In this document: one piece after another, positions 1 to 61,021 of the stretch | Layout: every line of letters begins with the position of its first letter | Numbering within the stretch: the first letter of the stretch is position 1 | Assembly: GCA_028873525.1 (NCBI GenBank) | Contig: JAGWIM010000002.1 | Coordinates: forward strand, 1 to 61,021 | Direction of reading: 5' to 3' | DNA from: Pseudomonadota bacterium | Lineage (GTDB): Bacteria; Pseudomonadota; Alphaproteobacteria; Rickettsiales; SXRF01 | Length of the DNA: 61,021 nt | The notes under the pieces: generated by a model | Database searches by the model: none | What the model was told of the DNA's origin: nothing | The model's input: the letters and a program-made list of their open reading frames with translations, nothing else | Position numbers and translations under genes: made by a program

Positions 1-2593
<2,593 letters not shown>

Positions 2594-2610
<17 letters not shown>

Positions 2611-2926
2611 TGGGATCGAGTTTTTTGAGTAACGCGGTGACCGCGGCTTTCAATGACTGAATGTCGTGCTGAATCTTAGGAATATGAATGTCATCGTAAG
2701 CATGTACAAGTACATGGCGTGTCGCCACAATTTTGCTCCATGGCACTTCGGGTGTCTGTTGTTTTGTTGCTTCCGATAATTTATTGACCGCCTCGCCGAT
2801 AATCTGCATTTGCCGCAGCATCATGTTCCAACGCAATTCATCGGCTGAATCCGTAGTATAATATTTCTCGATTTTGTGAATAGCATCGAGAATGTCATAA
2901 AGGTGATGGGTGTCCGTTGCTTTCAT
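2594..2926 (-). CDS. hepT: HEPN-domain (DUF86) HepT-type toxin
   Basis: 110 aa carrying the R-x4-H HEPN motif ([10 protein letters not shown]). Its start overlaps the stop of the upstream nucleotidyltransferase by 4 nt (ATGA). Its own stop lies 17 nt inside alaS. Confidence 0.85.
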
Positions 2927-3231
2927 AGGGGAGTAACATCATCCTGAATAGTGCGGGCAAAACGAGGTTTCATGCCGTCGTCGCATACGACGTTCACTTC
3001 CCGCCCGAGCACATCTACGCAATCCATATACATTCCGCCTAAATCAAACAGGCTGCAATCCGCCAGCGGATGCACCAGGAAATCCACGTCGCTGTCCGGC
3101 CTGGCATCCCCGCGCGCCACCGAGCCGAAGACGCGGATCGAGTCCGGATCGATTTTATACTGCCGCGCCAGGGACTGGATTTGCGGCTTGAGCTTGCGGA
3201 GTTCTTCGAGGGTCATGCCGCCAGCATACAA
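2923..3231 (-). CDS. mntA: Minimal nucleotidyltransferase (MntA-type antitoxin)
   Basis: Carries the GSVARGDARPDSDVDFLV motif (G-S-x-x-R-G ... D-x-D) typical of MNT antitoxins. An alternative start is the ATG at 3216. Confidence 0.85.
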   Translation of the reverse strand: MYAGGMTLEELRKLKPQIQSLARQYKIDPDSIRVFGSVARGDARPDSDVDFLVHPLADCSLFDLGGMYMDCVDVLGREVNVVCDDGMKPRFARTIQDDVTPL

Positions 3232-3306
3232 AAAATACGGCGGGGGCGCAATATCAGGAATTAGAAACTGGAAACCGGAAGCCTGAACGCATTTTCCGGT
3301 TTCTGT

Positions 3307-4347
<1,041 letters not shown>

Positions 4348-4729
4348 ATGCGGAACTCTCCCTGATAATCATCCATTTAATAAATACTTAAGGCCAATTT
4401 ACACGGATTATCCGGCAGCGCAATGGGGAATTATTAGTTTTGCCAGATCTGGACCATCCTCGCATTGGCCGCGCATACCAATTGTATGTTTCAGCAGATA
4501 GTGCGGGAACGGATCATATCACTGTATTGAAAAAAGGCGGCATTGAATGGCAGTTTTCCTTGATTTTTTCGCAGTGTAATTGTTGATGATTTTGTCCTGA
4601 TTGTCGTTATCTATCACCTTGAACTGGACGCTTAAATAAGTTACGCAGGAGGCCTGTTGAACCGCGATGAGGCTAAGACAAATATCACCCCCGCCCGACT
4701 CAGGGCATTGCCAGTGAGGACGTGTTTAG

Positions 4730-5332
4730 ATGAACGAAATAGAGGCATTTAACCAAGCGCTTTTTTTAAAAATCAACGCCAATGCGGCGACTCCGGTCTG
4801 GGAAATCAATGCGGCGATATTCATCGCCGAGTATCTGATTTACCTGATGCCATTGATCCTGTTGTACATGTGGCTATGGGGAGATCAGGCGCGGCGCAAT
4901 CTGGCGATAAAGGCTTGTCTTGTCGCTATGATTGCCCTTGGGGCCAATCAGTTGATTGGCCTTGCGTGGCAACATCCCCGTCCGTTCGTGATCGGGCTTG
5001 GCCACGACTATCTGCAACATGCGCCGGATTCCTCTTTCCCAAGCGACCATGCGACCGTATTTGCGGGCATTACCCTGACATTGCTGTTTGCGCGCGCCCG
5101 ACGGCTTGGTTCAGTTACGCTGCTACTGGGGACATGCGTGGCATGGGCGAGGGTTTTTCTAGGCATTCATTTTCCGCTGGATATGCTGGGGGCCGTCGTG
5201 GTGGCATCTGTCGTCTGGACGGGCGTTTCACCTGTCTGGCATCGGGGTGGAGCCATGTGTACGCAACTGGCTGAACGGCTCTACCGTAAAGTCATGGCGC
5301 GGCCGATCGCCATGGGATGGACGCGGCGTTAA
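4730..5332 (+). CDS. PAP2-family phosphatase (undecaprenyl-diphosphatase-like membrane protein)
   Basis: PAP2 motifs are present: WQHPRPF, FPSDHAT and ARVFLGIHFPLD. Several hydrophobic helices are evident. Confidence 0.8.
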   Translation: MNEIEAFNQALFLKINANAATPVWEINAAIFIAEYLIYLMPLILLYMWLWGDQARRNLAIKACLVAMIALGANQLIGLAWQHPRPFVIGLGHDYLQHAPDSSFPSDHATVFAGITLTLLFARARRLGSVTLLLGTCVAWARVFLGIHFPLDMLGAVVVASVVWTGVSPVWHRGGAMCTQLAERLYRKVMARPIAMGWTRR

Positions 5333-5395
5333 ATAAAACGCTGAATTTTCATGCTTTCATTGATTATTAAGAAATTCCGTGGTACAATTGCGCCC

Positions 5396-5782
5396 ATGTG
5401 TGCGCTGAGAAAATCATTGCTGATCATGCTCTGCCTGGCGATTTCCGTCGCCGGTTTTCCGGTTATGGCGGCGGCGGGAAGTCAATGCCCAATGATGGCC
5501 AAAATGCAGACGCGGCAGATGGATATGCAGGGCATGAAGGGCTGCAAGGGCTGCGCTAAAACAGCCGATAAGCGGCAACAGAAAAAAGGCGGCTGCTGCG
5601 GCGACATGGCCTGCGCCGCGAAATGTGCGTCCATGAGCGGTGCCGGTAACGTATTCCTCGGCGCGCAGCATAATGTTTCACTTTCTTCGGTCAGCAAAGC
5701 AGAGCGTTTCTATGGCTCCGATCGTGTGCTGGCCCCGCACCTCTTAGGCACCCAAGACCGTCCCCCCAAGCGCCTTTCGTAG
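5396..5782 (+). CDS. Secreted Cys/Met-rich hypothetical protein, a possible metal-binding accessory of the efflux operon
   Basis: A signal-peptide-like N-terminus (LLIMLCLAISVAGFPVMAAAG) is followed by CPMMAKMQTRQMDMQGMKGCKGC...GGCCGDMACAAKC. The gene sits directly upstream of the RND efflux genes. The ORF could instead start at 5351. Confidence 0.5.
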   Translation: MCALRKSLLIMLCLAISVAGFPVMAAAGSQCPMMAKMQTRQMDMQGMKGCKGCAKTADKRQQKKGGCCGDMACAAKCASMSGAGNVFLGAQHNVSLSSVSKAERFYGSDRVLAPHLLGTQDRPPKRLS

Positions 5783-5901
5783 GGTAACTGCGCTCATTTT
5801 CCGCGTGGCCCGGCCATTCGTATATTCGGTGTAAGTTTACCCTCTTTGCATTCCCTGCCACGGCGTAGGCCGTGGCGCGTCAAGCAACACGAGAGGTTTC
5901 A

Positions 5902-7137
5902 ATGTTCAGAATTGTTATTGCGGCGCTGCTGGTGCTGATCGGCGCGGCGCTACCGGCAAGGGCGGCGGAATCCGCCTACGCCGCGCAGGATAGTCAGCCG
6001 CAGGAAACCGCGGCATTCGCCCGGCTGCTGGAAAAGCTGAAGCAGCATCCGGAAATCCGGTCTTATGCCAGCCGCACGGAATCCTCGCGGGATTACGCCG
6101 AGGGCGAGCTTGGGCTGCCCGATCCGGTGCTGTTCATGGAACAGCAGAATTATCCCATCGGTTCCAGCACGTCGCAGATGCTGGAAATGAAGAGCATCGG
6201 TTTCAGGCAGGAAATCCCTGCCTTCGGCACGCGCGGCGCGAAGTCCGAAAAGATACAGGCCGAGGCGCACAAGAGCAGGCTGGCGCAGGCCTATGCTTTT
6301 GCCGCCATGAAAGCGAAACTGATTGCCGTATTGGCTGCTTGGCGATCCATCCGCGAGCAGGAAAAGCTGCTCGACGAACAGGCCGGCCTGTTTAGTTTCG
6401 AAAGAACCAGCCTCAAAGGCCGCATCGCCGCAAACCAGACCGGCGTCAGCCGGCTTTCGATGAGTCAGGCGGACAGCACCGAAGTACAGCTCAGGCGCGC
6501 CGACCTGGAGGAGAAAAAGCACGGGGTGATGGATATGCTCGCCAACATGGTGGGGGAAACGCTTTATGTCGGGCCGCCGCCGGTGAAACTGGCCGCATGG
6601 GATAACGATCCCGACAAAACCTATCCGGTCAAAATTGCCGCCGAGGATATCACGATGGCGCGCAAGGAAGTGGATATGCGCGACGCCGAGTTCGGCCCGC
6701 ATTTTGAGGTGCAGGCGGGCTACGGCCGCATGAATAACGGCGATAACGCCGGAACCGTGATGGTTGGCCTCAGCATCCCGTTATGGGCTTCCGAAAGCCA
6801 GAGGCCGAAGCTGAATGGCGCGAAGGCGGCGCTGCATTCTTCCGAGTTGGATCAGGATGCCGTCAAGCGCGACACCATAGAAAAACTCAACTATTTGAAA
6901 GCGCAGATCGACATCAGCGCGCAGAAGATCGAATTACTCGAAACCAAGGATACTGACCTGGCCACCGCCGCACGCGCGCTTGCCAGGGAGTATGAGGCGG
7001 GCAAGGCCGATATGGCCATGATCCTCAAGACGCGGCGGGACGCCCTTTCCGTCCGTATTTCCCTGGCGCAGGAGCAGGCGAAACGCATCGCTCTCATCGC
7101 CGATTTCAACCACTACATCATAGGAGACGCGCTGTGA
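5902..7137 (+). CDS. Outer-membrane efflux protein (TolC/CusC family)
   Basis: About 410 aa with a signal peptide (MFRIVIAALLVLIGAALPARA) and the coiled-coil/beta-barrel repeat character of OMF proteins. It is the first gene of the coupled efflux operon. The sequence GAGAGG lies 8 nt upstream of the ATG at 5902. Confidence 0.85.
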   Translation: MFRIVIAALLVLIGAALPARAAESAYAAQDSQPQETAAFARLLEKLKQHPEIRSYASRTESSRDYAEGELGLPDPVLFMEQQNYPIGSSTSQMLEMKSIGFRQEIPAFGTRGAKSEKIQAEAHKSRLAQAYAFAAMKAKLIAVLAAWRSIREQEKLLDEQAGLFSFERTSLKGRIAANQTGVSRLSMSQADSTEVQLRRADLEEKKHGVMDMLANMVGETLYVGPPPVKLAAWDNDPDKTYPVKIAAEDITMARKEVDMRDAEFGPHFEVQAGYGRMNNGDNAGTVMVGLSIPLWASESQRPKLNGAKAALHSSELDQDAVKRDTIEKLNYLKAQIDISAQKIELLETKDTDLATAARALAREYEAGKADMAMILKTRRDALSVRISLAQEQAKRIALIADFNHYIIGDAL

Positions 7138-7463
7138 AAAAATCCCTCATCTTTTTTGCCATTTTCCTAATGCTGCTGAACGGCGCCGCCTGCGCCGCCG
7201 ATGTCACCGATCCGCTGAATAAGCCGTCACCGCTCACGATAGAACAAGCGATGCAGTTACTGCACGACAGCAAACCGGTTTATTCCTGCGGCATGAAACC
7301 CAATTGGTTCTCCGGCAAGCCCGGCCAATGCCCTTGCTGCACGATGTCCCTCATGAAAGTGAAGGCCATCAATGGCGGCAAGGCTGTGTTTGAGGAAGGC
7401 AATTCCATGAATATGGACATGAAAAATATGCCCATGAAAGATAACGGGATGGAGAAAAAATAA
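7134..7463 (+). CDS. Small periplasmic protein with a degenerate heavy-metal-binding-domain-like motif and a Met-rich tail
   Basis: A signal peptide is followed by YSCGMKPNWFSGKPGQCPCCTMSLMKV, which resembles the YxCPMHPxxxxxxPGxCPxCGMxL domain found on CusB and P-type ATPases. The C-terminus is NSMNMDMKNMPMKDNGM. The GTG start overlaps the upstream stop codon. Confidence 0.6.
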   Translation: MKKSLIFFAIFLMLLNGAACAADVTDPLNKPSPLTIEQAMQLLHDSKPVYSCGMKPNWFSGKPGQCPCCTMSLMKVKAINGGKAVFEEGNSMNMDMKNMPMKDNGMEKK

Positions 7464-8698
7464 TGAAACGTTCGCCGTTGCCGCTTCTGGTGGGCGCCGT
7501 CATCGGTATCCAGGCATTGCTGCCTTGGTTGCCGGCGCAGGCGGAAACAAAGGCCGATCAGCATCACAAGGTGCTCTACTGGTACGATCCGATGCGGCCG
7601 GAGCAGCATTTCGACAAGCCGGGGAAATCGCCGTTCATGGACATGGCGCTGGTACCTGAATACGCCGATGAAGTAAGCGGTGTTGGCACCGGAGACAGGC
7701 CGGTCGTTTCCATCGGCGCCGCAACCATCCAGAAAATGGGCGTGCGCACGGCGAAGGTGGAAAAAAGTGCGCTGGGCGGAACTCTCCGCGCCACCGGCAT
7801 CGTCATGGATAACGAACGCGCACGGCATGACGTATTCACTCAGGTCGAAGGCCGCATCGAGGATTTGAAAGTGAGCGCACAGGGCGATCCAGTGAAAAAA
7901 GGCGAGGTGTTTTACAGCATCGTCAGCCCCGACCTGGTAACGTTGCAGAACGATTACATCGCGGCGCTTTCGGGCGGAATGAAAGACCTGGCCGCTGCCG
8001 TTGCCCGGCGCATGAAGCTGCTGGATGTCGATAGCCGGGTGATCGCGGCGCTGGCGAAAACGCGCAAAGCCTGTGACAAAGTGCCGTTTTATGTTCCCGC
8101 CGATGGCGTGTTGACCAGGCTCGATGTCAGGAACGGTGCTTACCTGAAAGCGGGCGACATGGTGGGGCAGATACAGGATTTATCCACGGTATGGGTCGAA
8201 GCCGCCGTGCCGGAAGGCGATTTGCCCACGGTGAAAGCTGGTGACAGCGCCACCATTATCTTTACCGGCGATCCCCACACATATCACGCCAGGGTGGATT
8301 ATATTTACCCCACCATCAACGCTGAAACGCGCGACGGCAAGGTGCGTCTTATCGTAGATAACAAGGACGGTAGCCTCAAGCCAGCCGGTTACGCCACCGT
8401 GGAATTCGCTGCCGCAACGACCGAACGCCTGACAGTGCCAAGCGAGGCGATCCTGCGCGGCAGTGCCGGCAGCCATGTCATCATCGCGCTGGGCGGCGGA
8501 AAATTCCAGGCACGCGACGTGGTAACCGGCGCAACCGGCGGCGGGCAAACCGAAATCCTCTCCGGCCTCAAGGAAGGCGAAGATGTCGTCACCAGCGCGC
8601 AGTTCATGATAGATTCGGAATCCAATTTGCAGGAATCGTTACAGAAACTGAGTGCGCCGGTTGCGCCGAAACAAGGAGATATGAATCATGATAAATAA
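7463..8698 (+). CDS. cusB: Efflux RND periplasmic adaptor (CusB-like membrane fusion protein)
   Basis: The N-terminal motif YWYDPMRPEQHFDKPGKSPFMDMALVP is typical of CusB-type adaptors. The start overlaps the previous stop by 1 nt. Confidence 0.9.
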   Translation: MKRSPLPLLVGAVIGIQALLPWLPAQAETKADQHHKVLYWYDPMRPEQHFDKPGKSPFMDMALVPEYADEVSGVGTGDRPVVSIGAATIQKMGVRTAKVEKSALGGTLRATGIVMDNERARHDVFTQVEGRIEDLKVSAQGDPVKKGEVFYSIVSPDLVTLQNDYIAALSGGMKDLAAAVARRMKLLDVDSRVIAALAKTRKACDKVPFYVPADGVLTRLDVRNGAYLKAGDMVGQIQDLSTVWVEAAVPEGDLPTVKAGDSATIIFTGDPHTYHARVDYIYPTINAETRDGKVRLIVDNKDGSLKPAGYATVEFAAATTERLTVPSEAILRGSAGSHVIIALGGGKFQARDVVTGATGGGQTEILSGLKEGEDVVTSAQFMIDSESNLQESLQKLSAPVAPKQGDMNHDK

Positions 8699-8918
8699 AA
8701 TGCAAACCGCGCAACTAACGTCCACTATCCGCTGTCCTCATTGCGGTTTTGAAAAGAAGGAAACCATGCCTACAGATGCCTGCGTTTATTTTTATGATTG
8801 CGCGGAATGCGGGCGGCGATTATCGCCGAAACCAGGCGACTGCTGCGTATTCTGCTCCTACGGCACGGTGAAATGTCCGCCGAAACAGGCAGGATGCGAG
8901 TGTTCCCATGACCAATAA
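8688..8918 (+). CDS. GDCCVxC-domain small Cys-rich protein
   Basis: 76 aa containing CPHCG...DACVYFYDCAECG...PGDCCVFCSYGTVKCPP, the signature of the GDCCVxC family seen in metal-resistance loci. It overlaps both cusB (11 nt) and cusA (11 nt). Confidence 0.75.
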   Translation: MINKMQTAQLTSTIRCPHCGFEKKETMPTDACVYFYDCAECGRRLSPKPGDCCVFCSYGTVKCPPKQAGCECSHDQ

Positions 8919-11900
8919 TCTCTCGCACGATCCTACTAAAACCGCTGTCGCCCGTGTCATAGAATGGTCGGTGGAGAACCCGCTGCTGGTGTCGATTTTC
9001 GCATTCGCGCTGCTGGCGGGCGGCATATTCGCCATACAACGCACGCCGCTCGACGCCATTCCCGACCTGTCGGATACCCAAGTCATCATCCGCACCGATT
9101 TCGCGGGACAGGCTCCGCAGATCATCGAGGATACCGTGACCTATCCGCTCTCCACGGCCATGCTCGGCGTGCCGAGGGCAAAAGCGGTGCGCGGCTATTC
9201 GATGTTCGGCGTATCGTTCGTCTATGTCATTTTCAAGGACGGTACCGATCAATACTGGGCGCGGTCGCGCGTACTGGAAGCGCTGTCGAAGATTGGGGCG
9301 CAGCTTCCGCCCAGCGCCAGGCCGCAGATCGGGCCGGACGCCACCGGCGTCGGCTGGATATTTGAATATGCGCTGGTCGATAAAAGCGGCAAGCACGACC
9401 TGGCACAACTGCGCAGCTTGCAGGACTGGTTCCTCAAATTCGAATTGGCGACCGTGCCGGGCGTGGCGGAAGTGGCCAGCGTCGGCGGCTTCGTGAAGGA
9501 ATATCAGGTGCTGGTTGATCCTGTAAAACTACGCGCTTTCGGTATTCCACTGTCGCGCGTCGAGGACGTCATCAAGTCCTCCAGCCGGGAAACCGGCGGG
9601 CGCGTCATCGAGCAGGCGGAAACCGAGTTTATCGTGCGCTCCAAAGGCTATGTTACCAAAACCGCCGATCTCGAAAAGCTGGTGCTGAAAGTCAGGGGCG
9701 GCACGCCGGTTATGATTTCGGACGTGGCGCGCGTCATCGAGGGACCAGAGTTGCGGCGCGGCGTGGCGGAGTTGAACGGCGACGGCGAAGTGGTGGGCGG
9801 CATCATCATCATGCGTTCCGGCTATAATGCGCTTACTGTCATCAAGGCCATTAAGGGAAAAATTCAAGCCATAAAGCCCGGTCTGCCGGAAGGCGTAGAA
9901 GTCGTGCCGGTCTATGACCGCAGCGGCCTGATCAAAGGCTCGGTCGATTATCTGACCCGCAAGCTCATTGAGGAAGCGATTGTCGTATCGCTGGTCTGCC
10001 TGATTTTCCTGCTGCACGTCCGCTCGTCGTTTGTGGCGATTGTCACCCTGCCGCTGGGCGTGCTGGCGGCGTTTATTGTTATGTCGTGGCAGGGCATCAC
10101 GGCCAATATCATGTCGCTGGGCGGCATCGCCATTGCCGTCGGCGCGATGGTCGACGCCAGTATTGTCATGGTGGAAAACGCCCACCGCAAGCTGTCAGAG
10201 ATAACGGGCGGCACGGTGCAGGAAAAGCGTGATGCGCTGTTGCTAGCGGCGAAGGAAGTCGGGCCTGGGCTGTTTTTTTCCCTGCTGATTATCACCGTAT
10301 CATTTTTACCTGTGTTTGCGCTCACCGGCCAGTCGGCGCGGCTGTTTGCGCCGCTGGCCTTTACCAAAACCTATTCAATGGCGGCGGCTTCAATTCTCTC
10401 CGTGACGGTGGTGCCGCTGCTTATGCTGTGGCTGATCCGCGGTCGCCTCCTTCCTGAGGCCGCCAATCCGATCAATCGTTTTTTTATCAGGCTTTATCAA
10501 CCCATTCTGGCGCTGGCTTTGCACCGGAAATGGTTGACATTGATTATTGCAGGCGCGCTGCTGGTCAGCATGGCGATCCCCATTTTCCGCACCGGCAGCG
10601 AATTCATGCCCGCGCTCTACGAGGGCGATCTGCTTTATATGCCGGTCACCCTGCCGGGCGCATCGGTTGCTGAAGCCAAGCGCATCCTGCAAATCACCGA
10701 CCGCACCATCAAGCAGACGCCGGAAGTAGAATCCGTATTCGGCAAGGCTGGTCAATCCGACAGTGCGACCGATCCTGCGCCGATTTCGATGATGGAAACC
10801 GTGGTAAGGTTGAAGCCCCGCGGCCAATGGCGGCCAGGCATGACGGTGGATAAGCTGATCAAGGAAATGGACGCCGCAACGAAAATGCCGGGGCTGGTGA
10901 ACAGTTGGGGCTACCCGATCAAAACCCGTCTCGACATGGTAACGACCGGTATCCGCACGCCGGTCGGCATCGAGATATCGGGCGATAACCTGAACACCAT
11001 CGGCGAGGTTGCCCTGCAGGTGGAACAGGCGGTAAAAAATATTTCCGGCACGCGCTCGGCCTTCGCCGACCGGGTAATGGGCGCGAAATATCTTGAGATT
11101 GTTCCGAACCGTGACGCCATCGCCCGCTATGGCATCGACCTCGGCACCGTGCAGGAAGTGATAGCCAGCGCGCTCGGCGGCGTGCGCCTGGCCGAATCGG
11201 TGCAGGGCCGCGAACGCTACGGCATCATGCTGCGCTACGACCGGCCTTTCCGCGAATCCATCGGGGACGTGAAGGATATTCTGGTGGCCGCGCCGGACGG
11301 CGCGCAGATACCGCTCGGCGAGCTGGCGGCTATCACCATCACTAACGGCCCGCCGATGATCGTCTCCGAGAACGCGCGACTCAACGGCTGGGTATATGTG
11401 GACATCGCGGGACGAGACATCGGCAGCTATGTGAAGGAAGCACAGCGCGTGGTGGCGGAAAAGGTGAAGCTGCCAGCGGGCTATTCCATCGGCTGGTCAG
11501 GCCAGTTCGAGCAGATGCTGGAAGCCCGCGCCCGGCTTAACATTGCCATTCCCGCCACCATCGCTATCATTTTCGTGCTGCTGATCCTGCATTTCGGCAG
11601 GCTGGATCGCACGCTGATGGTGATGCTGTCGCTGCCTTTCGGCCTGGTCGGCGGCATGTGGACGCTGTACCTTGCCAATTATAATTTCTCGGTTGCCGTA
11701 GCGGTTGGCTTTATCGCACTGGCCGGTGTCGCCGTCGAAACCACTGTGATCATGTTGATCTATCTCGACCAGCAGGTGCGCCATCACCCACCACAAAACC
11801 GGCAGCAGCTATTCGACGCCGTCATGCATGGCGCGGTGCTGCGCGTGCGGCCCAAACTGATGACGGTATCGGTTATCGTTGCCGGTCTGCTGCCGATATT

Positions 11901-12048
11901 TTTCACCGAAGGCTTCGGTTCCGACGTCATGCGGCGCATTGCGTTGCCGATGGTCGGCGGCATGGTCACCACCACGCTGCTGACGCTGATTTTTGTTCCG
12001 GTGGTGTATTATATTTATGAGGGAAAGAGATTGGAGAGAAGGCCATAA
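8908..12048 (+). CDS. cusA: Heavy-metal efflux RND permease (CusA/CzcA family)
   Basis: 1046 aa with 12-TM RND architecture and typical HME-RND sequence throughout. Confidence 0.95.
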   Translation: MTNNLSHDPTKTAVARVIEWSVENPLLVSIFAFALLAGGIFAIQRTPLDAIPDLSDTQVIIRTDFAGQAPQIIEDTVTYPLSTAMLGVPRAKAVRGYSMFGVSFVYVIFKDGTDQYWARSRVLEALSKIGAQLPPSARPQIGPDATGVGWIFEYALVDKSGKHDLAQLRSLQDWFLKFELATVPGVAEVASVGGFVKEYQVLVDPVKLRAFGIPLSRVEDVIKSSSRETGGRVIEQAETEFIVRSKGYVTKTADLEKLVLKVRGGTPVMISDVARVIEGPELRRGVAELNGDGEVVGGIIIMRSGYNALTVIKAIKGKIQAIKPGLPEGVEVVPVYDRSGLIKGSVDYLTRKLIEEAIVVSLVCLIFLLHVRSSFVAIVTLPLGVLAAFIVMSWQGITANIMSLGGIAIAVGAMVDASIVMVENAHRKLSEITGGTVQEKRDALLLAAKEVGPGLFFSLLIITVSFLPVFALTGQSARLFAPLAFTKTYSMAAASILSVTVVPLLMLWLIRGRLLPEAANPINRFFIRLYQPILALALHRKWLTLIIAGALLVSMAIPIFRTGSEFMPALYEGDLLYMPVTLPGASVAEAKRILQITDRTIKQTPEVESVFGKAGQSDSATDPAPISMMETVVRLKPRGQWRPGMTVDKLIKEMDAATKMPGLVNSWGYPIKTRLDMVTTGIRTPVGIEISGDNLNTIGEVALQVEQAVKNISGTRSAFADRVMGAKYLEIVPNRDAIARYGIDLGTVQEVIASALGGVRLAESVQGRERYGIMLRYDRPFRESIGDVKDILVAAPDGAQIPLGELAAITITNGPPMIVSENARLNGWVYVDIAGRDIGSYVKEAQRVVAEKVKLPAGYSIGWSGQFEQMLEARARLNIAIPATIAIIFVLLILHFGRLDRTLMVMLSLPFGLVGGMWTLYLANYNFSVAVAVGFIALAGVAVETTVIMLIYLDQQVRHHPPQNRQQLFDAVMHGAVLRVRPKLMTVSVIVAGLLPIFFTEGFGSDVMRRIALPMVGGMVTTTLLTLIFVPVVYYIYEGKRLERRP

Positions 12049-12324
12049 AACAGAAACCACGGCTCCAAAAAGAAATCTTTTCCAACCGTTTATTGATACA
12101 ATCCTGCGCCATGTTCCGGCCATTCCCCGAATTCTGCTTTTACAACATTCCAGGGGACTCCAGCCTTTTACCGGAACATCCTGGAGTCGCCTATGCGATC
12201 CGGGTGATGACGGAGTAAATCAAAAATACTGTAATATTCCAGCTATAGTATTTCAATTTTTCAGGTCATTTCCACCATTGTGAAAGTTGCCCGCCCATTG
12301 TTCCCGGCGGCCGGTCTGAAAGAG

Positions 12325-12648
12325 TTACTGCATCTGCCGTTCCTGGGCGCGGGTGAAGGCATCGTCGCCATTCCGCCCGGCGGGACCGAAGGCCGTATTA
12401 TTGCCGTTACCGTACAGTTGCATCTGGACACTGCCGTTGGGTTGCGTCATCTGGCCGCCATCGTCGAGATGCGCGACGGGGATATTATCATCGGGGTCGT
12501 CAAACTTAGCCGATCCGTTGGCGGCGGTGTCAGTCGTATTGTCGATCTCCAGGGCAAAGGCCTGGCTGGCCAGCAGCGTTGCCATCACAAGTGCGTTGAT
12601 TATAAGGCGGAAAGGGTGCATGGCGATTCTCCTGCTATGTGCTCGCAA
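12325..12648 (-). CDS. Hypothetical secreted protein
   Basis: A signal-peptide-like segment (MHPFRLIINALVMATLLASQAFA, alternative start 12621) is followed by an Asp/Asn/Gly-rich mature part. I prefer it to the antisense ORF at 12280-12759, which has no recognisable features. Confidence 0.4.
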   Translation of the reverse strand: MRAHSRRIAMHPFRLIINALVMATLLASQAFALEIDNTTDTAANGSAKFDDPDDNIPVAHLDDGGQMTQPNGSVQMQLYGNGNNTAFGPAGRNGDDAFTRAQERQMQ

Positions 12649-12686
12649 CCGGGCACCATCATACGCTTTCCGGGTGGGAATACAAC

Positions 12687-12727
12687 AAAAACCCCGCCCT
12701 CCTTACAAACGGGGGAGAGCGGGGCTT
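12687..12727 (-). terminator. Rho-independent terminator downstream of the DUF378 gene
   Basis: On the minus strand a GC-rich hairpin (CCCCGCTCTCCCCC...GGAGGGCGGGG) is followed by TTTTTGTTGT. Confidence 0.5.
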
Positions 12728-12755
12728 TATTCTGTCTGATAGCGCTATCGAGAAC

Positions 12756-12947
12756 CTAAGCCACTTTTTTAAGCAGCGTCGTATAGTTGCTAAGCAACAT
12801 ATACAAGCCCGATAAGCCCACCAGCACGTTGATAATATGGCTTAAGTCGCCAAATATCGCGTTGATCACGTCCACATGCACAATCGACGACAAGCCGATG
12901 TTCGCTGCGCTGACAATGACCAGCAAAAGTGCTAATTTGTGCCACAT
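12756..12947 (-). CDS. DUF378-family small membrane protein
   Basis: 63 aa with two hydrophobic helices and a sequence pattern typical of DUF378 (YuzA-like) proteins. Confidence 0.7.
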   Translation of the reverse strand: MWHKLALLLVIVSAANIGLSSIVHVDVINAIFGDLSHIINVLVGLSGLYMLLSNYTTLLKKVA

Positions 12948-13176
12948 ATGCTTCTTGGTACCTCCCTGTGTTGCGGGTTAAAAACCTCTTTTAACCCTAC
13001 GAACCCATCATAGCATGAAATGCTGCATTGCACAATAAGTATCACAAGAATATACTGCACTGCAGCAATAAGGTTTATAATGCTGTATTATAAATATTTT
13101 ACTTAGTAATGGATGGTGCCACAGTCTTTGGCGTTTCTTTTTCTCCGGAAAGAGATATAATCCGCCGCTTAATCCT

Positions 13177-14076
13177 ATGTTTCTGTCTTTTATCAAGATG
13201 CACGGCGCCGGCAACGATTTTGTCATGTTCGACGCCCGCCGGCAGCCTGTCGCCTTAACGCCCGGCCAGGTGCGGCAGATCGCGGCGCGCAGCAACGCCG
13301 TTACCCAGGGTTGCGACCAGGTGATCGTCCTGGAGCCGTCCAGGGCGGCGGACATCTTCATGCGCATCCATAACGCCGATGGCGGCGAGGTGGCGGCCTG
13401 CGGCAATGCGACGCGTTGCGTGGCATCCTTGCTGGAGGAGGAGCTTAAACGCCTGCCGGTGAAGATTGAGACGAAGGCGGGCATCCTGCAGGGGCTGGAG
13501 AAAGCCTATACCCCCGGAGGCGAGGAATATATCCTCGTGGATATGGGGGCGCCCCGGCTGGATTGGCAGGATATTCCGCTGGCTTTTCCCCTCCAGGAAA
13601 GCGCCGAAAAAGTCGAGCGGTTTTGCGACCTGAAAAACCCCGCCTTCGTCAGCATGGGCAATCCGCACATGGTGTTTTTCCTGCGCTTCGACCCGGCGGA
13701 AAGCGCCACGGATGCTGATTCGGCAGACCTTGCCAACATGGATTTGGCGCATATAGGTTCGGCGCTTGAACATTATACCGAAGTTTTCCCCGAGGGGGTC
13801 AATGTCAGCGTCGCCACGCTGCGCGCCGCCAAAGACGGGCTGGGGCATATCATCCACGCCCGCGTGTGGGAGCGCGGCGCCGGGCTGACCAAGGCCTGCG
13901 GCACGGCGGCATGTGCCATGCTCGCCGCCGCCCACGCCAGAAATGCTGTGGTACGGCAGGCGCATCTGTGGTTCGAGCCGGAGGGTTATGCCGTCACCGT
14001 GAAATTCGACGATAGCGGGCATATTCTGCTGGGCGGGCCGGTGGAGACGGAGTTTGAAGGGACATGGAATGTCTGA
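13177..14076 (+). CDS. dapF: Diaminopimelate epimerase
   Basis: Carries FIKMHGAGNDFVMFD and both catalytic Cys regions (ACGNATRC, KACGTAAC). Confidence 0.93.
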   Translation: MFLSFIKMHGAGNDFVMFDARRQPVALTPGQVRQIAARSNAVTQGCDQVIVLEPSRAADIFMRIHNADGGEVAACGNATRCVASLLEEELKRLPVKIETKAGILQGLEKAYTPGGEEYILVDMGAPRLDWQDIPLAFPLQESAEKVERFCDLKNPAFVSMGNPHMVFFLRFDPAESATDADSADLANMDLAHIGSALEHYTEVFPEGVNVSVATLRAAKDGLGHIIHARVWERGAGLTKACGTAACAMLAAAHARNAVVRQAHLWFEPEGYAVTVKFDDSGHILLGGPVETEFEGTWNV

Positions 14077-15400
14077 AGATGTGCGGAACGCGGAATGTGA
14101 ATCGTGGGATGTGAAAAAAGATATTTCTTCCATGCGCCGCGCGCCACGTTCCACGATTCACGTAGTGAATTTCGGCTGCCGGCTCAACGGCTATGAGGGC
14201 GAGGTTATCCGGCAGCAGGCCACTGCCGCCGGGCTGGAGGACGCCATCATTTTCAATAGCTGCGCCGTCACCGCCGAGGCCGAGCGGCAGGTGCGCCAGG
14301 CTATCCGCCGCGCGCGCAAAGCCAGCCCGCAGGCGAAAATCATCGTCACCGGCTGCTCGGCGCAGGTGCATCCAGGTATGTATGCGCACATGAAAGAGGT
14401 GGATACCATCCTCGGCAACGCGGAAAAACTCGAGAAGAGCGGCTATGAATTCGCCATTGCCGGCACCGAAAAGGCGCTGGTGAATGACATCATGTCGGTC
14501 AAGGAAACAGCCCAGCATCTGGTGGCCGGTTTTGAGAGCATGACGCGCGCCTTCGTGCGGGTGCAGAACGGCTGCGACCATCGCTGCACGTTCTGCATCA
14601 TCCCCTATGGCCGCGGCAACAGCCGATCGGTGCCGATCGGCGACATCGTGGCGCAGGTGCGAACGCTGGTGGGGGCGGGCTATAAAGAAGTGGTGCTGAC
14701 CGGGGTTGATATTTCTGATTACGGCAAAGACCTACCGGGCAAGCCGACGCTCGGGGCGATGATGCGCCGGTTGCTTTCGTTAGTGCCGGAACTGCCGCGC
14801 CTGCGGCTGTCGTCTATCGATGCGGTCGAGGCGGATGAGGATTTATACCGGCTGCTGGCCGGGGAGCCGCGCCTGATGCCGCATATCCACATCAGCCTGC
14901 AGGCGGGCGACGATATGATACTCAAGCGTATGAAGCGCCGGCACTCGCGGCAGGACATCCTCGATTTTTGTGCGCGCGTGCGCTCGCTTCGCCCGGATGT
15001 GGTGTTCGGCGCGGACATCATTGCCGGATTTCCGACCGAAACCGAAACCATGTTCCAAAACAGCTTGAACCTCGTCGAGGAAGCCGGACTGACCTGGCTG
15101 CACGTATTTCCTTATTCGGCGCGTGAAGGAACGCCCGCTGCGAAAATGCCGCAGATACCGAAGAAAATTCGCAGGGAACGCGCCGCCCGCCTCCGCAAAG
15201 CGGGCGAAAAACGGGCGGCGGCGTACCTGGCGGCGCAGGTTGGAAAAATTTTGCCGGTGCTGGTTGAAAAAGAACGCGATCGCGGTCATACCGAGCATTT
15301 TGCCGTGGTGGAGCTGGACCGGGAATGTGAGCCGGGGAGCATGGTGGCGGCGAAGATTCTGGGGGTCACCCCGTATTCGCTGCAGGGGCTGGCCGCATGA
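14054..15400 (+). CDS. mtaB: Radical-SAM methylthiotransferase, MiaB-like MtaB
   Basis: The N-terminal FGCRLNGYE motif and the radical-SAM cluster motif CDHRCTFCIIP are both present. The order dapF-mtaB-ftsY matches usual synteny. The true start may be 14069 or 14132. Confidence 0.9.
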   Translation: MKGHGMSEDVRNAECESWDVKKDISSMRRAPRSTIHVVNFGCRLNGYEGEVIRQQATAAGLEDAIIFNSCAVTAEAERQVRQAIRRARKASPQAKIIVTGCSAQVHPGMYAHMKEVDTILGNAEKLEKSGYEFAIAGTEKALVNDIMSVKETAQHLVAGFESMTRAFVRVQNGCDHRCTFCIIPYGRGNSRSVPIGDIVAQVRTLVGAGYKEVVLTGVDISDYGKDLPGKPTLGAMMRRLLSLVPELPRLRLSSIDAVEADEDLYRLLAGEPRLMPHIHISLQAGDDMILKRMKRRHSRQDILDFCARVRSLRPDVVFGADIIAGFPTETETMFQNSLNLVEEAGLTWLHVFPYSAREGTPAAKMPQIPKKIRRERAARLRKAGEKRAAAYLAAQVGKILPVLVEKERDRGHTEHFAVVELDRECEPGSMVAAKILGVTPYSLQGLAA

Positions 15401-16311
15401 GTTTTCTGTCCCATCTTAAATCCGGTCTTGCCAAATCTTCGTCCAGACTGAGCGACGGCATCGCCGGGATTTTTACCAAAACGCGGCTGGGTGAGGCGTC
15501 GCTGGAGCAACTGGAAGATGTGCTGATTGAGGCCGATTTCGGCGCGAAAATGGCGGCAGAACTGGTGGCGGCGCTGGCAAAGCAAAAATTCGACAAGGAT
15601 ATTTCACCGCAAGAGGTGCGCGAGTTTCTGGCGGCGGAGATTGCGAAGATTCTTGAGCCGCCGGCGCAACCGCTGGTTGTTCCTGCGGGCGAGGGGACGA
15701 AAGTCGTTATGATGGTCGGCGTCAACGGTAACGGCAAGACGACGACCATCGGAAAATTGGCCGCCCAGTTTAAGACACAGGGATTTTCGGTGATGCTGGC
15801 GGCGGGTGATACGTTCCGTGCGGCGGCGGTCGAGCAATTGCAGGTGTGGGGCGAGCGTTCGCAGATTCCCGTGGTTACCGGCGTACCGGGGTCTGATCCG
15901 GCCAGCCTTGCCTACCGTGCTTACGAGCAGGCGCGGGCGCAACGCGTGGATGTTTTATTCATCGACACCGCTGGCAGACTGCAGAACAAGGCCAACCTGA
16001 TGGCGGAGTTGCAGAAGATTTCGCGGGTGCTGAAAAAAATTGATGCGAGCGCGCCGCACCATGTGATTCAGGTGCTCGACGCGACAACCGGCCAGAACGC
16101 GATTTCGCAAGTGCAGGCGTTTAAGGAATTGGCACAGGTGACCGGGCTTATCATCACCAAGCTCGACGGTACGGCCAAAGGCGGCATTGTCGTGGCGCTG
16201 GCACGGCAGTTCGGCCTGCCTATTCATGCGATCGGCGTAGGTGAGGGGATAGAGGACTTGGAGATATTCCGGCCGACGGGATTCGCCCGGAACCTGCTTT
16301 CACCGGAATGA
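15397..16311 (+). CDS. ftsY: Signal recognition particle receptor FtsY (short form)
   Basis: Carries the NG-domain motifs GVNGNGKTTTIGKLA, DTAGR and TKLDGTAKGG. Confidence 0.95.
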   Translation: MSFLSHLKSGLAKSSSRLSDGIAGIFTKTRLGEASLEQLEDVLIEADFGAKMAAELVAALAKQKFDKDISPQEVREFLAAEIAKILEPPAQPLVVPAGEGTKVVMMVGVNGNGKTTTIGKLAAQFKTQGFSVMLAAGDTFRAAAVEQLQVWGERSQIPVVTGVPGSDPASLAYRAYEQARAQRVDVLFIDTAGRLQNKANLMAELQKISRVLKKIDASAPHHVIQVLDATTGQNAISQVQAFKELAQVTGLIITKLDGTAKGGIVVALARQFGLPIHAIGVGEGIEDLEIFRPTGFARNLLSPE

Positions 16312-16521
16312 TTATTTTTTATCGACGCGGTGCATCAATTTCATGCCGAGATAAGTCGATATCCAGCAGGTTACGATGAAAATGGCGACGGCGAAAAATC
16401 CCCTGGTGCCGCTTACCAGCGAGACGACGACGCCTACCGCCGGAACGGCCAGTACGGCCACCACCAGCATCGCCCACCAGGCAACGCCCTGACAGCCGCC
16501 GCAACCTGTTTTATCGTCCAT
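16312..16521 (-). CDS. Small hypothetical membrane protein
   Basis: 69 aa with two hydrophobic helices after an N-terminal CGGC motif. No family recognised. Confidence 0.4.
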   Translation of the reverse strand: MDDKTGCGGCQGVAWWAMLVVAVLAVPAVGVVVSLVSGTRGFFAVAIFIVTCWISTYLGMKLMHRVDKK

Positions 16522-16666
16522 AACCTCCTCCTGTTATAACAGATGACCGAAAAAAAACCCTGGTCATCCGGTTACGGATTATCTGATCATCCGCCACGCC
16601 CATGCATCATACCATGTTTTTCCATAAAAAACATCCCGATGTTGAGGAAGGCAGGGATACGGCGGC

Positions 16667-17989
16667 TCAGGTGCGTTTTTCTATGGAGGCAAAAGTCCTT
16701 GGCTCGGAACCTAAAAACATTTGCCGCGGGCGCCCAATCTTGGTTTTCGGGTCTTCCATCATTTCTTTCCATTGCGCCACCCAGCCGACGGTGCGTGCCA
16801 CGGCGAACAGCACGGTGAACATTTTGGAGGGAATGCCCATGGCGCGGTAGATGATGCCGGAATAAAAGTCGACGTTGGGGTAAAGCTTGCGCTCGATGAA
16901 ATATTCGTCCGACAGGGCGATGCGCTCCAACTCGACGGCGATATTGAGCAGCGGTTCGTTGCCGAAGCTCAACTCATTAAGCACCTCCATGCAGGTTTTG
17001 TTGAGCACCTTGGCGCGCGGGTCATAATTCTTATAGACGCGGTGGCCGAAGCCCATCAGCCGTACGCCGCTGTTCTTATCCTTCACCTTCCTGATGAATT
17101 CGGGGATGTGCCTGACATCTCCGATCTCACGCAGCATGTTGATGACGGCCTCGTTGGCGCCACCGTGCGCCGGACCCCACAGGCTGGCGATACCGGCGCC
17201 GATGCAGGCAAACGGGTTGGCGCCGCTCGATCCGGCGAGGCGCACGGTTGAGGTTGAGGCGTTCTGCTCATGGTCGGCATGCAGAATGAGTATCTTGTCC
17301 ATCGCCCTCGCCAGCACCGGGTTAACCTTGTATTTCTCACATGGCGTGGCAAACATCATATGCAGGAAATTCTCGGTGAAGCCCATGTCGTTCTGCGGGT
17401 AGATGAACGGCTGGCCGATAGAGTATTTATAGGCCATCGCCGCCAGCGTCGGCATTTTGGCGATCATGCGCCAGCTGGCGAGATCGCGCTGTTCCGGCAC
17501 GTGGATATCGAGAGAATCGTGATAGAAGGCCGAAAGCGAGGCGACGGCGCCGACCAGAATCGCCATCGGATGCGAGGAACGCGGGAAGCCGCGGAACAGG
17601 AATTGCAGTTGTTCATGCACCATCGTGTGCAGGGTGATGGTGCGGTTATACTCCTGCTTCTGCTTGACGTTCGGCAATTCGCCGTAGAGCAGCAGGTGGG
17701 AGACTTCGAGAAAGTCGCTTTTCTCCGCCAACACGTCGATGTCGTAGCCGCGATAGCGCAGGATGCCCTTGTCGCCGTCGATATAAGTAATCTTCGATTC
17801 GCAGGATGCGGTTGACATGAAGCCGGGGTCATAGGTGAAATAGCCGGTTTCATTGTAGAGCTTGCTGATGTCGATGACGCTCGGCCCTTCGCTGCCGGCA
17901 TAGACGGGAAGGATCACGTTTTTTCCGTCGATCGACAGTATGGCTGTTTGCTTGGGGGAAGCGGTCTGTATTTTTTCAACGGCAGCCAT
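16667..17989 (-). CDS. gltA: Citrate synthase (type II)
   Basis: 440 aa with the conserved motifs [14 protein letters not shown] and [14 protein letters not shown]. Confidence 0.97.
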
Positions 17990-18346
17990 GAGAAACTCCT
18001 ATAGCAGATGGTGGTTGATGAATGGCAGAGGGTGGATGGCGAAAGCCTGCGCGTTCTTTACCATACATCTTCCGCCATTCGTTCCTTTTATGGTTTATGG
18101 AACAAAAACCATGCTGCAGAATGGCAGATATAGGTAAATAAACCGTTGATAAGGCGGCGCCCATCGTGCCTGCCGCTGTCCATCAGATGGGGTAATAACG
18201 CATTTTTATGTAATTATTTCATTGAGTTAATAAATGTGGCGCTTTTCCGGATAAAAGTTATTGCTGCTTGATAGGAGACTTGATGATACTATGGGTGCCT
18301 CGGTATCAAGACTGGTGGTAGTCATTCGTACGAAGGTGGAGAGGCG

Positions 18347-18538
18347 ATGATCGATTGGGCGGCCATGCTGGTAATGTTGTTGATTCTGTCCGGCTGCGCC
18401 GACGAGACGTCTAACAAGCAATGGGATGACATCGACTATTCGCGCGTGCACGGCGCGGCGCGTGAGAACGACCCGGCCTATACCGCCCCCAGCGTCATCG
18501 GCTGCGTCGATGATGATTTGTATAACTGCAATAAATAA
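18347..18538 (+). CDS. Small putative lipoprotein
   Basis: The lipobox LLILSGC is present, and GGAGAGG lies upstream of the ATG. It converges on slt. Confidence 0.4.
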   Translation: MIDWAAMLVMLLILSGCADETSNKQWDDIDYSRVHGAARENDPAYTAPSVIGCVDDDLYNCNK

Positions 18539-18539
18539 T

Positions 18540-20501
18540 TCAGCGCACCAAATCCTTCCCAAGCTTTAATTCTGCCCTGCCGTCCGCTTCCAGATAACGA
18601 TACACCTGCAAATTCTCGATGACGCGCTGCACGTAATTGCGCGTCTCCGTGTAAGGGATTTTTTCTATCCAGTCGACGGCGCTATCCACATCAGTGCCCG
18701 GCGTTCCGAACTGGTGCTGCCAGCCGCGCACATTACCCGGTCCGGCGTTATAGGCGGCGATCGCCATGATATAAGAGCCGTCGTAATTGTTAATGAGATG
18801 CGCCAGGTACAGGCTGCCGACCGTAAAACTATATTCAGGGTCAAACAAGCGGCTGGGGCTGTATCCCAGACCATTCTTGCGGGCTGTTTCCCTGGCGGTC
18901 GCCGGTTTGAGCTGCATGACGCCCAGCGCGTTCGAGGGGCTTTTCGCCCGCGGGTCGAACTCGCTTTCCTGCCGGCCGATGGCCAGCGCCAGCGGCTGCT
19001 CGACGGCAAGCCCGCGCGGCGTCCTAGGCAGCGGGTAGCTGGCAGTCAGCACCAGCACGTCCGCCTCCATGGCTTTCTTGGCGGCGCGTATCCCGAGATA
19101 ATCATGGCCGATATGGCTGCCGAAATCCGCTGCCAGCGCGGACTCTCTGGTGTGCCCGGCGTGTTCGGCCATATATTCGATGAGACGGCTGGCCAGATCG
19201 TTCTCATCCAGATCGGCGGCAATTTTGATGGCTTGCGCCAGGTCCCCCCGGCTGAACTCTTCGCGGTCGCTTTCCTGGATGGCGGGCATCGGCGGGATGC
19301 GCAGCGGTTCCGCGCCGCTCTGTTTGAGCGAGGCCAGTTGGCCGTAAAACGTCGTCGGGTAATTTTCCGCCCGGATGTACCAGCGCCCGGCCTCCGCCCT
19401 GTCCCCGGCTTTTGCGGCGGCGCGCCCGGCCCAGTAGGCGGCGCGCGCCCGGCTTACCGGATAATGCACCGTATCATACATGTGACGGAAAATTTCGTAG
19501 CCTTCCTTCGGGCGGTGCAGGAATTCGGCTTTCAGCCAACCGGAGAGCCATACCGCATCAGCCAGCGACGTGCCGTCCACCTGGCCGTGATTGGCAAGCA
19601 GGCGTTCGGCCAGCCGCCAGTCGCGGTCATCAATCGCCCTGATGATTTCCACTTCCCGCCATTTCCACCAGCGGTCGGGATAGGGCACGTGCGAAGGCGC
19701 CGAAAGCAGCAAGTCACGCGCGCCGCTTTCATAGCCGTGGCGCTCGCGGTAGTTCAGGCGGTCGAAAGTAAGGCCGGGATCACGCCGCAGCGCATGCGGC
19801 ACCTCCGCCACGGCCAGCCCGGCGAACCGTTTGTCCTGAATCAGCGCGATGCGCGCTTTGGCAAGCCGCCGGTACGCATGTGGCAGGCGGGAGAACATCC
19901 ATTTCACCGGTGTGACTTTTTCTTCCCACAGCAGGCGGCTTGCGCGCTCAATATCGTCCTCCTGCGTCAGCAGGCGGCTATATTTTTTGAGGAACTGCTT
20001 TTCCTGCGGCTCTTCGAAATCGCCCCCGCGCCAGGCCTCGCGCAGGAGCAAATCAATCCGGCTCCCCGACGCACCGCCCTTGTGCATCAGCGCCTCGGCC
20101 AGCGCCAGCTTTCCGATGCCGGTGACGGGCGGGTTTTCGTTGAACCAACGGATGAGGACATCATTCGGAACCTGGCTGTCCCTCAGAGATTTTTCAGCAC
20201 GCAGCCGCAGCTTTTTCTGCTCCGGCCACTCCGGGTTGTCTTGAATAAAGCGCGTAATTTCATCGAACGGCGCGCCGGAATCCGCGTCGAGGCAATATTC
20301 CAGCGTGATGAGCTTGATGACCGGCATTGAACCGCTCTCGCTTGCATACGCGCGCGCATCCTGCCAGTCTTTTTTATCGGCGAAAAGAAAGGCGCTTTTC
20401 GCACGGTTCAAACCTGCGCCCGAAAGCGCGGCATGGGCGGCGGCGGGTAGGGTCAACAACAACAGGATCGCGAAGCGTAACATTGCTTGATTCCGTATCA
20501 T
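18540..20501 (-). CDS. slt: Soluble lytic murein transglycosylase (Slt family)
   Basis: 653 aa with a signal peptide, a superhelical N-domain and a C-terminal SLT catalytic region (ESEFDPRAKSPSNALGVMQL ... AYNAGPGN). Confidence 0.9.
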   Translation of the reverse strand: MIRNQAMLRFAILLLLTLPAAAHAALSGAGLNRAKSAFLFADKKDWQDARAYASESGSMPVIKLITLEYCLDADSGAPFDEITRFIQDNPEWPEQKKLRLRAEKSLRDSQVPNDVLIRWFNENPPVTGIGKLALAEALMHKGGASGSRIDLLLREAWRGGDFEEPQEKQFLKKYSRLLTQEDDIERASRLLWEEKVTPVKWMFSRLPHAYRRLAKARIALIQDKRFAGLAVAEVPHALRRDPGLTFDRLNYRERHGYESGARDLLLSAPSHVPYPDRWWKWREVEIIRAIDDRDWRLAERLLANHGQVDGTSLADAVWLSGWLKAEFLHRPKEGYEIFRHMYDTVHYPVSRARAAYWAGRAAAKAGDRAEAGRWYIRAENYPTTFYGQLASLKQSGAEPLRIPPMPAIQESDREEFSRGDLAQAIKIAADLDENDLASRLIEYMAEHAGHTRESALAADFGSHIGHDYLGIRAAKKAMEADVLVLTASYPLPRTPRGLAVEQPLALAIGRQESEFDPRAKSPSNALGVMQLKPATARETARKNGLGYSPSRLFDPEYSFTVGSLYLAHLINNYDGSYIMAIAAYNAGPGNVRGWQHQFGTPGTDVDSAVDWIEKIPYTETRNYVQRVIENLQVYRYLEADGRAELKLGKDLVR

Positions 20502-20555
20502 GGGAAGCGCTATCTTTGGCGGCAGAAGGGGTACAAAGTCAACCTTCTCTTATTT

Positions 20556-20636
20556 CTTCCCTCTTGATGGGGGAGGGTTGATAATGCGTAAATAAGATAC
20601 CCCTCCTTCCGGCTCCCTCCCGCAAGGGTAGGGGAA
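20556..20636. repeat. GC-rich REP-like hairpin elements (CCCTC...GAGGG type)
   Basis: Two hairpins lie between the divergent slt and methyltransferase genes: ttCCCTCttgatggGGGAGGGtt and CCCCTCCttccggCTCCCTCCcgcaaGGGtaGGGG. They belong to the same motif class as the elements at 42117-42145 and 46991-47100. Confidence 0.4.
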
Positions 20637-20648
20637 AGAAAGGCCGTC

Positions 20649-21386
20649 ATGTTCGCACCCGACGTTATTTCCCTCCGCCAGTTTTACGCCACGCCGCGCG
20701 GCGAGGACGCCCGCGCCATGATTGCCTGCGCTTTACGTGAATTATGGCCGGCGGCAAACGGCGACGTGGCGCTCGGCATCGGCTATGCCGCGCCGTACTT
20801 GGAGTCTTACCTCACGCAGGCGTCGCCGGCGATGATCTGTATGCCCTCCCAGCAGGGAGCGGCCTACTGGCCGCCCTCGGCGCCGAACCTCGTATTCCTC
20901 GCGCATGAATCGTTGCTGCCGCTGCCGGACAACAGCATCAACCGCATCCTCCTGATGCACAGCGTCGAGCATAGCGAGCAGCTTTCCGGCATGATGGATG
21001 AGGCCTGGCGCGTGCTGACGCCCGGCGGGCGGCTGCTTGCCATTGTGCCGAACCGCCTGGGTTTTTGGGCGCGCTCATCGCGGAGTCCGTTCGGCTACGG
21101 GCGGCCGTTCTCGCTGACGCAACTGCGCGACCTGATGACCGGCCATCATTTCACCCTGACGCGCCGCACCTCGGCGCTGTTCATGCCGCCGTCGCGGCTG
21201 CTGTGGCGGCTGGCGCCGAGGATTGAAAAACTGGGAAAAGCCTTCTGTCCGTTTTTCGGCGGGGTGCTTTTGGTGGAAGGGGAAAAACAAGTCTATGCCG
21301 CTGTCCGCCAGCCGGTGAAAGCGCGCAAGAGCTACACGCTGCCCATCCCCGCCGCCGAACCGGCGCTGCGGATGGACCGCCGCTAG
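20649..21386 (+). CDS. Class I SAM-dependent methyltransferase
   Basis: A Methyltransf_11-like core is visible (ILLMHSVEHSEQL...VLTPGGRLLAIVPN). Confidence 0.8.
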   Translation: MFAPDVISLRQFYATPRGEDARAMIACALRELWPAANGDVALGIGYAAPYLESYLTQASPAMICMPSQQGAAYWPPSAPNLVFLAHESLLPLPDNSINRILLMHSVEHSEQLSGMMDEAWRVLTPGGRLLAIVPNRLGFWARSSRSPFGYGRPFSLTQLRDLMTGHHFTLTRRTSALFMPPSRLLWRLAPRIEKLGKAFCPFFGGVLLVEGEKQVYAAVRQPVKARKSYTLPIPAAEPALRMDRR

Positions 21387-23116
21387 CGGCTTATCGTTTC
21401 AATTACCTTGTCTTGCGTCAGCAACTGCGGCAGGACGACGGGTTTTCCGTGCGCCGGGTAAAACACATAAAGCGGCACGCCCTTATAGCCGAAGCTGCTG
21501 AGGAATTCGGTGATATCGTCGTTGCGGCGCGTCCAGTCGGCGACCATCAGCGTGACGCCATGCTGCTTGAATGCCTCCATCACCCGCGTGGTATGGATGA
21601 CCGTGCGGCCATTGAGCTGGCAGGTGATACACCAGGCGGCGGTGGCATCCACGAATACCGGCGTTCCGGTCTTACGCAATTCCGCCAGTTTCTCCGCCGA
21701 GTAGTCAACCGCCGTGATGCCCATCTCATCCATCTTGCGTTGCATCCCGCCGAGTTCCATTTGGTTCAGTGCGGGCAGCGATAGACCCAGCACCAGCGCG
21801 TAGAGCGCCAGCGCAGTAATGCGGTACGCGCCGTCCTCGCCGAACAATTTTTTCATCCAGATGATAATGACAATCGCCAGCATCCCCGAAAGCGCCACCG
21901 TCACGCCGCCGCCGGTTTGCATTGAAAGCACCCACAGCAGCCAGATGACTGAGGCATACATCGGGAAAGCGAGCAATTCCTTGAACGTCTCCATCCATAC
22001 GCCGGGTTTCGGCAGGAAGCGCAGCAGTTTCGGAAACAGGCTGACGGCGAGGAACGGCGAGGCAAGCCCAAAGCCGAGCGCCTCGAAGATAAGCATCGCT
22101 TCCCACGACGGCAGCGTCAGCGCGACGCCGACCGCCGGGGCCATGAAAGGCGCGGTGCAGGGGGTCGCCACCATCACTGCCAGCACGCCGGTGAAGAAAC
22201 TTCCCCTGGCGGAAGATTCCGCCGCAATGCCGCCGCCGACGCCGCCGAGCAGCACCGGCAAATGAAATAATCCTGAAAGATTCAATCCCACCATGAAGAG
22301 CAGGTAAATCAAAAAGCCGACAAACGCCGGCGATTGCATCTGGTAGCCCCAGCCGATGGCCTCGCCGCCCTGGCGCAGCGCCAGCAGCGCGCCGCCGATG
22401 ATGGCAAACGACAGTAATATGCCCAGCGTGTAAGCAATCCCCATATGAATAACGACATGGTGCTCACGCCCGGATTTTTTGGCAATGGCCAGCGCCTTCA
22501 GCGACAGCACCGGCAGCACGCACGGCATTAAATTCAAAATCAATCCGCCGAGCATGGCGGCCAGCAGTATCAACGGCAAAAACGGTGTGGCAGCGGCGGG
22601 CGGATGTTGATGCGCCGGCTTGAATAACCCGGCCTGCGCGGAAGGCGCGGGCGCGGCAACGACCGGCAGATCAATCTCCAGATTTGCTGATTCGGGGATG
22701 CAGATATTCTTGCAGGCCAGCCACGTCGCCTTCACTTTAACGGGGTAGGTGGCACTGGCGTCAAGCGACGCGGGCGGCACGATGGTCACCGGCAAAAACA
22801 CCTGGCCGCCGTAACCATAGACCGTCAGTGATCCTTCGTGCATCTGCTCCGGCTCTGGCCAGTCGATGTCGCCGGCGGAAAAACCGGGTGGCAGTGTCCA
22901 CGCCAGTGCCGTTGCCATGCCGGCGTCGCCGGGATTTTTATAATAGGTATGCCAGCCGGGCGGCGGCTCAAGCAGTATGCCGACGCGAAACGGCTGCCCC
23001 GCCGCAACGCCGGTATGCTCGGCGACCAGCGCCACGCGCACCATCGATTCGCCGGCCAGCGCCGGGACGGCCAGCAACGTGAGAAAACAAAACGATGTAA
23101 AGAGCCGGCGCATCAA
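21383..23116 (-). CDS. Thiol:disulfide interchange protein, DsbD/ScsB-like
   Basis: A signal peptide and N-terminal periplasmic domain are followed by a CcdA-like membrane core (LNLMPCVLPVL; ATPCTAPF) and a C-terminal thioredoxin-like domain (AAWCITCQ). Confidence 0.9.
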   Translation of the reverse strand: MMRRLFTSFCFLTLLAVPALAGESMVRVALVAEHTGVAAGQPFRVGILLEPPPGWHTYYKNPGDAGMATALAWTLPPGFSAGDIDWPEPEQMHEGSLTVYGYGGQVFLPVTIVPPASLDASATYPVKVKATWLACKNICIPESANLEIDLPVVAAPAPSAQAGLFKPAHQHPPAAATPFLPLILLAAMLGGLILNLMPCVLPVLSLKALAIAKKSGREHHVVIHMGIAYTLGILLSFAIIGGALLALRQGGEAIGWGYQMQSPAFVGFLIYLLFMVGLNLSGLFHLPVLLGGVGGGIAAESSARGSFFTGVLAVMVATPCTAPFMAPAVGVALTLPSWEAMLIFEALGFGLASPFLAVSLFPKLLRFLPKPGVWMETFKELLAFPMYASVIWLLWVLSMQTGGGVTVALSGMLAIVIIIWMKKLFGEDGAYRITALALYALVLGLSLPALNQMELGGMQRKMDEMGITAVDYSAEKLAELRKTGTPVFVDATAAWCITCQLNGRTVIHTTRVMEAFKQHGVTLMVADWTRRNDDITEFLSSFGYKGVPLYVFYPAHGKPVVLPQLLTQDKVIETISR

Positions 23117-23712
23117 TGTATCTTCTGTGCCTTCTTGATATCCTCGTCAACGCCCTCGGTCTGGATTTCGATCCGCACCTTGTCGCCGATCATGTTGAGA
23201 TACGAGGTCATACCGAAGTCGGAACGCTTGAAGGTCGCCGTCGCGCTGAACCCGGCCTTGAATTCGCCTGTCATCGGGAAGAAATCCGCCTTGTTGAAAT
23301 GCACATGCAGCACCACCGGCTTCGTCACGCCGAGCAGGGTGAGGTTGCCGGTGACGTCGCCGTCATGGTCATCGGTGACTTTAATCGCGGTGCTGACAAA
23401 ATGAATGGTTGGGAATTTCGCCGTATTAAACCACTGCGTGCCCTGCAGCACCTCATCGAGTTTTTTGCTGCTGGTATGGATGCCGGCGGGGCTGATGGTA
23501 ACGTCCACCTTGCTATCCTTCGGGTGGCGCGGGTCGAACCGGAAGCTGCCGTCATATGAGGTCATCAGGCCGACCATCTCGGAAAAACCAAGATGGTTGA
23601 TATGGAAGAGGATGTTGGTGTGTTCCTTATCGAGCGCATAATGGTCGAGCGCGGCGAAGGCCGGCGTCGAAAGCAGCAGCGCGGTGGCGGCGGCGGCGAG
23701 GGATAGGCGCAT
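23113..23712 (-). CDS. YceI-family periplasmic protein
   Basis: Signal peptide plus a YceI-like lipocalin sequence pattern (YALDKEHTNILFHINHLGFS...). Confidence 0.9.
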   Translation of the reverse strand: MRLSLAAAATALLLSTPAFAALDHYALDKEHTNILFHINHLGFSEMVGLMTSYDGSFRFDPRHPKDSKVDVTISPAGIHTSSKKLDEVLQGTQWFNTAKFPTIHFVSTAIKVTDDHDGDVTGNLTLLGVTKPVVLHVHFNKADFFPMTGEFKAGFSATATFKRSDFGMTSYLNMIGDKVRIEIQTEGVDEDIKKAQKIH

Positions 23713-23769
23713 GAATATTTTCCTAACAGTAAGACGTGCGTGATACCAGGTGCCGGGTACGCTCGCTGT

Positions 23770-24321
23770 TTATACGAGCTTGCGGGTAAAATCAGTATAG
23801 CCGTTCAGAAGTCCGGTGAAAAGCTGCTGTTTTTGTGCATCCGCCAGCGCGCCTTTGCCGTCGAACGCGGTGTCGGCGTGCGGCAGCGGGAACACGCGGG
23901 GAAAAACAAAAAACGAGATGGCTTCCAGCGGCGTCTTGAGGTGTGCAAGCCCCGTGATGCCGCCGCGCCCGCCGGTGGTGGCGCTCATCAGCAGTGCCGT
24001 TTTACCGGCGAGGCGGTTGGGTTTCACGCGCGACGTCCAGTCGATGATGTTCTTCAGCGATCCCGGATACGACCAGTTATATTCCGGCGATGCGAGGATG
24101 ATGCCATCGCACTTTGCGGCGCGTTCGGCAAAGCACAGCGCCGCTTCCGGCACGCCGCCGCTGACGGCGATCTCATCGTTATAGACCGGCAGGTCGAACT
24201 CGGCGTATTCGGCGAAATCCACCCGCGCGCCTTGTGATTTCATATGCGCGGCTGCCAGCTTCGCCAGCCTGCGGTTATAGGATTCCTTGCGGTGCGAGGC
24301 GGCGAAGATTAAAAACTTCAT
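23770..24321 (-). CDS. NAD(P)H-dependent FMN reductase
   Basis: [20 protein letters not shown] and [18 protein letters not shown] are typical of the NADPH-dependent FMN reductase family. Confidence 0.85.
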
Positions 24322-24950
24322 GCGGCGTCTTTCAGAAAACTGAGAAATTTCGTGAAGGCGCGCCTGCGGTGGCTGATGCGGTTTTTTTCCGCCGGATTGA
24401 ACTCGCCGAAAGTGATGTCGTACCCCTTCGGAATAAAAATCGGGTCATAGCCGAAGCCCTGATTTCCGCGCGGCGGGAAGGTGATCCTGCCATCAACGCG
24501 CCCTTCAAACAGTTGCGTCTTGTCGCCGGGAATGCTTAAGGCCAGCACGCAGGTGAAATGCGCATCCATTTTTCGCATGTCGGGTGCGTTGTCGGCCAGC
24601 GCCGCCTCTATCTGCTCAAAAGCGCGCGCAAAATTTTTGTCCGGCCCGGCCCAGCGCGCCGAGTAAATGCCGGGTGCGCCGCCGATGGCGGGCACCACCA
24701 GCCCCGAATCATCTGCCAGCGCGGGCAGGCCGGTGGCACTTGCCGCATGTTCGGCTTTGAGGACGGCGTTCTCGGCGAAGGTGGCTCCGGTTTCCTCCGG
24801 TTCGGGGGTATTCGTTTCCGCGGCGGACAGGGCGCGGATGCCCAACGGCGCGATCATCTCGCCGATTTCTTTGACTTTGCCTTGATTGTGACTGGCGATA
24901 ACCAGCGGTTTATTGCCAAAAATCGCGGGCGTTTTCAGTACGGGTATCAT
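24318..24950 (-). CDS. rdgB: Non-canonical purine NTP pyrophosphatase (RdgB/HAM1)
   Basis: Carries [13 protein letters not shown] and FGYDPIF. I chose the ATG at 24950, which overlaps the rph stop as ATGA. The longer ORF reaching 25061 would overlap rph by 115 nt. Confidence 0.9.
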
Positions 24951-25663
24951 GCGCCAAGCGCCTTTTTCTGCGCTGCGCACAGCTTCCTCACCCCCTTGCG
25001 CCCCAGCTTCAGCAAGACGTGGAATTCTTTTTCCGACACCGGCGCTTCCTCGGCGGTGCATTGGATTTCGACGATGCGTCCATCGTCGGTCAGTACGAAA
25101 TTGGCGTCCATGCCGGCGCTGCTGTCTTCGTCGTAATCGAGGTCGAGCACCGGCGTTCCCTTGTATACGCCGCAGGACACGGCGGCGACCTGCCCGGTGA
25201 TGGGCGATTTTTTCAGCACGCCGCTTTTGATGAGCGATTCGACGGCAAGCGAGAGTGCCACATATGCGCCGGTGATGGAGGCGGTGCGCGTGCCGCCGTC
25301 GGCCTCGATGACGTCGCAGTCGATGGTAATCTGGCGCTCGCCGAGTCGCCTGAGGTCAATGATGGCGCGTAAGGAACGGCCAATCAGCCGCTGGATTTCC
25401 TGCGTGCGTCCCGACTGCCTGCCCTTGGCGGCTTCGCGCGGCATGCGGCTGTTCGTGGAGCGCGGCAACATGCCGTATTCGGCGGTAATCCAGCCTTTGC
25501 CGGTATTGCGCAGAAAATGCGGCACGCCGCCGTCCACCGAGGCGGTGCACAGCACCTTGGTGTTGCCACATTCGATGAGGCACGAGCCTTCGGCATGGCG
25601 GGAGGCGGCGGGCGTCAGCTTTATTTTCCGTAGCTGGTCGGGTTTTCGTCCGGAGGGGCGCAT
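24947..25663 (-). CDS. rph: Ribonuclease PH
   Basis: 238 aa; MRPSGR...[14 protein letters not shown]...[19 protein letters not shown]. Confidence 0.97.
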
Positions 25664-26451
25664 TATACATCCTGCGAATTGCGCAGCGACCGCGCAGGAT
25701 CTTCTGATCCTGCGCAGCCGCTTGCGCGTCTCACAGGATTGATACTATCTTCCAATAGCTTTTGGGAAGCGGTTTCTATGGCGTCTTTAAGGCGCGCCAT
25801 GAACTCCCGCCTGGGCAGGCCGGGCGCAATCGGCGGCAGGAATTCCATGGCAATGGTGCCCGGTCGCTTGAAGAAAGCGTTTCTGCCCCAGTAAAGGCCG
25901 GAATTGAGCGCCACCGGCACTACCGGAATGCCAAGCTGGCTGTAAAGCGCTGCAATGCCCGGATGATAATGCGCCGCCGCGCCCGGCACGGTGCGCGTGC
26001 CTTCGGGGTAAATCACCACCGGGCGGCCATCGTTTACCGCCTGCTGCGCCTGCCGGACTATCTGCTTGATGCTGCCGGCACCCTTGCTGCGGTCGATGGC
26101 GATCATCTTCATGCGCCACAAATACCAGCCCCACAGCGGGATGGCAATCAGTTCGCGCTTGAGCACATATGCCGGACGCGGAAGCATCGCCAGCAACGCT
26201 ACCGTATCCCATGCCGACTGGTGCTTGCAGGCATAAATCACCGGCACGCCGGCGATGTATTGCCCTCCGCGTATTTCCTGCCGTATGCCGCAGATCAGAC
26301 GCAGGAGCCGGAGCGAACCCCTTGCCCAGGGCGATCCGGCGCGCTGCGCCCCTTCGGCCGAGGCGATGAACAGCGGCGCAAACAGCAGCGGCGCCATCAT
26401 CGCCCAGGCGGTAAAGCAGATATTGAACAGCAGTGAACGCAGGAAAATCAT
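25663..26451 (-). CDS. plsC: 1-acyl-sn-glycerol-3-phosphate acyltransferase
   Basis: The acyltransferase motifs KHQSAWD and YPEGTR are present. The ATG at 26451 overlaps the stop of the upstream DUF218 gene (ATGA). Confidence 0.85.
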
Positions 26452-27053
26452 GAGCGGTGCAGCGCCGGCAGTAGCCAATGGCGCAAGCTGGCGGCGAGGA
26501 ATTTATGGTATTCGAGCAGGATCAGCGTTCGGCTGTCTTTATCCGCCCACCAGCCGGATGGGTTGACATCACCGGGAAACACCGGCGCCGGCGTCACGGT
26601 GATGTCCGGCGCGGTTGCCTTGAATTCCAGCAGGCTGCGCGGCATGTGGTAATCGGAGGTGACGAGCAGGATGCTGTGATAACCCCGCTGCTTCAGCCAG
26701 CGTAGAGTTTCCTCGGCGTTGCCGATGGTGTTGCGCGCCTTATGCCCCAGCGCGATGGACTCAGCATTGACCGGCCGCAGGGGCGCTTTGGCATCGACCC
26801 CGGCCTGGCGCAGCAACGTCGGCACCGTCACGCCGTCGCTGACGCCGCTGATAAACAGCATTTTCCCTTTGTCCTGTGCCAGCAACTCCAAGCCGTAAGC
26901 CAGTCTTCCGCTGCCGCCGGTCAGCACGACGATGGCATCTGCCGACGCGATGTTTTTCAGTGGCGCCGCGGGAATCTGGCCGATGAACCAGATAAGGCCT
27001 GCCAGCCACGCGCAGACACAGAAGAAAAAAGACAAGAGTATTCTACGAAACAT
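26448..27053 (-). CDS. YdcF/ElyC-family (DUF218) protein
   Basis: An N-terminal TM helix is followed by DAIVVLTGGSGR...SDYHMPRS, typical of DUF218. Confidence 0.8.
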   Translation of the reverse strand: MFRRILLSFFFCVCAWLAGLIWFIGQIPAAPLKNIASADAIVVLTGGSGRLAYGLELLAQDKGKMLFISGVSDGVTVPTLLRQAGVDAKAPLRPVNAESIALGHKARNTIGNAEETLRWLKQRGYHSILLVTSDYHMPRSLLEFKATAPDITVTPAPVFPGDVNPSGWWADKDSRTLILLEYHKFLAASLRHWLLPALHRS

Positions 27054-27124
27054 GGTTTTATGAGTCCTTGGTTTATCTATATCTCAATCTCGCTAACGAC
27101 TGGCGACCATCGACTAATGACTGA

Positions 27125-27994
27125 TTACAACACCTCCCGCAACTGGCGGATCACCGACAGCCGCGCCGCCGTCCAGGCGACGCCGCCGCAACAAGGAGGC
27201 ATCAGCAATATCAGCGCCAGATGTGTCATGGTCATGGGCAGCGCCGGCAGCAGCGACGCCCGCAGCGAGGCAACGTAAATTCCGGCGCCCCAATACACCA
27301 GCCCGGCGGCCAGTGCGCCCGGCGCGGCGCCGTAAAGCGCCAGTTTCACCGCCTCGCGCTGGAACTGCCGCATGATGTAATTGTCCTCGGCGCCGATGGA
27401 ATGCAGCAATTGCACGGTGCGCCCGTGCAGCTTGAGGGCGGCGCGGCAGGTGAAGGCGATGATCAGCCCCAGGCCGCAGATGATAACCATGGCCAGCCCG
27501 GCGACGATTGACTGTGCAACGGCGGAAAAGTTGGCGAAGCTGGCGATCCAGCGCTCATGTCCGTCGACTTCCGCCCCTGGGGTAATGGCGGCGATTTGCT
27601 TCTGAACCGCGTCATAATTAACGGCGGCGGCGCTGCGCAAGGTTACGTCGAATACCGTCGGCAACGGCAGATCGAGTGTGCCGTCGCTGTTGCCGATCCA
27701 CGGTTTCAGCATCTCGCGCAGGCGGTTTTCGCTGACACGGTTGACGTTGCTGACGCCGGGGATGATTTGCAGCGCTTTCTGAACGTCGCTTGTTTTGGCC
27801 GGATGATCGTCATTGGCAACGGGCAGGGTGACGGTGAAGCTATTGGCGTAGACGTTGTGATGGTCGATAATCCAGCCGCCGACGGTAACGCCCAAACACA
27901 GCAGCAGCGTTGCCATGCAGGCCATGATGCCGATAATCCATGGCAGGAAGGCGTGTGCGTCGTCGGCATTGAAGGGAATGTCGGAGCGGGGCAT
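27125..27994 (-). CDS. ftsX: Cell-division ABC-transporter permease-like protein FtsX
   Basis: 289 aa with four TM segments, a periplasmic loop and the sequence character of alphaproteobacterial FtsX. Its usual partner ftsE is not adjacent (see 47842-48537). Confidence 0.85.
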   Translation of the reverse strand: MPRSDIPFNADDAHAFLPWIIGIMACMATLLLCLGVTVGGWIIDHHNVYANSFTVTLPVANDDHPAKTSDVQKALQIIPGVSNVNRVSENRLREMLKPWIGNSDGTLDLPLPTVFDVTLRSAAAVNYDAVQKQIAAITPGAEVDGHERWIASFANFSAVAQSIVAGLAMVIICGLGLIIAFTCRAALKLHGRTVQLLHSIGAEDNYIMRQFQREAVKLALYGAAPGALAAGLVYWGAGIYVASLRASLLPALPMTMTHLALILLMPPCCGGVAWTAARLSVIRQLREVL

Positions 27995-28288
27995 GATCCG
28001 GTTGTCTATCGTCTGATTACCGGGGCCAAGCTAACAATTTGCGGCGAACAACTCAAGCCGTCTGTTTTTGAAATATTTAGCCGTACGGGAGATAGAATGC
28101 GTTACGCGGAAGGCCTGATGATGTTTGTCAGTGATGCAAGGAGTCCAGGGTTGTCATGCCATTGTATGCCGATGTAACATATTATCTTGAATGAAGATTG
28201 TGTGACCATTAGCCGGAAAAGGCAGAATGGGGCGGAAGTGCCGGTAAACCGCCGGAAACAGTGGGATATCGATAATATTTTTCCCTGC

Positions 28289-28317
28289 TTGACATACCGA
28301 TTTCCATAGGCCATAAA
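28289..28317 (+). promoter_or_regulatory. Candidate sigma-70 promoter (TTGACA-17 nt-CATAAA) with an AT-rich upstream tract
   Basis: TTGACA lies at 28289-28294, followed by a 17-nt spacer and CATAAA at 28312-28317. GATAATATTTTT lies just upstream. Called from sequence pattern only. Confidence 0.25.
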
Positions 28318-28324
28318 GACCATC

Positions 28325-28495
28325 CTTTTGACGGGTGCCCGTACGCGGGGCCGGTCTTCCGATTCTGCAAATTCTTCGCAGAATCTGCCGTTTGACAGTG
28401 TGAAGAGCATTTAAGCGCAGGTGGCGATGTGTCGCAGCTTGCAGTCTTTTTCGGAAGACTGCCCACCCGCTCGCAAGAGCGGGGCATTCTTTATT
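28325..28495 (+). ncRNA. Candidate small structured RNA (about 170 nt) between ftsX and the 16S gene
   Basis: It starts downstream of the candidate promoter. It contains three hairpins: 28361-28385 (8-bp stem), 28441-28462 (8-bp stem), and 28466-28483 (7-bp stem with a GCAA tetraloop) followed by a T-rich tract (GCATTCTTTATT). No convincing ORF is present. Confidence 0.3.
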
Positions 28496-28563
28496 GAATG
28501 AAGTTGTTGAAATCAACAACACAACGTCACTGCGTGAACAGTAATATGCAAACGCAACGTTAT

Positions 28564-28592
28564 GCACGTAAGTCCAAGGTGCAGTGTATAAT
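28564..28592 (+). promoter_or_regulatory. Candidate 16S rRNA promoter (perfect TATAAT -10 box)
   Basis: TATAAT lies at 28587-28592, about 165 nt upstream of the mature 16S 5-prime end. The -35 region is weak (TGCACG). Confidence 0.25.
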
Positions 28593-28636
28593 GGTGGCGT
28601 TGTGCGTGTTTCCGAAATTTTAAAGTTGTCAGTGGC

Positions 28637-28734
28637 CAGCGGCCAGCGGCCAGTAATGGCGGTTGAAGGTTGGCCTGACGATTTGAGTAAGGTGCATTTG
28701 CAAGTTGGCGTCCTTCACTGGCCGCTGGCCGCTG
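28637..28734 (+). repeat. 18-bp perfect inverted repeat in the 16S leader, built on a GGCCAGC x3 tandem
   Basis: 28637-28654 (CAGCGGCCAGCGGCCAGT) is the exact reverse complement of 28717-28734. The loop is 62 nt. The 3-prime arm ends 20 nt before the 16S start. Confidence 0.9.
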
Positions 28735-28753
28735 CGAACTGCACCCTGAATCA

Positions 28754-30242
<1,489 letters not shown>

Positions 30243-30343
30243 ATTTCAGTATGTTGGGGATCATCCTCAGCCTCTGCCTGATTAAACGAATCATCTTACA
30301 TGACATGCCGCCGCCTGCGCCTAAATGCTCACACAAACTAAAA

Positions 30344-30380
30344 AGGCCTCGGCGTAAGCTGGGGCCTTTTTGTTTGTTTG
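30344..30380 (+). terminator. Rho-independent terminator about 115 nt after the 16S 3-prime end
   Basis: The hairpin AGGCCTCggcgtaagctGGGGCCT is followed by TTTTGTTTGTTTG. Confidence 0.65.
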
Positions 30381-30410
30381 TGGCAATGGCCTATGTTATT
30401 CATAAAGCGC

Positions 30411-30653
30411 ATGAAAACGACCCGCTATTTTGAAGAAGACGTATTAGGTAAAAAACGTCCTTATATGAAACGTGAGTGGTGCATGGAGGCAATTCAGTCT
30501 CCTGACCATAAAATGCTTCAACCGGACGGCAGAGTGCGCTATTATAAATACATTGCGGAAGTACAGAAATTCGTTCGCGTTATTACGCTTGCAGATGGTG
30601 AAACCGTACATAACATATTTTTCGACCGCCGCTTTAAACCTAAGGATCATTGA
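30411..30653 (+). CDS. Small conserved hypothetical protein, probable partner (toxin-like) of the downstream DUF2283 protein
   Basis: 80 aa: MKTTRYFEEDVLGKKRPYMKREWCMEAIQSPDHKMLQPDGRVRYYKYIAEVQKFVRVITLADGETVHNIFFDRRFK. It resembles small proteins that often sit next to DUF2283 genes. The region is low-GC, and only 2 nt separate its stop from the next ATG. Confidence 0.6.
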   Translation: MKTTRYFEEDVLGKKRPYMKREWCMEAIQSPDHKMLQPDGRVRYYKYIAEVQKFVRVITLADGETVHNIFFDRRFKPKDH

Positions 30654-30655
30654 AC

Positions 30656-30871
30656 ATGAAATTCCATTACGATAAGGAAACCGACTCACTTTATATCGAT
30701 TTTATCGATGGACCGGGTGTCGATAACGTCATTGTCACTGATGACATTGTCGCTGACATCGACGTACAAGGGCGTTTAGTTGGGCTGGATATCCAACATG
30801 CCAGCCAGCAATCCGATTTGAGCAATTTTATCGTAGACGGCATGAATCCTGTTCTAAGGCCAGCGATATAA
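30656..30871 (+). CDS. DUF2283-domain protein
   Basis: MKFHYDKETDSLYIDFIDGPGVDNVIVTDDIVADIDVQGRLVGLDIQHAS matches the DUF2283 pattern (YDxExDxLYI...D...GxxVGIEI). Confidence 0.8.
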   Translation: MKFHYDKETDSLYIDFIDGPGVDNVIVTDDIVADIDVQGRLVGLDIQHASQQSDLSNFIVDGMNPVLRPAI

Positions 30872-30875
30872 ATTC

Positions 30876-30914
30876 ACCTGCGGCTGGATTACCTCCTTTC
30901 TAAGGATTTTGTTT
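30876..30914 (+). repeat. 39-bp direct repeat, copy 2 (an ectopic copy of the 16S 3-prime end)
   Basis: Perfect copy of 30204-30242. It begins 5 nt after the DUF2283 stop and ends 27 nt before the next ATG. Confidence 0.95.
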
Positions 30915-30941
30915 TTTGCGTAACAACTTTAAGGAGAAAAT

Positions 30942-31496
30942 ATGCTAAATGATCTTGAAGATAGAATTATTAAAGGTGCGAAGAAAGCGCATATCACCTA
31001 TTTAGAAATGAATGACTATTATCTTCATCATGCACCTGAGCACTTTCTCCAAAATGAGATTGCCCGTACTATTTGGCAGAAGGGCAATGGCAATGATATT
31101 TATATCGATAAGTCAAATGCTCAGGTGCTAAAAGAATTGGATTCTACCAATAAAAAAGGACGTCCTCGGGATGATGCCAGTAAGCGGTTTGATATCACGG
31201 TCTTTAAGCGCTCTGAAAAGCAAATTAAAGCTGTGATCGAGATAAAACGTGGGGATCATATAAGTTTTCAGTCACTGAGAAAGGACACAAAAAAAATAGA
31301 ACACTCTGCAAAATCTCCGAATGGAGCAAAGCTGGGCTATCTTTTAGTATATTCTGTAAGAAAAAAAGAGGAAAAAATTCGAGATGATTTCAAAAAATGG
31401 GAAAAGCGGCTGAAATGGGAATTGAGAGAGAATATAATTGAATCGGATGGCAAATGGACGTGGGGTATCGGATTATTTAAATTTAGCCTACGCTAG
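30942..31496 (+). CDS. Hypothetical protein with a PD-(D/E)xK nuclease-like motif
   Basis: 184 aa, very AT-rich, with a strong AAGGAG Shine-Dalgarno sequence 6 nt upstream. Candidate catalytic motifs are ...RFDITVF... and ...AVIEIKR... (D ... E-x-K). A terminator follows. Confidence 0.6.
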   Translation: MLNDLEDRIIKGAKKAHITYLEMNDYYLHHAPEHFLQNEIARTIWQKGNGNDIYIDKSNAQVLKELDSTNKKGRPRDDASKRFDITVFKRSEKQIKAVIEIKRGDHISFQSLRKDTKKIEHSAKSPNGAKLGYLLVYSVRKKEEKIRDDFKKWEKRLKWELRENIIESDGKWTWGIGLFKFSLR

Positions 31497-31503
31497 ATGA
31501 AAA

Positions 31504-31545
31504 GGCCTCCGTGAAAACGGGGGCTTTTGTTTGTCATTTTTTCAG
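31504..31545 (+). terminator. Rho-independent terminator, sequence-related to the one at 30344-30380
   Basis: The hairpin GGCCTCCGtgaaaaCGGGGGCT is followed by TTTGTTTGTCATTTTTT. It shares the AAAAGGCCTC...GGGGC-TTTTGTTTGT framework with the first terminator. Confidence 0.6.
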
Positions 31546-31663
31546 ATGGTATTATAAATACCGTTACTTATAACCTGTAGTCGCTAGGAGTGGGAGATGT
31601 TTACCATTGCCGGAGGAATAATACTTGCGGTGCTTATTTTGTGCGTAGTGCCTCTCCTCTTGC

Positions 31664-31933
31664 GTGCCGTTAGTGATACCGTTCAGTACCACGCCGCCCG
31701 GTGCCGAACAGCCCTTTCATGTCCGCTTCGAACCGGCGATCTACCCGTTCCTGCATCAGCATCTGCCGAGCTGGGCGAAGTGCAACATGATCAACACGGT
31801 ATCCTGCCAGCGGCTCGACCGCGTTCGGATAGGCAAAAACTACCTTTCTCCACGCATCAATGATGAAGATTTATCAAGGATTTACAAGGCTATGCTGACC
31901 GTCTTCGGGCAAAGGCTTGACAAAGTGCGGTGA
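31664..31933 (+). CDS. Hypothetical protein or gene remnant
   Basis: The 89-aa ORF has high third-position GC, unlike its AT-rich neighbours, and a terminator follows at 31975-32005. The overlapping ORF at 31597-31863 has a good SD (GGAG) and a TM-like N-terminus, so the region may be a frameshifted remnant. Confidence 0.3.
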   Translation: MPLVIPFSTTPPGAEQPFHVRFEPAIYPFLHQHLPSWAKCNMINTVSCQRLDRVRIGKNYLSPRINDEDLSRIYKAMLTVFGQRLDKVR

Positions 31934-31974
31934 AAGCCGTATAGTTACTATGTAATCCGTTAAATCGGGCTTGA

Positions 31975-32005
31975 GACCCCGCCTCCGAGCGGGGTCTAGC
32001 TTTTT
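31975..32005 (+). terminator. Rho-independent terminator
   Basis: The hairpin GACCCCGCctccgaGCGGGGTC is followed by TAGCTTTTT. Confidence 0.55.
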
Positions 32006-32065
32006 CACCCACCCCTCCACCCTCTCGCCATCCCTCCCCGGCAGCACCCGCGCAAACGGCGCTTT
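32002..32065 (+). repeat. 64-bp direct repeat, copy A (flanks the brnTA cassette)
   Basis: Aligns with 32696-32759. The last 32 bp (32034-32065, CTCCCCGGCAGCACCCGCGCAAACGGCGCTTT) are identical to 32728-32759. Confidence 0.9.
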
Positions 32066-32114
32066 CATAAGTATTTGATTAATAAAATTATTATTCTAAT
32101 AGCAAAATCAACCC

Positions 32115-32143
32115 TTGCCTCGCGTATTTACATTGTGTAAATA
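32115..32143 (+). promoter_or_regulatory. Candidate promoter for brnTA (TTGCCT-17 nt-TAAATA)
   Basis: The -35-like TTGCCT lies at 32115-32120 and the -10-like TAAATA at 32138-32143, ending 7 nt before the brnT ATG. This would make the transcript leaderless or give it a very short leader. Confidence 0.3.
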
Positions 32144-32149
32144 TGCCAG

Positions 32150-32428
32150 ATGGATTATACTTGGAATGAAGATAAAAACCGCCGTAACGTCCAGCAACAT
32201 GGAATCGCCTTCAAAGATGCGATACGCATTTTTGACGGCCCGACCGTCGAGCGGGTGGATGACCGGTTTGAATACGGAGAAATCCGGGTTTATGCCATCG
32301 GCGTGGTAAACGGATTGGAAATCACGGTGATATACACCGACGGGGACAATGACGAACGACGCATTATTTCAGCATGGAGATCAGAACCGCATGAACGACG
32401 ATATTACTGGCAACAACTCAACACCTGA
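32150..32428 (+). CDS. brnT: BrnT-family (DUF497) ribonuclease toxin
   Basis: MDYTWNEDKNRRNVQQHGIAFKDAIRIFDGP...RIISAWRSEPHERRYY matches the BrnT pattern (WDxxKxxxNxxKHGVxFxEA...RIISARxAxxxE). Confidence 0.85.
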   Translation: MDYTWNEDKNRRNVQQHGIAFKDAIRIFDGPTVERVDDRFEYGEIRVYAIGVVNGLEITVIYTDGDNDERRIISAWRSEPHERRYYWQQLNT

Positions 32429-32687
32429 TCCAGTCACCGATTGGGAACGGCTTCGCCGTCTCGATGCGACGGAAATACGGGCAGCCATTGATGCCGATCC
32501 AGATGCTCACGCTACGGACGAAGCATTCTGGAAGGATGCCAAGGTGGTGCTACCGCGTCCAAAGGAAACCATTACAATGCGGCTCGATGCCGACCTGTTG
32601 TCCTGGTTACGGCAGGAACGCGGCTACCAGACCCGCATTAACGCCATCCTTCGTGCCTACATGAAAACCCACAGTTCGCACGCGTAA
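32391..32687 (+). CDS. brnA: BrnA-type antitoxin (DUF4415-like)
   Basis: Its C-terminal ITMRLDADLLSWLRQERGYQTRINAILRAYM is the BrnA/DUF4415 signature. I chose the ATG at 32391; the ORF extends back to 32349. Confidence 0.8.
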   Translation: MNDDITGNNSTPDPVTDWERLRRLDATEIRAAIDADPDAHATDEAFWKDAKVVLPRPKETITMRLDADLLSWLRQERGYQTRINAILRAYMKTHSSHA

Positions 32688-32695
32688 TCATAAAG

Positions 32696-32759
32696 TTTTC
32701 GCCCACCACCTCCACCCCCCGCTATTCCTCCCCGGCAGCACCCGCGCAAACGGCGCTTT
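32696..32759 (+). repeat. 64-bp direct repeat, copy B
   Basis: See copy A. It begins 9 nt after the brnA stop. Confidence 0.9.
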
Positions 32760-32814
32760 GCCCCTGATTTTTCCGGCCGTTGAAAACCTGTGCGCTTTCC
32801 TATAAAATGATCTT

Positions 32815-32943
32815 ATGGCCGCAGTTATTTTTGATACGTGCAAAGCCGTCAAGCGCCCGACTTCCGAAGGAATTTCTGAGAAACAGGCGGCGACTGCCGT
32901 TGCGGCCGTCCGCGGAGGCGGATTTACGGAAAGCTCGCGCTGA
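32815..32943 (+). pseudogene. Possible truncated DUF1640-like gene remnant
   Basis: The 42-codon ORF MAAVIFDTCKAVKRPTSEGISEKQAATAVAAV... resembles the N-terminus of DUF1640 proteins (FDTxxxVKxLxxAGxxExQAEA) but stops early. The downstream frames hold only fragments. Confidence 0.3.
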
Positions 32944-33124
32944 AGAAGGCTATGAAGTCAGCGAAATCTTGTTGAGATGAGTTCAGCCGGACATTGTGCC
33001 CGCGCAACAAACATGGTGGCGCTTCATCATCCAAGTAAATGTGGCGCAGGTTTATGCCAACTTCTCCTGCAAGAACCTGGCGCCCCGGTTACGTCTCCGT
33101 TGGCGTGCTTTAGAAAATATGGAA

Positions 33125-33982
33125 TTACATCCGTTTCCCCATCTTCCCGGCTAAATCCTGAATGAATTGCCACGCCACGCGGCCGGAGCGCGCGCCCCGC
33201 GCAGCCGCCCATTCGAGTGCCTGGACGTGCAGGTTGTTCAGCGTGATGCCCAGCGTGTAATGCCCGGCGTAACACTCGACGATGGCGAGGTAGGTCTCCT
33301 GCGAGCAGGCGTGAAAGCCCAGCCACAAACCGAAGCGGTCGGACAGCGAGATTTTTTCCTCCACCGCCTCGCCCGGCTGGATGGCGGTTCGCTGTTCGTT
33401 TTCGATCATGTCGCGCGGCATCAGGTGGCGGCGGTTGGAGGTGGCGTAAAACAACACGTGGCTGGGGCGGCCTTCGATGCCGCCTTCGAGCACGCCCCTT
33501 AGCGATTTGTAGCTGCTGTCTTCGTGGTCGAACGAGAGGTCGTCGCAGAATAAAATGAACCGGCGGATGACCCAGCCGCGAAGCGCGGTGAGCAGTTGCG
33601 GCAGCGTGCGGACATCCTCGCGGTGGATTTCCACCAGCACGAGGCTATGCGGCGTTTCTCGGTTGACCGCGGCGTGCACCGCCTTGACCAGCGAGCTTTT
33701 GCCCATGCCGCGCGCACCCCACAGCAGCGCGTTATTGGCCGAATGGCCGCGCGCGAACTGCCGCGTGTTGGCCAGCAGCGTGTCCTTCGCCTGGTCGATG
33801 CCCATGAGGAGTTTCAGGTCAAGATGCGCGGTTTCAGCCACCGGCCGCAGCGCCTTGTGCGCCGGATCCCATGTGTAGGCATCGGCGCTTTTGACATCCA
33901 CCGGCTCTTCCGGCGCCGGCGCCAGTTTCTCAACGGCAACGGCGATGCGCTGCAACATGCGGATTTCGTCCTGGGAGGTCAT
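33125..33982 (-). CDS. DUF815-family AAA-type ATPase
   Basis: Contains the Walker A motif GARGMGKSSLVKA and the overall DUF815 pattern (LLWGARGTGKSS...; FCDDLSF). Confidence 0.85.
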   Translation of the reverse strand: MTSQDEIRMLQRIAVAVEKLAPAPEEPVDVKSADAYTWDPAHKALRPVAETAHLDLKLLMGIDQAKDTLLANTRQFARGHSANNALLWGARGMGKSSLVKAVHAAVNRETPHSLVLVEIHREDVRTLPQLLTALRGWVIRRFILFCDDLSFDHEDSSYKSLRGVLEGGIEGRPSHVLFYATSNRRHLMPRDMIENEQRTAIQPGEAVEEKISLSDRFGLWLGFHACSQETYLAIVECYAGHYTLGITLNNLHVQALEWAAARGARSGRVAWQFIQDLAGKMGKRM

Positions 33983-34806
33983 GAACAGGTATCCATTTTG
34001 TGATGCTCCAATATTGTTTTCGATGCGTCCGATACCGCGAGATTCTCCGGCACCGGGCGCTCGCCGCGCATCATTGCCGCCAGTTCCTGCTGGAAGGAGT
34101 TGAGTGCTGGCGCGTCGTCATCCATGGCACCGGTTTTGGCGCGGTAAAGGGAGTGGTTCATATAGGCGTTGATCTCGCGGGCGTACGGCAGGCGGAGGCC
34201 ATGTACGCCCTGCGCGACCATCGCGTGATAGATCTGCGCTGTAGTATTGACCGGATCGGCCATCATATCCGAATGCAACACGAAAATGCGCGGCAGGCCG
34301 GCCGAGGCATTAAGCAGTGACACGGCATAGGCCTCCCATAGCGCCATGCCGCGATGCAGCGACGGAATGGTATCGTACTTGCGGATACGCAGCGACTGCG
34401 CAATTTCCAGCGGATCGCGGTAAACAATGACAAAGACCGGCACCTCCAGCAGCGGCTTCCAATGCGGAAGCGTGAGGCACATATAGGGATCCTTCATCAC
34501 CCAGGGTCGGTGTGAGTCCATATTGAACACGATGGTCTTCATCTGCAGGGGCAGTGCCGGTCCCTGGTGCGGCGGCTTCCAGTCGATCACCCACGGCGTG
34601 ACGTTCAGCGCGCGCCAGTCCGGGTTATGCAGCTTGAGCAATGATACATTGCATTCCACCACGTCGCGGCGCTCCCAGTAACCCTTCGGATTATCCTGGT
34701 TAAAGCCGCACATGCCTTCCGGGCCGACATACGCGCCCATCATGTTGATGAGCCGCGTCGTCAGCGAGGTGCCGGAGCGGTGCATTCCCAGAATAATAAT
34801 CTGCAT
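33979..34806 (-). CDS. Sulfotransferase-family protein
   Basis: A 5-prime-PSB-like motif (ILGMHRSGTSLTT) and a 3-prime-PB-like motif (VYRDPLEIAQSL) are present. I chose the ATG at 34806; the ORF extends to a TTG at 34827. It overlaps the DUF815 start by 4 nt. Confidence 0.8.
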   Translation of the reverse strand: MQIIILGMHRSGTSLTTRLINMMGAYVGPEGMCGFNQDNPKGYWERRDVVECNVSLLKLHNPDWRALNVTPWVIDWKPPHQGPALPLQMKTIVFNMDSHRPWVMKDPYMCLTLPHWKPLLEVPVFVIVYRDPLEIAQSLRIRKYDTIPSLHRGMALWEAYAVSLLNASAGLPRIFVLHSDMMADPVNTTAQIYHAMVAQGVHGLRLPYAREINAYMNHSLYRAKTGAMDDDAPALNSFQQELAAMMRGERPVPENLAVSDASKTILEHHKMDTCS

Positions 34807-34915
34807 GGATAAGGATGATAGCGTCAAAAATACGGCAACGCCAGCGCCGGAAGAAATAAAAATGTCATGGCATTAACCATGAGGAGCGATACAATGCCGC
34901 CTTGGATTATCCACA

Positions 34916-35700
34916 ATGTTTATTGCCGTGACTGAAAAACGCATTATTTTCACCGTTACTTCGGGACGTAGCGGCACGAAATATCTGACCCATCTCCTGA
35001 CCGGCTTGCCCGACGTTGCAGCGGAACATGAGCCGACGCCCGAATTTAGTTCGTGTATGCCACAGGCGCGGCATGATCCGGCGCTGGCCACACGTTTTCT
35101 GACGGAGCAGAAATTGCCGCACATCCATGCCGTCCCGCAGTCAATCTATGTGGAAACAAGCCATTACGTCGGCAAAGGGTTCCTCGACTCGCTGCTGGAA
35201 CTGGGTGTTGTACCCGACCTGATTATGTTACGCCGCGATCCAAGACAAGTAGCCAGCAGTTGGTTCCTGATCGGCGGCGGAGTTAAGAAACTACATGACG
35301 GTGTATTTTATAAGAATATGCTTGGTCCGCATGAGCCGAATTTTCTTCCGGCGCGGCATTGGGATGCCTGGAATGATTATCAGCTATGCTATTGGTATGC
35401 GCTGGAGACACATTTCCGCATCCGGCATTATGCGTCGCTTATCGCTGTGCACGGCGGAAAAATCTTCGATACATCGCTGCCGGAGCTTGCCGAAGGCGAC
35501 GACTATAAACCTCTGCTGGAATGGCTTGAGGTGCCGGAAGATATTATCAGGATACGTGTGGGCGATGCCTCTTTCAGGCGTACTAAAATCAATGACATGC
35601 AAAGCAAAAAAGTCATCAAAGGTCGTGAGCAGGAACTTGCAGCCCTCGACCTGGATCGTCTGGAAGCACAGGTGTTTGCCGATTGCGGGATTTCATGCAG
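34916..35700 (+). other. Domain: sulfotransferase-like N-terminal module
   Basis: TVTSGRSGTKYLTHLL is a PAPS 5-prime-phosphosulfate-binding-like loop, and LRRDPRQVASSWF is a 3-prime-phosphate-binding-like RDP motif. Confidence 0.6.
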
Positions 35701-38700
35701 ACAGGCGGACGATGTGGTGTGGTCCGTGGCGCCAGTGTCGGGTAAACAACCGTGCCTCTTCGTCAACATTGCCAGCTACCGCGATCCGGAATGCCAATGG
35801 ACGGTGAAGGATTTGTTTGAAAAGGCGGCGCGTCCGGAACGAATCAATGTCGGCATCTGCTGGCAGTCTGATCCGGAGGCGGATCAGGAGTGCTTTACTG
35901 TTCCCTCGCCGCGGCCGGAGCAGACGCGCATCATCAATTATCATATCCGCGACAGCAAGGGCGCCAACTGGGCGCGGGCACAGGCCATGACATTGAAGCA
36001 GGGCGAGGAATATGTGCTGGTCATCGATTCGCACATGCGGTTTGAGCCAGGCTGGGATGAATTATTGCTGGAAGCGCTGAAACGTTGCCCGTCTGAAAAA
36101 GCGATGCTTACCGCCTGGCTGCCAGGATACAAGCCGCCGGATAAGCTGGATCCTGACGGCGGCAGGCTGGCGCGGCTGCGTATCTCAAGCCTGCAATGGG
36201 ACGGCAGCGACGCGCAGCTGACGAATCTCAACTGCTTCCATGCGCCTGCCGATGCCGTGCGCGGACGCATGGATCCATCCTGCTCGCTGGTGGCCAACTG
36301 CATGTTCGGTCCGGCGAAGGCATTTGAGGAAGTACCGTTCGACCCGCATATCGATTTCTGGGGCGATGAAATCAACCAGTCGGCGCGGCTGTGGACGCAT
36401 GGCTGGGATTTTTTCCAGCTCGACCGCCGCGTGCTGTACCATTACTGGGATCCGGAAAATATTAAAGACCGTGAAACCTATCGTGATAGAAAAAACCCAC
36501 GTCACCAGCGCGCGCGCAGGCGTAACCTGCACCTGTTGCTTATCGAGCGATCGGAGGACAGAAAAGCGATTGCCGAGATCGAAAAATATCCGCTGGGGAC
36601 AATACGCGCCATTGCTGATTACTGGCGCTTCATGGATGTTGACCTTGCCAAAAAAGTCATTGGGGAGCGAGGTGCGCGCGGGCAGTGGAAAAATTTGCCT
36701 GCGGCGGTGGGCAAGCCGCCGCGCATCTTCGTCAACATCGCCAGCTATCGTGATCCGGAAACGCAGGCGACGGTGGACGATTTATTCGCCAAGGCGACGC
36801 ATCCGGAGCGCATCCATGTGGGCATCTGCCTGCAGCTGGATCCGAAGGAAGACGTTGCCTGCACGGTGCGTCCCGAAGGCTATCCGGGAAAGATGCGCAT
36901 CACGCAGGTGCATCATAAAGCAAGTAAAGGCGCCGGGTGGGCGAGGGCGGAGGCGCTGCAATTATGGGACGGCGAGGAATATATACTGGCCATTGATTCA
37001 CACATGCGTTTCGAGCCGGGATGGGACGAGGCGCTGATCGATATGCAGAGGCGTTGCCCGCCGCGATCTTTGCTCAGCACGTACGTGCCGCGCTACACGC
37101 CGCCCGACAGGCGCGACCAGTTTCCCGGCCAGATACTGCGCATCCGCATACATGGGCTGGCTGAGGCGGGAAATCCGCAGACGCTGCATAATACCAAGAT
37201 ACCGGTGCCGCTGACCGACAAGGAACGCAGCGGACTTTACCGCACGCCGTTCGTCATCGCCAATTTCATTTTCTGCCCGGCCGGAGTGCTGCGGGAAGTG
37301 CCGTTCGACCCGTATATCCGTTTCTGGGGCGACGAGGCCACGCTCTCGGCGCGGCTGTGGACGCACGGCTACGATATCTACCAGCCGGATAAAACCGTGG
37401 CCTATCATTACTGGCGGCGCGACGAACTGGTGCCCATCCAACCCTACCGGAATATGGATACGCCGGAAAGCCGCTGTTCGCACGCGCGTATCCGGCATCT
37501 GCTCGGCTTTGAAGCGACGACAAACCAAGAAGCGCTGGCGGAAATTGAGAAATATGGATTAGGAACGGCGCGGCGGCTGGAGGATTTATGGACATTCGCC
37601 GGTATCGACTGGCAGCGTCGAACCGTCAGTCAGAACGCACTGGAGGGACGGTGGAATACGGCAAAGAAGATAGAGAGAATATTCGTCAACATCGCCAGCT
37701 ACCGCGACGTCGAATGCCAGTGGACGGTAAATGACCTGTTCGAGAAAGCGGCGCACCCGGAGCGCGTATTCGTCGGGCTTTGCTGGCAGTATGACCCGGC
37801 GGAAGACAAGCATTGTTTTCAAATACCGCCGTCCAGGCCGGAACAGGTGCGGCTGCTGCCGGTTGATTGGCGCGATGCCGGGGGCGTGTGCTGGGCGCGG
37901 CATCAGGCGCAGCAATTATGGGAAGGCGAGGAATACACGCTGATGATCGACAGCCATATGCGTTTCGTGCCGGGCTGGGATGATCTGATGATGGCAGAGC
38001 TGGCCGCCTGTGATTCCAAAAAGCCGGTGCTGTCCTGTAGCCCGCCGCCCTACACGCCGCCGAATCACTTAAGTAAAAACATGAACCCCACCGTGCGGCG
38101 CGTCAAGCCCTTCATGGCCGACGGCAACATACGCTGCCAGGGCGAGATGCTCGACCGCGTGCCGGAGCATCCGCTGCGCGGCGCGTTCATCGTCGCCAAT
38201 TTCGTTTTCTCGCGCTCGGAGATTATCCGCGAGGTGCCATATGATCCGTACCTCTATTTCGACCAGGAAGAAATCACCTACGCCGCGCGGCTTTACACGC
38301 ACGGCTGGGACGTGTTTTCCACGCGGCGGCAATGCCTTTATCACTTCTACAACGACCCCAAAACCTCGGTGCGGCCGCTGCACTGGAGCGACATGAGCAA
38401 GTCGGACAAGGCCGATAACGAACGCATCAAATACCTGTATGCCCGCGGGCTGGCGCGATTCAACCATCTGACCGGCTATAAACTTTCAACCGATCCGGAT
38501 GTAACGGCGGCACTGGATAAATACGGATTCGGAAAAATGCGGACGCTGGCGGAATTCGAGGCGTTCACCGGCGTTGATTTCAAGCGCAAGATTGCTTCGG
38601 AACGGGCGCTGCGCGGCGGGTTCATCGAGGATTTGCAGAAATACCGCGACCGGCCGTTCTTCGTGCCGGAGATTGATAAAAAACCGGCGCCCGCGCCCAT

Positions 38701-39889
38701 GGCCGCGCCGCCGAAAGCAGGCAGGCTGAATGTTGGCGACTTCATTCCAATGTTCGACGTGGTGGATGACAACGGACAGCCGCGTGCCGTCGAGATTTAC
38801 GCCGGACGGCATTCTTTGCTGTTTTTTCTCTCGGCGGAGGATGTCGCTTACGCCCGACAATGTATGGCCGCACTGCAGCGGCTGATACCGCGTGGGATGC
38901 ACGAAAAAATCTGGCTGATATACGTTGTCAACGCGCCGGTTGAACAGTTGAAAATGCTGAAGCAGCAGATCGGTACGGGGCATAGCCTGTGGGCCGATCC
39001 GGAAGGAAAAATAGCGCAGGCCTTCAGCGTTGCGGCCCCGGCGGGCTTCCTGCTCAACCAGAATCTTAAAATATTGCATCGCTATGACCGGATGCCGCCG
39101 GAGGCAATGGCATCTTCCATTGTCGCTGACGGGCAGAACGCGCTGGAGTCCTACCGCTTCAAGAACCGCGTTCCGCGCACCGTCGCCGAATTGCCGCCGG
39201 CGCTGATCGTGCCGGACGCCTTCACGCCGGCGCTCTGCGAAAAATGCATCGCCTCTTTCCGCAGCGGCCATAGCTTCGAGGGCACGGTCGGCGCCGAGAA
39301 CAAGCTGGCTTACCGCCCCAGCGCAAAGATTCGTACCGACCATATCGTATCGTCGCCGCTGCTGGAGGAAATTGACGATAAATTATCGCGCAGCCTGTTT
39401 CCCGAGATACGCAAGGTGTTCGGCTTTGAGGTGGCGTACCGCGAACTGTATAAAGTCGGGCTTTACACCGGCGAAAAAGGCGGATTTTTCCAGCGGCACC
39501 GCGATAATTTCGAGCCGCCGCTGGGCTATCGCCGCGTGGCGATGACGCTGCATCTCAACAATGATTATGAAGGCGGCGGGCTGCATTTCCCCGAATATGA
39601 CGATAACATCTATCGCCCGGTCGCGGGCAGCGCCATCGCCTTTTCCTGCGCGACCTTGCATGAGGCGCGGCCGGTGACGCGCGGCGAGCGCTTCGTGCTG
39701 GTCGGATTTTTCCACGGCGAACAGGACGAGGCCTACCGCCGTCAGTACCTGGCAGAGAAGGGTAGTCCGCTCAAGATTAAGGATTACACACCGTTGCTGG
39801 CGCCGGATCCGCCGATCCGGCAGGGACGCGATTTCTACCGCAACTGGCGCAAAAAATATGTGCGTTTTGATGGACAGGACAAAAAATGA
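34916..39889 (+). CDS. 1,657-aa multidomain protein: sulfotransferase-like, 3x GlcNAc-transferase-like, redoxin-like and 2OG-Fe(II) oxygenase domains
   Basis: A single uninterrupted ORF with no signal peptide or TM segment. The domain motifs are listed in the sub-features below. Confidence 0.9.
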   Translation: MFIAVTEKRIIFTVTSGRSGTKYLTHLLTGLPDVAAEHEPTPEFSSCMPQARHDPALATRFLTEQKLPHIHAVPQSIYVETSHYVGKGFLDSLLELGVVPDLIMLRRDPRQVASSWFLIGGGVKKLHDGVFYKNMLGPHEPNFLPARHWDAWNDYQLCYWYALETHFRIRHYASLIAVHGGKIFDTSLPELAEGDDYKPLLEWLEVPEDIIRIRVGDASFRRTKINDMQSKKVIKGREQELAALDLDRLEAQVFADCGISCRQADDVVWSVAPVSGKQPCLFVNIASYRDPECQWTVKDLFEKAARPERINVGICWQSDPEADQECFTVPSPRPEQTRIINYHIRDSKGANWARAQAMTLKQGEEYVLVIDSHMRFEPGWDELLLEALKRCPSEKAMLTAWLPGYKPPDKLDPDGGRLARLRISSLQWDGSDAQLTNLNCFHAPADAVRGRMDPSCSLVANCMFGPAKAFEEVPFDPHIDFWGDEINQSARLWTHGWDFFQLDRRVLYHYWDPENIKDRETYRDRKNPRHQRARRRNLHLLLIERSEDRKAIAEIEKYPLGTIRAIADYWRFMDVDLAKKVIGERGARGQWKNLPAAVGKPPRIFVNIASYRDPETQATVDDLFAKATHPERIHVGICLQLDPKEDVACTVRPEGYPGKMRITQVHHKASKGAGWARAEALQLWDGEEYILAIDSHMRFEPGWDEALIDMQRRCPPRSLLSTYVPRYTPPDRRDQFPGQILRIRIHGLAEAGNPQTLHNTKIPVPLTDKERSGLYRTPFVIANFIFCPAGVLREVPFDPYIRFWGDEATLSARLWTHGYDIYQPDKTVAYHYWRRDELVPIQPYRNMDTPESRCSHARIRHLLGFEATTNQEALAEIEKYGLGTARRLEDLWTFAGIDWQRRTVSQNALEGRWNTAKKIERIFVNIASYRDVECQWTVNDLFEKAAHPERVFVGLCWQYDPAEDKHCFQIPPSRPEQVRLLPVDWRDAGGVCWARHQAQQLWEGEEYTLMIDSHMRFVPGWDDLMMAELAACDSKKPVLSCSPPPYTPPNHLSKNMNPTVRRVKPFMADGNIRCQGEMLDRVPEHPLRGAFIVANFVFSRSEIIREVPYDPYLYFDQEEITYAARLYTHGWDVFSTRRQCLYHFYNDPKTSVRPLHWSDMSKSDKADNERIKYLYARGLARFNHLTGYKLSTDPDVTAALDKYGFGKMRTLAEFEAFTGVDFKRKIASERALRGGFIEDLQKYRDRPFFVPEIDKKPAPAPMAAPPKAGRLNVGDFIPMFDVVDDNGQPRAVEIYAGRHSLLFFLSAEDVAYARQCMAALQRLIPRGMHEKIWLIYVVNAPVEQLKMLKQQIGTGHSLWADPEGKIAQAFSVAAPAGFLLNQNLKILHRYDRMPPEAMASSIVADGQNALESYRFKNRVPRTVAELPPALIVPDAFTPALCEKCIASFRSGHSFEGTVGAENKLAYRPSAKIRTDHIVSSPLLEEIDDKLSRSLFPEIRKVFGFEVAYRELYKVGLYTGEKGGFFQRHRDNFEPPLGYRRVAMTLHLNNDYEGGGLHFPEYDDNIYRPVAGSAIAFSCATLHEARPVTRGERFVLVGFFHGEQDEAYRRQYLAEKGSPLKIKDYTPLLAPDPPIRQGRDFYRNWRKKYVRFDGQDKK
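35750..36715 (+). other. Domain: GlcNAc-transferase-like (Pfam GlcNAc/PF11397-like) repeat 1
   Basis: LFVNIASYRDPECQWTVKDLFEKAARPERINVGICWQ ... VLVIDSHMRFEPGWD ... FWGDEINQSARLWTHGWDFF ... AEIEKYPLG. Confidence 0.7.
36716..37675 (+). other. Domain: GlcNAc-transferase-like repeat 2
   Basis: IFVNIASYRDPETQATVDDLFAKATHPERIHVGICLQ ... ILAIDSHMRFEPGWD ... FWGDEATLSARLWTHGYDIY ... AEIEKYGLG. Confidence 0.7.
37676..38590 (+). other. Domain: GlcNAc-transferase-like repeat 3
   Basis: IFVNIASYRDVECQWTVNDLFEKAAHPERVFVGLCWQ ... TLMIDSHMRFVPGWD ... YFDQEEITYAARLYTHGWDVF ... ALDKYGFG. Confidence 0.7.
38720..39090 (+). other. Domain: thioredoxin-fold / AhpC-TSA-like (redoxin-like)
   Basis: VGDFIPMFDVVDDNGQPRAVEIYAGRHSLLFFLSAED...LWADPEGKIAQAFSV follows the peroxiredoxin layout. 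The canonical T-x-x-C peroxidatic motif is not evident. Confidence 0.5.
39190..39720 (+). other. Domain: 2OG-Fe(II) oxygenase (prolyl-4-hydroxylase-like, PF13640-like)
   Basis: The facial triad is H1528-x-D1530 (QRHRDN, nt 39497-39505) plus H1582 (nt 39659-39661). The 2OG-binding Arg lies in HEARPVTRGERFVLVGFF. Confidence 0.75.
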
Positions 39890-39905
39890 TTCTTATGGTG
39901 CGGGC

Positions 39906-41489
39906 ATGACGGATATTAAGGAATTAGCGCTGGCGAGCCAGGCTTGGCCGTTTGAGGAAGCGCGCAAGCTGGTGGAGCGCTTCAAGAGCGGCGCGCCCGC
40001 CAAGGGCTGCGTGTTGTTTGAAACCGGCTACGGGCCTTCGGGGCTGCCGCATATCGGCACCTTCATGGAAGTCTTCCGCACGACGCTGGTGCGCCATGCG
40101 TTTCAGCAGATGTCCGATATTCCGACGCGGCTGTTCGCCGTGTCGGACGATATGGACGGGCTGCGCAAAGTGCCGGACAATATTCCGAATCAGGGCATGG
40201 TGCGCGCCCATCTCGGCTTGCCTTTGACCGCCATTCCCGACCCGTTCGGCACGCACGAGAGCTACGGCGCGCATATGAACGCGCGGCTGTGTAAGTTCCT
40301 CGATAATTACGGCTTCGAATACGAATTTCTAAGCTCGACCGAGCAATATAAAAAAGGCGTCTATGATGAAAAATTGCTGGAGGCGTTGAAGCAGTACGAC
40401 AAGATCATGGACGTGATGCTGCCGACGCTGGGCGAGGAGCGCCGCGCCACCTACAGCCCGTTCATGCCGATCTCGCCCAGGACCGGGCAGGTGCTGCAGG
40501 TACCGGTCATCCGCCGCGATATGACGAAAGGCACGATTACCTATAAGGAAGAGGATGGCGAGGAAGTGACGGTGCCGGTGACCGGCGGCCACTGCAAGCT
40601 GCAATGGAAACCCGATTTCGGCATGCGCTGGGCGGCGCTGGACGTGGATTTCGAGATGTACGGCAAGGACCACCAGCCGAACGCGCCGCTCTACAATGCC
40701 ATCTGCCATATCCTCGGCGGGCGCGGGCCGGAGCAATATGTGTATGAGATGTTCCTCGACGCCGAGGGCAGGAAAATCTCCAAGTCGAAAGGCAACGGCA
40801 TCAGCATCGAGGACTGGCTGCGTTATGCGCCGCCGGAGAGCCTCAGCTATTACATGTACCAGTCGCCGCGCAAGGCCAAGCGGCTCTATTTCGATGTCAT
40901 CCCGCGCGCGGTGGACGATTACCAGAGTTTTCTCGAAAAATTCGAGCAGGAAGACCCGGCGAAGCAACTGAATAACCCGGTGTGGCACATCCACGGCGGA
41001 AACCCGCCGAAGCCGGAGGGCATTCCCGGATTCAACCTGCTGCTGAATCTGGCGGGCGTGTCGCAGGCCGAGGACCCGAAAGCGCTGTGGGGGTATGTGG
41101 CGCGCTACCGGCCGCAATTCTCGCCTGAGACCCACCCGTTCCTTGATAAGCTGGTGCAGGGCGCGGTGAATTACTATCACGATTTCATCAAGCCGACGAA
41201 AAAATACCGGCTGCCGACCGAGCCGGAAGCCAAGGCGCTGGGGGAACTGGCCGACTGGCTGGAAAAAGCGCCTCCTGCGGCGACGCCTGAGGAAATACAG
41301 AACGAGATTTATGAAATCGGCAAAAAGGATTTCGCCGATAATCTCAAAGGCTGGTTCTCCGCCATGTATGAAACCCTGCTCGGCCAGCCGCAGGGCCCGC
41401 GCATGGGTTCATTCGTCGCGCTGTATGGCAAGGCAGAGACAGTGCGGCTGATACGGCGCGTATTGGCGAAAGAGGATCTGGCGGCGTGA
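39906..41489 (+). CDS. lysK: Lysyl-tRNA synthetase, class I
   Basis: Class I LysRS pattern with LPHIGT (HIGH) and KISKSKG (KMSKS). I chose the start MTDIKELA at 39906. Confidence 0.95.
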   Translation: MTDIKELALASQAWPFEEARKLVERFKSGAPAKGCVLFETGYGPSGLPHIGTFMEVFRTTLVRHAFQQMSDIPTRLFAVSDDMDGLRKVPDNIPNQGMVRAHLGLPLTAIPDPFGTHESYGAHMNARLCKFLDNYGFEYEFLSSTEQYKKGVYDEKLLEALKQYDKIMDVMLPTLGEERRATYSPFMPISPRTGQVLQVPVIRRDMTKGTITYKEEDGEEVTVPVTGGHCKLQWKPDFGMRWAALDVDFEMYGKDHQPNAPLYNAICHILGGRGPEQYVYEMFLDAEGRKISKSKGNGISIEDWLRYAPPESLSYYMYQSPRKAKRLYFDVIPRAVDDYQSFLEKFEQEDPAKQLNNPVWHIHGGNPPKPEGIPGFNLLLNLAGVSQAEDPKALWGYVARYRPQFSPETHPFLDKLVQGAVNYYHDFIKPTKKYRLPTEPEAKALGELADWLEKAPPAATPEEIQNEIYEIGKKDFADNLKGWFSAMYETLLGQPQGPRMGSFVALYGKAETVRLIRRVLAKEDLAA

Positions 41490-42325
41490 TGCAGCCTGTT
41501 TCCAATCTCTCCACCATCATCTCCCGCTACGATGCCGTGTTCATGGATTTGTGGGGCGTGGTGCATGATGGCTCGCAGCTTTATCCCGGCGTGCCGGAAG
41601 CGCTGGCGAAACTGCGCGAAGCGAAGAAGAAAATCATCATGATCTCCAACGCCCCGCGCCGTGCCGAGAAAGCGGTCAAAGTGCTGGCACAGCTCGGTGT
41701 GACGCCGGAGCTGTATGACTATGCGGTCACTTCGGGAGAAATGGGATACCGTGCGTTACGTACCGATACACCGTGGGGCAGGCGCTATTATTATATCGGC
41801 CCATCCAAGGATGCCGATGTGCTGGACGGGCTGGAATATCAGCGCGTCGATGATGTAAAAACGGCGGATTTCCTGCTCAATGTCGGGTTCGGCAGCGAGG
41901 AGGAATCGTCCGAGAACTGGCAGATGCTGCTGTGCGCCGCGCGGGGGCGCGCGCTGCCGATGCTCTGCCTCAATCCCGATTTCGAGGTGGTGAAAATCAC
42001 CGGCGAGCGCTATGCCTGCGCCGGCGTGCTGGCCGCCGATTATGAGAAAATGGGCGGAACGGTTAAATATTTCGGCAAGCCGTTTCCGGAGATTTATGAG
42101 TATTGCATGGAATTACTTTTCCCCTCTCCCCGGGAGAGGGAAAAAAAGAAAATTTTGGCCATCGGCGACGGCATCGTCACCGACATCGCCGGCGCGGTGA
42201 GTTTCGGCATTGATGCGGCGCTGGTGACCGGCGGTATCATCAAGAAAGACGAGCACAAAGTCGAAGGGCTGTGCCGGAAGGTGAACGCCGTTCCCAATTA
42301 TGTGATGCCGGCGCTGGTGTGGTAA
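41489..42325 (+). CDS. HAD-superfamily hydrolase (subfamily IIA, TIGR01459-like)
   Basis: FMDLWGVVHDG (DxxGV motif I), ISNAPR and IGDGIVTDIAGA are present. The ATG overlaps the lysK stop by 1 nt. Confidence 0.85.
   Translation: MQPVSNLSTIISRYDAVFMDLWGVVHDGSQLYPGVPEALAKLREAKKKIIMISNAPRRAEKAVKVLAQLGVTPELYDYAVTSGEMGYRALRTDTPWGRRYYYIGPSKDADVLDGLEYQRVDDVKTADFLLNVGFGSEEESSENWQMLLCAARGRALPMLCLNPDFEVVKITGERYACAGVLAADYEKMGGTVKYFGKPFPEIYEYCMELLFPSPREREKKKILAIGDGIVTDIAGAVSFGIDAALVTGGIIKKDEHKVEGLCRKVNAVPNYVMPALVW
42117..42145. repeat. REP-like palindrome lying in-frame inside the HAD hydrolase gene
   Basis: TTTTCCCCTCTCCCCGGGAGAGGGAAAAA is a near-perfect palindrome centred on CCGG. It encodes the peptide FPSPREREK. 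Confidence 0.6.
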
Positions 42326-42336
42326 CAGCCCTGCAT

Positions 42337-42861
42337 TTATTGCGGGGTCAGGTGCGACGCAATAAAGCCGGTGACCTGCGCGCTCTTCCAATCCAGAGGT
42401 CCCTCGGCGCGGGCGATTTCCCTGCCGTTTTTATCAATGAACAACGTGCCGGGCAATCCCTGGAGATGAGCGGCCACGAAGGAGGCGGTGCCCATGTCCG
42501 CATATGGCACAAGTTGCGTGATGTGGCGGGCGGCGAAAAATGGCGCGACCTTGCCGATGTCATTGTCCAGCGAGATGGCGACCACCCGGAAACCCTGGCC
42601 GCCGTAGGCTTTCGCGGCGGCATCCACCTGCGGCAACTCGGCGAGGCAGGGAACGCACCAGGTCGCCCAGAAATGCACGGCGGTGAGCTTGTCCTTCCCC
42701 GGATTTAAGGGGTGAAACGCGCCGTCGGCACTCTTAAAAACGAGGGCGGGAGCCGGTTTTGGCGATTCAACGGCAAGGCTGACCGTATCTGAAGCATAGG
42801 CGGCTGCGGCCAATAGACAACTTGCTAATAAGGCAGAAAATCTTATAGTTGCATGACGCAT
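42337..42861 (-). CDS. tlpA: TlpA-family thiol:disulfide oxidoreductase
   Basis: Signal peptide plus [10 protein letters not shown] (CxxC thioredoxin fold). It diverges from argH, as in other Alphaproteobacteria. Confidence 0.85.
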
Positions 42862-42876
42862 GGCGTAAGGATCCTT

Positions 42877-44289
42877 ATGGCTGATTCAAAAAAGAGCAAG
42901 GCAGGCAAAGCCAACCCGATGTGGGGTGGCCAGTTTTCCATCGCGCCTGCCGAACTGCTGGCCAAGATTAACGCATCCGTCGCGTTTGACAAGCGGCTTT
43001 ACCGGCAGGATATCCGAGGTTCCATCGCCCATGCCAACATGCTCGCCAGGCAGGGCATCATCAGCAGGGGGGACGCGCGTGCTATCGTCGCCGGGTTGCA
43101 GGACATTCTGAAAGACATCGAGGCCGAACGGTTTATCTTCAGCGATGCGCTGGAAGATGTGCACATGAATATCGAGTCGGTCTTGAAAAACCGTATCGGC
43201 GAAGCGGGCGGCAGGCTGCACACGGCGCGTTCGCGCAACGACCAGGTGGCGACGGACTTGCGGCTTTATGTGCGCGATGCGCTGGACGCGCTGGCCGCGG
43301 CGCTGGCCGGGTTACAGGCGGCGCTGCTGAAGCGGGCATCGGAACATGCGGCGACGATCATGCCGGGGTTCACGCACCTGCAGGCGGCGCAGCCGGTGAC
43401 GCTGGGGCATCATCTGCTGGCATATGTGGAAATGTTCGGGCGCGACCGCGCGCGCGCGCGCGATGCGCGTTCGCGCATGAATGAATCGCCGCTGGGCGCT
43501 GCGGCGCTGGCGGGCACGTCGTTTCCGATTGACCGGCATTTCACGGCGAAGGAGCTGGGTTTCGACGCGCCGATGCGAAATTCGATCGATGCCGTCTCCG
43601 ACCGTGATTTCGCGCTGGAATTTTTGGCGCTGGCGGCGATATGCGCCGTGCATATGTCGCGGCTGGCGGAGGAATTCGTGTTGTGGTCGAGCGCGCCGTT
43701 TTCCTTCATCCGCTTTTCCGATAGCTGGTCTACCGGCAGCTCCATTATGCCGCAGAAGCGCAACCCCGACGCCGCCGAGCTGGTGCGCGGCAAGGCCGGG
43801 CGGATGTCCGGCAACCTGATGGCGCTGCTTGCCGTGATGAAGTCGCTGCCGCTGGCCTACAACAAGGATATGCAGGAGGATAAGGAGCCGGTGTTCGACA
43901 GCGCCGAAAATATCCTGCTCTGCGTGCGGGCGATGGCGGGCATGGCGGACGATTTCAACGTGGCGAAGGAGCGCATGGCCAGGGCGGCGGGCGAGGCCTA
44001 CGCCAACGCCACTGACCTTGCCGACTGGCTGACGCGCGAGCTGGATATGCCGTTCCGCAAGGCGCATCATGTCACGGCGCGGCTGGTGGCGCTGGCGGCG
44101 AAGCAGGAGAAACGGCTGGAGGCGTTGACGTTGACGGAAATGCAGAGCATCGAACCGGGCATCCGCAAAGAGATGTTCTCGGTGCTGGCCGCCGCCGATT
44201 CGGTGAAAAGCCGCAGGAGTTTCGGCGGCACCGCGCCGGACAATGTGAAAAAGGCTATCGTTGAGGCGAAAAAGAGGTTCGGGGTATGA
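42877..44289 (+). CDS. argH: Argininosuccinate lyase
   Basis: Carries MWGGQFS..., the [12 protein letters not shown] signature and TGFTHLQ-type motifs. I chose the start MADSKK at 42877. Confidence 0.95.
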
Positions 44290-44372
44290 GCCACCGTCGT
44301 TGCGAGCGTCGCGAAGCAGGCCGGTTTCTTGCGCGGCAGGGCGGATTGCTTCGTCGCCCGTGGTTCCTCGCC

Positions 44373-44561
44373 ATGACGGTTTTGATAGCGGCGCTGGCGT
44401 TCAATCTTTCGGCCTGCGGCGAAAAGGGCAAGCTTAAGTCGCCGTCGATGATCGCGCGCGAGGAAGCCAAGCAGCAGAAAAAGAAGGCGGCGGGAAACGC
44501 CGACTCTCCGGCGTCTCCGGCATCGCCCGACTCTCCGGCGTCTCCGGCGGGTTCGCAATAA
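44373..44561 (+). CDS. Small lipoprotein (LptM/YifL-like position between argH and lysA)
   Basis: The lipobox AFNLSACG is followed by a Lys-rich stretch and a tandem DSPASPASP/DSPASPA repeat encoded by a 27-bp-period DNA repeat. The ORF extends back to 44286. Confidence 0.5.
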   Translation: MTVLIAALAFNLSACGEKGKLKSPSMIAREEAKQQKKKAAGNADSPASPASPDSPASPAGSQ

Positions 44562-45824
44562 ATGGATTTTTTTCAGTATAAGAACGGCGTTTATCATGCC
44601 GAAGATGTGCCGTTGCCCGCGCCGGCGGCGGCCATCGGCACGCCGTTTTATTGCTATTCGGCGGCGACGCTGGAGCGCCATTACAAGGTATTCTCCGGCC
44701 ATTTTTCGGACATGGATGCGATGGTCTGCTATGCCGTGAAAGCCAACGGCAACCTGGCGATATTGAAAACATTGGCGCGGCTCGGCAGCGGCGCGGATGT
44801 AGTGTCCGAAGGTGAAATACGGCTGGCGCTGGCGGCGGGCGTTGATCCGCAGCGCATCGTATTCTCCGGTGTCGGAAAGACGGCAGCGGAAATGGCATTT
44901 GCGCTGGAGAAAAATATTTTTCAGTTCAACATTGAGTCGGAGCCGGAGCTGCGCTTCTTGAGCGATATTGCGAAAGCGAAAAACACCAAGGCGCGCATCG
45001 CTGTCCGCGTTAACCCCGATGTCGAGGCGGGGACGCACGCCAAAATTTCCACTGGCCACAAGGAAAGCAAGTTCGGCGTCGCCATGCCGGAAGCCATGCC
45101 GCTGTACCGGCTGGCGGCTACGCTCCCCGGCATTGAAATTCAGGGCGCGTCGGTGCATATCGGATCGCAGCTCACATCGCTCGGGCCGTTTGCCCAGGCG
45201 TTTGCGCGGCTGCGCGCCTTTGCCGGTGAACTCCGCGCCGAAAGTTTTGCCGTGAAGACGCTCGATCTTGGCGGCGGGCTGGGGATTCCTTATGGACAGG
45301 AAGATCCGCCGCTGCCCGCCGCCTACGCCGACATTGTAAAACGTGAGATGAAGGGCGTGGGTTGCAAGATTATTTTCGAGCCGGGGCGGGTGCTGGTCGG
45401 CAATGCCGGGATACTGGTGTCGCGCGTGATTTACGTCAAAAAAAGCGGCGAACGCATTTTCATCGTCGTTGATGCGGCGATGAATGATTTGCTGCGTCCG
45501 TCGCTCTACGGCGCCTATCACGATATCGTGCCCATCGCAGCACCCCCCGGCGATGCGCCGACCGAGCTGGCCGATGTCGCGGGTCCGATATGCGAAAGCG
45601 GCGATGTGTTCGCCGAGCGCCGGTTGATGAAAATCCCCGAAGCGGGCGACCTGCTGGCTTTCCGCTCCGCCGGGGCTTACGGCGCGTCCATGGCTTCCAC
45701 GTATAATGCCCGTCCGCTGGTGGCCGAAGTGATGGTGAAGGGCGGTCAATACGCAGTGGTGCGCTCGCGTGAAACCTACGAGGCATTGCTCAAGCGGGAT
45801 ACATTGCCGTCATGGCTACTCTAG
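44562..45824 (+). CDS. lysA: Diaminopimelate decarboxylase
   Basis: 420 aa. YAVKANGNLAILK contains the PLP-binding Lys, and the GGGLGIPY and CESGD motifs are present. Confidence 0.96.
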   Translation: MDFFQYKNGVYHAEDVPLPAPAAAIGTPFYCYSAATLERHYKVFSGHFSDMDAMVCYAVKANGNLAILKTLARLGSGADVVSEGEIRLALAAGVDPQRIVFSGVGKTAAEMAFALEKNIFQFNIESEPELRFLSDIAKAKNTKARIAVRVNPDVEAGTHAKISTGHKESKFGVAMPEAMPLYRLAATLPGIEIQGASVHIGSQLTSLGPFAQAFARLRAFAGELRAESFAVKTLDLGGGLGIPYGQEDPPLPAAYADIVKREMKGVGCKIIFEPGRVLVGNAGILVSRVIYVKKSGERIFIVVDAAMNDLLRPSLYGAYHDIVPIAAPPGDAPTELADVAGPICESGDVFAERRLMKIPEAGDLLAFRSAGAYGASMASTYNARPLVAEVMVKGGQYAVVRSRETYEALLKRDTLPSWLL

Positions 45825-46480
45825 GAGCAGCAAAGATTACGCTTAAAAATGCGCAGGCGTTGGAACTCTTTATGCGCGTGTCGCCGGAAGCGGCGTCGTT
45901 TCTTGAATGTTTTTCATTCCTGCAGGCGTCCGGCAATGCCCGGGTGGTCTTCATTTACGATAAATTGCTGCCGGAAGAAAATGACATTGAGGATGCCAGG
46001 CAGTGCAACGCTCATTTACAAATGCTCTTTCAGGAAGCGGAAAATATACTTGGCAAACGCATTGTATCCCGTCCGCAAAAACGCGGACCGATTGACATGA
46101 AAATACCGGATGCCGCATCGTCGGGAATCACCGCAGCCGAAACGCCGGAACGTCATCCTGCGGAAAATGAACATATAACGATGCAGGCGGCCATCGATCT
46201 CAGCAATCGCCGGCTTAGCGATATTATCCTTGATCTGGCGGCGCGGCTTATCAATCAGCGACGAAGCGTGGATAAGAATTTTACGCTTTCGCATTTTCCA
46301 ACCAGGGAAAATGCTCCCGAAAACTATGACGGCATCACGGATAGCGGGCCGTTACATGACAAGCTGTCCCAAGGATTTCCAGGCGAGGTAACAAGAAAAG
46401 ACCTCGAACCCCTGCTGCCGCAAATGACCTGCCTGACGACGAAATTCCGCCAGGCTAAATTGCCTGAACGGTACCGATAA
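45812..46480 (+). CDS. Hypothetical protein (no recognisable domain)
   Basis: 222 aa with lower GC than the flanking genes and plausible codon structure. It overlaps the lysA 3-prime end by 13 nt and the convergent hpt 3-prime end by 26 nt. Confidence 0.45.
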   Translation: MATLGAAKITLKNAQALELFMRVSPEAASFLECFSFLQASGNARVVFIYDKLLPEENDIEDARQCNAHLQMLFQEAENILGKRIVSRPQKRGPIDMKIPDAASSGITAAETPERHPAENEHITMQAAIDLSNRRLSDIILDLAARLINQRRSVDKNFTLSHFPTRENAPENYDGITDSGPLHDKLSQGFPGEVTRKDLEPLLPQMTCLTTKFRQAKLPERYR

Positions 46481-47036
46481 ACGGCAGTTCGCGGTAATAA
46501 TTGGCATAGTCCAGCCCGTAACCGACGACGAATTTATCGGGGATGATGAAGCCGGTGAAATCGGCGGTGATGTCTATGCGGCGCTTGCCGGGCTTTTCCA
46601 GCAGCACGGCGATATGGATGGATTTCGCCTTTCGGCGGCGCACCAGCTCGCGCGCGAAATGCAGCGTGCCGCCGGACTCCAGTATGTCATCGACGATCAG
46701 CACGTCGCGGCCTTCGACATCCTCGCTGAGGTCGCGCACGATTTTCACTTCGCCGCTGGTGGTGGTTCCACTGCCGTAGCTGGCGAGAGTTAAGAATTCA
46801 ATCTGCGGGCGCATATTGCTCTTCGCGCCGGCGACATGCAGGGCGCGAATCAAATCGGCGACAAACACGAAGCTGCCGCGCAGGAGCGCTACGATCAGCA
46901 GATCAGGCGGCAGCTTCCCGGCGATTTCCTCGGCCATCGCGGCGGTGCGGCCGGCGATTTCCACGGCGGAGATCAGGACTTCAACATTTTTCCTCCCTCT
47001 CTCGGGGGGAGGATTAAGGTGGGGGTTACTTTCCAT
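46455..47036 (-). CDS. hpt: Hypoxanthine phosphoribosyltransferase
   Basis: The PRPP-binding motif VLIVDDILESGGTL and LLRGSFVFVADL are present. The N-terminal 15 codons lie inside a REP-like hairpin. Confidence 0.9.
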   Translation of the reverse strand: MESNPHLNPPPERGRKNVEVLISAVEIAGRTAAMAEEIAGKLPPDLLIVALLRGSFVFVADLIRALHVAGAKSNMRPQIEFLTLASYGSGTTTSGEVKIVRDLSEDVEGRDVLIVDDILESGGTLHFARELVRRRKAKSIHIAVLLEKPGKRRIDITADFTGFIIPDKFVVGYGLDYANYYRELPFIGTVQAI

Positions 47037-47100
47037 TCCGGCGTGTACTCATAGTGTCATCAACCCCCACCCTGACCCTCTCCTTGAAACGGGGAGGGGA
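46991..47100. repeat. Cluster of REP-like GC-rich hairpins
   Basis: Three structures are visible: TCCTCCCtctctcgggGGGAGGA (46991-47013), AGGTGGGGGT...ACCCCCACCCT arms (about 47017-47072), and CCCTCtccttgaaacgggGAGGG (47076-47098). Confidence 0.5.
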
Positions 47101-47110
47101 AAAATATACG

Positions 47111-47764
47111 TCACTCCGGCTTGCGGCGCAGCGCCAGTTCGAGAGAACTACCCAGTTCGACGACGAAACGCACGTTCTTGCCGCCGCGCGCTTCCAGGTT
47201 ATCGGTGACAAACGGAATGGATTTTCCTGGCGCCAGCATTTTGCCGCGACCGGAATAATCCCGCGGCTGCCCCAGCGGCGCGCCGTTTGCATCCACCAGC
47301 GTGATGCGCAGCATCGGCACGGTGCGCGTTTCATGCGTCGTGTTGAGAATCTGGCCGCCGATGGCGTAGGCGGCGGGATTGCCCTCCTTCAGCTTGGTAA
47401 CGCCGACATCGGCCAGCACCAGGCCGTTGCTGCCGGGGAAACCCAGCCCGCCGGGAAACGTCAGTAATATGATGAGCGCGGCGGCGATGGCGGCCAGCGC
47501 GACAGTGGCGGCCTTGATTCCCAGCGGCGTTTCATGGCGTCTGATGACCGGCAGGTTAGAGCCGGGCGGCAGCGGCGCGGGGCGGGCGTTGATCTCGTTT
47601 AAGACTTTGTCGATCTCGTTCAGTATTTTTTCGGTCGTGCCGGTGGCCGGCTTCTGGAACCAGGCGTTGCCGCAGGCGGCGCAGCGTACCGTGCGCCCTT
47701 CCGCGCCGATGGCCGTATCAGGCGCCAGGTAACGGGCGTTGCACTGGGGGCATTGGAGGATCAT
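47111..47764 (-). CDS. MJ0042-type zinc-ribbon membrane protein (DUF3426-like)
   Basis: [36 protein letters not shown] is followed by a TM helix and a C-terminal beta domain. It diverges from ftsE, as is common in Alphaproteobacteria. Confidence 0.8.
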
Positions 47765-47841
47765 GGAGACCCTAGGTTACGGTTGCAACTTTCACTATGC
47801 TGTAGCATATCTGGTTTCGTTCCGCAGAAAAGCAAAAAATC

Positions 47842-48513
<672 letters not shown>

Positions 48514-48537
<24 letters not shown>

Positions 48538-48624
48538 CGAAAAAACACCCGGAAAATGCCAAATAATATCGGATTAAATCAATTTTAATCCCCCGAAAAT
48601 GCCCTTTTAATGCCCGAAAAATAT
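48514..48624 (+). promoter_or_regulatory. Array of CCSGAAAATGCC-like direct repeats plus a palindrome containing TTAA-N7-TTAA, upstream of sdhC
   Basis: The repeats lie at 48514-48530, 48548-48563, 48591-48604 and 48612-48624. The palindrome GGATTAAA-tcaat-TTTAATCC lies at 48571-48591 and contains TTAA-N7-TTAA at 48574-48588. Confidence 0.4.
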
Positions 48625-48724
48625 TTCCCTTCTTTCTCCTTTCGGGTGATCCCGTGTCAAGGTAACTCGCAAGGCGAGTCACTTTCTTATGGATTATTGG
48701 CGCCATTTATTATAAGACCTTGTC

Positions 48725-49108
48725 ATGCCGAACCGTCCCTTGTCACCGCATCTTTCCATTTACCGCCCGCAGATTTCCTCGGTGCTTTCCATCCTGCACC
48801 GCCTCACCGGCCTGGCGCTGTTCGCCGGCACGGCGCTGGTGGTCGCCTGGCTGTGCTCGGCGGCTTACGCCCCGGCTTTTTACGCGACGCTGCATGACGG
48901 GATGGATTCGTTTATCGGGCGTCTCTGCCTGCTTGGCTGGACGCTGGCGTTTTACTGCCATTTCTGCAACGGCATCCGGCATTTGTTCTGGGACATCGGC
49001 ATGGGATTCACGTTGCCGCAGATGGCGCGTTCCGGCTGGGCGGTGATTGTGCTGACCATTGTATTCACGGCGCTGACCTGGGGATTCGTCAGCGCGCTGG
49101 CGGGGTAA
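48725..49108 (+). CDS. sdhC: Succinate dehydrogenase cytochrome b556 subunit
   Basis: MPNRPLSPHLSIYRPQISSVLSILHRLTG is the canonical SdhC N-terminus. Confidence 0.9.
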   Translation: MPNRPLSPHLSIYRPQISSVLSILHRLTGLALFAGTALVVAWLCSAAYAPAFYATLHDGMDSFIGRLCLLGWTLAFYCHFCNGIRHLFWDIGMGFTLPQMARSGWAVIVLTIVFTALTWGFVSALAG

Positions 49109-49521
49109 TGATGACATCCGGTTCGCCTCTTCGCACACGGCTGGCCAGAGTGAAGGGGCTTGGCGCCGCGCATCGCGGCGTTTCGCACTGGTGGTGGCAG
49201 CGCGTGACGGCGCTGGCGCTGATTCCGCTGTCGTTGTGGTTCGTCGCCTCGCTGGTGTCGGCGCTCCTGCTGCCGGACGTGATGAAAGTGGCGCAATGGT
49301 TCGCCTCGCCGGTCAATGCGCTGCTGATGATAGCGCTGCTGGCGGCGCTGTTCCTTCACGCCAAATTGGGCGTGCAGGTGATTATCGAGGATTACGTGCA
49401 TTCCCCGGTGATGAAATATACATTGCTGCTGCTGAACATGTTTATTTGTTTTGCCTTCGCTGCGGTTTGCATCCTGGCGGTGCTGAAACTGCATATGATT
49501 GATGTCGGGGCGGGGGCGTAA
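49108..49521 (+). CDS. sdhD: Succinate dehydrogenase membrane anchor subunit
   Basis: Carries [18 protein letters not shown]. The start overlaps the sdhC stop. Confidence 0.9.
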
Positions 49522-51305
49522 TGGCGCAGGCATATCCGATTATCGATCACTACCACGATGTCGTCGTTGTCGGAGCGGGCGGCGCGGGTTTGCGCGCGAC
49601 GTTCGGCATGGCGGCGGCGGGACTCAATACGGCGTGCGTGACCAAGGTTTTCCCGACGCGCTCGCACACGGTGGCGGCGCAGGGCGGCATCTCGGCGGCG
49701 CTGGGCAACATGGGCGCGGACGACTGGCGCTGGCATATGTACGACACGGTCAAGGGCGGCGACTGGCTGGGCGACCAGGACGCCATCGAATATATGTGCA
49801 AGAACGCCATGGACGCCGTTATCGAGCTGGAGCATTACGGCGTGCCGTTCTCGCGCACGCCGGAAGGCAAGATATACCAGCGCCCGTTCGGCGGCATGAC
49901 GACCGAATTCGGCAAGGGCACGGCGCAGCGCACCTGCGCCGCCGCCGACCGCACCGGACATGCCATCCTGCACACGTTATATACGCAGGCGCTGAGGCAT
50001 CACGCGCAATTCTTCGTTGAATATTTCGCCGTTGATTTATTGATGGACGAAGAAGGCGCCTGCCGCGGCGTGCTGGCATGGAACCTCGACGACGGCACGA
50101 TGCACCGCTTCAACGCGCACACGGTGGTGTTGGCCACCGGCGGCTATGGCCGCGCCTATTTCTCCTGCACCAGCGCCCATACCTGCACCGGCGACGGCGG
50201 CGGCATGGCGCTGCGCGCGGGTTTGCCATTACAAGATATGGAGTTCGTGCAGTTCCACCCGACCGGCGTCTACGGCGCCGGGATGCTGATTACCGAGGGC
50301 GCGCGCGGCGAAGGCGGGTATCTGGTCAATTCCGAGGGCGAGCGGTTCATGGAACGCTACGCGCCACATGCGAAGGATCTGGCCTCGCGCGATGTCGTGT
50401 CGCGGGCGATGACGGTGGAAATCCGCGAGGGCAGGGGGGTGGGCGAACATAAAGATCATATCTATCTGCATCTCGATCATCTTGACCCGGAAGTGCTGCA
50501 TGCGCGGCTGCCGGGCATTTCCGAAACCGCTAAAATATTTGCCGGCGTTGATGTGACCAAGCAGCCGATCCCGGTGCTGCCGACCGTGCATTATAATATG
50601 GGCGGCATTCCGACCAATCATCACGGCGAAGTGGTGACGCTGCATAAAGGCAATCCCGAAACGATCGTGCCGGGACTGATGGCCATCGGTGAGGCTGCCT
50701 GCGTTTCGGTGCATGGGGCTAACCGCTTAGGCTCTAACTCGCTGCTGGATTTAGTGGTCTTCGGCCGCGCCGCCGCCATCCGCGCCGCCGAGACCATTAA
50801 ACCGCACACGCCGCATAAACCGCCGGTTTCGGTGGATAAGGCGCTCTCAAGGTTTGACGGCATCCGGCAATCCTCCGGCGCGCAGCCGACCTCGCATATC
50901 CGCCGCGCCATGCAGCGCTGTATGCAGAACCATGCCGCCGTTTTCCGCGAGGATAAAGTGCTTTCCGAAGGCACGCAGCAGATGCAGGACATCTGGAAGA
51001 ACTTTGGTCAACTGGGCATTTCCGACCGCTCGCTCATTTGGAACAGCGATTTGGCCGAAGCGCTGGAGCTGGATAATTTGCGCTCGCAGGCGCTGGTGAC
51101 CATCGCCGGTGCGCTCAACCGCCAGGAAAGCCGCGGCGCGCACGCCCGCGAGGATTTCCCCGACCGCGATGATAAAAACTGGATGAAGCATACGCTGGCA
51201 TGGCTGGATGAGGCGGGAAAAGTCGTCATCAACTACCGCCCGGTGCATCTCAATACGCTGTCCAACGAAGTGCAGCCCATTCCGCCGAAGGCAAGGGTGT
51301 ATTGA
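49521..51305 (+). CDS. sdhA: Succinate dehydrogenase flavoprotein subunit
   Basis: 594 aa with [23 protein letters not shown] (the FAD-linked His) and [13 protein letters not shown]. Confidence 0.98.
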
Positions 51306-51306
51306 T

Positions 51307-51591
51307 ATGCGACTTGAACAACTCCGCCGGTATAAACCGCAAATCCTCGCCATCGCGCAGGAGCACGGTGTCGGCAACGTGCGCGTGTTCGGCTCGGTGG
51401 CGCGCGGCGAGGCGGACGACGGAAGCGATGTTGATTTGTTGGTAAGCATTGAACGCTTATTGGGTTGGAAATATTTTGGGCTGGAACCGGCGCTGGAAGA
51501 TTTGCTGAAGCACAAAGTGGATGTCGTTTCGGACGAAGCCATCAGGCCGCGTTTGCGCGAGCGTATTTTGAAAGATGCCATTCCTTTATAA
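51307..51591 (+). CDS. mntA: Minimal nucleotidyltransferase (MntA-type antitoxin), second copy
   Basis: MRLEQLRRYKPQILAIAQEHGVGNVRVFGSVARGEADDGSDVDLLV is a paralogue of the protein at 2923-3231. Its ATG lies 1 nt after the sdhA stop. Confidence 0.85.
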   Translation: MRLEQLRRYKPQILAIAQEHGVGNVRVFGSVARGEADDGSDVDLLVSIERLLGWKYFGLEPALEDLLKHKVDVVSDEAIRPRLRERILKDAIPL

Positions 51592-51605
51592 AAAATCAGG
51601 CCTTT

Positions 51606-51946
51606 ATGAGTAATCAGGAATATAAAGATAATGAACTTTTATATCATATTCTTGAGGCTATCGAGAATGTCGCTGCGCATCAATCCGGCGCGTGTGCGAA
51701 GTTTACTATTGAAAGAGCCATTATTTATGAGTTGGTGATAATCGGCGAGGCGGTGGGTGATTTATCCAAAGCGCTCAAAGAATCCTTCCGCAGGTGCCGT
51801 GGCAGGTCATTGCCGATACGCGCCATAAAATGGTACATGACTATGAGGATGTATCTTCGCGGGTGGTTTGGAATATAGTGGAAGAGCATCTGCCTGAATT
51901 GAAGCGTAACGTTGAGAATATTATCAAAGAAAAGCAGGATAAATAA
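51606..51946 (+). pseudogene. hepT: HEPN/DUF86 HepT-type toxin gene with a 1-nt frameshift
   Basis: The first frame reads MSNQEYKDNELLYHILEAIENV...IIGEAVGDLSKALKESF and then runs out of frame. From nt 51788 the -1 frame continues PQVPWQVIADTRHKMVHDYEDV...[18 protein letters not shown], carrying R-x4-H at 51821-51838. TTCCGCAG looks like TTCCCGCAG minus one C. The stop lies 1 nt before the sdhB ATG. Confidence 0.75.
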
Positions 51947-51947
51947 C

Positions 51948-52745
51948 ATGGCAGAACTCAGGCTTCCCCCCAATTCCCGCGTCGGCAAGGGCAAGACCTT
52001 CAAGGCTCCCGAGAAGGCCAAGCGCGTCAAGGCGTTCAATATTTACCGCTGGGACCCGGACGATGTGGACGATAAAGGCAAGCCGAAAACCCCGCGCATG
52101 GACCGCTATGAAGTTGATGTGGGTAATTGTGCGCCGATGGTCTTGGACGCGCTGATTAAAATCAAGGACGAGGTGGATTCCACGCTCACCTTCCGCCGTT
52201 CCTGCCGCGAGGGTATCTGCGGTTCCTGCGCCATGAACATCGACGGCACCAACACGCTGGCCTGCATCAAGCCGATTGAGGATGTTTCGGGCGACGTGAA
52301 TATTTATCCGCTGCCGCATATGCAGGTGGTGAAAGACCTGGTGCCGGACATGAACCATTTTTACGCGCAGTACGAATCCATCCAGCCCTGGCTGCAGACG
52401 GAAACGCCGGCGCCGGGCGGCGAGCGTCTGCAATCGCCGGAAGACCGCGCCAAGCTGGACGGCCTGTACGAATGTATTTTATGCGCCTGCTGCTCGACCG
52501 CTTGCCCCAGCTACTGGTGGAATTCCGATCGGTTCTTAGGCCCGGCCATATTGCTGCAGGCTTACCGCTGGATTATTGATTCACGCGATGAGATGACCGG
52601 CGATCGGCTCGACAATCTCGAAGACCCGTTCCGCCTTTACCGCTGCCACACCATCATGAACTGCGCCAAAACCTGCCCCAAGGGCTTAAACCCGGCCAAG
52701 GCGATTGCCGAAATCAAAAAGCTGATGGTCGAAAGGGCGGTGTGA
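51948..52745 (+). CDS. sdhB: Succinate dehydrogenase iron-sulfur subunit
   Basis: The three Fe-S cluster motifs are present: [29 protein letters not shown] and [18 protein letters not shown] chose the start MAELRLPP at 51948. Confidence 0.97.
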
Positions 52746-52746
52746 G

Positions 52747-53700
52747 TTGGCCGTCTACACTCCGCTAACCGGGCAGGACATCAAGGCATTTTTATCGCAA
52801 TATGATATTGGCGATCTGGCGTCGTTCGAGGGTATTGCCGAGGGGATTACCAATAGTAATTATTTGGTCGTTACCGGCAAAAAATACATTCTCACCCTGT
52901 TTGAAAAACGTTACCGGCTGGAGGATTTGCCGTATTTCGCCGCGCTGATGGAATGGTGGGGCGCGCGCGGCATCCGTTGCCCGCAGCCGATCAAAACCAA
53001 AGATGGGCGCACGCTTTCGGCGCTGAAGGACAAGCCGGCGCTCCTGGTGAGTTTTTTAGAAGGCGGGGGGGCGCGCAAGATCACGCTGGAGCACGTATCG
53101 CAATTAGGCGCGCTGGCGGCGGACATGCACATTGCCGGGGCGGATTTTCCGCATGTGCGCGCCAACGGGCTGTCGCTTTCCGCCTGGGAAACGCTGATTG
53201 ATAATATTGGCCGGCGCGCCGATGAGATTGAAGTAGGGCTTTACCGCCTGATCAGCGAGGAATATAATTACCTGAGCGAACATTGGCCGCATGGCCTGCC
53301 CTCCGGTCCCATCCACGCCGACTTGTTTCCCGATAACGTGTTTTTCAACAAAACATTCGGCCGAGCGCCGGCGCTTTCCGGCGTCATTGATTGTTATTTC
53401 TCCTGCAATGATTTCTGGGCGTATGACCTGGCGGTCTGCGTCAATGCCTGGTGCTTCGACGACCGGCATCGCTTCGTGCCCGAGCGCGTGCAGGCCTTGA
53501 TGCACGCCTACGCCGATATTCGCCCGTTGGAACGGGAAGAAGAAGCCTCGCTGCCGCTGTTGCTGCGCGGCGCGGCGCTGCGGTTTCTGCTGACGCGCGC
53601 CGATGATGCGCTCCACCCCGAGCCGGGGGCGGTGCTGACGCTGAAAGACCCGTTGGAGTATGTAAAAAAGCTCGCCTTTTTCCAAAGCTATTCCGCATGA
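52747..53700 (+). CDS. thrB: Homoserine kinase (type II, aminoglycoside-phosphotransferase fold)
   Basis: [39 protein letters not shown] and [12 protein letters not shown] are typical of ThrB type II. The start codon is TTG. Confidence 0.9.
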
Positions 53701-54158
53701 AAAAACACGTCTGTATCTATACCGACGGCGCCTGTTCGGGCAATCCCGGCCCGGGCGGCTGGGCGGCGATATTGGTGCACGGCGAGGCGGAGAAGGAACT
53801 TTCTGGCCATGAGGAGCATACCACCAACAACCGCATGGAAATGATGGCGGCCATCCGGGCGCTGGAAGCGCTCAAAACGCCCTGCAAGGTTGATCTGACC
53901 ACCGACAGCGCCTATGTCAAAAAAGGCATGACCGAGTGGCTGAAAGGCTGGAAGGCGAAGGGATGGAAAACCGCCGATAACAAGCCGGTTAAAAACGCCG
54001 ACCTGTGGCAGCGCCTCGAAGCGGCGGCTGCCCGTCACGCCGTTGCGTGGCACTGGGTGCGCGGCCACGACGGCCATGAATACAATGAGCGGGCGGACGA
54101 GTCAGCGCGAAGAGCGCTCACGGATGTCAGCGGTCAGAGGCCAGATGTCAAAAAATAA
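53697..54158 (+). CDS. rnhA: Ribonuclease HI
   Basis: [20 protein letters not shown]...[12 protein letters not shown]...TDSAYV...[18 protein letters not shown]. Confidence 0.95.
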
Positions 54159-54286
54159 CCCGCCGCCCCCTGATATTTAACCTCCGGAGCGTTTGCGCGC
54201 CCTCTTGTCACTCCCGCGCAGACATGCCCCCTGCTGCTGGTTGCAGGGGCGACAGGCAATGAATCAACAATGCCCCGATTTCCGGC

Positions 54287-54976
54287 TTATGCCGCCACGT
54301 AGGTCTTTTCGTCCTTGGGCGCGCGCGCCGGGCGGGCCGCATTGCCCTGACCGCTGGCGATCTTGATTTCGCCGGTCAGTTCGCCGCCGCGCTCAATCTC
54401 GATCTCGCCGTAGGAAATTTTGCCGCGCACCTTTCCGGTGGCGTAAATCACCAGGCGGCCGCGCACAACCAGTTCGCCTTCGAACAGGCCGCTGATTTCG
54501 GCGTCCTCGATATGGGCGGCGCCTTTGAACGATCCGGTCTCGGCGATTTCCACCGTGTGCACTTCGTTGAGCGTCGCGTCAACCTTGCCTTCGATGACCA
54601 GCCGGTCGCAGGTGGCGATTTCTCCCTTGAGCAGGATGTCGTTGCCGACGGTCAGCACGCGGCGCGCTGATTTATTGGCCTTGTCGGCGGCGGCATTGGT
54701 GGCCTTGGGTTCCGGCAGGCGCGCGCGCGCGATGTCGGCGCCCATGGGACCGGCAGGGCGGAACGCGCCGCCGCCGGTGCTGTTGCGCGGCTCCGGCAGG
54801 GAGGAGGTGGAGGCGCGGGCCGCAGGCGGAACATGCCCTGCCTGGGCGTTGACGGGCGCCTGCGAGGGCGCAGCGCTGTTGCCGGACGTTGCGGATGCGG
54901 CGGCGGATCCGGCTTCCGGAGCGCCGGGGGTGCCAAACAGGCTGTCTGATTCTGATTCTTCTTTGCGACGGAACAT
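54287..54976 (-). CDS. Bactofilin-family cytoskeletal protein
   Basis: The C-terminal beta-helical repeat region (GEIATCDRLVIEGKVDATL...GKISYGEIEIERGGELTGEI) follows an Ala/Pro-rich disordered N-terminus. Confidence 0.85.
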   Translation of the reverse strand: MFRRKEESESDSLFGTPGAPEAGSAAASATSGNSAAPSQAPVNAQAGHVPPAARASTSSLPEPRNSTGGGAFRPAGPMGADIARARLPEPKATNAAADKANKSARRVLTVGNDILLKGEIATCDRLVIEGKVDATLNEVHTVEIAETGSFKGAAHIEDAEISGLFEGELVVRGRLVIYATGKVRGKISYGEIEIERGGELTGEIKIASGQGNAARPARAPKDEKTYVAA

Positions 54977-55094
54977 AAGCTTTCTCCTAGCGGTGATTGA
55001 TATTGATATAGATGCGGGGGGACGCGGATATTAGCAGCAGTATAGGAACTAATTTTTTTTATGCTACAAGAATTTGCAATCCTGCGTCGCGCGT

Positions 55095-56156
55095 TTACCT
55101 TAATTGTTTTTTCTTGAAAAACACGTCGCTTGCCAGGCGGGTGAACAGCGGGTTGGTCAGGACGGCGTCGAGCAGCCAGTTGGGCGCCAGCGTTTCATAG
55201 GCTGTCCTCAGGATGCGCTTGGCGCGGAAGCGCGGATACACGCGCTGCATGGCCTGCGCCGGGTGCGTGCCGCCGTGATGCAGGTGGGCGGCGATGGCAT
55301 TGCCAAGCGCCGTGCCGTAATGCAGCGCCGTGTGGATGCCGCCGGCGGTCAGCGGCGAAACGATGCCCGCCGCGTCGCCCAACAGGATGACATTGCCGCG
55401 CGCAAAGGGATTCACCAGCCCGCCGACCGGAATTAATCCGCCGCGCCGAGCCAGCACTTTAGCCTGCGAGAAATCGAATACCTGGCCAAGGCGCGCGGTG
55501 AAAACGTCGATGTCGGGCTTGTGCGGCAGGCGGCTGGCCAGCCCCACCTGCGCCACGCCGACGCCGGGAATCGCCCAGCCCAGATAGCCATGCGCCAGCC
55601 GCCGGTCGAGAAAACAGCAGAAGGCGTTGCCGTCGGCGAGCGTCAGCCCTTCGTATTCGGCCTCGGCGCCGAGCAGGAATTGCGTGTTTTTCCCCAGCGC
55701 GAAATCGTCTGCGACCCTGGAGCGCGGGCCGTCGGCGCCGATGAGGAAACGGCAGGAAGACGTTCCGTTGACACGGATGCTTTCTCCCTGCCGCCCGGCT
55801 GATTCATAAGGCGTATCATAAAGAATCTCCGCCCCGGCTTTGGCCGCTTCATCGGAGAGATGGCGCATCAGGGCGGGCGTGTCGGTGGTCAGGAAGAAAT
55901 AATCGGGCGAAGCGAGATCGATGTAACGCAGGGAGGGCGCATACAGCCGCACGTCGGTCACCTTGCGCGTGAGATGCTCCGGGATGGCGAATTCATCGGC
56001 GCATTCCTTGACGATGATGCCGGTGGTGTGCATCCCGACGCCGGGGGCTTTCTTGCGCTCCAGCAGGGTGACGGCGATGCCGCGCTCGGCCAGCGATTTC
56101 GCGCAGGCCAGGCCGGCGAATCCGCCGCCGGCGATGAGGATGTCGGTGTGGTGCAT
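55095..56156 (-). CDS. FAD-dependent oxidoreductase, geranylgeranyl-reductase family
   Basis: DILIAGGGFAGLACA (the GxGxxG FAD-binding motif) and GDAAGIVSPLTAGGI are present. Confidence 0.8.
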   Translation of the reverse strand: MHHTDILIAGGGFAGLACAKSLAERGIAVTLLERKKAPGVGMHTTGIIVKECADEFAIPEHLTRKVTDVRLYAPSLRYIDLASPDYFFLTTDTPALMRHLSDEAAKAGAEILYDTPYESAGRQGESIRVNGTSSCRFLIGADGPRSRVADDFALGKNTQFLLGAEAEYEGLTLADGNAFCCFLDRRLAHGYLGWAIPGVGVAQVGLASRLPHKPDIDVFTARLGQVFDFSQAKVLARRGGLIPVGGLVNPFARGNVILLGDAAGIVSPLTAGGIHTALHYGTALGNAIAAHLHHGGTHPAQAMQRVYPRFRAKRILRTAYETLAPNWLLDAVLTNPLFTRLASDVFFKKKQLR

Positions 56157-56416
56157 GGGGTATTATTATTCTTGAGTTGCCCTGCTCGTTTTTGCCGCAT
56201 TAAATTATAATATATTGTAAAAATAGCAAAAAGATAGACTCACATACAGCATATTTCCCGCTTGCATCCTCGACTGCCATCTAGTAATCCATACCCCCGT
56301 TATAAATAATAACCAGACCCCGCAACCTGGCTACGCCGTCGGCCGTGACAACACGAGATAATGTTGCCACAGGCTTCGCCAAGGCGAGTAAGTGCGGGGT
56401 GACAAAGGAGTCCTTC

Positions 56417-58492
56417 ATGTCCGTTATGACGTTCATCATCGCCTGCGGCGTTATCGCTTTGATTTATGGCCTGTTCGCCGGAAAATCGATTATGGCGGCG
56501 CCGGCCGGTTCGGAAAAAATGGCCAGCATCGCCGCCGCCATCCAGGAAGGCGCGCGCGCGTACCTCAACCGCCAGTACCGCACCATCGCGATAGTCGGCG
56601 TCGTCATCGGCCTGTTTATTTCCATCAAGCTCGGCTGGTTCGTCGGCGTGGGGTATGTCATCGGCGCGACGCTCTCGGGACTCGCCGGTTATATCGGCAT
56701 GAACATCTCGGTGCGCGCCAACGTGCGCACGGCGGAAGCCGCCAAGTCCGGTATGCAGCAGGCGCTTTCCATTGCCTTCAAGTCGGGCGCGGTGACGGGA
56801 ATGCTGGTGGTCGGCCTCGGGTTGCTCGGCATTTCCATTTATTACAGTATCTTGAGCAACATGAACCTTGAAATGCGCCAGATATTAGAGGCGCTGGTGG
56901 CGCTCTCCTTCGGCGCTTCGCTGATTTCCATCTTCGCCCGTTTGGGCGGCGGCATCTTCACCAAGGGCGCTGATGTCGGCGCGGATTTGGTCGGCAAGGT
57001 TGAAGCCGGCATCCCCGAGGATGATCCGCGCAACCCGGCGGTAATTGCTGACAATGTCGGTGACAATGTCGGCGACTGCGCCGGCATGGCCGCCGACTTG
57101 TTCGAGACCTATGTCGTCACCATCGTCGCCACCATGCTGCTGGCCGCCATTTATTTCACCGGCGAGGCGCAATCCGCCATGATGATCTATCCGCTGGCCG
57201 TCGGCGGAAGCTGCATCCTGACGTCGATCGTCGGCACGTTCTTCGTGCGCCTCGGCAAGAATCGCAACATCATGCAGGCGCTCTACAAGGGGCTGATCGC
57301 GGCGGCGCTCCTTTCGGTCGTGGCTATTTACATCGTTACCGACCGCCTGCTCGGCTTCGATACGACCTACAGCATCGGCACGCTCGATTTCACCGGCGTG
57401 AACGTGTTCAAATGCGCGCTTTCCGGCCTTGTCGTCACCGGCGCGCTGGTGTGGATCACCGAGTACTATACTTCCACCTCTTTCCGTCCGGTGCGCTCCA
57501 TCGCCCAGGCGTCGACCACCGGACACGGCACTAACGTGATTCAGGGGCTGGCGGTCTCGATGGAGGCGACGGCGATTCCGGCGCTGGTCATTTGCGTCGG
57601 CATCCTGTTTGCCTTTGCCGAGTGTGGTTTGTTCGGCATCGCCATCGCGGCGACGACCATGCTGGCGCTGGCCGGCATCATCGTTGCGCTCGATGCCTAC
57701 GGCCCGGTGACGGACAATGCCGGCGGCATCGCCGAGATGTCCGGCCTGTCCAGGGACGTGCGCGAGACGACCGATGCGCTCGACGCGGTGGGTAACACCA
57801 CCAAGGCGGTCACCAAAGGCTACGCCATCGGCTCTGCAGCGCTTGCTTCTTTAGTATTATTCGCAGCTTACACCGAAGACTTAAAGCATTACTTCCCCAA
57901 CGTCGATGTGCAGTTCCTGCTGTCCGACCCATATGTCGTCGTCGGCCTGTTCATCGGTGGCTTGCTGCCGTATTTGTTCGGGGCGATGGGCATGAAGGCG
58001 GTGGGACGCGCGGCGGGAGCCGTAGTCGTCGAAGTGCGCCGCCAGTTCAAGGAAATCCCCGGCATCATGGCCGGCACCGCCAAGCCGGATTATGGCCGTG
58101 CCGTGGACATGCTGACCAAGGCCGCCATCCGCGAGATGATTATTCCGAGCTTGCTGCCGGTCGGTATGCCGGTGCTGCTGTTCTTCGTCATCCGCGCCAT
58201 CGGCGGCGAGGCGGAAGGCTTCGCGTCTCTCGGCGCCATGCTGCTGGGCATCATCGTCACCGGACTGTTCGTCGCCATTTCGATGACGGCGGGCGGCGGC
58301 GCGTGGGACAACGCCAAGAAATACATCGAGGAAGGCCATCACGGCGGCAAGGGTTCCGACGCCCATAAGGCCGCCGTTACCGGCGACACCGTCGGCGATC
58401 CTTATAAGGACACCGCGGGACCTGCCGTCAACCCGATGATAAAAATCGCCAACATCGTGGCGATTTTATTGCTGGCGCTGATGGCGGCGTAG
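56417..58492 (+). CDS. hppA: Membrane-bound proton-translocating pyrophosphatase
   Basis: Carries [39 protein letters not shown] and [15 protein letters not shown] chose the start MSVMTF at 56417. Confidence 0.96.
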
Positions 58493-58621
58493 AACTGTTG
58501 AACGTCCGGCGCGGACTTTTCCGGCTATGGGTGATTTTTGCGGTAGTTTTTGCCGTGTTCTCGTTTTGTATATTTTTGATTTAGATGCTGCTCTGGCCAA
58601 GGTGCCGGCTCCCTCGGCGCC

Positions 58622-58894
58622 TTGGCCAGAATTAAAGGCAGAAAGCGCGAACGTGGTATAGAAGAACTTGAACTGTTACTGAATAAATCAACCATTACTG
58701 TCCAGCCATTTCAGTCCAATCACTTGAATATCGCCCGCGAGGCATATACCCGCTACGGCAAAGCCAGCGGCCATCCGGCCAAGCTCAATTTCGGCGATTG
58801 CTTTTCCTATGCTCTGGCGAAACATCGCAACGATATACTGCTTTGCAAAGGCGATGATTTTTCCAGGACGGATATCAAAGTCGTCGCTTATTAA
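58622..58894 (+). pseudogene. vapC: PIN-domain VapC toxin remnant (N-terminus missing)
   Basis: The C-terminal part is typical of VapC: AYTRYGKASGHPAKLNFGDCFSYALAKHRNDILLCKGDDFSRTDI. The N-terminal catalytic Asp region is absent, an in-frame stop lies at 58577, and there is no room for a vapB upstream. Confidence 0.6.
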
Positions 58895-59289
58895 ATGAGA
58901 TACCACCCGTAATGCGTCGCTTCTCCGATAAGGATGAGCGGCAACGCGATGCGCGCCCGCGTGCCAAAAAACCCGGCAGCTAAAGCCAGCAGGTTAAGCA
59001 GCGGCAGCCAGGCGAAGACCAGCAGGAACACGCCGTAACGGTTGAACAGAGATTTAACGATAGGAAACCAGCGCGGCGGCGTTGACGCCACCGGGAACTT
59101 TATTAGCAGCCTGCCCACCCACCAGTTGAACATCTGCCCGATCGTCCCGCCGAACACCGCCAGCGCAAAGGCTGGCCACATGTCGTAACCACCGAAAGAT
59201 TTCATGGCAAAAAACGTCGGGTCGTCGCCCAGCGGGATGATGCTGGCTTTCCAGGCAGTTTCGAGGAGGATATGGAGATATAGGTTCAT
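58891..59289 (-). CDS. YqaA/DedA-related small membrane protein
   Basis: 132 aa with 3-4 TM helices and a YqaA-like sequence pattern. Confidence 0.65.
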   Translation of the reverse strand: MNLYLHILLETAWKASIIPLGDDPTFFAMKSFGGYDMWPAFALAVFGGTIGQMFNWWVGRLLIKFPVASTPPRWFPIVKSLFNRYGVFLLVFAWLPLLNLLALAAGFFGTRARIALPLILIGEATHYGWYLI

Positions 59290-59585
59290 AGCCCCGCGCT
59301 TGTCGCGGGGTCTGGTACAGGTTGCCAGAATAAATCATCCCAGTAAGGATTCATCCGCTCAATAACGTTGATTTTATATTCTCGCTTCCAGCGCTTGATT
59401 AATTGTTCCCGATGCGCTGCCGTTTCGTAGTTTTTATGAATTTCATAATACACCAGCTTATGAATTCCATATTTCCTAGTGAAGCCTTCGTACAACCCAT
59501 ATTTATGTTCTGCATTGCGCCTGGCTAATTTGTCAGTAAGACCTGTGTAAAATCTTTTGTTTCGATCATCAGTCAAGATATACAA
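59286..59585 (-). CDS. GIY-YIG nuclease-family protein (UPF0213-like), possibly N-terminally shortened
   Basis: YILTDDRNKRFYTGLTDKLARRNAEHK...REQLIKRWKREYKINVIE matches the GIY-YIG small-protein family. The gene is AT-rich and starts with TTG directly at the GIY motif. Its 3-prime end contains the hairpin CCCCGCGacaagCGCGGGG. Confidence 0.8.
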   Translation of the reverse strand: MYILTDDRNKRFYTGLTDKLARRNAEHKYGLYEGFTRKYGIHKLVYYEIHKNYETAAHREQLIKRWKREYKINVIERMNPYWDDLFWQPVPDPATSAGL

Positions 59586-59633
59586 TAATACAGTTGCTCT
59601 GACATGCCGGACCCCGCCATTCGGCGGGGCTTA

Positions 59634-60608
59634 TCATCCTTTACGCGCAATGACGAATTGCGCCAGAGCGCGAAGGTTATCGGCCTTTTTGTCGAACACG
59701 TCGAGATGCGAGACGGCCTGTTTGGTGAGCAGTTGCGCATGGTCACGGGCGCGATCGACGCCCATGGCCGACACCAGCGTCGCCTTGCCCTTGATTTTGT
59801 CCTTGCGCGCGGTTTTGCCCATCTGCGTGCGCGTGCCAAGTACGTCAAGCAAATCGTCGGTAATCTGGAACGCCGCGCCCATGTCGTGCGCGTAGGCGCG
59901 CAGGAGCTTTCGCATCATGCCGGGCGCTTTGCCTAAAATCGCCCCGGCCTCGCAGGAAACGGCGAACAGTTCGCCGGTTTTGAGCCGCTGCAGGCGGATG
60001 ATTTCCTCGATGGAGAGTTTCTTGTTTTCCGCTTCCATATCCATCATCTGCCCGCCGACCATGCCCCAGCAGCCTGCTGCCTGCGCCAGTGCGCTGATGA
60101 GTTCGCAGCGTACCATCGGGTCGGCGTGGGTTTTGGCGTTGGAGAGCACCTGGAAGGCATAGGTCAGCAACCCGTCGCCGGCGAGGATGGCGGTGGCTTC
60201 GCCGAATTGCTTGTGGCAGGTCGGCTTGCCGCGCCGCAAATCGTCGTTATCCATCGCCGGAAGGTCGTCATGGATTAGCGAATAGGTATGGATGAATTCG
60301 ATGGCTGCCGCCGCCTCGATGGCCGAGTCATAGGCAACGCCGAACAATCCTGCCGAGCAGACGGTCAGGAACGGGCGCAGCCGCTTGCCGCCCGATAGCG
60401 TCGAGTAACGCATGGCGTCGAGCACGGTTTCTTCGCCGCGCACATGGCTTTTGTCGGGCAGGGTGGCGACTTTGGGCGACAGCGAGATGACGGTATTTTT
60501 TCTGTCGTCATCCGCCGCGCCGCGCAGCAATTGCTCCATGCGCTGAGAGAGCGAATCGGAGACTTGCGTGATGGCGTCCTGGAGATTGTCGGGGAGTTTG
60601 ATGACCAT
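59634..60608 (-). CDS. ispA: Polyprenyl (farnesyl/geranylgeranyl) diphosphate synthase
   Basis: The DDxxD motifs (IHDDLPAMDNDDLRRG and ITDDLLD) are present. It sits downstream of xseB, as is usual. Confidence 0.9.
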   Translation of the reverse strand: MVIKLPDNLQDAITQVSDSLSQRMEQLLRGAADDDRKNTVISLSPKVATLPDKSHVRGEETVLDAMRYSTLSGGKRLRPFLTVCSAGLFGVAYDSAIEAAAAIEFIHTYSLIHDDLPAMDNDDLRRGKPTCHKQFGEATAILAGDGLLTYAFQVLSNAKTHADPMVRCELISALAQAAGCWGMVGGQMMDMEAENKKLSIEEIIRLQRLKTGELFAVSCEAGAILGKAPGMMRKLLRAYAHDMGAAFQITDDLLDVLGTRTQMGKTARKDKIKGKATLVSAMGVDRARDHAQLLTKQAVSHLDVFDKKADNLRALAQFVIARKG

Positions 60609-60613
60609 GAGGG

Positions 60614-60880
60614 TTATTTCGCGTCGAAGGACGTAAGCGTCAGGCCACCGTCCTGCGTTTTCATGATGCTTTCGACCTTGAGCCGCGCCGAGGCCAGCTT
60701 TTCTTCGCAGTATTTTTTCAGCTCGGTGCCGCGCACGTAATCATTGATGGAAGCTTCAAGGTCGCCCTGGCCGGATTCCAGCTTGCGAACGATGGCCTCC
60801 AGGTCTTTCAAGGCCTGCTCGAACGACGCGCCATCAACCGAAGATTTTGTATTTTCAACTGTTTTTGCCATGTTATCCAC
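60614..60880 (-). CDS. xseB: Exodeoxyribonuclease VII small subunit
   Basis: SFEQALKDLEAIVRKLESGQGDLEASINDYVRGTELKKYCEEKL is the canonical XseB pattern. An alternative start is at 60871. Confidence 0.9.
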   Translation of the reverse strand: MDNMAKTVENTKSSVDGASFEQALKDLEAIVRKLESGQGDLEASINDYVRGTELKKYCEEKLASARLKVESIMKTQDGGLTLTSFDAK

Positions 60881-61021
60881 AATTCAGGTTCGGAAGCGCC
60901 TATCTTATGTAAAATGCGGGCAGGGGGCAAGAAAGAATTGCTCAGGCATATCCATCCCTGAATGATTTTTTATAAAATTATCTTAACATTTTTTTTGAGC
61001 GTTCGAGCAACCCTAAAATCT

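Follow-up and report, generated by a model that had tools for sequence, protein, structure and literature searches.

A hypervariable, toxin–antitoxin-rich islet behind the unlinked 16S rRNA gene of uncultured Alphaproteobacteria

Uncultured Alphaproteobacteria of one clade have an unlinked 16S gene, and behind its rrs terminator lies a hypervariable islet of low GC in which toxin–antitoxin modules abound. The stretch analysed here, 61,021 nucleotides long and called the window, appears to hold the local version of this clade-wide islet at 30.2–33.1 kb, starting right behind the terminator. The favoured reading, at a probability of roughly 0.55, is that the locus is a recombination hot spot, where modules are brought in through duplicative insertion driven by homology or microhomology and are exchanged between relatives, and that this process is not site-specific in the manner of an integron. 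The features of the islet and its borders are:

28398–28436, + strand: 5' arm of the pre-16S processing stem, in the rrs leader; pairs with 30299–30335
28754–30227, + strand: rrs, the 16S rRNA gene (Rfam RF00177, 1548 bits, full length)
30204–30245, + strand: repeat R, copy 1; last 24 nt of 16S, including the anti-Shine-Dalgarno, and first 18 nt of the trailer
30228–30380, + strand: native 16S trailer, with a small hairpin, the processing-stem 3' arm (30299–30335) and the rrs terminator Term1 (30339–30380)
30411–30653, + strand: p80, an 80-aa protein, toxin-like partner of DUF2283 (no Pfam family)
30656–30871, + strand: DUF2283 protein, putative antitoxin-like partner (Pfam PF10049, E 1e-12)
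30876–30917, + strand: repeat R', orphan copy 2; 16S 3' end and 18 nt of trailer, 41/42 identical to R
30942–31496, + strand: 184-aa orphan with a PD-(D/E)xK-like motif (D84, E100-x-K102)
31501–31540, + strand: Term2, of the rrs-terminator type (terminator scan)
31673–31933 (ORF 31664–31933), + strand: 5'-truncated mazF/pemK remnant, codons about 48–133 (Pfam PemK positions 39–105 of 109)
31974–31997, + strand: Term3, after mazF (terminator scan)
32002–32071, + strand: spacer element E, copy 1 (E1); positional orthologue of E at 4586–4649 in the closest relative, L102, where it lies behind mazF and a terminator
32105–32687, + strand: brnTA module, with promoter/operator, brnT (32150–32428) and brnA (32391–32687, alternative start 32349)
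32696–32760, + strand: spacer element E, copy 2 (E2); last 33 nt the same as in copy 1
32815–32943, + strand: truncated DUF1640-like remnant (weak Pfam match)
33125–33982, − strand: DUF815 AAA-type ATPase gene, backbone, closing the islet (Pfam E 1e-100)

A sequence-only reading had described this region as a low-GC array of small cassettes punctuated by three terminators. Every gene that it listed between 16S and DUF815 is present, and GC is 0.44–0.45 at 30–32 kb against about 0.58 for the window. All three terminators are terminator-like hairpins on the + strand (30339–30372, 31501–31528 and 31974–31997), the first two sharing the framework AAAAGGCCTC...GGGGC(C)TTTTGTTTGT that had been noticed.

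The 16S gene is unlinked, as no 23S, 5S or tRNA gene lies in the 61-kb window. The leader block holding the 5' arm of its processing stem is kept in L083 and other relatives, while a homologous trailer and terminator occur in 28 of 28 relatives, defined as loci having the window's 16S-end 26-mer in common, and also in L083. Term1 shares 93% identity with its counterpart in L092. The 39-bp direct repeat reported earlier, with a spacing of 672, is real: it extends to 42 nt (39 of them exact), and none of 100 shuffles contains such a match. The repeat is the 3' end of 16S, anti-Shine-Dalgarno CCTCCTTTCT included, and its second copy, R', begins 4 nt past the DUF2283 stop with T for A at position 40. 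The DNA between R and R' opens with the trailer, the processing-stem arm and the terminator that belong to rrs itself and are found in all 28 relatives; this first unit is therefore not the self-contained captured cassette, inside its own repeat, that had been proposed. Three distant relatives have the order 16S-trailer-terminator-p80-DUF2283 with no second 16S-end copy. The 3' part of the window's 16S holds no donor-like tract and thus no trace of anchor recombination inside the gene.

A 16S-like 42-mer could also have led an assembler to join contigs of different strains or organisms, so that the order R-X-R'-Y would exist in no cell. Regions of 16S are classic chimera points of metagenome assembly, GC differs between islet and backbone, and the sole other assembly of the organism (MAG contig JAGWKI010000073.1 of GCA_028873305.1) breaks inside R'. 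That independent contig, however, is 100% identical to 30901–40753 from its start inside R' onwards and has the same T-for-A variant, and the window runs unbroken from 16S through R' into this interval. Furthermore, single reads would span R' with both its junctions, which are no more than 42 nt apart, and analogous structures occur in the independently assembled L109 and L098. An artefact of this kind is very improbable.

The genes of the islet differ in their distribution. Homologues of p80 number 184 (76–85 aa), and a DUF2283 gene adjoins p80 in every context examined. The AF2 model of p80 (pLDDT 92.8) has an alpha-alpha-beta4 topology and no significant match in the PDB. The DUF2283 protein shares 85–89% aa identity with same-position copies in L083, L104 and L113, and the pair recurs at 78–85% aa identity elsewhere: after gshA, after flhB and before an aminotransferase. 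For the 184-aa orphan, in turn, a set of 5.8 billion proteins yields just two homologues, at 49% and 45% identity; one is encoded away from any 16S, the other on a 1.2-kb contig too short to tell. D84 and E100-x-K102 are invariant, and an alpha-beta-beta-beta-alpha-beta topology is compatible with PD-(D/E)xK, with no significant fold match in the PDB. Behind this gene, the interval 31497–31549 (Term2) matches the L112 rrs terminator at 83% identity, and Term2 is about 79% identical to Term1. Term2 is probably of foreign or paralogous origin, since the terminator of L112 is closer to it than the window's own. The next ORF, left earlier as ambiguous or a remnant, is indeed a remnant, and Pfam identifies it as a 5'-truncated PemK/MazF; it matches the full-length mazF of L102 (4057–4458) at 89% nt and 95% aa identity. 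L102 keeps Term3 behind its mazF, and L114 has a hairpin like it.

The brnTA module (Pfam BrnT, E 7e-18; BrnA, E 1e-12) lies between the two copies of E. Here the earlier coordinates of a 64-bp direct repeat (32002–32065 and 32696–32759, spacing 694) are correct, and the identical tail measures 33 nt rather than 32. Ungapped identity is 84%, shuffles give 0 matches, and these are the only copies of E in the 61-kb window. The left 31 nt contain all 10 mismatches and the right 33 nt are free of them (Fisher P = 3e-4); in its left half, E2 lies nearer to the copies of E in L101 and L102. The two copies thus look like a mosaic and not like a clean target duplication. Among all DNA compared, E is confined to this locus type, with six copies in four genomes, all downstream-oriented; copies of E flank mazF in L102. 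In contexts unrelated to this locus (L117, and L118/L119 next to trfA), nucleotide homology to brnTA spans just about 32105–32671, and no E lies beside brnTA in other contexts. By this distribution E is a locus-specific spacer and not part of the mobile brnTA module, which speaks against the 64-bp repeat being the cassette's own. At the right end, the DUF1640-like remnant has a full-length homologue of 104 aa in L114, which its first 24 codons match at 79% identity; 32763–32889 matches that locus at 78% nt identity.

Comparison with metagenomic relatives, which are assemblies and include some that look chimeric (L100 among them), shows how variable the position is. In all 28 loci the homologous trailer, stem arm and terminator give way to unrelated low-GC content. 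Even L102, whose 16S is 97.5% identical, has only mazF and DUF815 in common with the window, and its 16S-to-DUF815 distance is 9.4 kb against 2.9 kb. Its DUF815 orthologue (75% aa) keeps the same relative position. The two lineages are also rearranged, with the dapF-mtaB-ftsY block upstream of 16S in the window and not downstream. ParE/RHH, DUF2283 pairs, MazF, TacA and BrnTA all occur in the islets: 60 small ORFs within 3 kb downstream of 16S include 5 ParE, 4 DUF2283, 3 RHH and 2 PemK, plus TacA and HTH proteins, and parDE sits at differing offsets in five arrays. Cassette genes are more alike between relatives than backbone genes; p80 and DUF2283 reach 85% and 89% aa identity at 92% 16S identity, while DUF815 reaches 75% at 97.5%. 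The differing content of L102 and the occurrence of p80/DUF2283, brnTA and parDE in unrelated contexts elsewhere bear out an array of small, self-contained, horizontally mobile modules, at a position that is hypervariable.

Direct repeats of 28–100 nt bracket cassette-sized units well beyond the window. Ten pairs occur in 88.5 kb downstream of 16S against 0.8 expected, about 12-fold over background (Poisson P = 2e-8). The 49 kb upstream hold none, and other Alphaproteobacteria show 0.09 pairs per 10 kb. Within the clade, such pairs are present in at least six genomes besides that of the window. In L098 an 87-nt repeat of trailer plus terminator (86/87) brackets p80/DUF2283, 2 nt past the stop, and a third terminator copy lies further on; L109 has a copy of 16S −52 to +18 behind a 1.2-kb insert; 28-nt repeats stand on either side of parDE in L092; and further pairs occur in L090, L104 and L114. 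Bracketed units do recur in the clade, in line with the idea of repeated cassette capture. The duplicated sequence is different each time (the 16S end, a trailer with its terminator, E and S, among others), with no common core or hairpin, and left boundaries vary (−52, −24 and +62). Small elements dispersed among spacers may account for some pairs, such as the 100 nt of L104, the 'S' element of L114 and the REP-like GTCATTCC...GGAATC hairpins.

These boundaries bear on whether a dedicated site-specific system encoded in trans (integron-like, Xer/dif-module-like or HUH-type) acts here, with the repeats as att-type sites located at +18 in the trailer of the 16S 3' end, where E ends on its right, and in the T-run behind terminators. 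R' and the 16S copy of L109 have the same right boundary (+18) and different left ones; the two taxa concerned each have a 16S gene at about 91% identity with that of the window. Homology or microhomology acting purely at random would not be expected to yield this coincidence. The exactly identical 33-nt right halves of E1 and E2 resemble a common core, four genomes have E on the 3' side of differing cassettes, and, counted post hoc, six of eight repeat units end in TT just past a hairpin. Such a system nevertheless seems unlikely. The duplicated sequences are mutually unrelated and range from 28 to 100 nt, their left boundaries shift, brnTA occurs elsewhere without E, and E itself lacks a conserved hairpin or palindrome and matches nothing in Rfam. 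No recombinase was found among 78 ORFs downstream of 16S in relatives (60 small and 18 larger unknown ones), nor any integrase, resolvase or transposase among the top 25 Pfam families listed for the window's 33 large ORFs; the window covers 61 kb of the genome, and a trans-acting recombinase may be encoded beyond it. Site-specific capture is thus disfavoured, and microhomology-mediated capture remains the better half of the original suggestion.

The layout from R' to Term2 resembles an rrs 3' region, and partial 16S copies do arise and decay at this locus: in L108 a decayed, 5'-truncated 16S (last ~250 nt, 85.7% identity, a 22-nt insertion) with a full trailer lies downstream of p80/DUF2283-E. 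A former second rrs, for example from tandem duplication of the rrs-plus-cassette region, could have decayed in the window, leaving R' and Term2 after deletions, with the 184-aa gene replacing the trailer. E and the relatives' pairs would then be ordinary duplicated spacers or REP/MITE-like elements, and the repeats would be uninformative on cassette entry. The REP-like hairpins and 'S' recurring in the spacers of several loci, and the rearrangement relative to L102, with dapF-mtaB-ftsY upstream of 16S, are in keeping with this account. A single old in-situ duplication, however, does not fit a 41/42 match of R' to R beside a Term2 that is only ~79% identical to Term1 and nearer to another lineage's terminator. 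In addition, the duplication in L098 brackets its toxin–antitoxin module exactly, a typical insertion signature; the 12-fold enrichment of pairs is confined to the downstream side; and E is found at no other type of locus in the DNA compared. Decay of a second copy is possible, at about one chance in four by our estimate, and ranks behind recombinational entry.

Known systems share parts of this architecture. HVR2 of SAR11 lies between the 16S-tRNA-tRNA-23S rRNA cassette and the 5S rRNA gene, and its ~50 genes encode glycosyltransferases, membrane proteins and hypothetical proteins (PMC3448164). Like it, the islet has variable content at a fixed position beside an rRNA gene split from the rest of its operon, in a deep alphaproteobacterial clade and with no integrase involved. 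Unlike it, the islet spans 1–4 kb of toxin–antitoxin modules and remnants right behind an unlinked 16S terminator and carries duplicated 16S-end and terminator pieces.

Integron arrays, including chromosomal superintegrons with their many toxin–antitoxin cassettes, are likewise head-to-tail series of small, mostly one- or two-gene units with a recurring element at the 3' side and content highly variable between relatives. The islet has no intI, attI or Pc, however, E is not an imperfect palindrome, repeats differ between units and each cassette has its own promoter. The pdif modules of Acinetobacter plasmids are discrete units, brnTA and other toxin–antitoxin pairs among them, flanked by 28-bp XerC-spacer-XerD sites, usually in inverted orientation. 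They too are small, bounded on both sides by short repeated sites and free of a recombinase of their own, whereas the islet's repeats are direct, 28–100 nt long, mutually unrelated and devoid of a dif-like dyad. Genomic islands at tRNA/tmRNA 3' ends, whose attL/attR direct repeats rebuild the RNA gene's 3' end, similarly leave an intact RNA gene and an orphan 3' end downstream of the inserted DNA. Here, in contrast, there is no integrase, the left boundary varies between genomes, the insert is just 0.5–1.3 kb and the segment inside the repeats holds the universally conserved native trailer.

Homology-facilitated illegitimate recombination and Campbell-type integration via short homology are laboratory-defined mechanisms. 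The islet resembles their products in its highly conserved anchor (16S) beside foreign DNA, its junctions without a defined site and its duplicated homologous segment; they depend on RecA, which is encoded in the window. No natural array built repeatedly in this way at an rRNA gene was found described in the literature searched.

In the recombinational model, swapping among relatives would proceed by RecA-dependent recombination in conserved flanks, with 16S and its trailer on the left and short conserved spacers such as E, or core genes, on the right. New modules would arrive by recombinase-independent duplicative insertion, which would leave a copy of the local target sequence at either end of the insert. 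A circularised fragment might integrate in the Campbell manner via 30–180 nt of local homology, which accounts for the spread of a repeat-flanked cassette and not for its first origin; template switching at hairpins is the other candidate route. We infer the duplication at the moment of insertion rather than see it, because an empty-site/filled-site pair was found for no insertion. R' and Term2 would be leftovers of a duplicated or foreign rrs 3' region in which the 184-aa gene has taken the trailer's place, and of the E copies one would be the resident spacer, the other a partly different allele that arrived with brnTA or was converted around it. The islet carries selfish two-gene modules of toxin–antitoxin type (p80/DUF2283 and brnTA) beside a dead mazF, a nuclease-like orphan that is rare, and the remnant of another gene, and the addiction property of its toxin–antitoxin modules would guard them against deletion between their flanking repeats.

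The islet between the 16S rRNA gene (rrs) and the DUF815 gene, at 30.2-33.1 kb, contains every gene-level item that the sequence-only reading had listed there, and the three terminators it proposed are found as terminator-like hairpins.

Features of the islet and its borders (window coordinates; strand given for the border genes)
28754-30227, + strand: 16S rRNA gene
30339-30372: terminator-like hairpin, the rrs terminator (Term1)
30411-30653: gene for p80, an 80-aa protein
30656-30871: DUF2283 gene
30942-31496: gene for a 184-aa orphan protein
31501-31528: terminator-like hairpin (Term2)
31664-31933: PemK/MazF remnant, the C-terminal two thirds of the toxin (Pfam)
31974-31997: terminator-like hairpin (Term3)
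32150-32428: brnT
ending at 32687: brnA
32815-32943: short remnant whose first 24 codons match a relative's full-length DUF1640-like protein
33125-33982, - strand: DUF815 gene, convergent with the 16S gene

GC content is 0.44-0.45 at 30-32 kb, below the ~0.58 of the whole window, as the suggested comparison had anticipated. The 61-kb window holds no 23S, 5S or tRNA gene, so the 16S gene is unlinked, and the remaining window is ordinary chromosome encoding recA, H+-PPase, AcrB, citrate synthase, sdhAB, ftsY and dapF. NCBIfam and PADLOC gave no match across the islet proteins. The ORF previously left as ambiguous between gene and remnant is a remnant, to which Pfam gives the name of the PemK/MazF C-terminal part. 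It covers PemK profile positions 39-105 of 109 and lacks the first ~47 codons of the homologue in the closest relative (locus L102), and this incomplete domain identifies mazF as a remnant. A short ORF at 31597-31672, with a strongly hydrophobic start (MFTIAGGIILAVLILCVVPLLLRAV), abuts the truncated mazF at the point of the missing 47 codons. Near the islet, a 1657-aa protein (34916-39889) combines three GlcNAc-transferase (PF11397) repeats with AhpC-TSA and 2OG-Fe(II) oxygenase domains, and its internal repeats account for the direct repeats at 35757/36726 and 36002/36971.

Both repeat pairs noticed earlier in the islet are real, and none appears in shuffled controls. The first, described as a 39-bp repeat, is 42 nt long (R, 30204-30245; R', 30876-30917; 41/42 identical) and coincides with the 3' end of the 16S gene: R comprises the final 24 nt of 16S rRNA, including the anti-Shine-Dalgarno (anti-SD) sequence, and the 18 nt of trailer that follow. 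Downstream of R, a 3' arm at 30299-30335 pairs with the leader at 28398-28436 to form a long stem of the pre-16S processing type, and the rrs terminator follows. R is thus followed by native trailer and terminator, not by cargo, and the pair does not bracket a cassette as had been supposed. Between R and R', 630 nt contain, in order, only the native trailer, the rrs terminator, p80 and DUF2283, with no integrase, and R' begins 4 nt past the DUF2283 stop. An inverted repeat, GGCCAGCGGCCAGCGGCCAG / CTGGCCGCTGGCCGCTG, with 30-nt arms that are 83% complementary, lies at 28624-28749, directly upstream of the mature 16S 5' end, and is missing at the equivalent place in L083, an alphaproteobacterial MAG. 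A role for R' as an anti-SD decoy for the Shine-Dalgarno sequence of the 184-aa gene was rejected: pairing is predicted, the stability of the fold does not exceed that of shuffles (z = +0.64), and the R'-like copy in relative L109 has no following gene.

R' is highly improbable as a product of misassembly, since both of its junctions lie within 42 nt and analogous structures occur in relatives. An independent MAG contig, JAGWKI010000073.1 (GCA_028873305.1), matches window 30901-40753 at 100% identity and carries the R'-specific base, which supports the junction from R' to the 184-aa gene. That contig begins inside R', and 16S-like sequence therefore interrupts short-read assembly there.

Synteny through DUF815 was of no use in GTDB genomes, where the best match in the species set reaches 65% identity and no match lies near a 16S gene. 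In L083, found through p80, a homologous trailer and terminator and then p80 and DUF2283 come after 16S. When metagenome contigs were scanned with a 26-mer that bridges 16S end and trailer, 28 loci with 16S identity of 91-97.5% to the window were recovered. The 16S 3' end reads GGATTACCTCCTTTCT at window 30214-30229 and in 28/28 relatives, with T replacing the C of GGATCACCTCC. The C is the state in most bacteria; GGATTACCTCCTTTCT is a clade signature, and its T makes the 26-mer search specific. Trailer and terminator are kept in every relative found (28/28 loci), and the content beyond is locus-specific, as a rule with low GC over 1-4 kb. In a set of 60 plausible small ORFs no more than 3 kb from 16S in relatives, Pfam identifies ParE (5), DUF2283 (4), RHH (3), PemK (2), TacA, HTH and the like; 18 larger uncharacterised downstream ORFs include ankyrin-repeat and glycosyltransferase proteins. 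No recombinase family was found in the islet, in these 60 small and 18 large ORFs, or among the top Pfam families of the window's 33 large ORFs.

The closest relative illustrates the variability. With 97.5% 16S identity to the window, L102 has a 16S-DUF815 distance of 9.4 kb and the order 16S, small secreted proteins, E, full-length mazF, terminator, E, small conserved genes, dapF, mtaB, ftsY and DUF815 on the - strand, where E is the 64-nt repeat that flanks brnTA in the window. Its islet lacks p80/DUF2283, the 184-aa gene and brnTA. Gene order and content thus differ, and relatives do not carry the identical, stable arrangement that would have spoken against cassette capture. A parDE module sits at differing offsets in five arrays. 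In the window, dapF-mtaB-ftsY is found at 12.7-16.2 kb, upstream of 16S; with DUF378 the block spans 12764-16209, ~12.5 kb upstream, and in L102 (5289-10439) and other relatives it lies downstream of the islet. The window's block is without the Hc1 histone-like, porin-like and conserved 64-aa genes, and this displacement and the absence of these three genes indicate that the window lineage is rearranged. Several relatives have an extra 85-500 nt near 16S positions 70-180, seen as a two-piece alignment to the window 16S (L102 ~529-614; L107 ~1139-1286; L112 ~1439-1730; L099 ~8256-8764); the additions may be intervening sequences within a variable helix. The whole 2255-nt contig of L100 contains two convergent 16S 3' ends within 2.2 kb; it is probably a fold-back chimera from assembly or amplification and was for that reason left out as evidence.

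The units within the islet are themselves mobile between contexts. p80 and DUF2283, a putative toxin-antitoxin pair, are adjacent wherever they were fetched (after 16S, gshA or flhB, or before an aminotransferase), a conserved two-gene operon moving as one among unrelated contexts. Pairs 78-85% identical to those of the window occur in other organisms after gshA, after flhB and before the aminotransferase, and divergent pairs, with 42-51% identity, follow the 16S gene in L089/L098 and L107 and precede a decayed 16S fragment in L108. Window and L113 share 85% (p80) and 89% (DUF2283) protein identity with just 92% in 16S, and DUF815 is 75% identical between window and L102 despite their 97.5% 16S identity. 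p80 has no family match in Pfam, NCBIfam or PADLOC; its model (pLDDT 92.8) shows two helices and a four-stranded sheet, and matches to HigB2 and MqsR are insignificant (prob <= 0.13). FseA, an activator of ICE excision, was given as DUF2283 (PMC4755241), and a subsequent publication in that line of research gives it as DUF2285 (PMC10359603). The equation of DUF2283 with FseA was dropped on this ground and because the p80-DUF2283 frame relation differs among loci.

By family and gene order, brnTA is classed as a type II toxin-antitoxin (TA) module: BrnT (PF04365) scores 65.2 against a gathering cut-off of 34.5 and BrnA (PF14384) 48.3 against 26.1, and the ORFs are adjacent and overlapping with the toxin gene first. 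BrnT has 1627 homologues at E<=1e-20 across very different phyla. Nucleotide homology to brnTA copies elsewhere, one of which adjoins the plasmid gene trfA, is limited to ~32105-32671, from the promoter/operator to near the brnA end. brnTA carries a conserved promoter/operator of its own, and promoter-like sites stand before other units; these assignments are consensus matches only.

The 184-aa orphan has no Pfam, NCBIfam or PADLOC match and no PDB fold match (best TM 0.39; model pLDDT 76 from a three-sequence alignment). Among 5.8 billion proteins it has two homologues, the better at 49% identity and not near 16S, the second on a 1.2-kb contig too short for context, and the idea that these are 16S-associated homing genes was rejected on both counts. 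D84 and E100-I-K102, invariant among the 3 homologues, lie at the start of beta2 and within beta3 of the model; they are candidates for the D ... (D/E)xK catalytic residues that PD-(D/E)xK nucleases carry on an alpha-beta-beta-beta-alpha-beta core.

The second repeat pair, E1 (32002-32065) and E2 (32696-32759), does flank brnTA as reported; it is not a clean target duplication. Compared without gaps, the two copies have 10 mismatches in the left 31 nt and 0 in the right 33 (Fisher P = 3e-4), and the left half of E2 is nearer to the L101 and L102 alleles than to E1, as would be expected if two E alleles had undergone recombination or conversion. By position, E1 is the orthologue of the L102 E that follows mazF and its terminator. 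An nhmmer profile finds six copies in all DNA compared (window 2, L102 2, L101 1, L108 1), all six in the 16S orientation and none outside the 16S-downstream locus type. The two L102 copies flank mazF, the L101 and L108 copies directly follow the DUF2283 stop, and both copies in the 61-kb window are in the islet. E is absent from brnTA loci elsewhere. The exact 24-mer of its identical core has 0 matches in JGI metagenome contigs, which together with the confined nhmmer copies argues against a common repeat. A dispersed REP or MITE, the identity that would have severed the 64-bp unit from cassette boundaries, does not agree with 2 copies in 61 kb, 6 overall, one locus type and no palindrome. 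Neither a structured RNA nor an attC fits, as there is no Rfam match, no conserved hairpin and no consensus structure (RNAalifold -3.6 kcal/mol, 0 compensatory pairs). A coding remnant is likewise unsupported: the apparent multi-frame conservation is DNA conservation, with stops in some copies. E is a locus-specific spacer.

Duplications of local sequence are seen repeatedly across the clade. In L109 a further, degenerate 16S-end copy (-52 to +18 from the 16S 3' end) lies 1.3 kb downstream, after genes for 229-aa and 110-aa proteins; its right boundary equals that of R' (+18) and its left differs (-24 in R'). L098 repeats 87 nt of trailer arm and rrs terminator (+62 to +148; 86/87 identical) 2 nt past the p80/DUF2283 stop, with a third terminator copy after the next unit. 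In L092, 28-nt repeats surround parDE, and pairs of 37, 100 and 53 nt surround other units in L090, L104 and L114. Counting pairs of >=28 nt, >=90% identity and 200-2500 nt spacing gives 10 in 88.5 kb downstream of 16S against 0 in 49 kb upstream and 11 in 1.17 Mb of other alphaproteobacterial loci (Poisson P for the downstream excess = 2e-8). Some of the relatives' pairs may be small dispersed elements, either REP-like hairpins or the element 'S'. REP-like palindromes (GTCATTCCCGCG...CGGGAATC and variants) lie in 16S trailers and inter-cassette spacers of L097, L104, L106, L111, L112 and L116. 'S' (ATACATTGGCGTTAGCCACAAACCGCTTCTTTCGGGAAGCGGAAAAT) is a conserved, hairpin-bearing element of ~50 nt, missing from the window and present in L114 (2448-2500, 3386-3438), L108 (938-984), L103 (+986 to +1028 after 16S) and L102 (~4787-4812). 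It may be a small RNA, as the L108 copy has a promoter-like site before it and a terminator after it.

Such duplications could instead be remnants of a second rrs copy together with ordinary repeated spacers, an account that is possible, if unlikely. Two observations are relevant to where R' came from. Partial 16S copies do arise at such loci: L108 carries at 1415-1665 a decayed, 5'-truncated 16S (the last ~250 nt, 85.7% identity, a 22-nt insertion) with intact trailer and terminator, and the organism must have another functional rrs. Before this pseudogene lie a 22-codon mazF 5' fragment (237-300), p80/DUF2283 (332-785) and an E copy (787-850). In the window, Term2 is closer to the L112 rrs terminator than to Term1, so that the stretch from R' to Term2 resembles an rrs 3' region of foreign or paralogous origin with the 184-aa gene in the trailer's place.

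Five observations bear on mechanism. A conserved rrs unit is followed by a hypervariable, TA-rich islet; modules move between contexts; duplications of local sequence recur around cassette-sized inserts; there is no local recombinase; and RecA is encoded in the genome. The best explanation, with a probability of roughly 0.55, joins homologous recombination in the flanks, recombinase-independent duplicative entry of modules and TA addiction. Relatives would exchange content through their conserved flanks, and new modules would arrive by duplicative insertion, through either Campbell-type integration via short homology or template switching at hairpins. The addiction property of TA modules may then aid the survival of units between direct repeats.

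A site-specific system encoded in trans is quite improbable. The +18 boundary common to R' and the L109 copy and the identical right half of E would suit it; the left boundaries differ. The constant +18 end with variable 5' truncation also raised the idea of retro-copying, in which cDNA switches template to the pre-16S 3' end. This was rejected because the conserved brnTA module includes its promoter and the L098 duplication does not fit. Recombination anchored within 16S was likewise discarded, as the 3' part of the window's 16S has no donor-like tract. An undescribed cassette capture, anchored at the unlinked 16S 3' end by a mechanism that the array does not encode, is improbable. It would insert promoter-plus-gene modules just beyond hairpin/T-run sites (trailer +18, rrs terminator, E end), each insertion would duplicate 28-180 nt of target, through a trans-acting enzyme or through template switching triggered by hairpins, and the array would grow integron-like without integrase or attC, keeping mainly TA modules.

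Comparison with known systems sets the islet apart. It is somewhat like an integron or the pdif modules of Acinetobacter as an array, but it has no shared site. The sequence-only reading had remarked that integrase and attC palindromes are lacking, and scans bear this out: the ORFs scanned (islet, relatives and top families of the window) contain no recombinase family, whereas an integron has intI, a tyrosine recombinase, next to attI and Pc, and inverted-repeat scans return terminators only. Islands of the tRNA/tmRNA type have an integrase beside attL/attR, whereas none lies between R and R'; of the boundaries that an att core would keep fixed, the right (+18) is shared by the window and L109, the left is -24 or -52, and the L098 segment is +62 to +148. 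The closest known case is the rRNA-gene-bounded hypervariable region HVR2 of SAR11, which is much larger, has other content and is not described as having duplicated rRNA-gene ends (PMC3448164). No description of TA arrays or 16S-end duplications downstream of an unlinked 16S gene was found in the literature, which does not prove that none exists. In kind, the islet is an RNA-gene-anchored variable islet.

At this unlinked 16S gene, a highly conserved gene body sits beside freely variable DNA, and inserts there are surrounded by copied parts of the gene's 3' end and terminator. Orphan 16S-end copies with their anti-SD sequence and decayed 16S fragments occur near genuine 16S genes; the former interrupt short-read assemblies at their exact position and may mislead rRNA annotation and binning. 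Across the clade, the site just past the rrs terminator is a small, fast-turnover depot of TA modules. If the duplications are insertion footprints, this would be natural, recombinase-independent cassette accumulation and, if true, a route for selfish gene pairs between species with 91-97% identical 16S.

Follow-up and report, generated by a model that had tools for sequence, protein, structure and literature searches.

The window analysed here, a 61,021-nucleotide stretch of DNA from an uncultured alphaproteobacterium, encodes one very large protein that may be a bacterial counterpart of the protist and animal enzymes that hydroxylate a protein and then glycosylate it, possibly with sulfation in addition; we put the probability of this reading at about 0.5. 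If it is correct, a hydroxy-amino-acid-linked and possibly sulfated glycan would be made in the cytoplasm in an O2-dependent manner. The protein consists of a sulfotransferase fold, three GT60 glycosyltransferase modules (A, B and C), a peroxiredoxin (Prx) fold without its catalytic cysteine, and a PHD/P4H-type oxygenase, in that order:

34916 to 39889, plus strand: the large open reading frame, 1,657 codons in 4,974 nt, stop codon within the coordinates, no internal stop
34916 to 35704, plus strand: N-terminal sulfotransferase-fold domain (aa 1-263), assigned by fold and PAPS-binding motifs, below threshold in Pfam
35741 to 36709, plus strand: GT60 (PF11397) module A (aa 276-598), DxH in IDSH at aa 371-373
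36710 to 37669, plus strand: GT60 module B (aa 599-918), DxH at aa 694-696
37670 to 38650, plus strand: GT60 module C (aa 919-1245), DxH at aa 1012-1014, the conserved type adjoining the Prx-fold and oxygenase domains
38723 to 39169, plus strand: peroxiredoxin (BCP/PrxQ)-fold domain without catalytic Cys (aa ~1270-1418), assigned by Pfam, profile search and Foldseek
39197 to 39760, plus strand: PHD/P4H-type 2OG-Fe(II) oxygenase domain (aa ~1428-1615), with H1528-x-D1530, H1582 and R1592
39761 to 39886, plus strand: basic C-terminal tail (aa 1616-1657), low model confidence

The protein is a single, intact polypeptide of the cytoplasm. An earlier sequence-only reading had described a single unbroken frame joining five domain types, and both the frame and every domain assignment were upheld; homologue starts fall within 3-7 residues of the ATG at 34916. 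The motifs quoted in that reading were all found, namely SGRSGTKYL at aa 16, RRDPRQVASS at aa 106, FVNIASYRD at aa 282, 605 and 923, and IDSHMRF at aa 370, 693 and 1011, with the exception that the third module has ARLYTHGWD rather than ARLWTHG. It had also seen neither a transmembrane segment nor a signal peptide. Indeed, the maximum Kyte-Doolittle mean over a 19-residue window is 1.45, making a transmembrane segment unlikely, and in the AlphaFold model the N-terminus supplies strand one of the sulfotransferase fold together with its phosphate-binding loop and is therefore not taken for a signal peptide. Chimeric assembly, or decay to a gene without function, is a scarcely credible account of the frame. 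A metagenomic origin is possible, as every one of the nearest relatives comes from a MAG or metagenome, and one related contig (L021) is heavily frameshifted. Nevertheless, the 4,974 nt are uninterrupted, the catalytic residues are conserved, and the identical domain order occurs in independent JGI, ENA, NCBI and Logan assemblies. Since the modules are only 38-46% identical in protein and 60-75% in DNA, the frame is not an artefact of repeat collapse. Its codon usage is that of the adjacent housekeeping genes.

The glycosyltransferase modules were the clearest to assign. The Pfam profile PF11397 (GlcNAc) matches with 625 bits (E 4e-188, cut-off 21) in six stretches, which together amount to three full modules, as had been proposed. 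A DxH motif in place of DxD is a hallmark of GT27 and GT60 (PMC7185993); it is kept in 3/3 modules of this protein and in 264/309 modules family-wide. Profile and motif together would place the modules in CAZy family GT60. A sequence search of the PDB with the modules gave zero matches, and the PDB holds no GT60 structure or sequence. The three modules are not interchangeable. With C as the reference, the last module of homologues scores ~500-570 bits; with A or B it scores ~200. In single-module proteins with the Prx-fold and oxygenase domains 28/28 glycosyltransferase modules are of the C type. On these scores, the module beside the Prx-fold and oxygenase domains is always the same orthologous C-type.

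The Prx-fold domain matches AhpC-TSA in Pfam (E 4e-6, 27-30 bits against a cut-off of 26), and Bcp1 (3drn) is found in the PDB both by profile search (2e-10) and by Foldseek (TMt 0.84). The suspicion that this redoxin-like domain lacks a peroxidatic Cys proved right. At the PxxxTxxC motif Ala1313 occupies the Cys position, Thr and Cys both being missing, and across 73 fused and 95 stand-alone homologues no Cys of the domain is conserved. With the fold present and the catalytic Cys motif absent, the domain should not be labelled a peroxiredoxin.

The oxygenase is matched by PF13640 (E 1e-12, 49-51 bits against a cut-off of 27). H1528, D1530, H1582 and R1592 are all present and this HxD...H triad and Arg are invariant across the homologue alignments, in agreement with the intact 2OG-Fe(II) site claimed before. 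The AlphaFold2 model (pLDDT 83) has a double-stranded beta-helix fold akin to that of prolyl hydroxylases. Its best Foldseek matches are the Pseudomonas hydroxylase PPHD (4iw3, E 8e-11, TMt 0.71), PHD2 (TMt 0.66), Trichoplax PHD and PiuC. By profile search of the PDB, sequence matches are PiuC, LH3 (E 7e-7), P3H1 and L230 (E 3e-3), of which the LH3 and L230 matches span only about 55 residues. PHD2 and PhyA gave no sequence match at E<=0.01 in that search, the PPHD match was too low to be found, and no PhyA structure is among the top 50 Foldseek fold matches. The specific tie to PhyA had to be given up: in sequence the domain is nearer to PiuC, LH3 and P3H1, and in fold nearest to bacterial PPHD and PHD2. 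As to residue preference, the top sequence matches are PiuC and a lysyl hydroxylase, LH3, and the top fold matches are prolyl hydroxylases. PPHD, PHD2, P3H1 and LH3 are protein hydroxylases; we know of no substrate for PiuC.

The large protein has many relatives. A core of one or more GT60 modules followed by the Prx-fold and oxygenase domains is shared by more than 100 proteins of uncultured Alphaproteobacteria, and some of the carrier MAGs are labelled Rickettsiales. Minimal proteins of ~750 aa with one C module are common, and the Prx-fold and oxygenase domains stand alone in at least 886 clusters. Accessory parts differ by lineage: each protein has 1-5 GT60 modules, its N-terminus may be sulfotransferase-like or GT1-like, and a second oxygenase is sometimes added; in many homologues this second 2OG oxygenase follows the first at the tail position, and it is missing from the window. 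Invariant in the family is the core of a C-type GT60 module, a Cys-less Prx fold and a PHD/P4H-type oxygenase, and the other parts are lineage-variable. The uniqueness of the architecture had been overstated, because databases already list the family, uncharacterised, under the name 'GlcNAc-transferase family protein'.

The link between hydroxylase and GT60 turns out stronger than the sequence-only reading could tell, as the tri-domain core recurs and also stands alone. That the C-type module is so strictly paired with the Prx-fold and oxygenase domains, minimal three-domain proteins included, points to a direct functional link between oxygenase and GT60. This pairing also counts against a different proposal, which we consider quite improbable, that the GT60 modules carry out mucin-type Ser/Thr O-glycosylation at multiple sites, like GalNAc-transferase isoforms, and independently of the hydroxylase, which would act at another site or as an O2-sensing regulator; the acceptor might be a protein that is modified in the cytoplasm ahead of its export. 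A protein with several similar modules would be well suited to dense glycosylation at many sites, and Trypanosoma cruzi and Dictyostelium Golgi GT60 enzymes do act on Thr/Ser (PMC8724618). Elsewhere, stand-alone bacterial GT60 genes adjoin genes for giant secreted proteins, a 3,295-aa LapA-like adhesin (Methylophaga sp. OBS3) and a 2,652-aa Gly/Asp-rich RTX-like protein (a Burkholderiaceae MAG), whereas in the protein's own clade neither adhesin nor secretion genes are found near the gene.

The sulfotransferase part of the architecture was less evident from profiles. PF13640, AhpC-TSA and all three PF11397 modules were significant in Pfam as predicted, but the predicted sulfotransferase match was not: the N-terminal domain reaches 16.6 bits with PF13469 (cut-off 27) and 15.2 bits with PF00685 (cut-off 22), both at E ~0.01. 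The call is therefore based on fold and conserved residues. The AlphaFold2 model has a pLDDT of 91.3, and its 33 best Foldseek PDB matches, with TPST at the top, are all PAPS sulfotransferases (E 2e-5 to 7e-3, prob 0.97-1.0), although the TM is only 0.39-0.51. T15, G17, R18, G20, R107 and S115 are invariant among 50 homologues and resemble PAPS-binding residues (SGRSGT; R107...S115). As modelled, the domain has the sulfotransferase fold with 5'-phosphosulfate- and 3'-phosphate-binding motifs. Its GC3 is 0.56, against 0.71 across the remaining ORF. The genes on either side of the large gene are as follows:

33979 to 34827, minus strand: Sulfotransfer_3 gene, divergent from the large gene (PF13469, 32.8 bits, cut-off 27)
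34828 to 34915, no strand: divergent intergenic region of 88 bp with one promoter-like site at 34867-34895 (plus strand)
39906 to 41489, plus strand: class-I lysS, lysyl-tRNA synthetase (NCBIfam NF001968, 850 bits, alignment from ORF residue 18)

The Sulfotransfer_3 gene probably starts at an ATG six codons inside the listed TTG ORF (MQIIILGMHRSGTS...), and its product has the motifs HRSGTS and YRDPLEIAQS. In L001, L002, L010, L011 and the P0015 contig, orthologues with 43-56% identity are placed identically and are likewise divergent. In L010 the N-terminal domain is a gene of its own at the same locus (54% identity), and it is fused in the window and L009. The proposal that sulfation belongs to the same system is thus supported by the conserved neighbour and by the occurrence of the N-terminal domain in both forms. 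The promoter-like site (ATGGCA-17-TACAAT, 9/12 consensus matches) is weak, and the count of such sites is not above chance.

On the other side, lysS likely starts at 39906, 16 nt past the stop of the large gene; its longest ORF, from 39858, would overlap by 32 nt. No convincing terminator was found between the two, and they are probably co-transcribed. lysS lies directly downstream in L002, L009, L010, L011, L016 and the P0015 contig and is immediately 3' in most related loci; toxin-antitoxin genes intervene in L021. Elsewhere in the window, the metabolism is of a free-living type, the GC content is 58%, and the 16S gene is unlinked from 23S.

Some of these observations could speak for an effector, by which a symbiont or predator would mimic or hijack the PhyA/Gnt1 modification of Skp1, or another one, in a eukaryotic host. 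The Rickettsiales labels, the eukaryote-like domains (GT60, a PHD-type hydroxylase, the TPST fold match), the unlinked 16S gene, as in many host-associated Alphaproteobacteria, and a stand-alone GT60 gene of Azospirillum thermophilum that adjoins a contractile injection system would all fit. Nonetheless, this seems very unlikely given the clade-wide, fixed core-genome position beside lysS among housekeeping genes, the native codon usage, the free-living-type metabolism and GC content, and no evident secretion system or signal.

The neighbourhood also bears on the acceptor. Within the window, no export, flippase or polyprenol genes lie near the large gene, which, together with the missing transmembrane segment and signal peptide, argues for a cytoplasmic site. 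The window holds no collagen-like, Pro-rich or repetitive gene, and the related loci no conserved small ORF such as one for a precursor peptide. With no protein substrate found among these genes and small ORFs, one may ask whether the acceptor is a protein at all. What is built in the cytoplasm could instead be a sulfated oligosaccharide, a glycolipid or a glycoside of a small molecule, the oxygenase acting on an aglycone or free amino acid and the GT60 modules adding sugars in turn. Three to five paralogous, ordered modules together with sulfotransferases do resemble an assembly line, the accessory modules vary by lineage as in glycan-diversifying loci, and a protein substrate is unproven for the oxygenase's PiuC-type relatives. 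We nevertheless hold a non-protein acceptor to be rather unlikely, as all characterised GT60/GT27 enzymes use polypeptides, the oxygenase is structurally closest to prolyl hydroxylases that act on proteins, and in or near the locus across eight related loci no genes for sugar-nucleotide synthesis, lipid carriers, flippases or export were found.

According to the hydroxylation-then-glycosylation reading, the oxygenase would consume O2 and 2-oxoglutarate in hydroxylating a protein or peptide on one of its side chains, with proline more likely and lysine possible. The C-type module would then move a sugar, alpha-GlcNAc by analogy with Gnt1, from a UDP-sugar onto the new hydroxyl, in a reaction dependent on Mn2+ bound at DxH. 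Modules B and A might extend the glycan or glycosylate further sites; we know of no GT60 enzyme that extends a glycan, and these two roles are a guess. The sulfotransferase domain and the neighbouring sulfotransferase would transfer sulfate from PAPS onto the glycan or protein, and the Prx-fold domain, not a peroxidase, would probably serve the oxygenase as a scaffold or in substrate binding. This scheme draws on the agreement of Pfam, fold and motif evidence on the domain identities, on the retention of the DxH, HxD...H...R and PAPS-binding-like residues, and on the constant adjacency of the C-type module to the Prx-fold and oxygenase domains. A protein target is suggested by the characterised relatives, since PPHD, PHD2, P3H1, LH3 and the known GT60 enzymes, which modify Hyp or Thr (PMC8724618), act on polypeptides.

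The same logic is found in known systems, and the novelty of a hydroxylase-glycosyltransferase fusion as such had therefore been overstated; what is new is the bacterial variant. In the PhyA-Gnt1 pathway a cytoplasmic PHD-type 2OG oxygenase and a GT60 enzyme (PF11397, DxH), often on one polypeptide as in Pythium ultimum, hydroxylate and then glycosylate the new hydroxyl, and later glycosyltransferases are also fused pairwise. The hydroxylase of the protist fusion is N-terminal, the reverse of the order in the window. To our knowledge bacteria have no Skp1/SCF, so the target would have to differ. Such prolyl hydroxylase-Gnt1 fusions are common among protists (PMC6437050; PMC8724618). Unlike them, the window protein has three GT60 modules instead of one, an obligatory Prx fold between glycosyltransferase and oxygenase, and sulfotransferase domains, and its oxygenase resembles PHD2 and PPHD by fold only.

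The collagen lysyl hydroxylase-glycosyltransferase fusions LH3/PLOD3 and mimivirus L230, whose structures are solved and which both match the oxygenase by sequence, combine on one polypeptide one or more N-terminal GT-A glycosyltransferase domains, an accessory domain without catalytic role in the middle and a 2OG hydroxylase at the C-terminus, and the hydroxylated residue is then glycosylated. However, their glycosyltransferase comes from another family than GT60, the accessory domain has a fold other than that of peroxiredoxins, and a sulfotransferase is lacking; LH3 acts on collagen in the ER lumen, and the window has no collagen-like gene. PPHD, the best structural match of the oxygenase, is likewise bacterial and cytoplasmic, and in Pseudomonas it hydroxylates EF-Tu, a part of the translation machinery. 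It is, however, a single-domain protein without glycosyltransferase, Prx-fold or sulfotransferase partner, and we know of no glycosylation of its product. In plants, the enzymes behind PSY1-type peptide hormones are separate Golgi proteins with glycosyltransferases of other families, and the substrate is a secreted peptide, whereas no precursor-peptide gene lies near the bacterial locus. Even so, Tyr sulfation, Pro hydroxylation and Hyp arabinosylation occur together on one such peptide (PMC7913133), and this convergence of sulfation, prolyl hydroxylation and Hyp-O-glycosylation on a single substrate, along with the TPST fold match, is what the bacterial protein would share with the plant system.

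Three features of the window frame what follows:

33979-34827, divergent from the large gene and directly upstream of it: Sulfotransfer_3 gene (Pfam)
34916-39889, + strand: large gene, one uninterrupted ORF of 1,657 codons
39906 (likely start), 16 nt past the stop of the large gene: lysS (class I), product beginning MTDIKELA

The sequence-only reading had described the large gene as a giant multi-domain ORF, and Pfam, fold and motif checks confirmed this. Its motifs and residues are all where it placed them, except for one string in the third module, which is ARLYTHGWD instead of ARLWTHG. In Pfam, PF11397 (GlcNAc, CAZy GT60) matches the large protein with an E-value of 4e-188, in six stretches that represent three modules (A, B and C) of ~320 residues each. 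PF13640 (2OG-FeII_Oxy_3) follows with an E-value of 1e-12, and AhpC-TSA barely exceeds its cut-off. These matches had been predicted, including the threefold occurrence of PF11397; the sulfotransferase match predicted with them stayed below threshold (PF13469 and PF00685, E 0.01, 15-17 bits). The highest hydropathy over 19-residue windows is 1.45, which makes a membrane segment unlikely. Pairwise identity among the three GT60 modules is 38-46% for protein and 60-75% for DNA, and the latter values mean that repeat-induced misassembly is no concern. That the ORF is an artefact is extremely improbable. Codon usage resembles that of the adjacent housekeeping genes. The GC3 of the N-terminal domain (34916-35740) is 0.56, compared with 0.71 for the rest of the ORF and 0.70-0.82 for its neighbors, which fits later acquisition and fusion of this sulfotransferase-like domain.

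The C-terminal region was searched against the PDB with a profile built on a 19-sequence alignment (reference residues 1262-1657). Its first half matched BCP/PrxQ peroxiredoxins (3drn, 2e-10), and its second half matched PiuC (6e-8), Sbal_3634, LH3 (7e-7), P3H1 (4e-5) and mimivirus L230 (3e-3). The model of the peroxiredoxin-fold (Prx) domain reached a TMt of 0.84 to Bcp1 in Foldseek. The peroxidatic Cys has been lost: its position in BCP corresponds to Ala1313 in the window protein, and a conserved Cys at this site is absent among 73 fused and 95 stand-alone homologues. Because the catalytic Cys is missing, this redoxin-like domain cannot be a peroxidase, and such a role was ruled out. The oxygenase half is strongly conserved, with its catalytic residues H1528, D1530, H1582 and R1592 invariant in the homologue alignments. 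The C-terminal model that includes it has a pLDDT of 83, and the best Foldseek matches of the oxygenase were Pseudomonas PPHD with EF-Tu (4iw3, E 8e-11, TMt 0.71), human PHD2 (TMt 0.66), a Trichoplax PHD and PiuC. As judged from sequence and model, the domain is assigned as a PHD/P4H-type hydroxylase, for which Pro and Lys substrates are both compatible. The specific tie to PhyA that had been drawn from the sequence is not supported, as sequence and fold matches lie elsewhere (PiuC, LH3, P3H1, PPHD and PHD2).

Among 5.8 billion proteins searched, 109 are relatives of the large protein, the best being 59% identical. Nearly all are MAG or metagenome proteins labelled Alphaproteobacteria, Rickettsiales or Pseudomonadota, and NCBI names them 'GlcNAc-transferase family protein'. 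Mapping the window domains onto them revealed a common plan of one to five GT60 modules followed by the Prx-fold domain and the oxygenase. Two optional elements are both absent from the window: a different N-terminal domain of ~300 residues (Glyco_trans_1_2-like) and an additional second 2OG oxygenase at the C-terminus. The fused sulfotransferase-like N-terminus is shared with only one of the mapped relatives, P0001. A 996-aa protein (P0089; L014, 1-20991, on a 385-kb contig) has the order GT60-Prx-oxygenase-oxygenase, and six ORFs of 253-755 aa neighboring its gene have no Pfam match at E<=0.01; the carrier may be an unusual bacterium, a eukaryote or a giant virus.

The modules in these proteins are positionally orthologous. 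The one adjoining the Prx-oxygenase didomain always scores ~500-570 bits against window module C and ~200 against A or B, and is preceded by A-types, B-types and a fourth type that is absent in the window. The catalytic DxH is conserved in 264 of 309 family modules, all three in the window being DSH. The exceptions are concentrated in many four-module proteins (homologues P0004-P0034), whose first module has QAH or HAH; such modules may be inactive or use other metal chemistry. When 1.84 billion representatives were searched exhaustively with a profile of the Prx-oxygenase didomain, 886 clusters were obtained at E<=1e-30, and the best 150 include ~106 stand-alone didomain proteins of 350-400 residues and ~25 proteins of ~750 residues in which a single GT60 module precedes the didomain. 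In these single-module proteins, every GT module (28/28) is C-type, and the C-type-Prx-oxygenase core is obligatory in the family. Of all the computed evidence, this pairing speaks most strongly for cooperation between the hydroxylase and one specific glycosyltransferase. If the GT60 modules instead glycosylated Ser or Thr independently of the hydroxylase, so selective a pairing would have to be accommodated; this alternative is doubtful. The didomain alone constitutes a large uncharacterized family, with one stand-alone member from the cyanobacterium Oscillatoria sp. SIO1A7, and this widespread Cys-less Prx-fold and oxygenase family deserves curation.

At the other end of the protein, PDB sequence searches with the N-terminal domain (residues 1-263), both as a single sequence and as a 50-sequence profile, gave no match. 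Its relatives number at least 168 proteins, mostly stand-alone and of ~260 residues, almost all without a Pfam match. Invariant in the 50-sequence alignment are T15, G17, R18, G20, R107 and S115, as well as H38, E39, H83 and K87. The SGRSGT and R...S elements resemble motifs that bind the 5'-phosphosulfate and 3'-phosphate. The AlphaFold2 model of this domain has a mean pLDDT of 91. Foldseek against the PDB placed only PAPS-dependent sulfotransferases among the 33 best matches of the model, at modest TM values of 0.39-0.51: TPST, cytosolic SULTs, heparan-sulfate 3-O- and 2-O-sulfotransferases and the CurM sulfotransferase domain. The domain is accepted as a sulfotransferase fold that probably binds PAPS. 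Members of the family, mostly annotated as 'hypothetical proteins', come from diverse bacteria, among them Candidatus Electrothrix, Planctomycetota and Opitutales, and its invariant signature is SGRSGT...HEP...SH..KGF...R.......S. This sulfotransferase-fold family is not covered by Pfam and also deserves curation.

Sulfotransferase genes travel with the core. Orthologues of the divergent Sulfotransfer_3 gene occupy the same position in four related loci (L001, L002, L010 and L011) and in the contig of the homologue P0015. The counterpart of the window's N-terminal domain is encoded by a gene of its own in L010 (54% identity), with a GT1-like gene after it, and L011 has an additional GT60 gene of two modules ahead of the large gene. 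The locus is therefore a modular toolkit, with accessory parts that occur fused or apart or are exchanged for others. A DUF815 ATPase was rejected as a component of the system, as a photolyase gene separates it from the locus in L011 and it is missing in the P0015 contig.

The surroundings are those of an ordinary alphaproteobacterial chromosome, with alaS, recA, a cusCBA-like pump, dapF, ftsY, gltA, dsbD and rph, along with a 16S rRNA gene, lysS, argH, lysA, sdhAB and hppA. The longest lysS ORF begins at 39858, within the large gene; the family alignment starts at its residue 18, making the ATG at 39906 the likelier start. No convincing terminator was found between the large gene and lysS, and the two are likely co-transcribed. 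In six other loci lysS also lies directly downstream, including L016, where an inversion relocated the HAD-to-lysA block and the linkage was kept. In L021, PemK-type toxin-antitoxin genes (15292-16140) separate the two; many housekeeping genes on this contig are frameshifted, which suggests an error-prone assembly. With LysRS 71-82% identical among the related loci, the carriers form one clade and their shared gene order is mostly inheritance. Synteny was therefore largely rejected as functional evidence, and a functional link between the large gene and lysS is only a possibility.

Upstream of this locus, the window carries an rRNA gene and what looks like a small insertion:

28754-30227, + strand: complete bacterial 16S rRNA gene (1,548 bits)
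30942-31496: Lys-rich ORF of 184 aa, without Pfam match
31664-31933: PemK/MazF-like fragment
32150-32428 and 32349-32687: BrnT/BrnA toxin-antitoxin pair

The last three lie in a low-GC stretch (~30300-32700; 0.45 vs ~0.59) directly after the 16S gene, which looks like a small mobile-cassette insertion at the usual place of the rRNA spacer and 23S gene. ARAGORN found no tRNA in the 61-kb window and Rfam no 23S or 5S, so the rRNA genes are unlinked, as seen in many host-associated or streamlined Alphaproteobacteria.

What, then, might the large protein modify? The window contains no collagen-like GXY runs or Pro-rich ORFs. Outside known genes, no small ORF is conserved across eight related loci, leaving a RiPP precursor as substrate unsupported. 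A PDB sequence search with a GT60 module returned nothing useful. Distant bacterial GT60 genes, some on plasmids of several cultured genera, offer a hint. Stand-alone copies (L005 27-10966; L003 6381-18521; L019 8995-18894) neighbor giant secreted proteins or injection machinery: they follow a LapA-like adhesin of 3,295 residues in Methylophaga sp. OBS3, adjoin a methyltransferase and a 2,652-residue protein rich in Gly and Asp in a Burkholderiaceae MAG, and lie beside an extracellular contractile injection system cluster in Azospirillum thermophilum. Such contexts hint that bacterial GT60s at large may have proteins as targets; they say nothing direct about the family in the window. An effector directed at the host would recall the last of them; no export genes were found near the large gene, and we consider this quite improbable. 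Lipid-carrier and sugar-nucleotide genes are likewise absent there. GT60 and GT27 enzymes, in which DxH is present, modify polypeptides (PMC7185993, PMC8724618), and a non-protein acceptor, compatible with the lack of an evident protein substrate in the window, is unlikely.

We infer a mechanism for the large protein because its GT60/GT27 relatives act on polypeptides and PPHD, PHD2, LH3 and P3H1 are protein hydroxylases. By analogy with these characterized relatives, the oxygenase would hydroxylate a protein residue, and module C would then glycosylate the new hydroxyl from a UDP-sugar with a DxH-bound metal. Modules B and A would lengthen the glycan or serve other sites, and the sulfotransferases would add sulfate. 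We give this reading as a whole, hydroxylation followed by glycosylation and sulfation of a protein, a probability of about 0.5. The earlier interpretation is partly supported: it is sound in its domains and in coupling hydroxylase to glycosyltransferase, and its substrate and chemistry are proposals. To our knowledge, no cytoplasmic glycoprotein of bacteria is known to be sulfated, and cytoplasmic hydroxylation-dependent O-glycosylation is known only from protists, in the Skp1 modification for oxygen sensing. The analogous collagen pathway is located in the ER. A bolder and rather unlikely extension is that the family performs the first bacterial O2-dependent glycosylation of Hyp (or Hyl) on a cytoplasmic protein, with sulfation in addition, as a counterpart and possibly the evolutionary source of the PhyA-Gnt1 modification of Skp1, and that the adjacency of lysS reflects a target in the translation apparatus. 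For such a target, PPHD, which acts on EF-Tu, would be the precedent.

A conserved bacterial PHD-type hydroxylase hard-wired to a specific GT60 module offers an entry point to three questions: whether Hyp- or Hyl-linked glycans occur in bacteria, which targets bacterial PHD-like oxygenases have besides that of PPHD, and where the eukaryotic PhyA/Gnt1 pair originated. Reported members of the GT60 family are confined to prokaryotes and protists (PMC7185993). Our literature search on bacterial GT60, PF11397 and Prx-P4H fusions found no paper characterizing a bacterial GT60 or this architecture. In plant PSY1, Tyr sulfation, Pro hydroxylation and Hyp glycosylation are combined on one peptide by separate enzymes (PMC7913133). 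Hydroxylase-glycosyltransferase fusions as such are not new: in LH3 and mimivirus L230, a lysyl hydroxylase is fused with glycosyltransferase domains. The window protein is thus a bacterial variant of an enzyme type already known. It differs from the known fusions in its bacterial, cytoplasmic setting without Skp1, its several differentiated GT60 modules, its obligatory peroxiredoxin-fold domain and its sulfotransferase partners.

Follow-up and report, generated by a model that had tools for sequence, protein, structure and literature searches.

The succinate dehydrogenase operon in the DNA analysed here (a stretch of 61,021 nucleotides, referred to below as the window) was found to be interrupted between sdhA and sdhB by two small genes resembling a toxin-antitoxin pair. 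These genes, mntA (51307-51591) and hepT (51606-51946), represent the entire content of the sdhA–sdhB junction, a segment of 640 bp. A single nucleotide separates the sdhA stop codon (TGA, 51303-51305) from the mntA start codon (ATG, 51307), and another lies between the hepT stop codon (TAA, 51944-51946) and the sdhB start codon (ATG, 51948), as the original prediction had it. The features of the locus are as follows:

48725-49108, plus strand: sdhC (ORF list; Pfam Sdh_cyt, with two matches over the sdhC/sdhD region)
49108-49521, plus strand: sdhD (ORF list; Pfam Sdh_cyt)
49521-51305, plus strand: sdhA (ORF list; Pfam FAD_binding_2 and Succ_DH_flav_C)
48725-51305, plus strand: sdhC-sdhD-sdhA block, the upstream part of the host operon
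51307-51591, plus strand: mntA, intact, 94 aa, minimal nucleotidyltransferase and putative antitoxin, stop codon TAA at 51589-51591 (PF01909, PF18765)
51583-51607, plus strand: 18 extra nucleotides specific to the window, CCTTTAT-AAAAAATCAGG-CCTTTAT (alignment to relatives)
51606-51787, plus strand: N-terminal part of hepT, residues 1-60 in the native frame, ATG at 51606 (ORF list; PF01934 positions 1-50; alignment to intact relatives)
51783-51790, plus strand: hepT frameshift site, one base absent between TCC (Ser60) and CCG (Pro62) (single-column gap against five relatives)
51788-51946, plus strand: C-terminal part of hepT in the shifted frame, stop codon TAA at 51944-51946 (PF01934 positions 79-120; RX4HXY)
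51936-51939, plus strand: AGGA, a Shine-Dalgarno-like element for sdhB within the C-terminal codons of hepT, 8 nt before the sdhB ATG (read from the sequence)
51948-52745, plus strand: sdhB, encoding 265 aa; host operon, downstream part (Pfam Fer2_3 and Fer4)

Transcription of sdhB would have to pass through this module, as had been proposed, since a sequence scan revealed no terminator-like site within mntA-hepT and the junctions are too short to accommodate one. Purine-rich elements (GGA, GGGA or AGGG) are present at the position of AGGA before sdhB in relatives too. Within the module, the mntA stop codon is 14 nt from the hepT ATG, whereas the two genes share an ATGA overlap in the closest relatives of the window; across lineages, this spacing is -4 (six lineages), +1, +6 or +8. 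The 18 additional nucleotides were considered as a second lesion, an interpretation that was toned down because intact pairs have spacers of +1, +6 and +8 and because both window ORFs are kept. They were likewise considered as the source of an internal promoter, for which one 9-of-12 match (51568-51596) was obtained, the promoter-like count not being above that expected from shuffled sequence.

The identification of the pair as MntA/HepT was borne out by Pfam domains, by the two family-defining motifs, GSX10DXD in MntA and RX4HXY in HepT (PMC7641770), and by gene order, with MNT adjacent to and upstream of HEPN on the same strand. The mntA product matched PF01909 with an E-value of 1.5e-13 (51.4 bits against a cut-off of 21) and also PF18765. 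Its GSX10DXD motif, GSVARGEADDGSDVD (residues 29-43; 51391-51435), was retrieved by a motif regex and is common to all relatives. The PF01934 domain of HepT is split over two frames rather than encoded as one ORF: the N-terminal part (frame 51606-51878) covers positions 1-50 only, with a sub-cut-off score of 16.6 bits, and the C-terminal part (frame 51794-51946) covers positions 79-120 (E=2.4e-11, 43.8 bits). Repair of the single base yields 68 bits over positions 2-120. The downstream frame carries RX4HXY as RHKMVHDY (51821-51844), a motif conserved in all relatives, and R73, H78 and Y80 of HepT are invariant across 37 homologues. The best NCBIfam matches were NF047752 (MntA_antitoxin; 44.6 bits) and NF047751 (HepT_toxin; 34 bits), both below the 60-bit cut-off, which assigns the pair to the family at the level of domains and motifs and not at that of equivalogs.

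A sequence search of the PDB with HepT (phmmer) returned no match, and a fold search was therefore employed. The AlphaFold model of P0001, a protein 87% identical to the repaired HepT, has a pLDDT of 90.3, and its 11 top matches in the PDB (Foldseek) were all HepT/HEPN toxins, including 6M6U, 7BXO, 5YEP, 8XEH and 7AE8, with probabilities of 0.94-1.0 and TM-scores of 0.55-0.62, but E-values of only 0.04-0.3. Taken together, the Pfam domains, the two motifs, the gene order and, more tentatively, the fold identify the pair as a Class I type VII MntA/HepT module of the ordinary kind, a member by descent whose toxin gene is disrupted. The corresponding roles, i.e. AMPylation and neutralisation by MntA, and RNase activity and toxicity of HepT, are predicted.

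The hepT gene is one base short at 51786/51787, by which RX4HXY is placed out of frame, and the broken frame terminates at a TAG codon (51876-51878), 70 nt before sdhB. The frameshift upstream of an intact R-x4-H-x-Y motif that had been reported for this gene is corroborated by the split Pfam match and by an alignment gap relative to five relatives. The window reads TCC T-T CCG CAG at this point, and four of the five close relatives have a Tyr codon followed by CCx or AAA (TAT CCG, TAT CCA, TAT CCC or TAT AAA); L001 reads CAT AAA. The absent base is not assignable, the relatives favouring the A of a TAT (Tyr) codon, outside a homopolymer. Restoration of CCC would fit the reading frame equally well, but is without backing from relatives, and as written the site contains no homopolymer of three or more. 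The break itself thus stands, while its earlier explanation as a base lost from a CCC run finds no support in the TAT read in relatives.

Whether the base is absent from the organism or only from the assembly bears directly on the state of the toxin. In every other lineage with a readable HepT (nine in all), the toxin shows no break, and the frameshift is unique to the window among them. The window gene is otherwise clean, as all invariant family positions are kept, with ω of 0.07 versus L006 and, downstream of the break, dN of 0.05 and dS of 0.96. Each of these observations would also be expected if the base had been lost through an assembly or consensus error, hepT being intact in the organism and the cassette as fully functional as those of its relatives. 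Moreover, no second independent assembly is on record: exact look-ups of the window MntA and sdhB identified no other contig, and the '2 contigs' listed as carrying the window proteins are probably one NCBI record deposited twice, which does not constitute an independent assembly.

Against such an error, ORFs of 1657, 1046 and 715 aa are intact in the window and no other gene is obviously split, pointing to a low indel error rate; the site as written lies outside a homopolymer, relatives suggesting loss of the A from C-TAT-C; and real decay is evident in two further toxin genes of the same contig, one MazF-like and one of the PIN type. The site as written is TCCTTCCG, and reads supporting an assembly error would be expected to show TCCTATCCG, TCCTTTCCG or TCCTTCCCG. 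Taken together, a very recent knockout of the toxin is considered probable and an error of assembly a possible, if clearly less likely, source of the gap. The proposal that the toxin was recently inactivated and the antitoxin retained is a probable one, mntA being intact and the hepT lesion unique, with assembly error as its rival; of the sequencing error suggested earlier, the homopolymer component is weakened by the TAT of relatives, and a plain assembly error is the less probable alternative. A real lesion would be very recent; it is unique to the window and leaves no decay signal, a pattern that is also expected of an artefact.

Low-level frameshifting had also been put forward, taken here as programmed recoding in which a -1 (or +2) shift of some ribosomes near 51786 would generate a low level of full-length HepT. 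The two frames overlap over 51761-51878, which makes a shift geometrically possible, and low expression of a toxin would suit a toxin-antitoxin system. However, no X_XXY_YYZ heptamer is present anywhere in the N-terminal part of hepT, there is no homopolymer of five or more that could promote transcriptional slippage, and a shift would bring back the conserved sequence only if it took place no more than ~3 nt from the break. All nine relatives are in frame, so that the break exhibits neither the slippery heptamer nor the conservation that characterize programmed -1 frameshifting, and this explanation is regarded as highly improbable.

To place the module in its wider context, sdh loci were compared across its clade. 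This comprises uncultured alphaproteobacterial MAGs labelled 'Rickettsiales/Alphaproteobacteria bacterium' at NCBI, the labels carried by the nearest MAGs being the basis of the taxonomy, and is taken as the GTDB family to which L009-L014, GCA_964621415.1 and GCA_035906055.1 belong. The window itself has a 16S gene. The slot upstream of sdhB is likewise where all eight MntA relatives with 71-86% identity and a readable context are encoded. Each of the five close HepT relatives (51-87% identity) is located directly upstream of sdhB or of M48-sdhB, and four MntA relatives (71-80% identity) beyond these five HepT loci reside in this slot too. The modules lie downstream of sdhA wherever the upstream flank is on the contig, and the placed relatives have tight junctions and an intact HepT in every case. 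An apparent loss of HepT in L097 and L098, in which MNT is followed by 333 nt without a called gene, was dismissed because their DNA is identical to that of L099, where hepT is intact; the L097 gene was left uncalled because its stop overlaps the sdhB ATG (an 8-nt overlap with sdhB). L006 was rejected as an sdhB data point, as its downstream ORF matches sdhB for ~44 aa only, and this short, probably chimeric contig was left out of the trees.

The same slot carries alternative cargo in other members of the clade, namely an M48 peptidase (lipoprotein), receiver-domain proteins, MscL and unknown ORFs. These genes are small and co-oriented, with spacers to the sdh genes of -8 to about +12 nt, and some members have one or two MntA/HepT pairs in the slot. 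Among the seven closest relatives, genes other than the module were present in six species representatives; they were also present in the closest relative of all (L100; sdhB 92%), which has MscL, and some cargo was found in every clade member examined except L041. Of 65 sdh loci with both sdhA and sdhB identified, 20 had a gap of more than 200 bp between the two, which makes contiguity of sdhCDAB, the premise of the original prediction, a weak one in this clade. As loci with the module were retrieved by a search for that module, these counts do not give its frequency in the clade. Universal presence of the insert among relatives, which had been set against the idea of an invasion, was encountered in part: all close module relatives that could be placed have it in the slot, but the module is not universal. 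A scan of JGI metagenomes with the MntA alignment yielded one unrelated 37% match only.

The module had been viewed as a selfish element that entered a contiguous operon. Recent insertion of a foreign MNT-HEPN module into the sdhCDAB of this lineage, with subsequent inactivation of the toxin, would be in line with the base composition of hepT, which has a GC content of 0.43-0.47 against ~0.6 in the flanks and a GC3 of 0.46 against 0.76-0.77 for sdhA and sdhB, with the presence of MscL in L100 and with a patchy spread across the clade. Yet an AT-rich hepT is common to all lineages (GC3 0.27-0.55), and its low GC is therefore no mark of recent arrival; the nearest relatives of both genes all sit in the same slot of related genomes; and occupation of the slot in every examined member but L041 indicates that the operon was not contiguous beforehand. 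The dS of the module relative to relatives is 0.87 or more, as large and saturated as that of sdhA and sdhB.

Traces of mobility were also sought at the module boundaries. Inspection of the junctions, flanking repeats and Pfam content of neighbouring genes (ABC transporter, sdh subunits, APH and RNase H) identified no integrase, transposase or att-like site, and the 1-nt junctions leave no room on either side for an attC-like recombination site; the boundary attC-like site and nearby integrase of an integron or site-specific mobile cassette are accordingly both lacking. Only one repeat flanks the module, an imperfect one of 22 nt (77% identity) derived from the 3' end of sdhA and the 5' end of sdhB. 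It was discarded as an insertion scar, as both copies are conserved coding sequence found also in module-free genomes, and is at most microhomology. Recent invasion by a foreign element is therefore judged quite unlikely, while replacement within the clade by homologous recombination is possible and would represent turnover of the slot and not foreign invasion.

Selection on the module was shown to be purifying (ω=0.07-0.30; 0.07-0.13 for mntA versus relatives). Together with the location of all close relatives in the slot, this argues for an old resident of a variable cargo slot and not a recent invader, and on these sequence comparisons the slot is taken to be a reused one within the operon rather than the site of a one-off event. 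Dating by dS was abandoned, since saturation (dS of 0.8 or more) is reached even in the comparison with L100, the closest relative, and only dN comparisons are informative. The two genes differ in variability: across lineages, MntA is 64-91% identical and the hypervariable HepT 30-88%, and L001 and L094 have sdhA sequences that are 94% identical but HepT sequences of just 40% identity. Rearrangements are also evident: L091 has a tandem array in which the mntA 5' end is present three times, L003 a 55-nt direct repeat and L007 a duplicated sdhB 5' end. The module is distributed over three well-supported sub-clades interleaved with module-free lineages; support for the deeper branchings of the sdh trees is poor and, with dS saturated, vertical descent with losses is inseparable from exchange within the clade.

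A more specific relationship with the host enzyme was also considered. The cassette may, with or without a true frameshift in the window, be functionally integrated with succinate dehydrogenase beyond mere tolerance. HepT could, for instance, act in the processing of the polycistronic sdh transcript, or the RNase could be gated according to respiratory or energy status through AMPylation by MntA, which depends on ATP; the window lineage would have lost such a control. Occupation of the same slot in all eight MntA lineages with at least 71% identity and a readable context, start/stop-tight packing under purifying selection, and a candidate sdhB ribosome-binding site inside the hepT tail of several lineages are consistent with such integration, and the arrangement was not found described in the literature. 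On the other hand, HepT is hypervariable, and many clade members lack the module and have unrelated cargo (M48, MscL or receiver proteins) in its place, indicative of permissiveness at this site and not of a specific partnership. Integration is accordingly deemed unlikely. A similarly low probability is given to a broader proposal, in which the sdhA–sdhB junction would be a dedicated cargo slot that operates without integron machinery and in which MntA/HepT, long kept and tied to succinate dehydrogenase, would use the conserved mntA 5' end, together with the sdh flanks, as recombination handles for the swapping of hypervariable HepT alleles.

The reading favoured here, with somewhat better than even confidence, is that of a long-resident Class I type VII cassette in a lineage-specific cargo slot, whose hepT was broken by a real and recent mutation. 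In such a cassette, MntA is expected to oligo-AMPylate the Tyr of the RX4HXY motif of HepT, itself presumably a HEPN RNase. Cargo of the slot would be transcribed from the sdh promoter, and sdhB would use the ribosome-binding site within the 3' end of hepT. Tandem duplication, differential loss and, probably, homologous exchange among clade members would have shaped the history of the module. One base of hepT would then have been lost at 51786/51787 in this genome alone, such that translation would stop at 51876-51878 ahead of the catalytic motif, leaving the toxin null and mntA an intact orphan. Translation of sdhB would have become uncoupled from hepT termination following this frame break.

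As a protein system the module is ordinary, a diverged Class I pair with a toxin gene that is either freshly broken or mis-assembled, and it is the context that is new, i.e. its recurrence in the same slot of related uncultured bacteria. A cassette family that recurs under purifying selection in many lineages of one clade, packed start to stop between the genes for two subunits of an essential enzyme of respiration and accompanied by interchangeable cargo, offers a natural system in which to ask how toxin-antitoxin pairs persist when wired into a housekeeping transcript and not a mobile element, why an enzymatic antitoxin stays conserved while its toxin diversifies, and how an essential operon tolerates internal gene turnover. 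The locus also illustrates two pitfalls for annotators: the hepT of L097, overlapping sdhB, is left uncalled, and in the public record of the window the 50-aa C-terminal fragment of hepT is annotated as a protein.

The prototype of Class I type VII systems is HepT/MntA of Shewanella oneidensis (SO_3166/SO_3165; PDB 5YEP, 6M6U and 7BXO; Yao et al. 2020, PMC7641770), which shares with the window pair the order of PF01909 upstream of PF01934 on the same strand, in overlapping or adjacent genes, as well as the GSX10DXD and RX4HXY motifs. Its HepT chains are the best PDB matches of the P0001 model (probability 0.97-1.0), with ~16-17% identity in the structural alignment. The window pair encodes smaller products, an MntA of 94 aa and a HepT of 113 aa (solved HepT chains have ~130 residues), and is embedded in sdhCDAB with a frameshifted hepT, whereas the S. 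oneidensis pair stands alone. The fold search also pointed to a HEPN toxin fold in common with the HEPN-MNT system of Aphanizomenon flos-aquae (PDB 7AE2, 7AE6, 7AE8 and 7AE9; TM-score up to 0.72 for 7AE8_A), and MNT chains from the HEPN-MNT system found in Legionella pneumophila (8XEH_E and 8XEO_A; PDB 8XEH and 8XDJ; PMC11586414) match the window MntA weakly (E ~3-5e-3). Both systems are distant in sequence and have another genomic context and, given the weak E-values, the likeness is at the fold level only.

The alignment of the window MntA with PDB 1WOT, a 'putative minimal nucleotidyltransferase' of 98 aa, extends from end to end (E=2.3e-20) and includes the core GSVARGEA…SD.DLLV and the C-terminal …PRLRE…L..AIPL; 1WOT is a structural-genomics entry, with antitoxin function not demonstrated. 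A second MntA/HepT pair is encoded in the window itself (2594-3231, minus strand). It belongs to the same family, with motifs GSVARGDARPDSDVD and RHVLVHAY, and is intact with a 4-nt overlap in a non-sdh context. As its MntA and HepT are 41% and 32% identical to those of the sdh pair, respectively, it is interpreted as an old paralogue, from which cross-neutralisation is not implied.

In Escherichia coli, the chromosomal toxin-antitoxin pair mazEF is located directly downstream of the core gene relA and is co-transcribed with it, mazEF lying at the end of the unit and having its own promoters. The window pair, by contrast, is wedged between two subunits of one enzyme, such that the essential gene downstream of it would depend on read-through.

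The mntA–hepT module was located in the sdhA–sdhB junction (the slot) of the window, where ORF and Pfam analysis returned the same coordinates as the original prediction, with 1-nt spacers. The operon is organised as follows:

48725–49108, plus strand: sdhC (ORF and Pfam)
49108–49521, plus strand: sdhD (ORF and Pfam)
49521–51305, plus strand: sdhA, stop codon TGA at 51303–51305 (ORF and Pfam)
51307–51591, plus strand: mntA, 94 aa, from ATG 51307, one base after sdhA, to TAA 51589–51591 (PF01909)
51606–51946, plus strand: hepT, from ATG 51606, the downstream frame ending with TAA 51944–51946 (PF01934, split)
51948–52745, plus strand: sdhB, from ATG 51948 (ORF and Pfam)

The 94-aa protein was assigned to NTP_transf_2 (PF01909, E=1.5e-13), and the PF01934 match was split over two frames, with profile positions 1–50 in the 51606 frame and 79–120 in the frame ending at TAA 51944–51946. 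Restoration of one base yielded a 113-aa HepT (the repaired HepT) scoring 68 bits over the whole profile. The GC content decreases from ~0.6 in the surroundings to 0.43–0.47 across hepT. An imperfect 22-nt direct repeat (17/22 identical) was observed between the sdhA 3′ end (51276–51297, PIPPKAR) and the sdhB 5′ end (51970–51991, PNSRVGKG), which could represent microhomology favouring junction rearrangements, or chance.

Class I HepT/MntA systems are defined by adjoining PF01909 and PF01934 genes, with a GSX10DXD motif in MntA and an RX4HXY motif in HepT, the tyrosine of which takes three AMPs from MntA, thereby neutralising the RNase (Yao et al. 2020, PMC7641770). The window MntA carries GSVARGEADDGSDVD at residues 29–43, the downstream frame of HepT carries RHKMVHDY, and both signature motifs are kept in every relative; together with the Pfam domains, these motifs bear out the MntA/HepT identity. 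MntA and 1WOT, a minimal nucleotidyltransferase of solved structure, aligned over their full lengths (E=2e-20), and HepT produced no match to the PDB by sequence. The AlphaFold model of P0001, an intact relative 87% identical to the repaired HepT, represents a five-helix bundle (pLDDT 90.3), whose best PDB matches were the HepT/HEPN toxins 6M6U, 7BXO, 5YEP, 8XEH and 7AE8 (probability 0.97–1.0, TM-scores up to 0.72, with weak E-values). The best NCBIfam matches were the type VII MntA and HepT equivalogs, at 44.6 and 34 bits, respectively, both under the 60-bit cut-off, and MntA also matched the PADLOC defence-candidate family PDC-S09 (E=8e-31). Although diverged, the pair is typical of the MntA/HepT family.

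Alignment with five relatives revealed that the window hepT lacks exactly one alignment column, reading TCC T-T CCG CAG GTG CCG TGG, and placed the break within 3 nt of the position originally proposed. At this site, four of the five aligned relatives possess a tyrosine codon (TAT CCG, TAT CCA, TAT CCC or TAT AAA), and L001 reads CAT AAA; the relatives favour the A of TAT, outside any homopolymer, as the missing base, which could also be T or C. The broken frame ends at TAG 51876–51878, leaving RHKMVHDY (51821–51844) out of frame. Low-level frameshifting, which the original prediction had entertained, was not borne out: no X_XXY_YYZ slippery heptamer was found across the N-terminal part of hepT and no homopolymer of at least five nucleotides across the entire gene, and the shift is absent from relatives, with an intact HepT in each of the nine other lineages in which the gene is readable. 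A recoding site is therefore highly improbable.

A sequencing or assembly artefact would agree with the otherwise clean state of hepT (ω of 0.07 versus L006; dN 0.05 and dS 0.96 for the segment 3′ of the break), and the window is known from one assembly, with no independent one for comparison. However, because the nearest relative lies at a dS of ~1, a frameshift that arose within the final few percent of the branch would have left no mark, so that a clean hepT is only weak evidence for error. The break site is not a homopolymer, the contig harbours intact ORFs of 1657, 1046, 715 and 653 aa with no other obvious split gene, and two further toxin genes on it (MazF-like and PIN) are degraded. 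An artefact is thus considered rather unlikely, and the frameshift is probably a real mutation. Overall, the pair, its junction and the frameshift had been described accurately.

With regard to expression, no terminator-like site was found inside the module, and promoter-like matches within it did not exceed shuffled expectation. Because the junctions with sdhA and sdhB are also 1 nt, mntA, hepT and sdhB must presumably be co-transcribed from the sdh transcript. Owing to the frameshift, translation of hepT stops 70 nt short of sdhB, and any termination–reinitiation coupling to sdhB would therefore be lost. An AGGA element (51936–51939) is present inside the hepT tail, 8 nt ahead of the sdhB ATG, and a purine-rich element is kept at the same place in relatives; this putative ribosome-binding site of sdhB would remain despite the frameshift.

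A search with the repaired HepT returned only five close relatives (87, 84, 80, 62 and 51% identity), all intact (112–113 aa) and all directly upstream of sdhB or of an M48 peptidase gene followed by sdhB, the next matches being ≤44% identical. The MntA search reached ~40 clusters of 94-aa proteins (59–86% identity), and all four further relatives with readable contigs (L090, L091, L094 and L097) were situated in the sdh slot. The arrangements were as follows:

L001: sdhCDA-mntA-hepT-sdhB-APH-RNaseH-bactofilin, the synteny of the window
L003: sdhCDA-ORF-mntA-hepT-M48-sdhB
L006, L007 and L008: short contigs with the same hepT-sdhB junction
L090: sdhCDA-ORF162-mntA, then contig end
L091: ORF-mntA-hepT-mntA-hepT-M48-sdhB
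L094: sdhCDA-ORF129-mntA-hepT-ORF200-sdhB
L097: sdhCDA-mntA-hepT-sdhB

In L097, hepT at first seemed to be missing, but this proved to be a gene-calling artefact: the gene overlaps sdhB by 8 nt and had been skipped for that reason. Junctions were tight throughout: six pairs had an mntA–hepT spacing of −4 and the remainder one of +1, +6, +8 or +14, and hepT-to-next-gene spacing ranged from −8 to +2. In L006 (410–1129), the ORF 3′ of hepT matches sdhB over only ~44 residues before diverging (34% identity overall), and this 1.1-kb contig is probably chimeric.

An sdhB scan over one genome per species yielded six close representatives (L009–L014, 80–86% identity), labelled as Rickettsiales or Alphaproteobacteria MAGs. 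None of the six carries the module and none is contiguous at sdhA–sdhB. An M48 lipoprotein peptidase is located upstream of sdhB in L009, L010, L011, L012 and L014, receiver-domain proteins occupy the gap in L009 and L013, and a small Cys-rich ORF is found in the slot of L014 and L003. The closest relative of the window (L100/L101; sdhA 90%, sdhB 92%) carries a mechanosensitive channel gene instead. Further slot cargo comprised:

L100 4581–4988 (also L101): MscL, mechanosensitive channel, 135 aa, separated from sdhA by 9 nt and from sdhB by 12 nt
L014 4842–5171 and L003 4382–4711: 109-aa Cys-rich ORF whose N-terminus resembles a signal sequence, no confident Pfam/NCBIfam family
L094 3602–3991 and 4622–5224: 129-aa and 200-aa ORFs, no confident Pfam/NCBIfam family, the latter with weak glycine-zipper/OmpA-like lipoprotein matches
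L090 3512–4000: 162-aa ORF, no confident Pfam/NCBIfam family

Outside the clade (uncultured alphaproteobacterial MAGs related to the window genome), sdhA–sdhB gaps of >200 bp with unrelated ORFs were observed in 20 of the 65 loci having both genes found; in ~15 more, the retrieved stretch showed no sdhA upstream of sdhB. The premise of a normally contiguous operon is consequently weak here, and the notion of a selfish invader of such an operon was only partly right, as relatives of the module share the slot and the six representatives devoid of it are also interrupted. In L010 (3400–6001), sdhB and its upstream M48 gene have no sdhA within the preceding 6 kb, where a 539-aa FAD-dependent protein is encoded instead, indicating that some clade members have their sdh genes split. 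In L052 (Sphingomonadaceae MAG), an 89-aa ORF (2353–2622, minus strand) in a 1.4-kb sdhA–sdhB gap resembles a BrnA/CopG-type antitoxin by eye; TA-like gap cargo may therefore extend beyond the clade studied.

Both module genes are under purifying selection (ω 0.07–0.13 for mntA and 0.07–0.30 for hepT), with dS as saturated as that of sdhA and sdhB in the same genome pairs. In sdhA+sdhB and sdhB trees, module-bearers formed three well-supported groups (L001+L094, 89%; L008+L097, 100%; L003+L091, 98%), interleaved with module-free lineages (L014 groups with L003/L091, support 100%, and L013 with L001, 90%). Between L001 and L094, identities were 94% for sdhA, 76% for MntA and 40% for HepT, and between L097 and L008, 94% for sdhB and 35% for HepT; across lineages overall, MntA ranged from 64 to 91% and HepT from 30 to 88%. 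Judged by sequence identity, the module does not track host genes.

Repeats at several loci illustrate ways in which such variation can come about. L091 harbours two mntA-hepT pairs in tandem (period ~620 nt), and the mntA 5′ end occurs there a third time, fused to M48 (copies at 604, 1223 and 1846). In L003, similarly, the start of mntA recurs at the M48 start as a 55-nt direct repeat with 96% identity (4706–4760 and 5334–5388). In both loci, the M48 gene opens with the ~17 first mntA codons (MNLATLR.FKPQ…), followed by a lipoprotein-like signal peptide, an arrangement that looks like a tandem mntA-hepT array whose truncated final unit has become joined to M48. The L091 mntA copies (605–743 versus 1224–1362) are 91% identical over the first 139 nt, whereas their proteins are only 72% identical overall, suggestive of gene conversion at the 5′ end. 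In L007 (268–320), mntA is directly preceded by a remnant of 17 codons that looks like the sdhB 5′ end (MVEFRLSPHSKTGKGAL*) and overlaps the mntA ATG; sdhA is absent from the 260 nt upstream of this remnant, and the left edge of the module therefore varies between lineages. The module's history would comprise an old association with the slot, tandem duplication and divergence, and differential loss, with homologous exchange through conserved flanks probably also taking part.

In every lineage (window 51606–51946, L001, L003, L006, L007 and L008), hepT is AT-rich, with a GC3 of 0.27–0.55 versus 0.67–0.82 for sdh genes, mntA being intermediate (0.59–0.72). Low GC is therefore no mark of recent arrival; persisting despite saturated dS, this bias may stem from selection to keep toxin translation low or from recurrent exchange.

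Elsewhere in the window, a second, intact MntA/HepT pair is encoded on the minus strand (2594–3231; MNT 2923–3231, HepT 2594–2926, 4-nt overlap), with motifs GSVARGDARPDSDVD and RHVLVHAY; its MntA and HepT share just 41 and 32% identity, respectively, with their counterparts in the sdh slot. The 16S rRNA gene at 28754–30227 is complete and solitary; no 23S or 5S (Rfam) or tRNA gene was found in the 61-kb contig, and the rRNA genes are therefore unlinked. Directly downstream lies a low-GC, TA-like cluster (30230–32700), which comprises a DUF4258-like ORF plus DUF2283 (30650–30871), a MazF/PemK-like toxin gene disrupted across three frames (~31500–31933; Pfam profile positions 39–105 only) and a seemingly intact BrnT/BrnA pair (~32100–32687). 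A PIN-domain ORF (58622–58894) covers only profile positions 49–119 of 120, its N-terminal half being absent or in another frame. An antitoxin gene would not fit upstream of it, and the ORF probably represents the remains of a toxin gene.

No description of an MNT/HEPN pair within an sdh operon was found in the literature searched. The unusual part is the setting, i.e. nested in an essential operon, recurring across the clade and in a slot shared with other kinds of cargo, which makes it worth comparative study. The module itself adds a new, diverged member to a known family, and nothing so far suggests that it acts differently from other MntA/HepT pairs.
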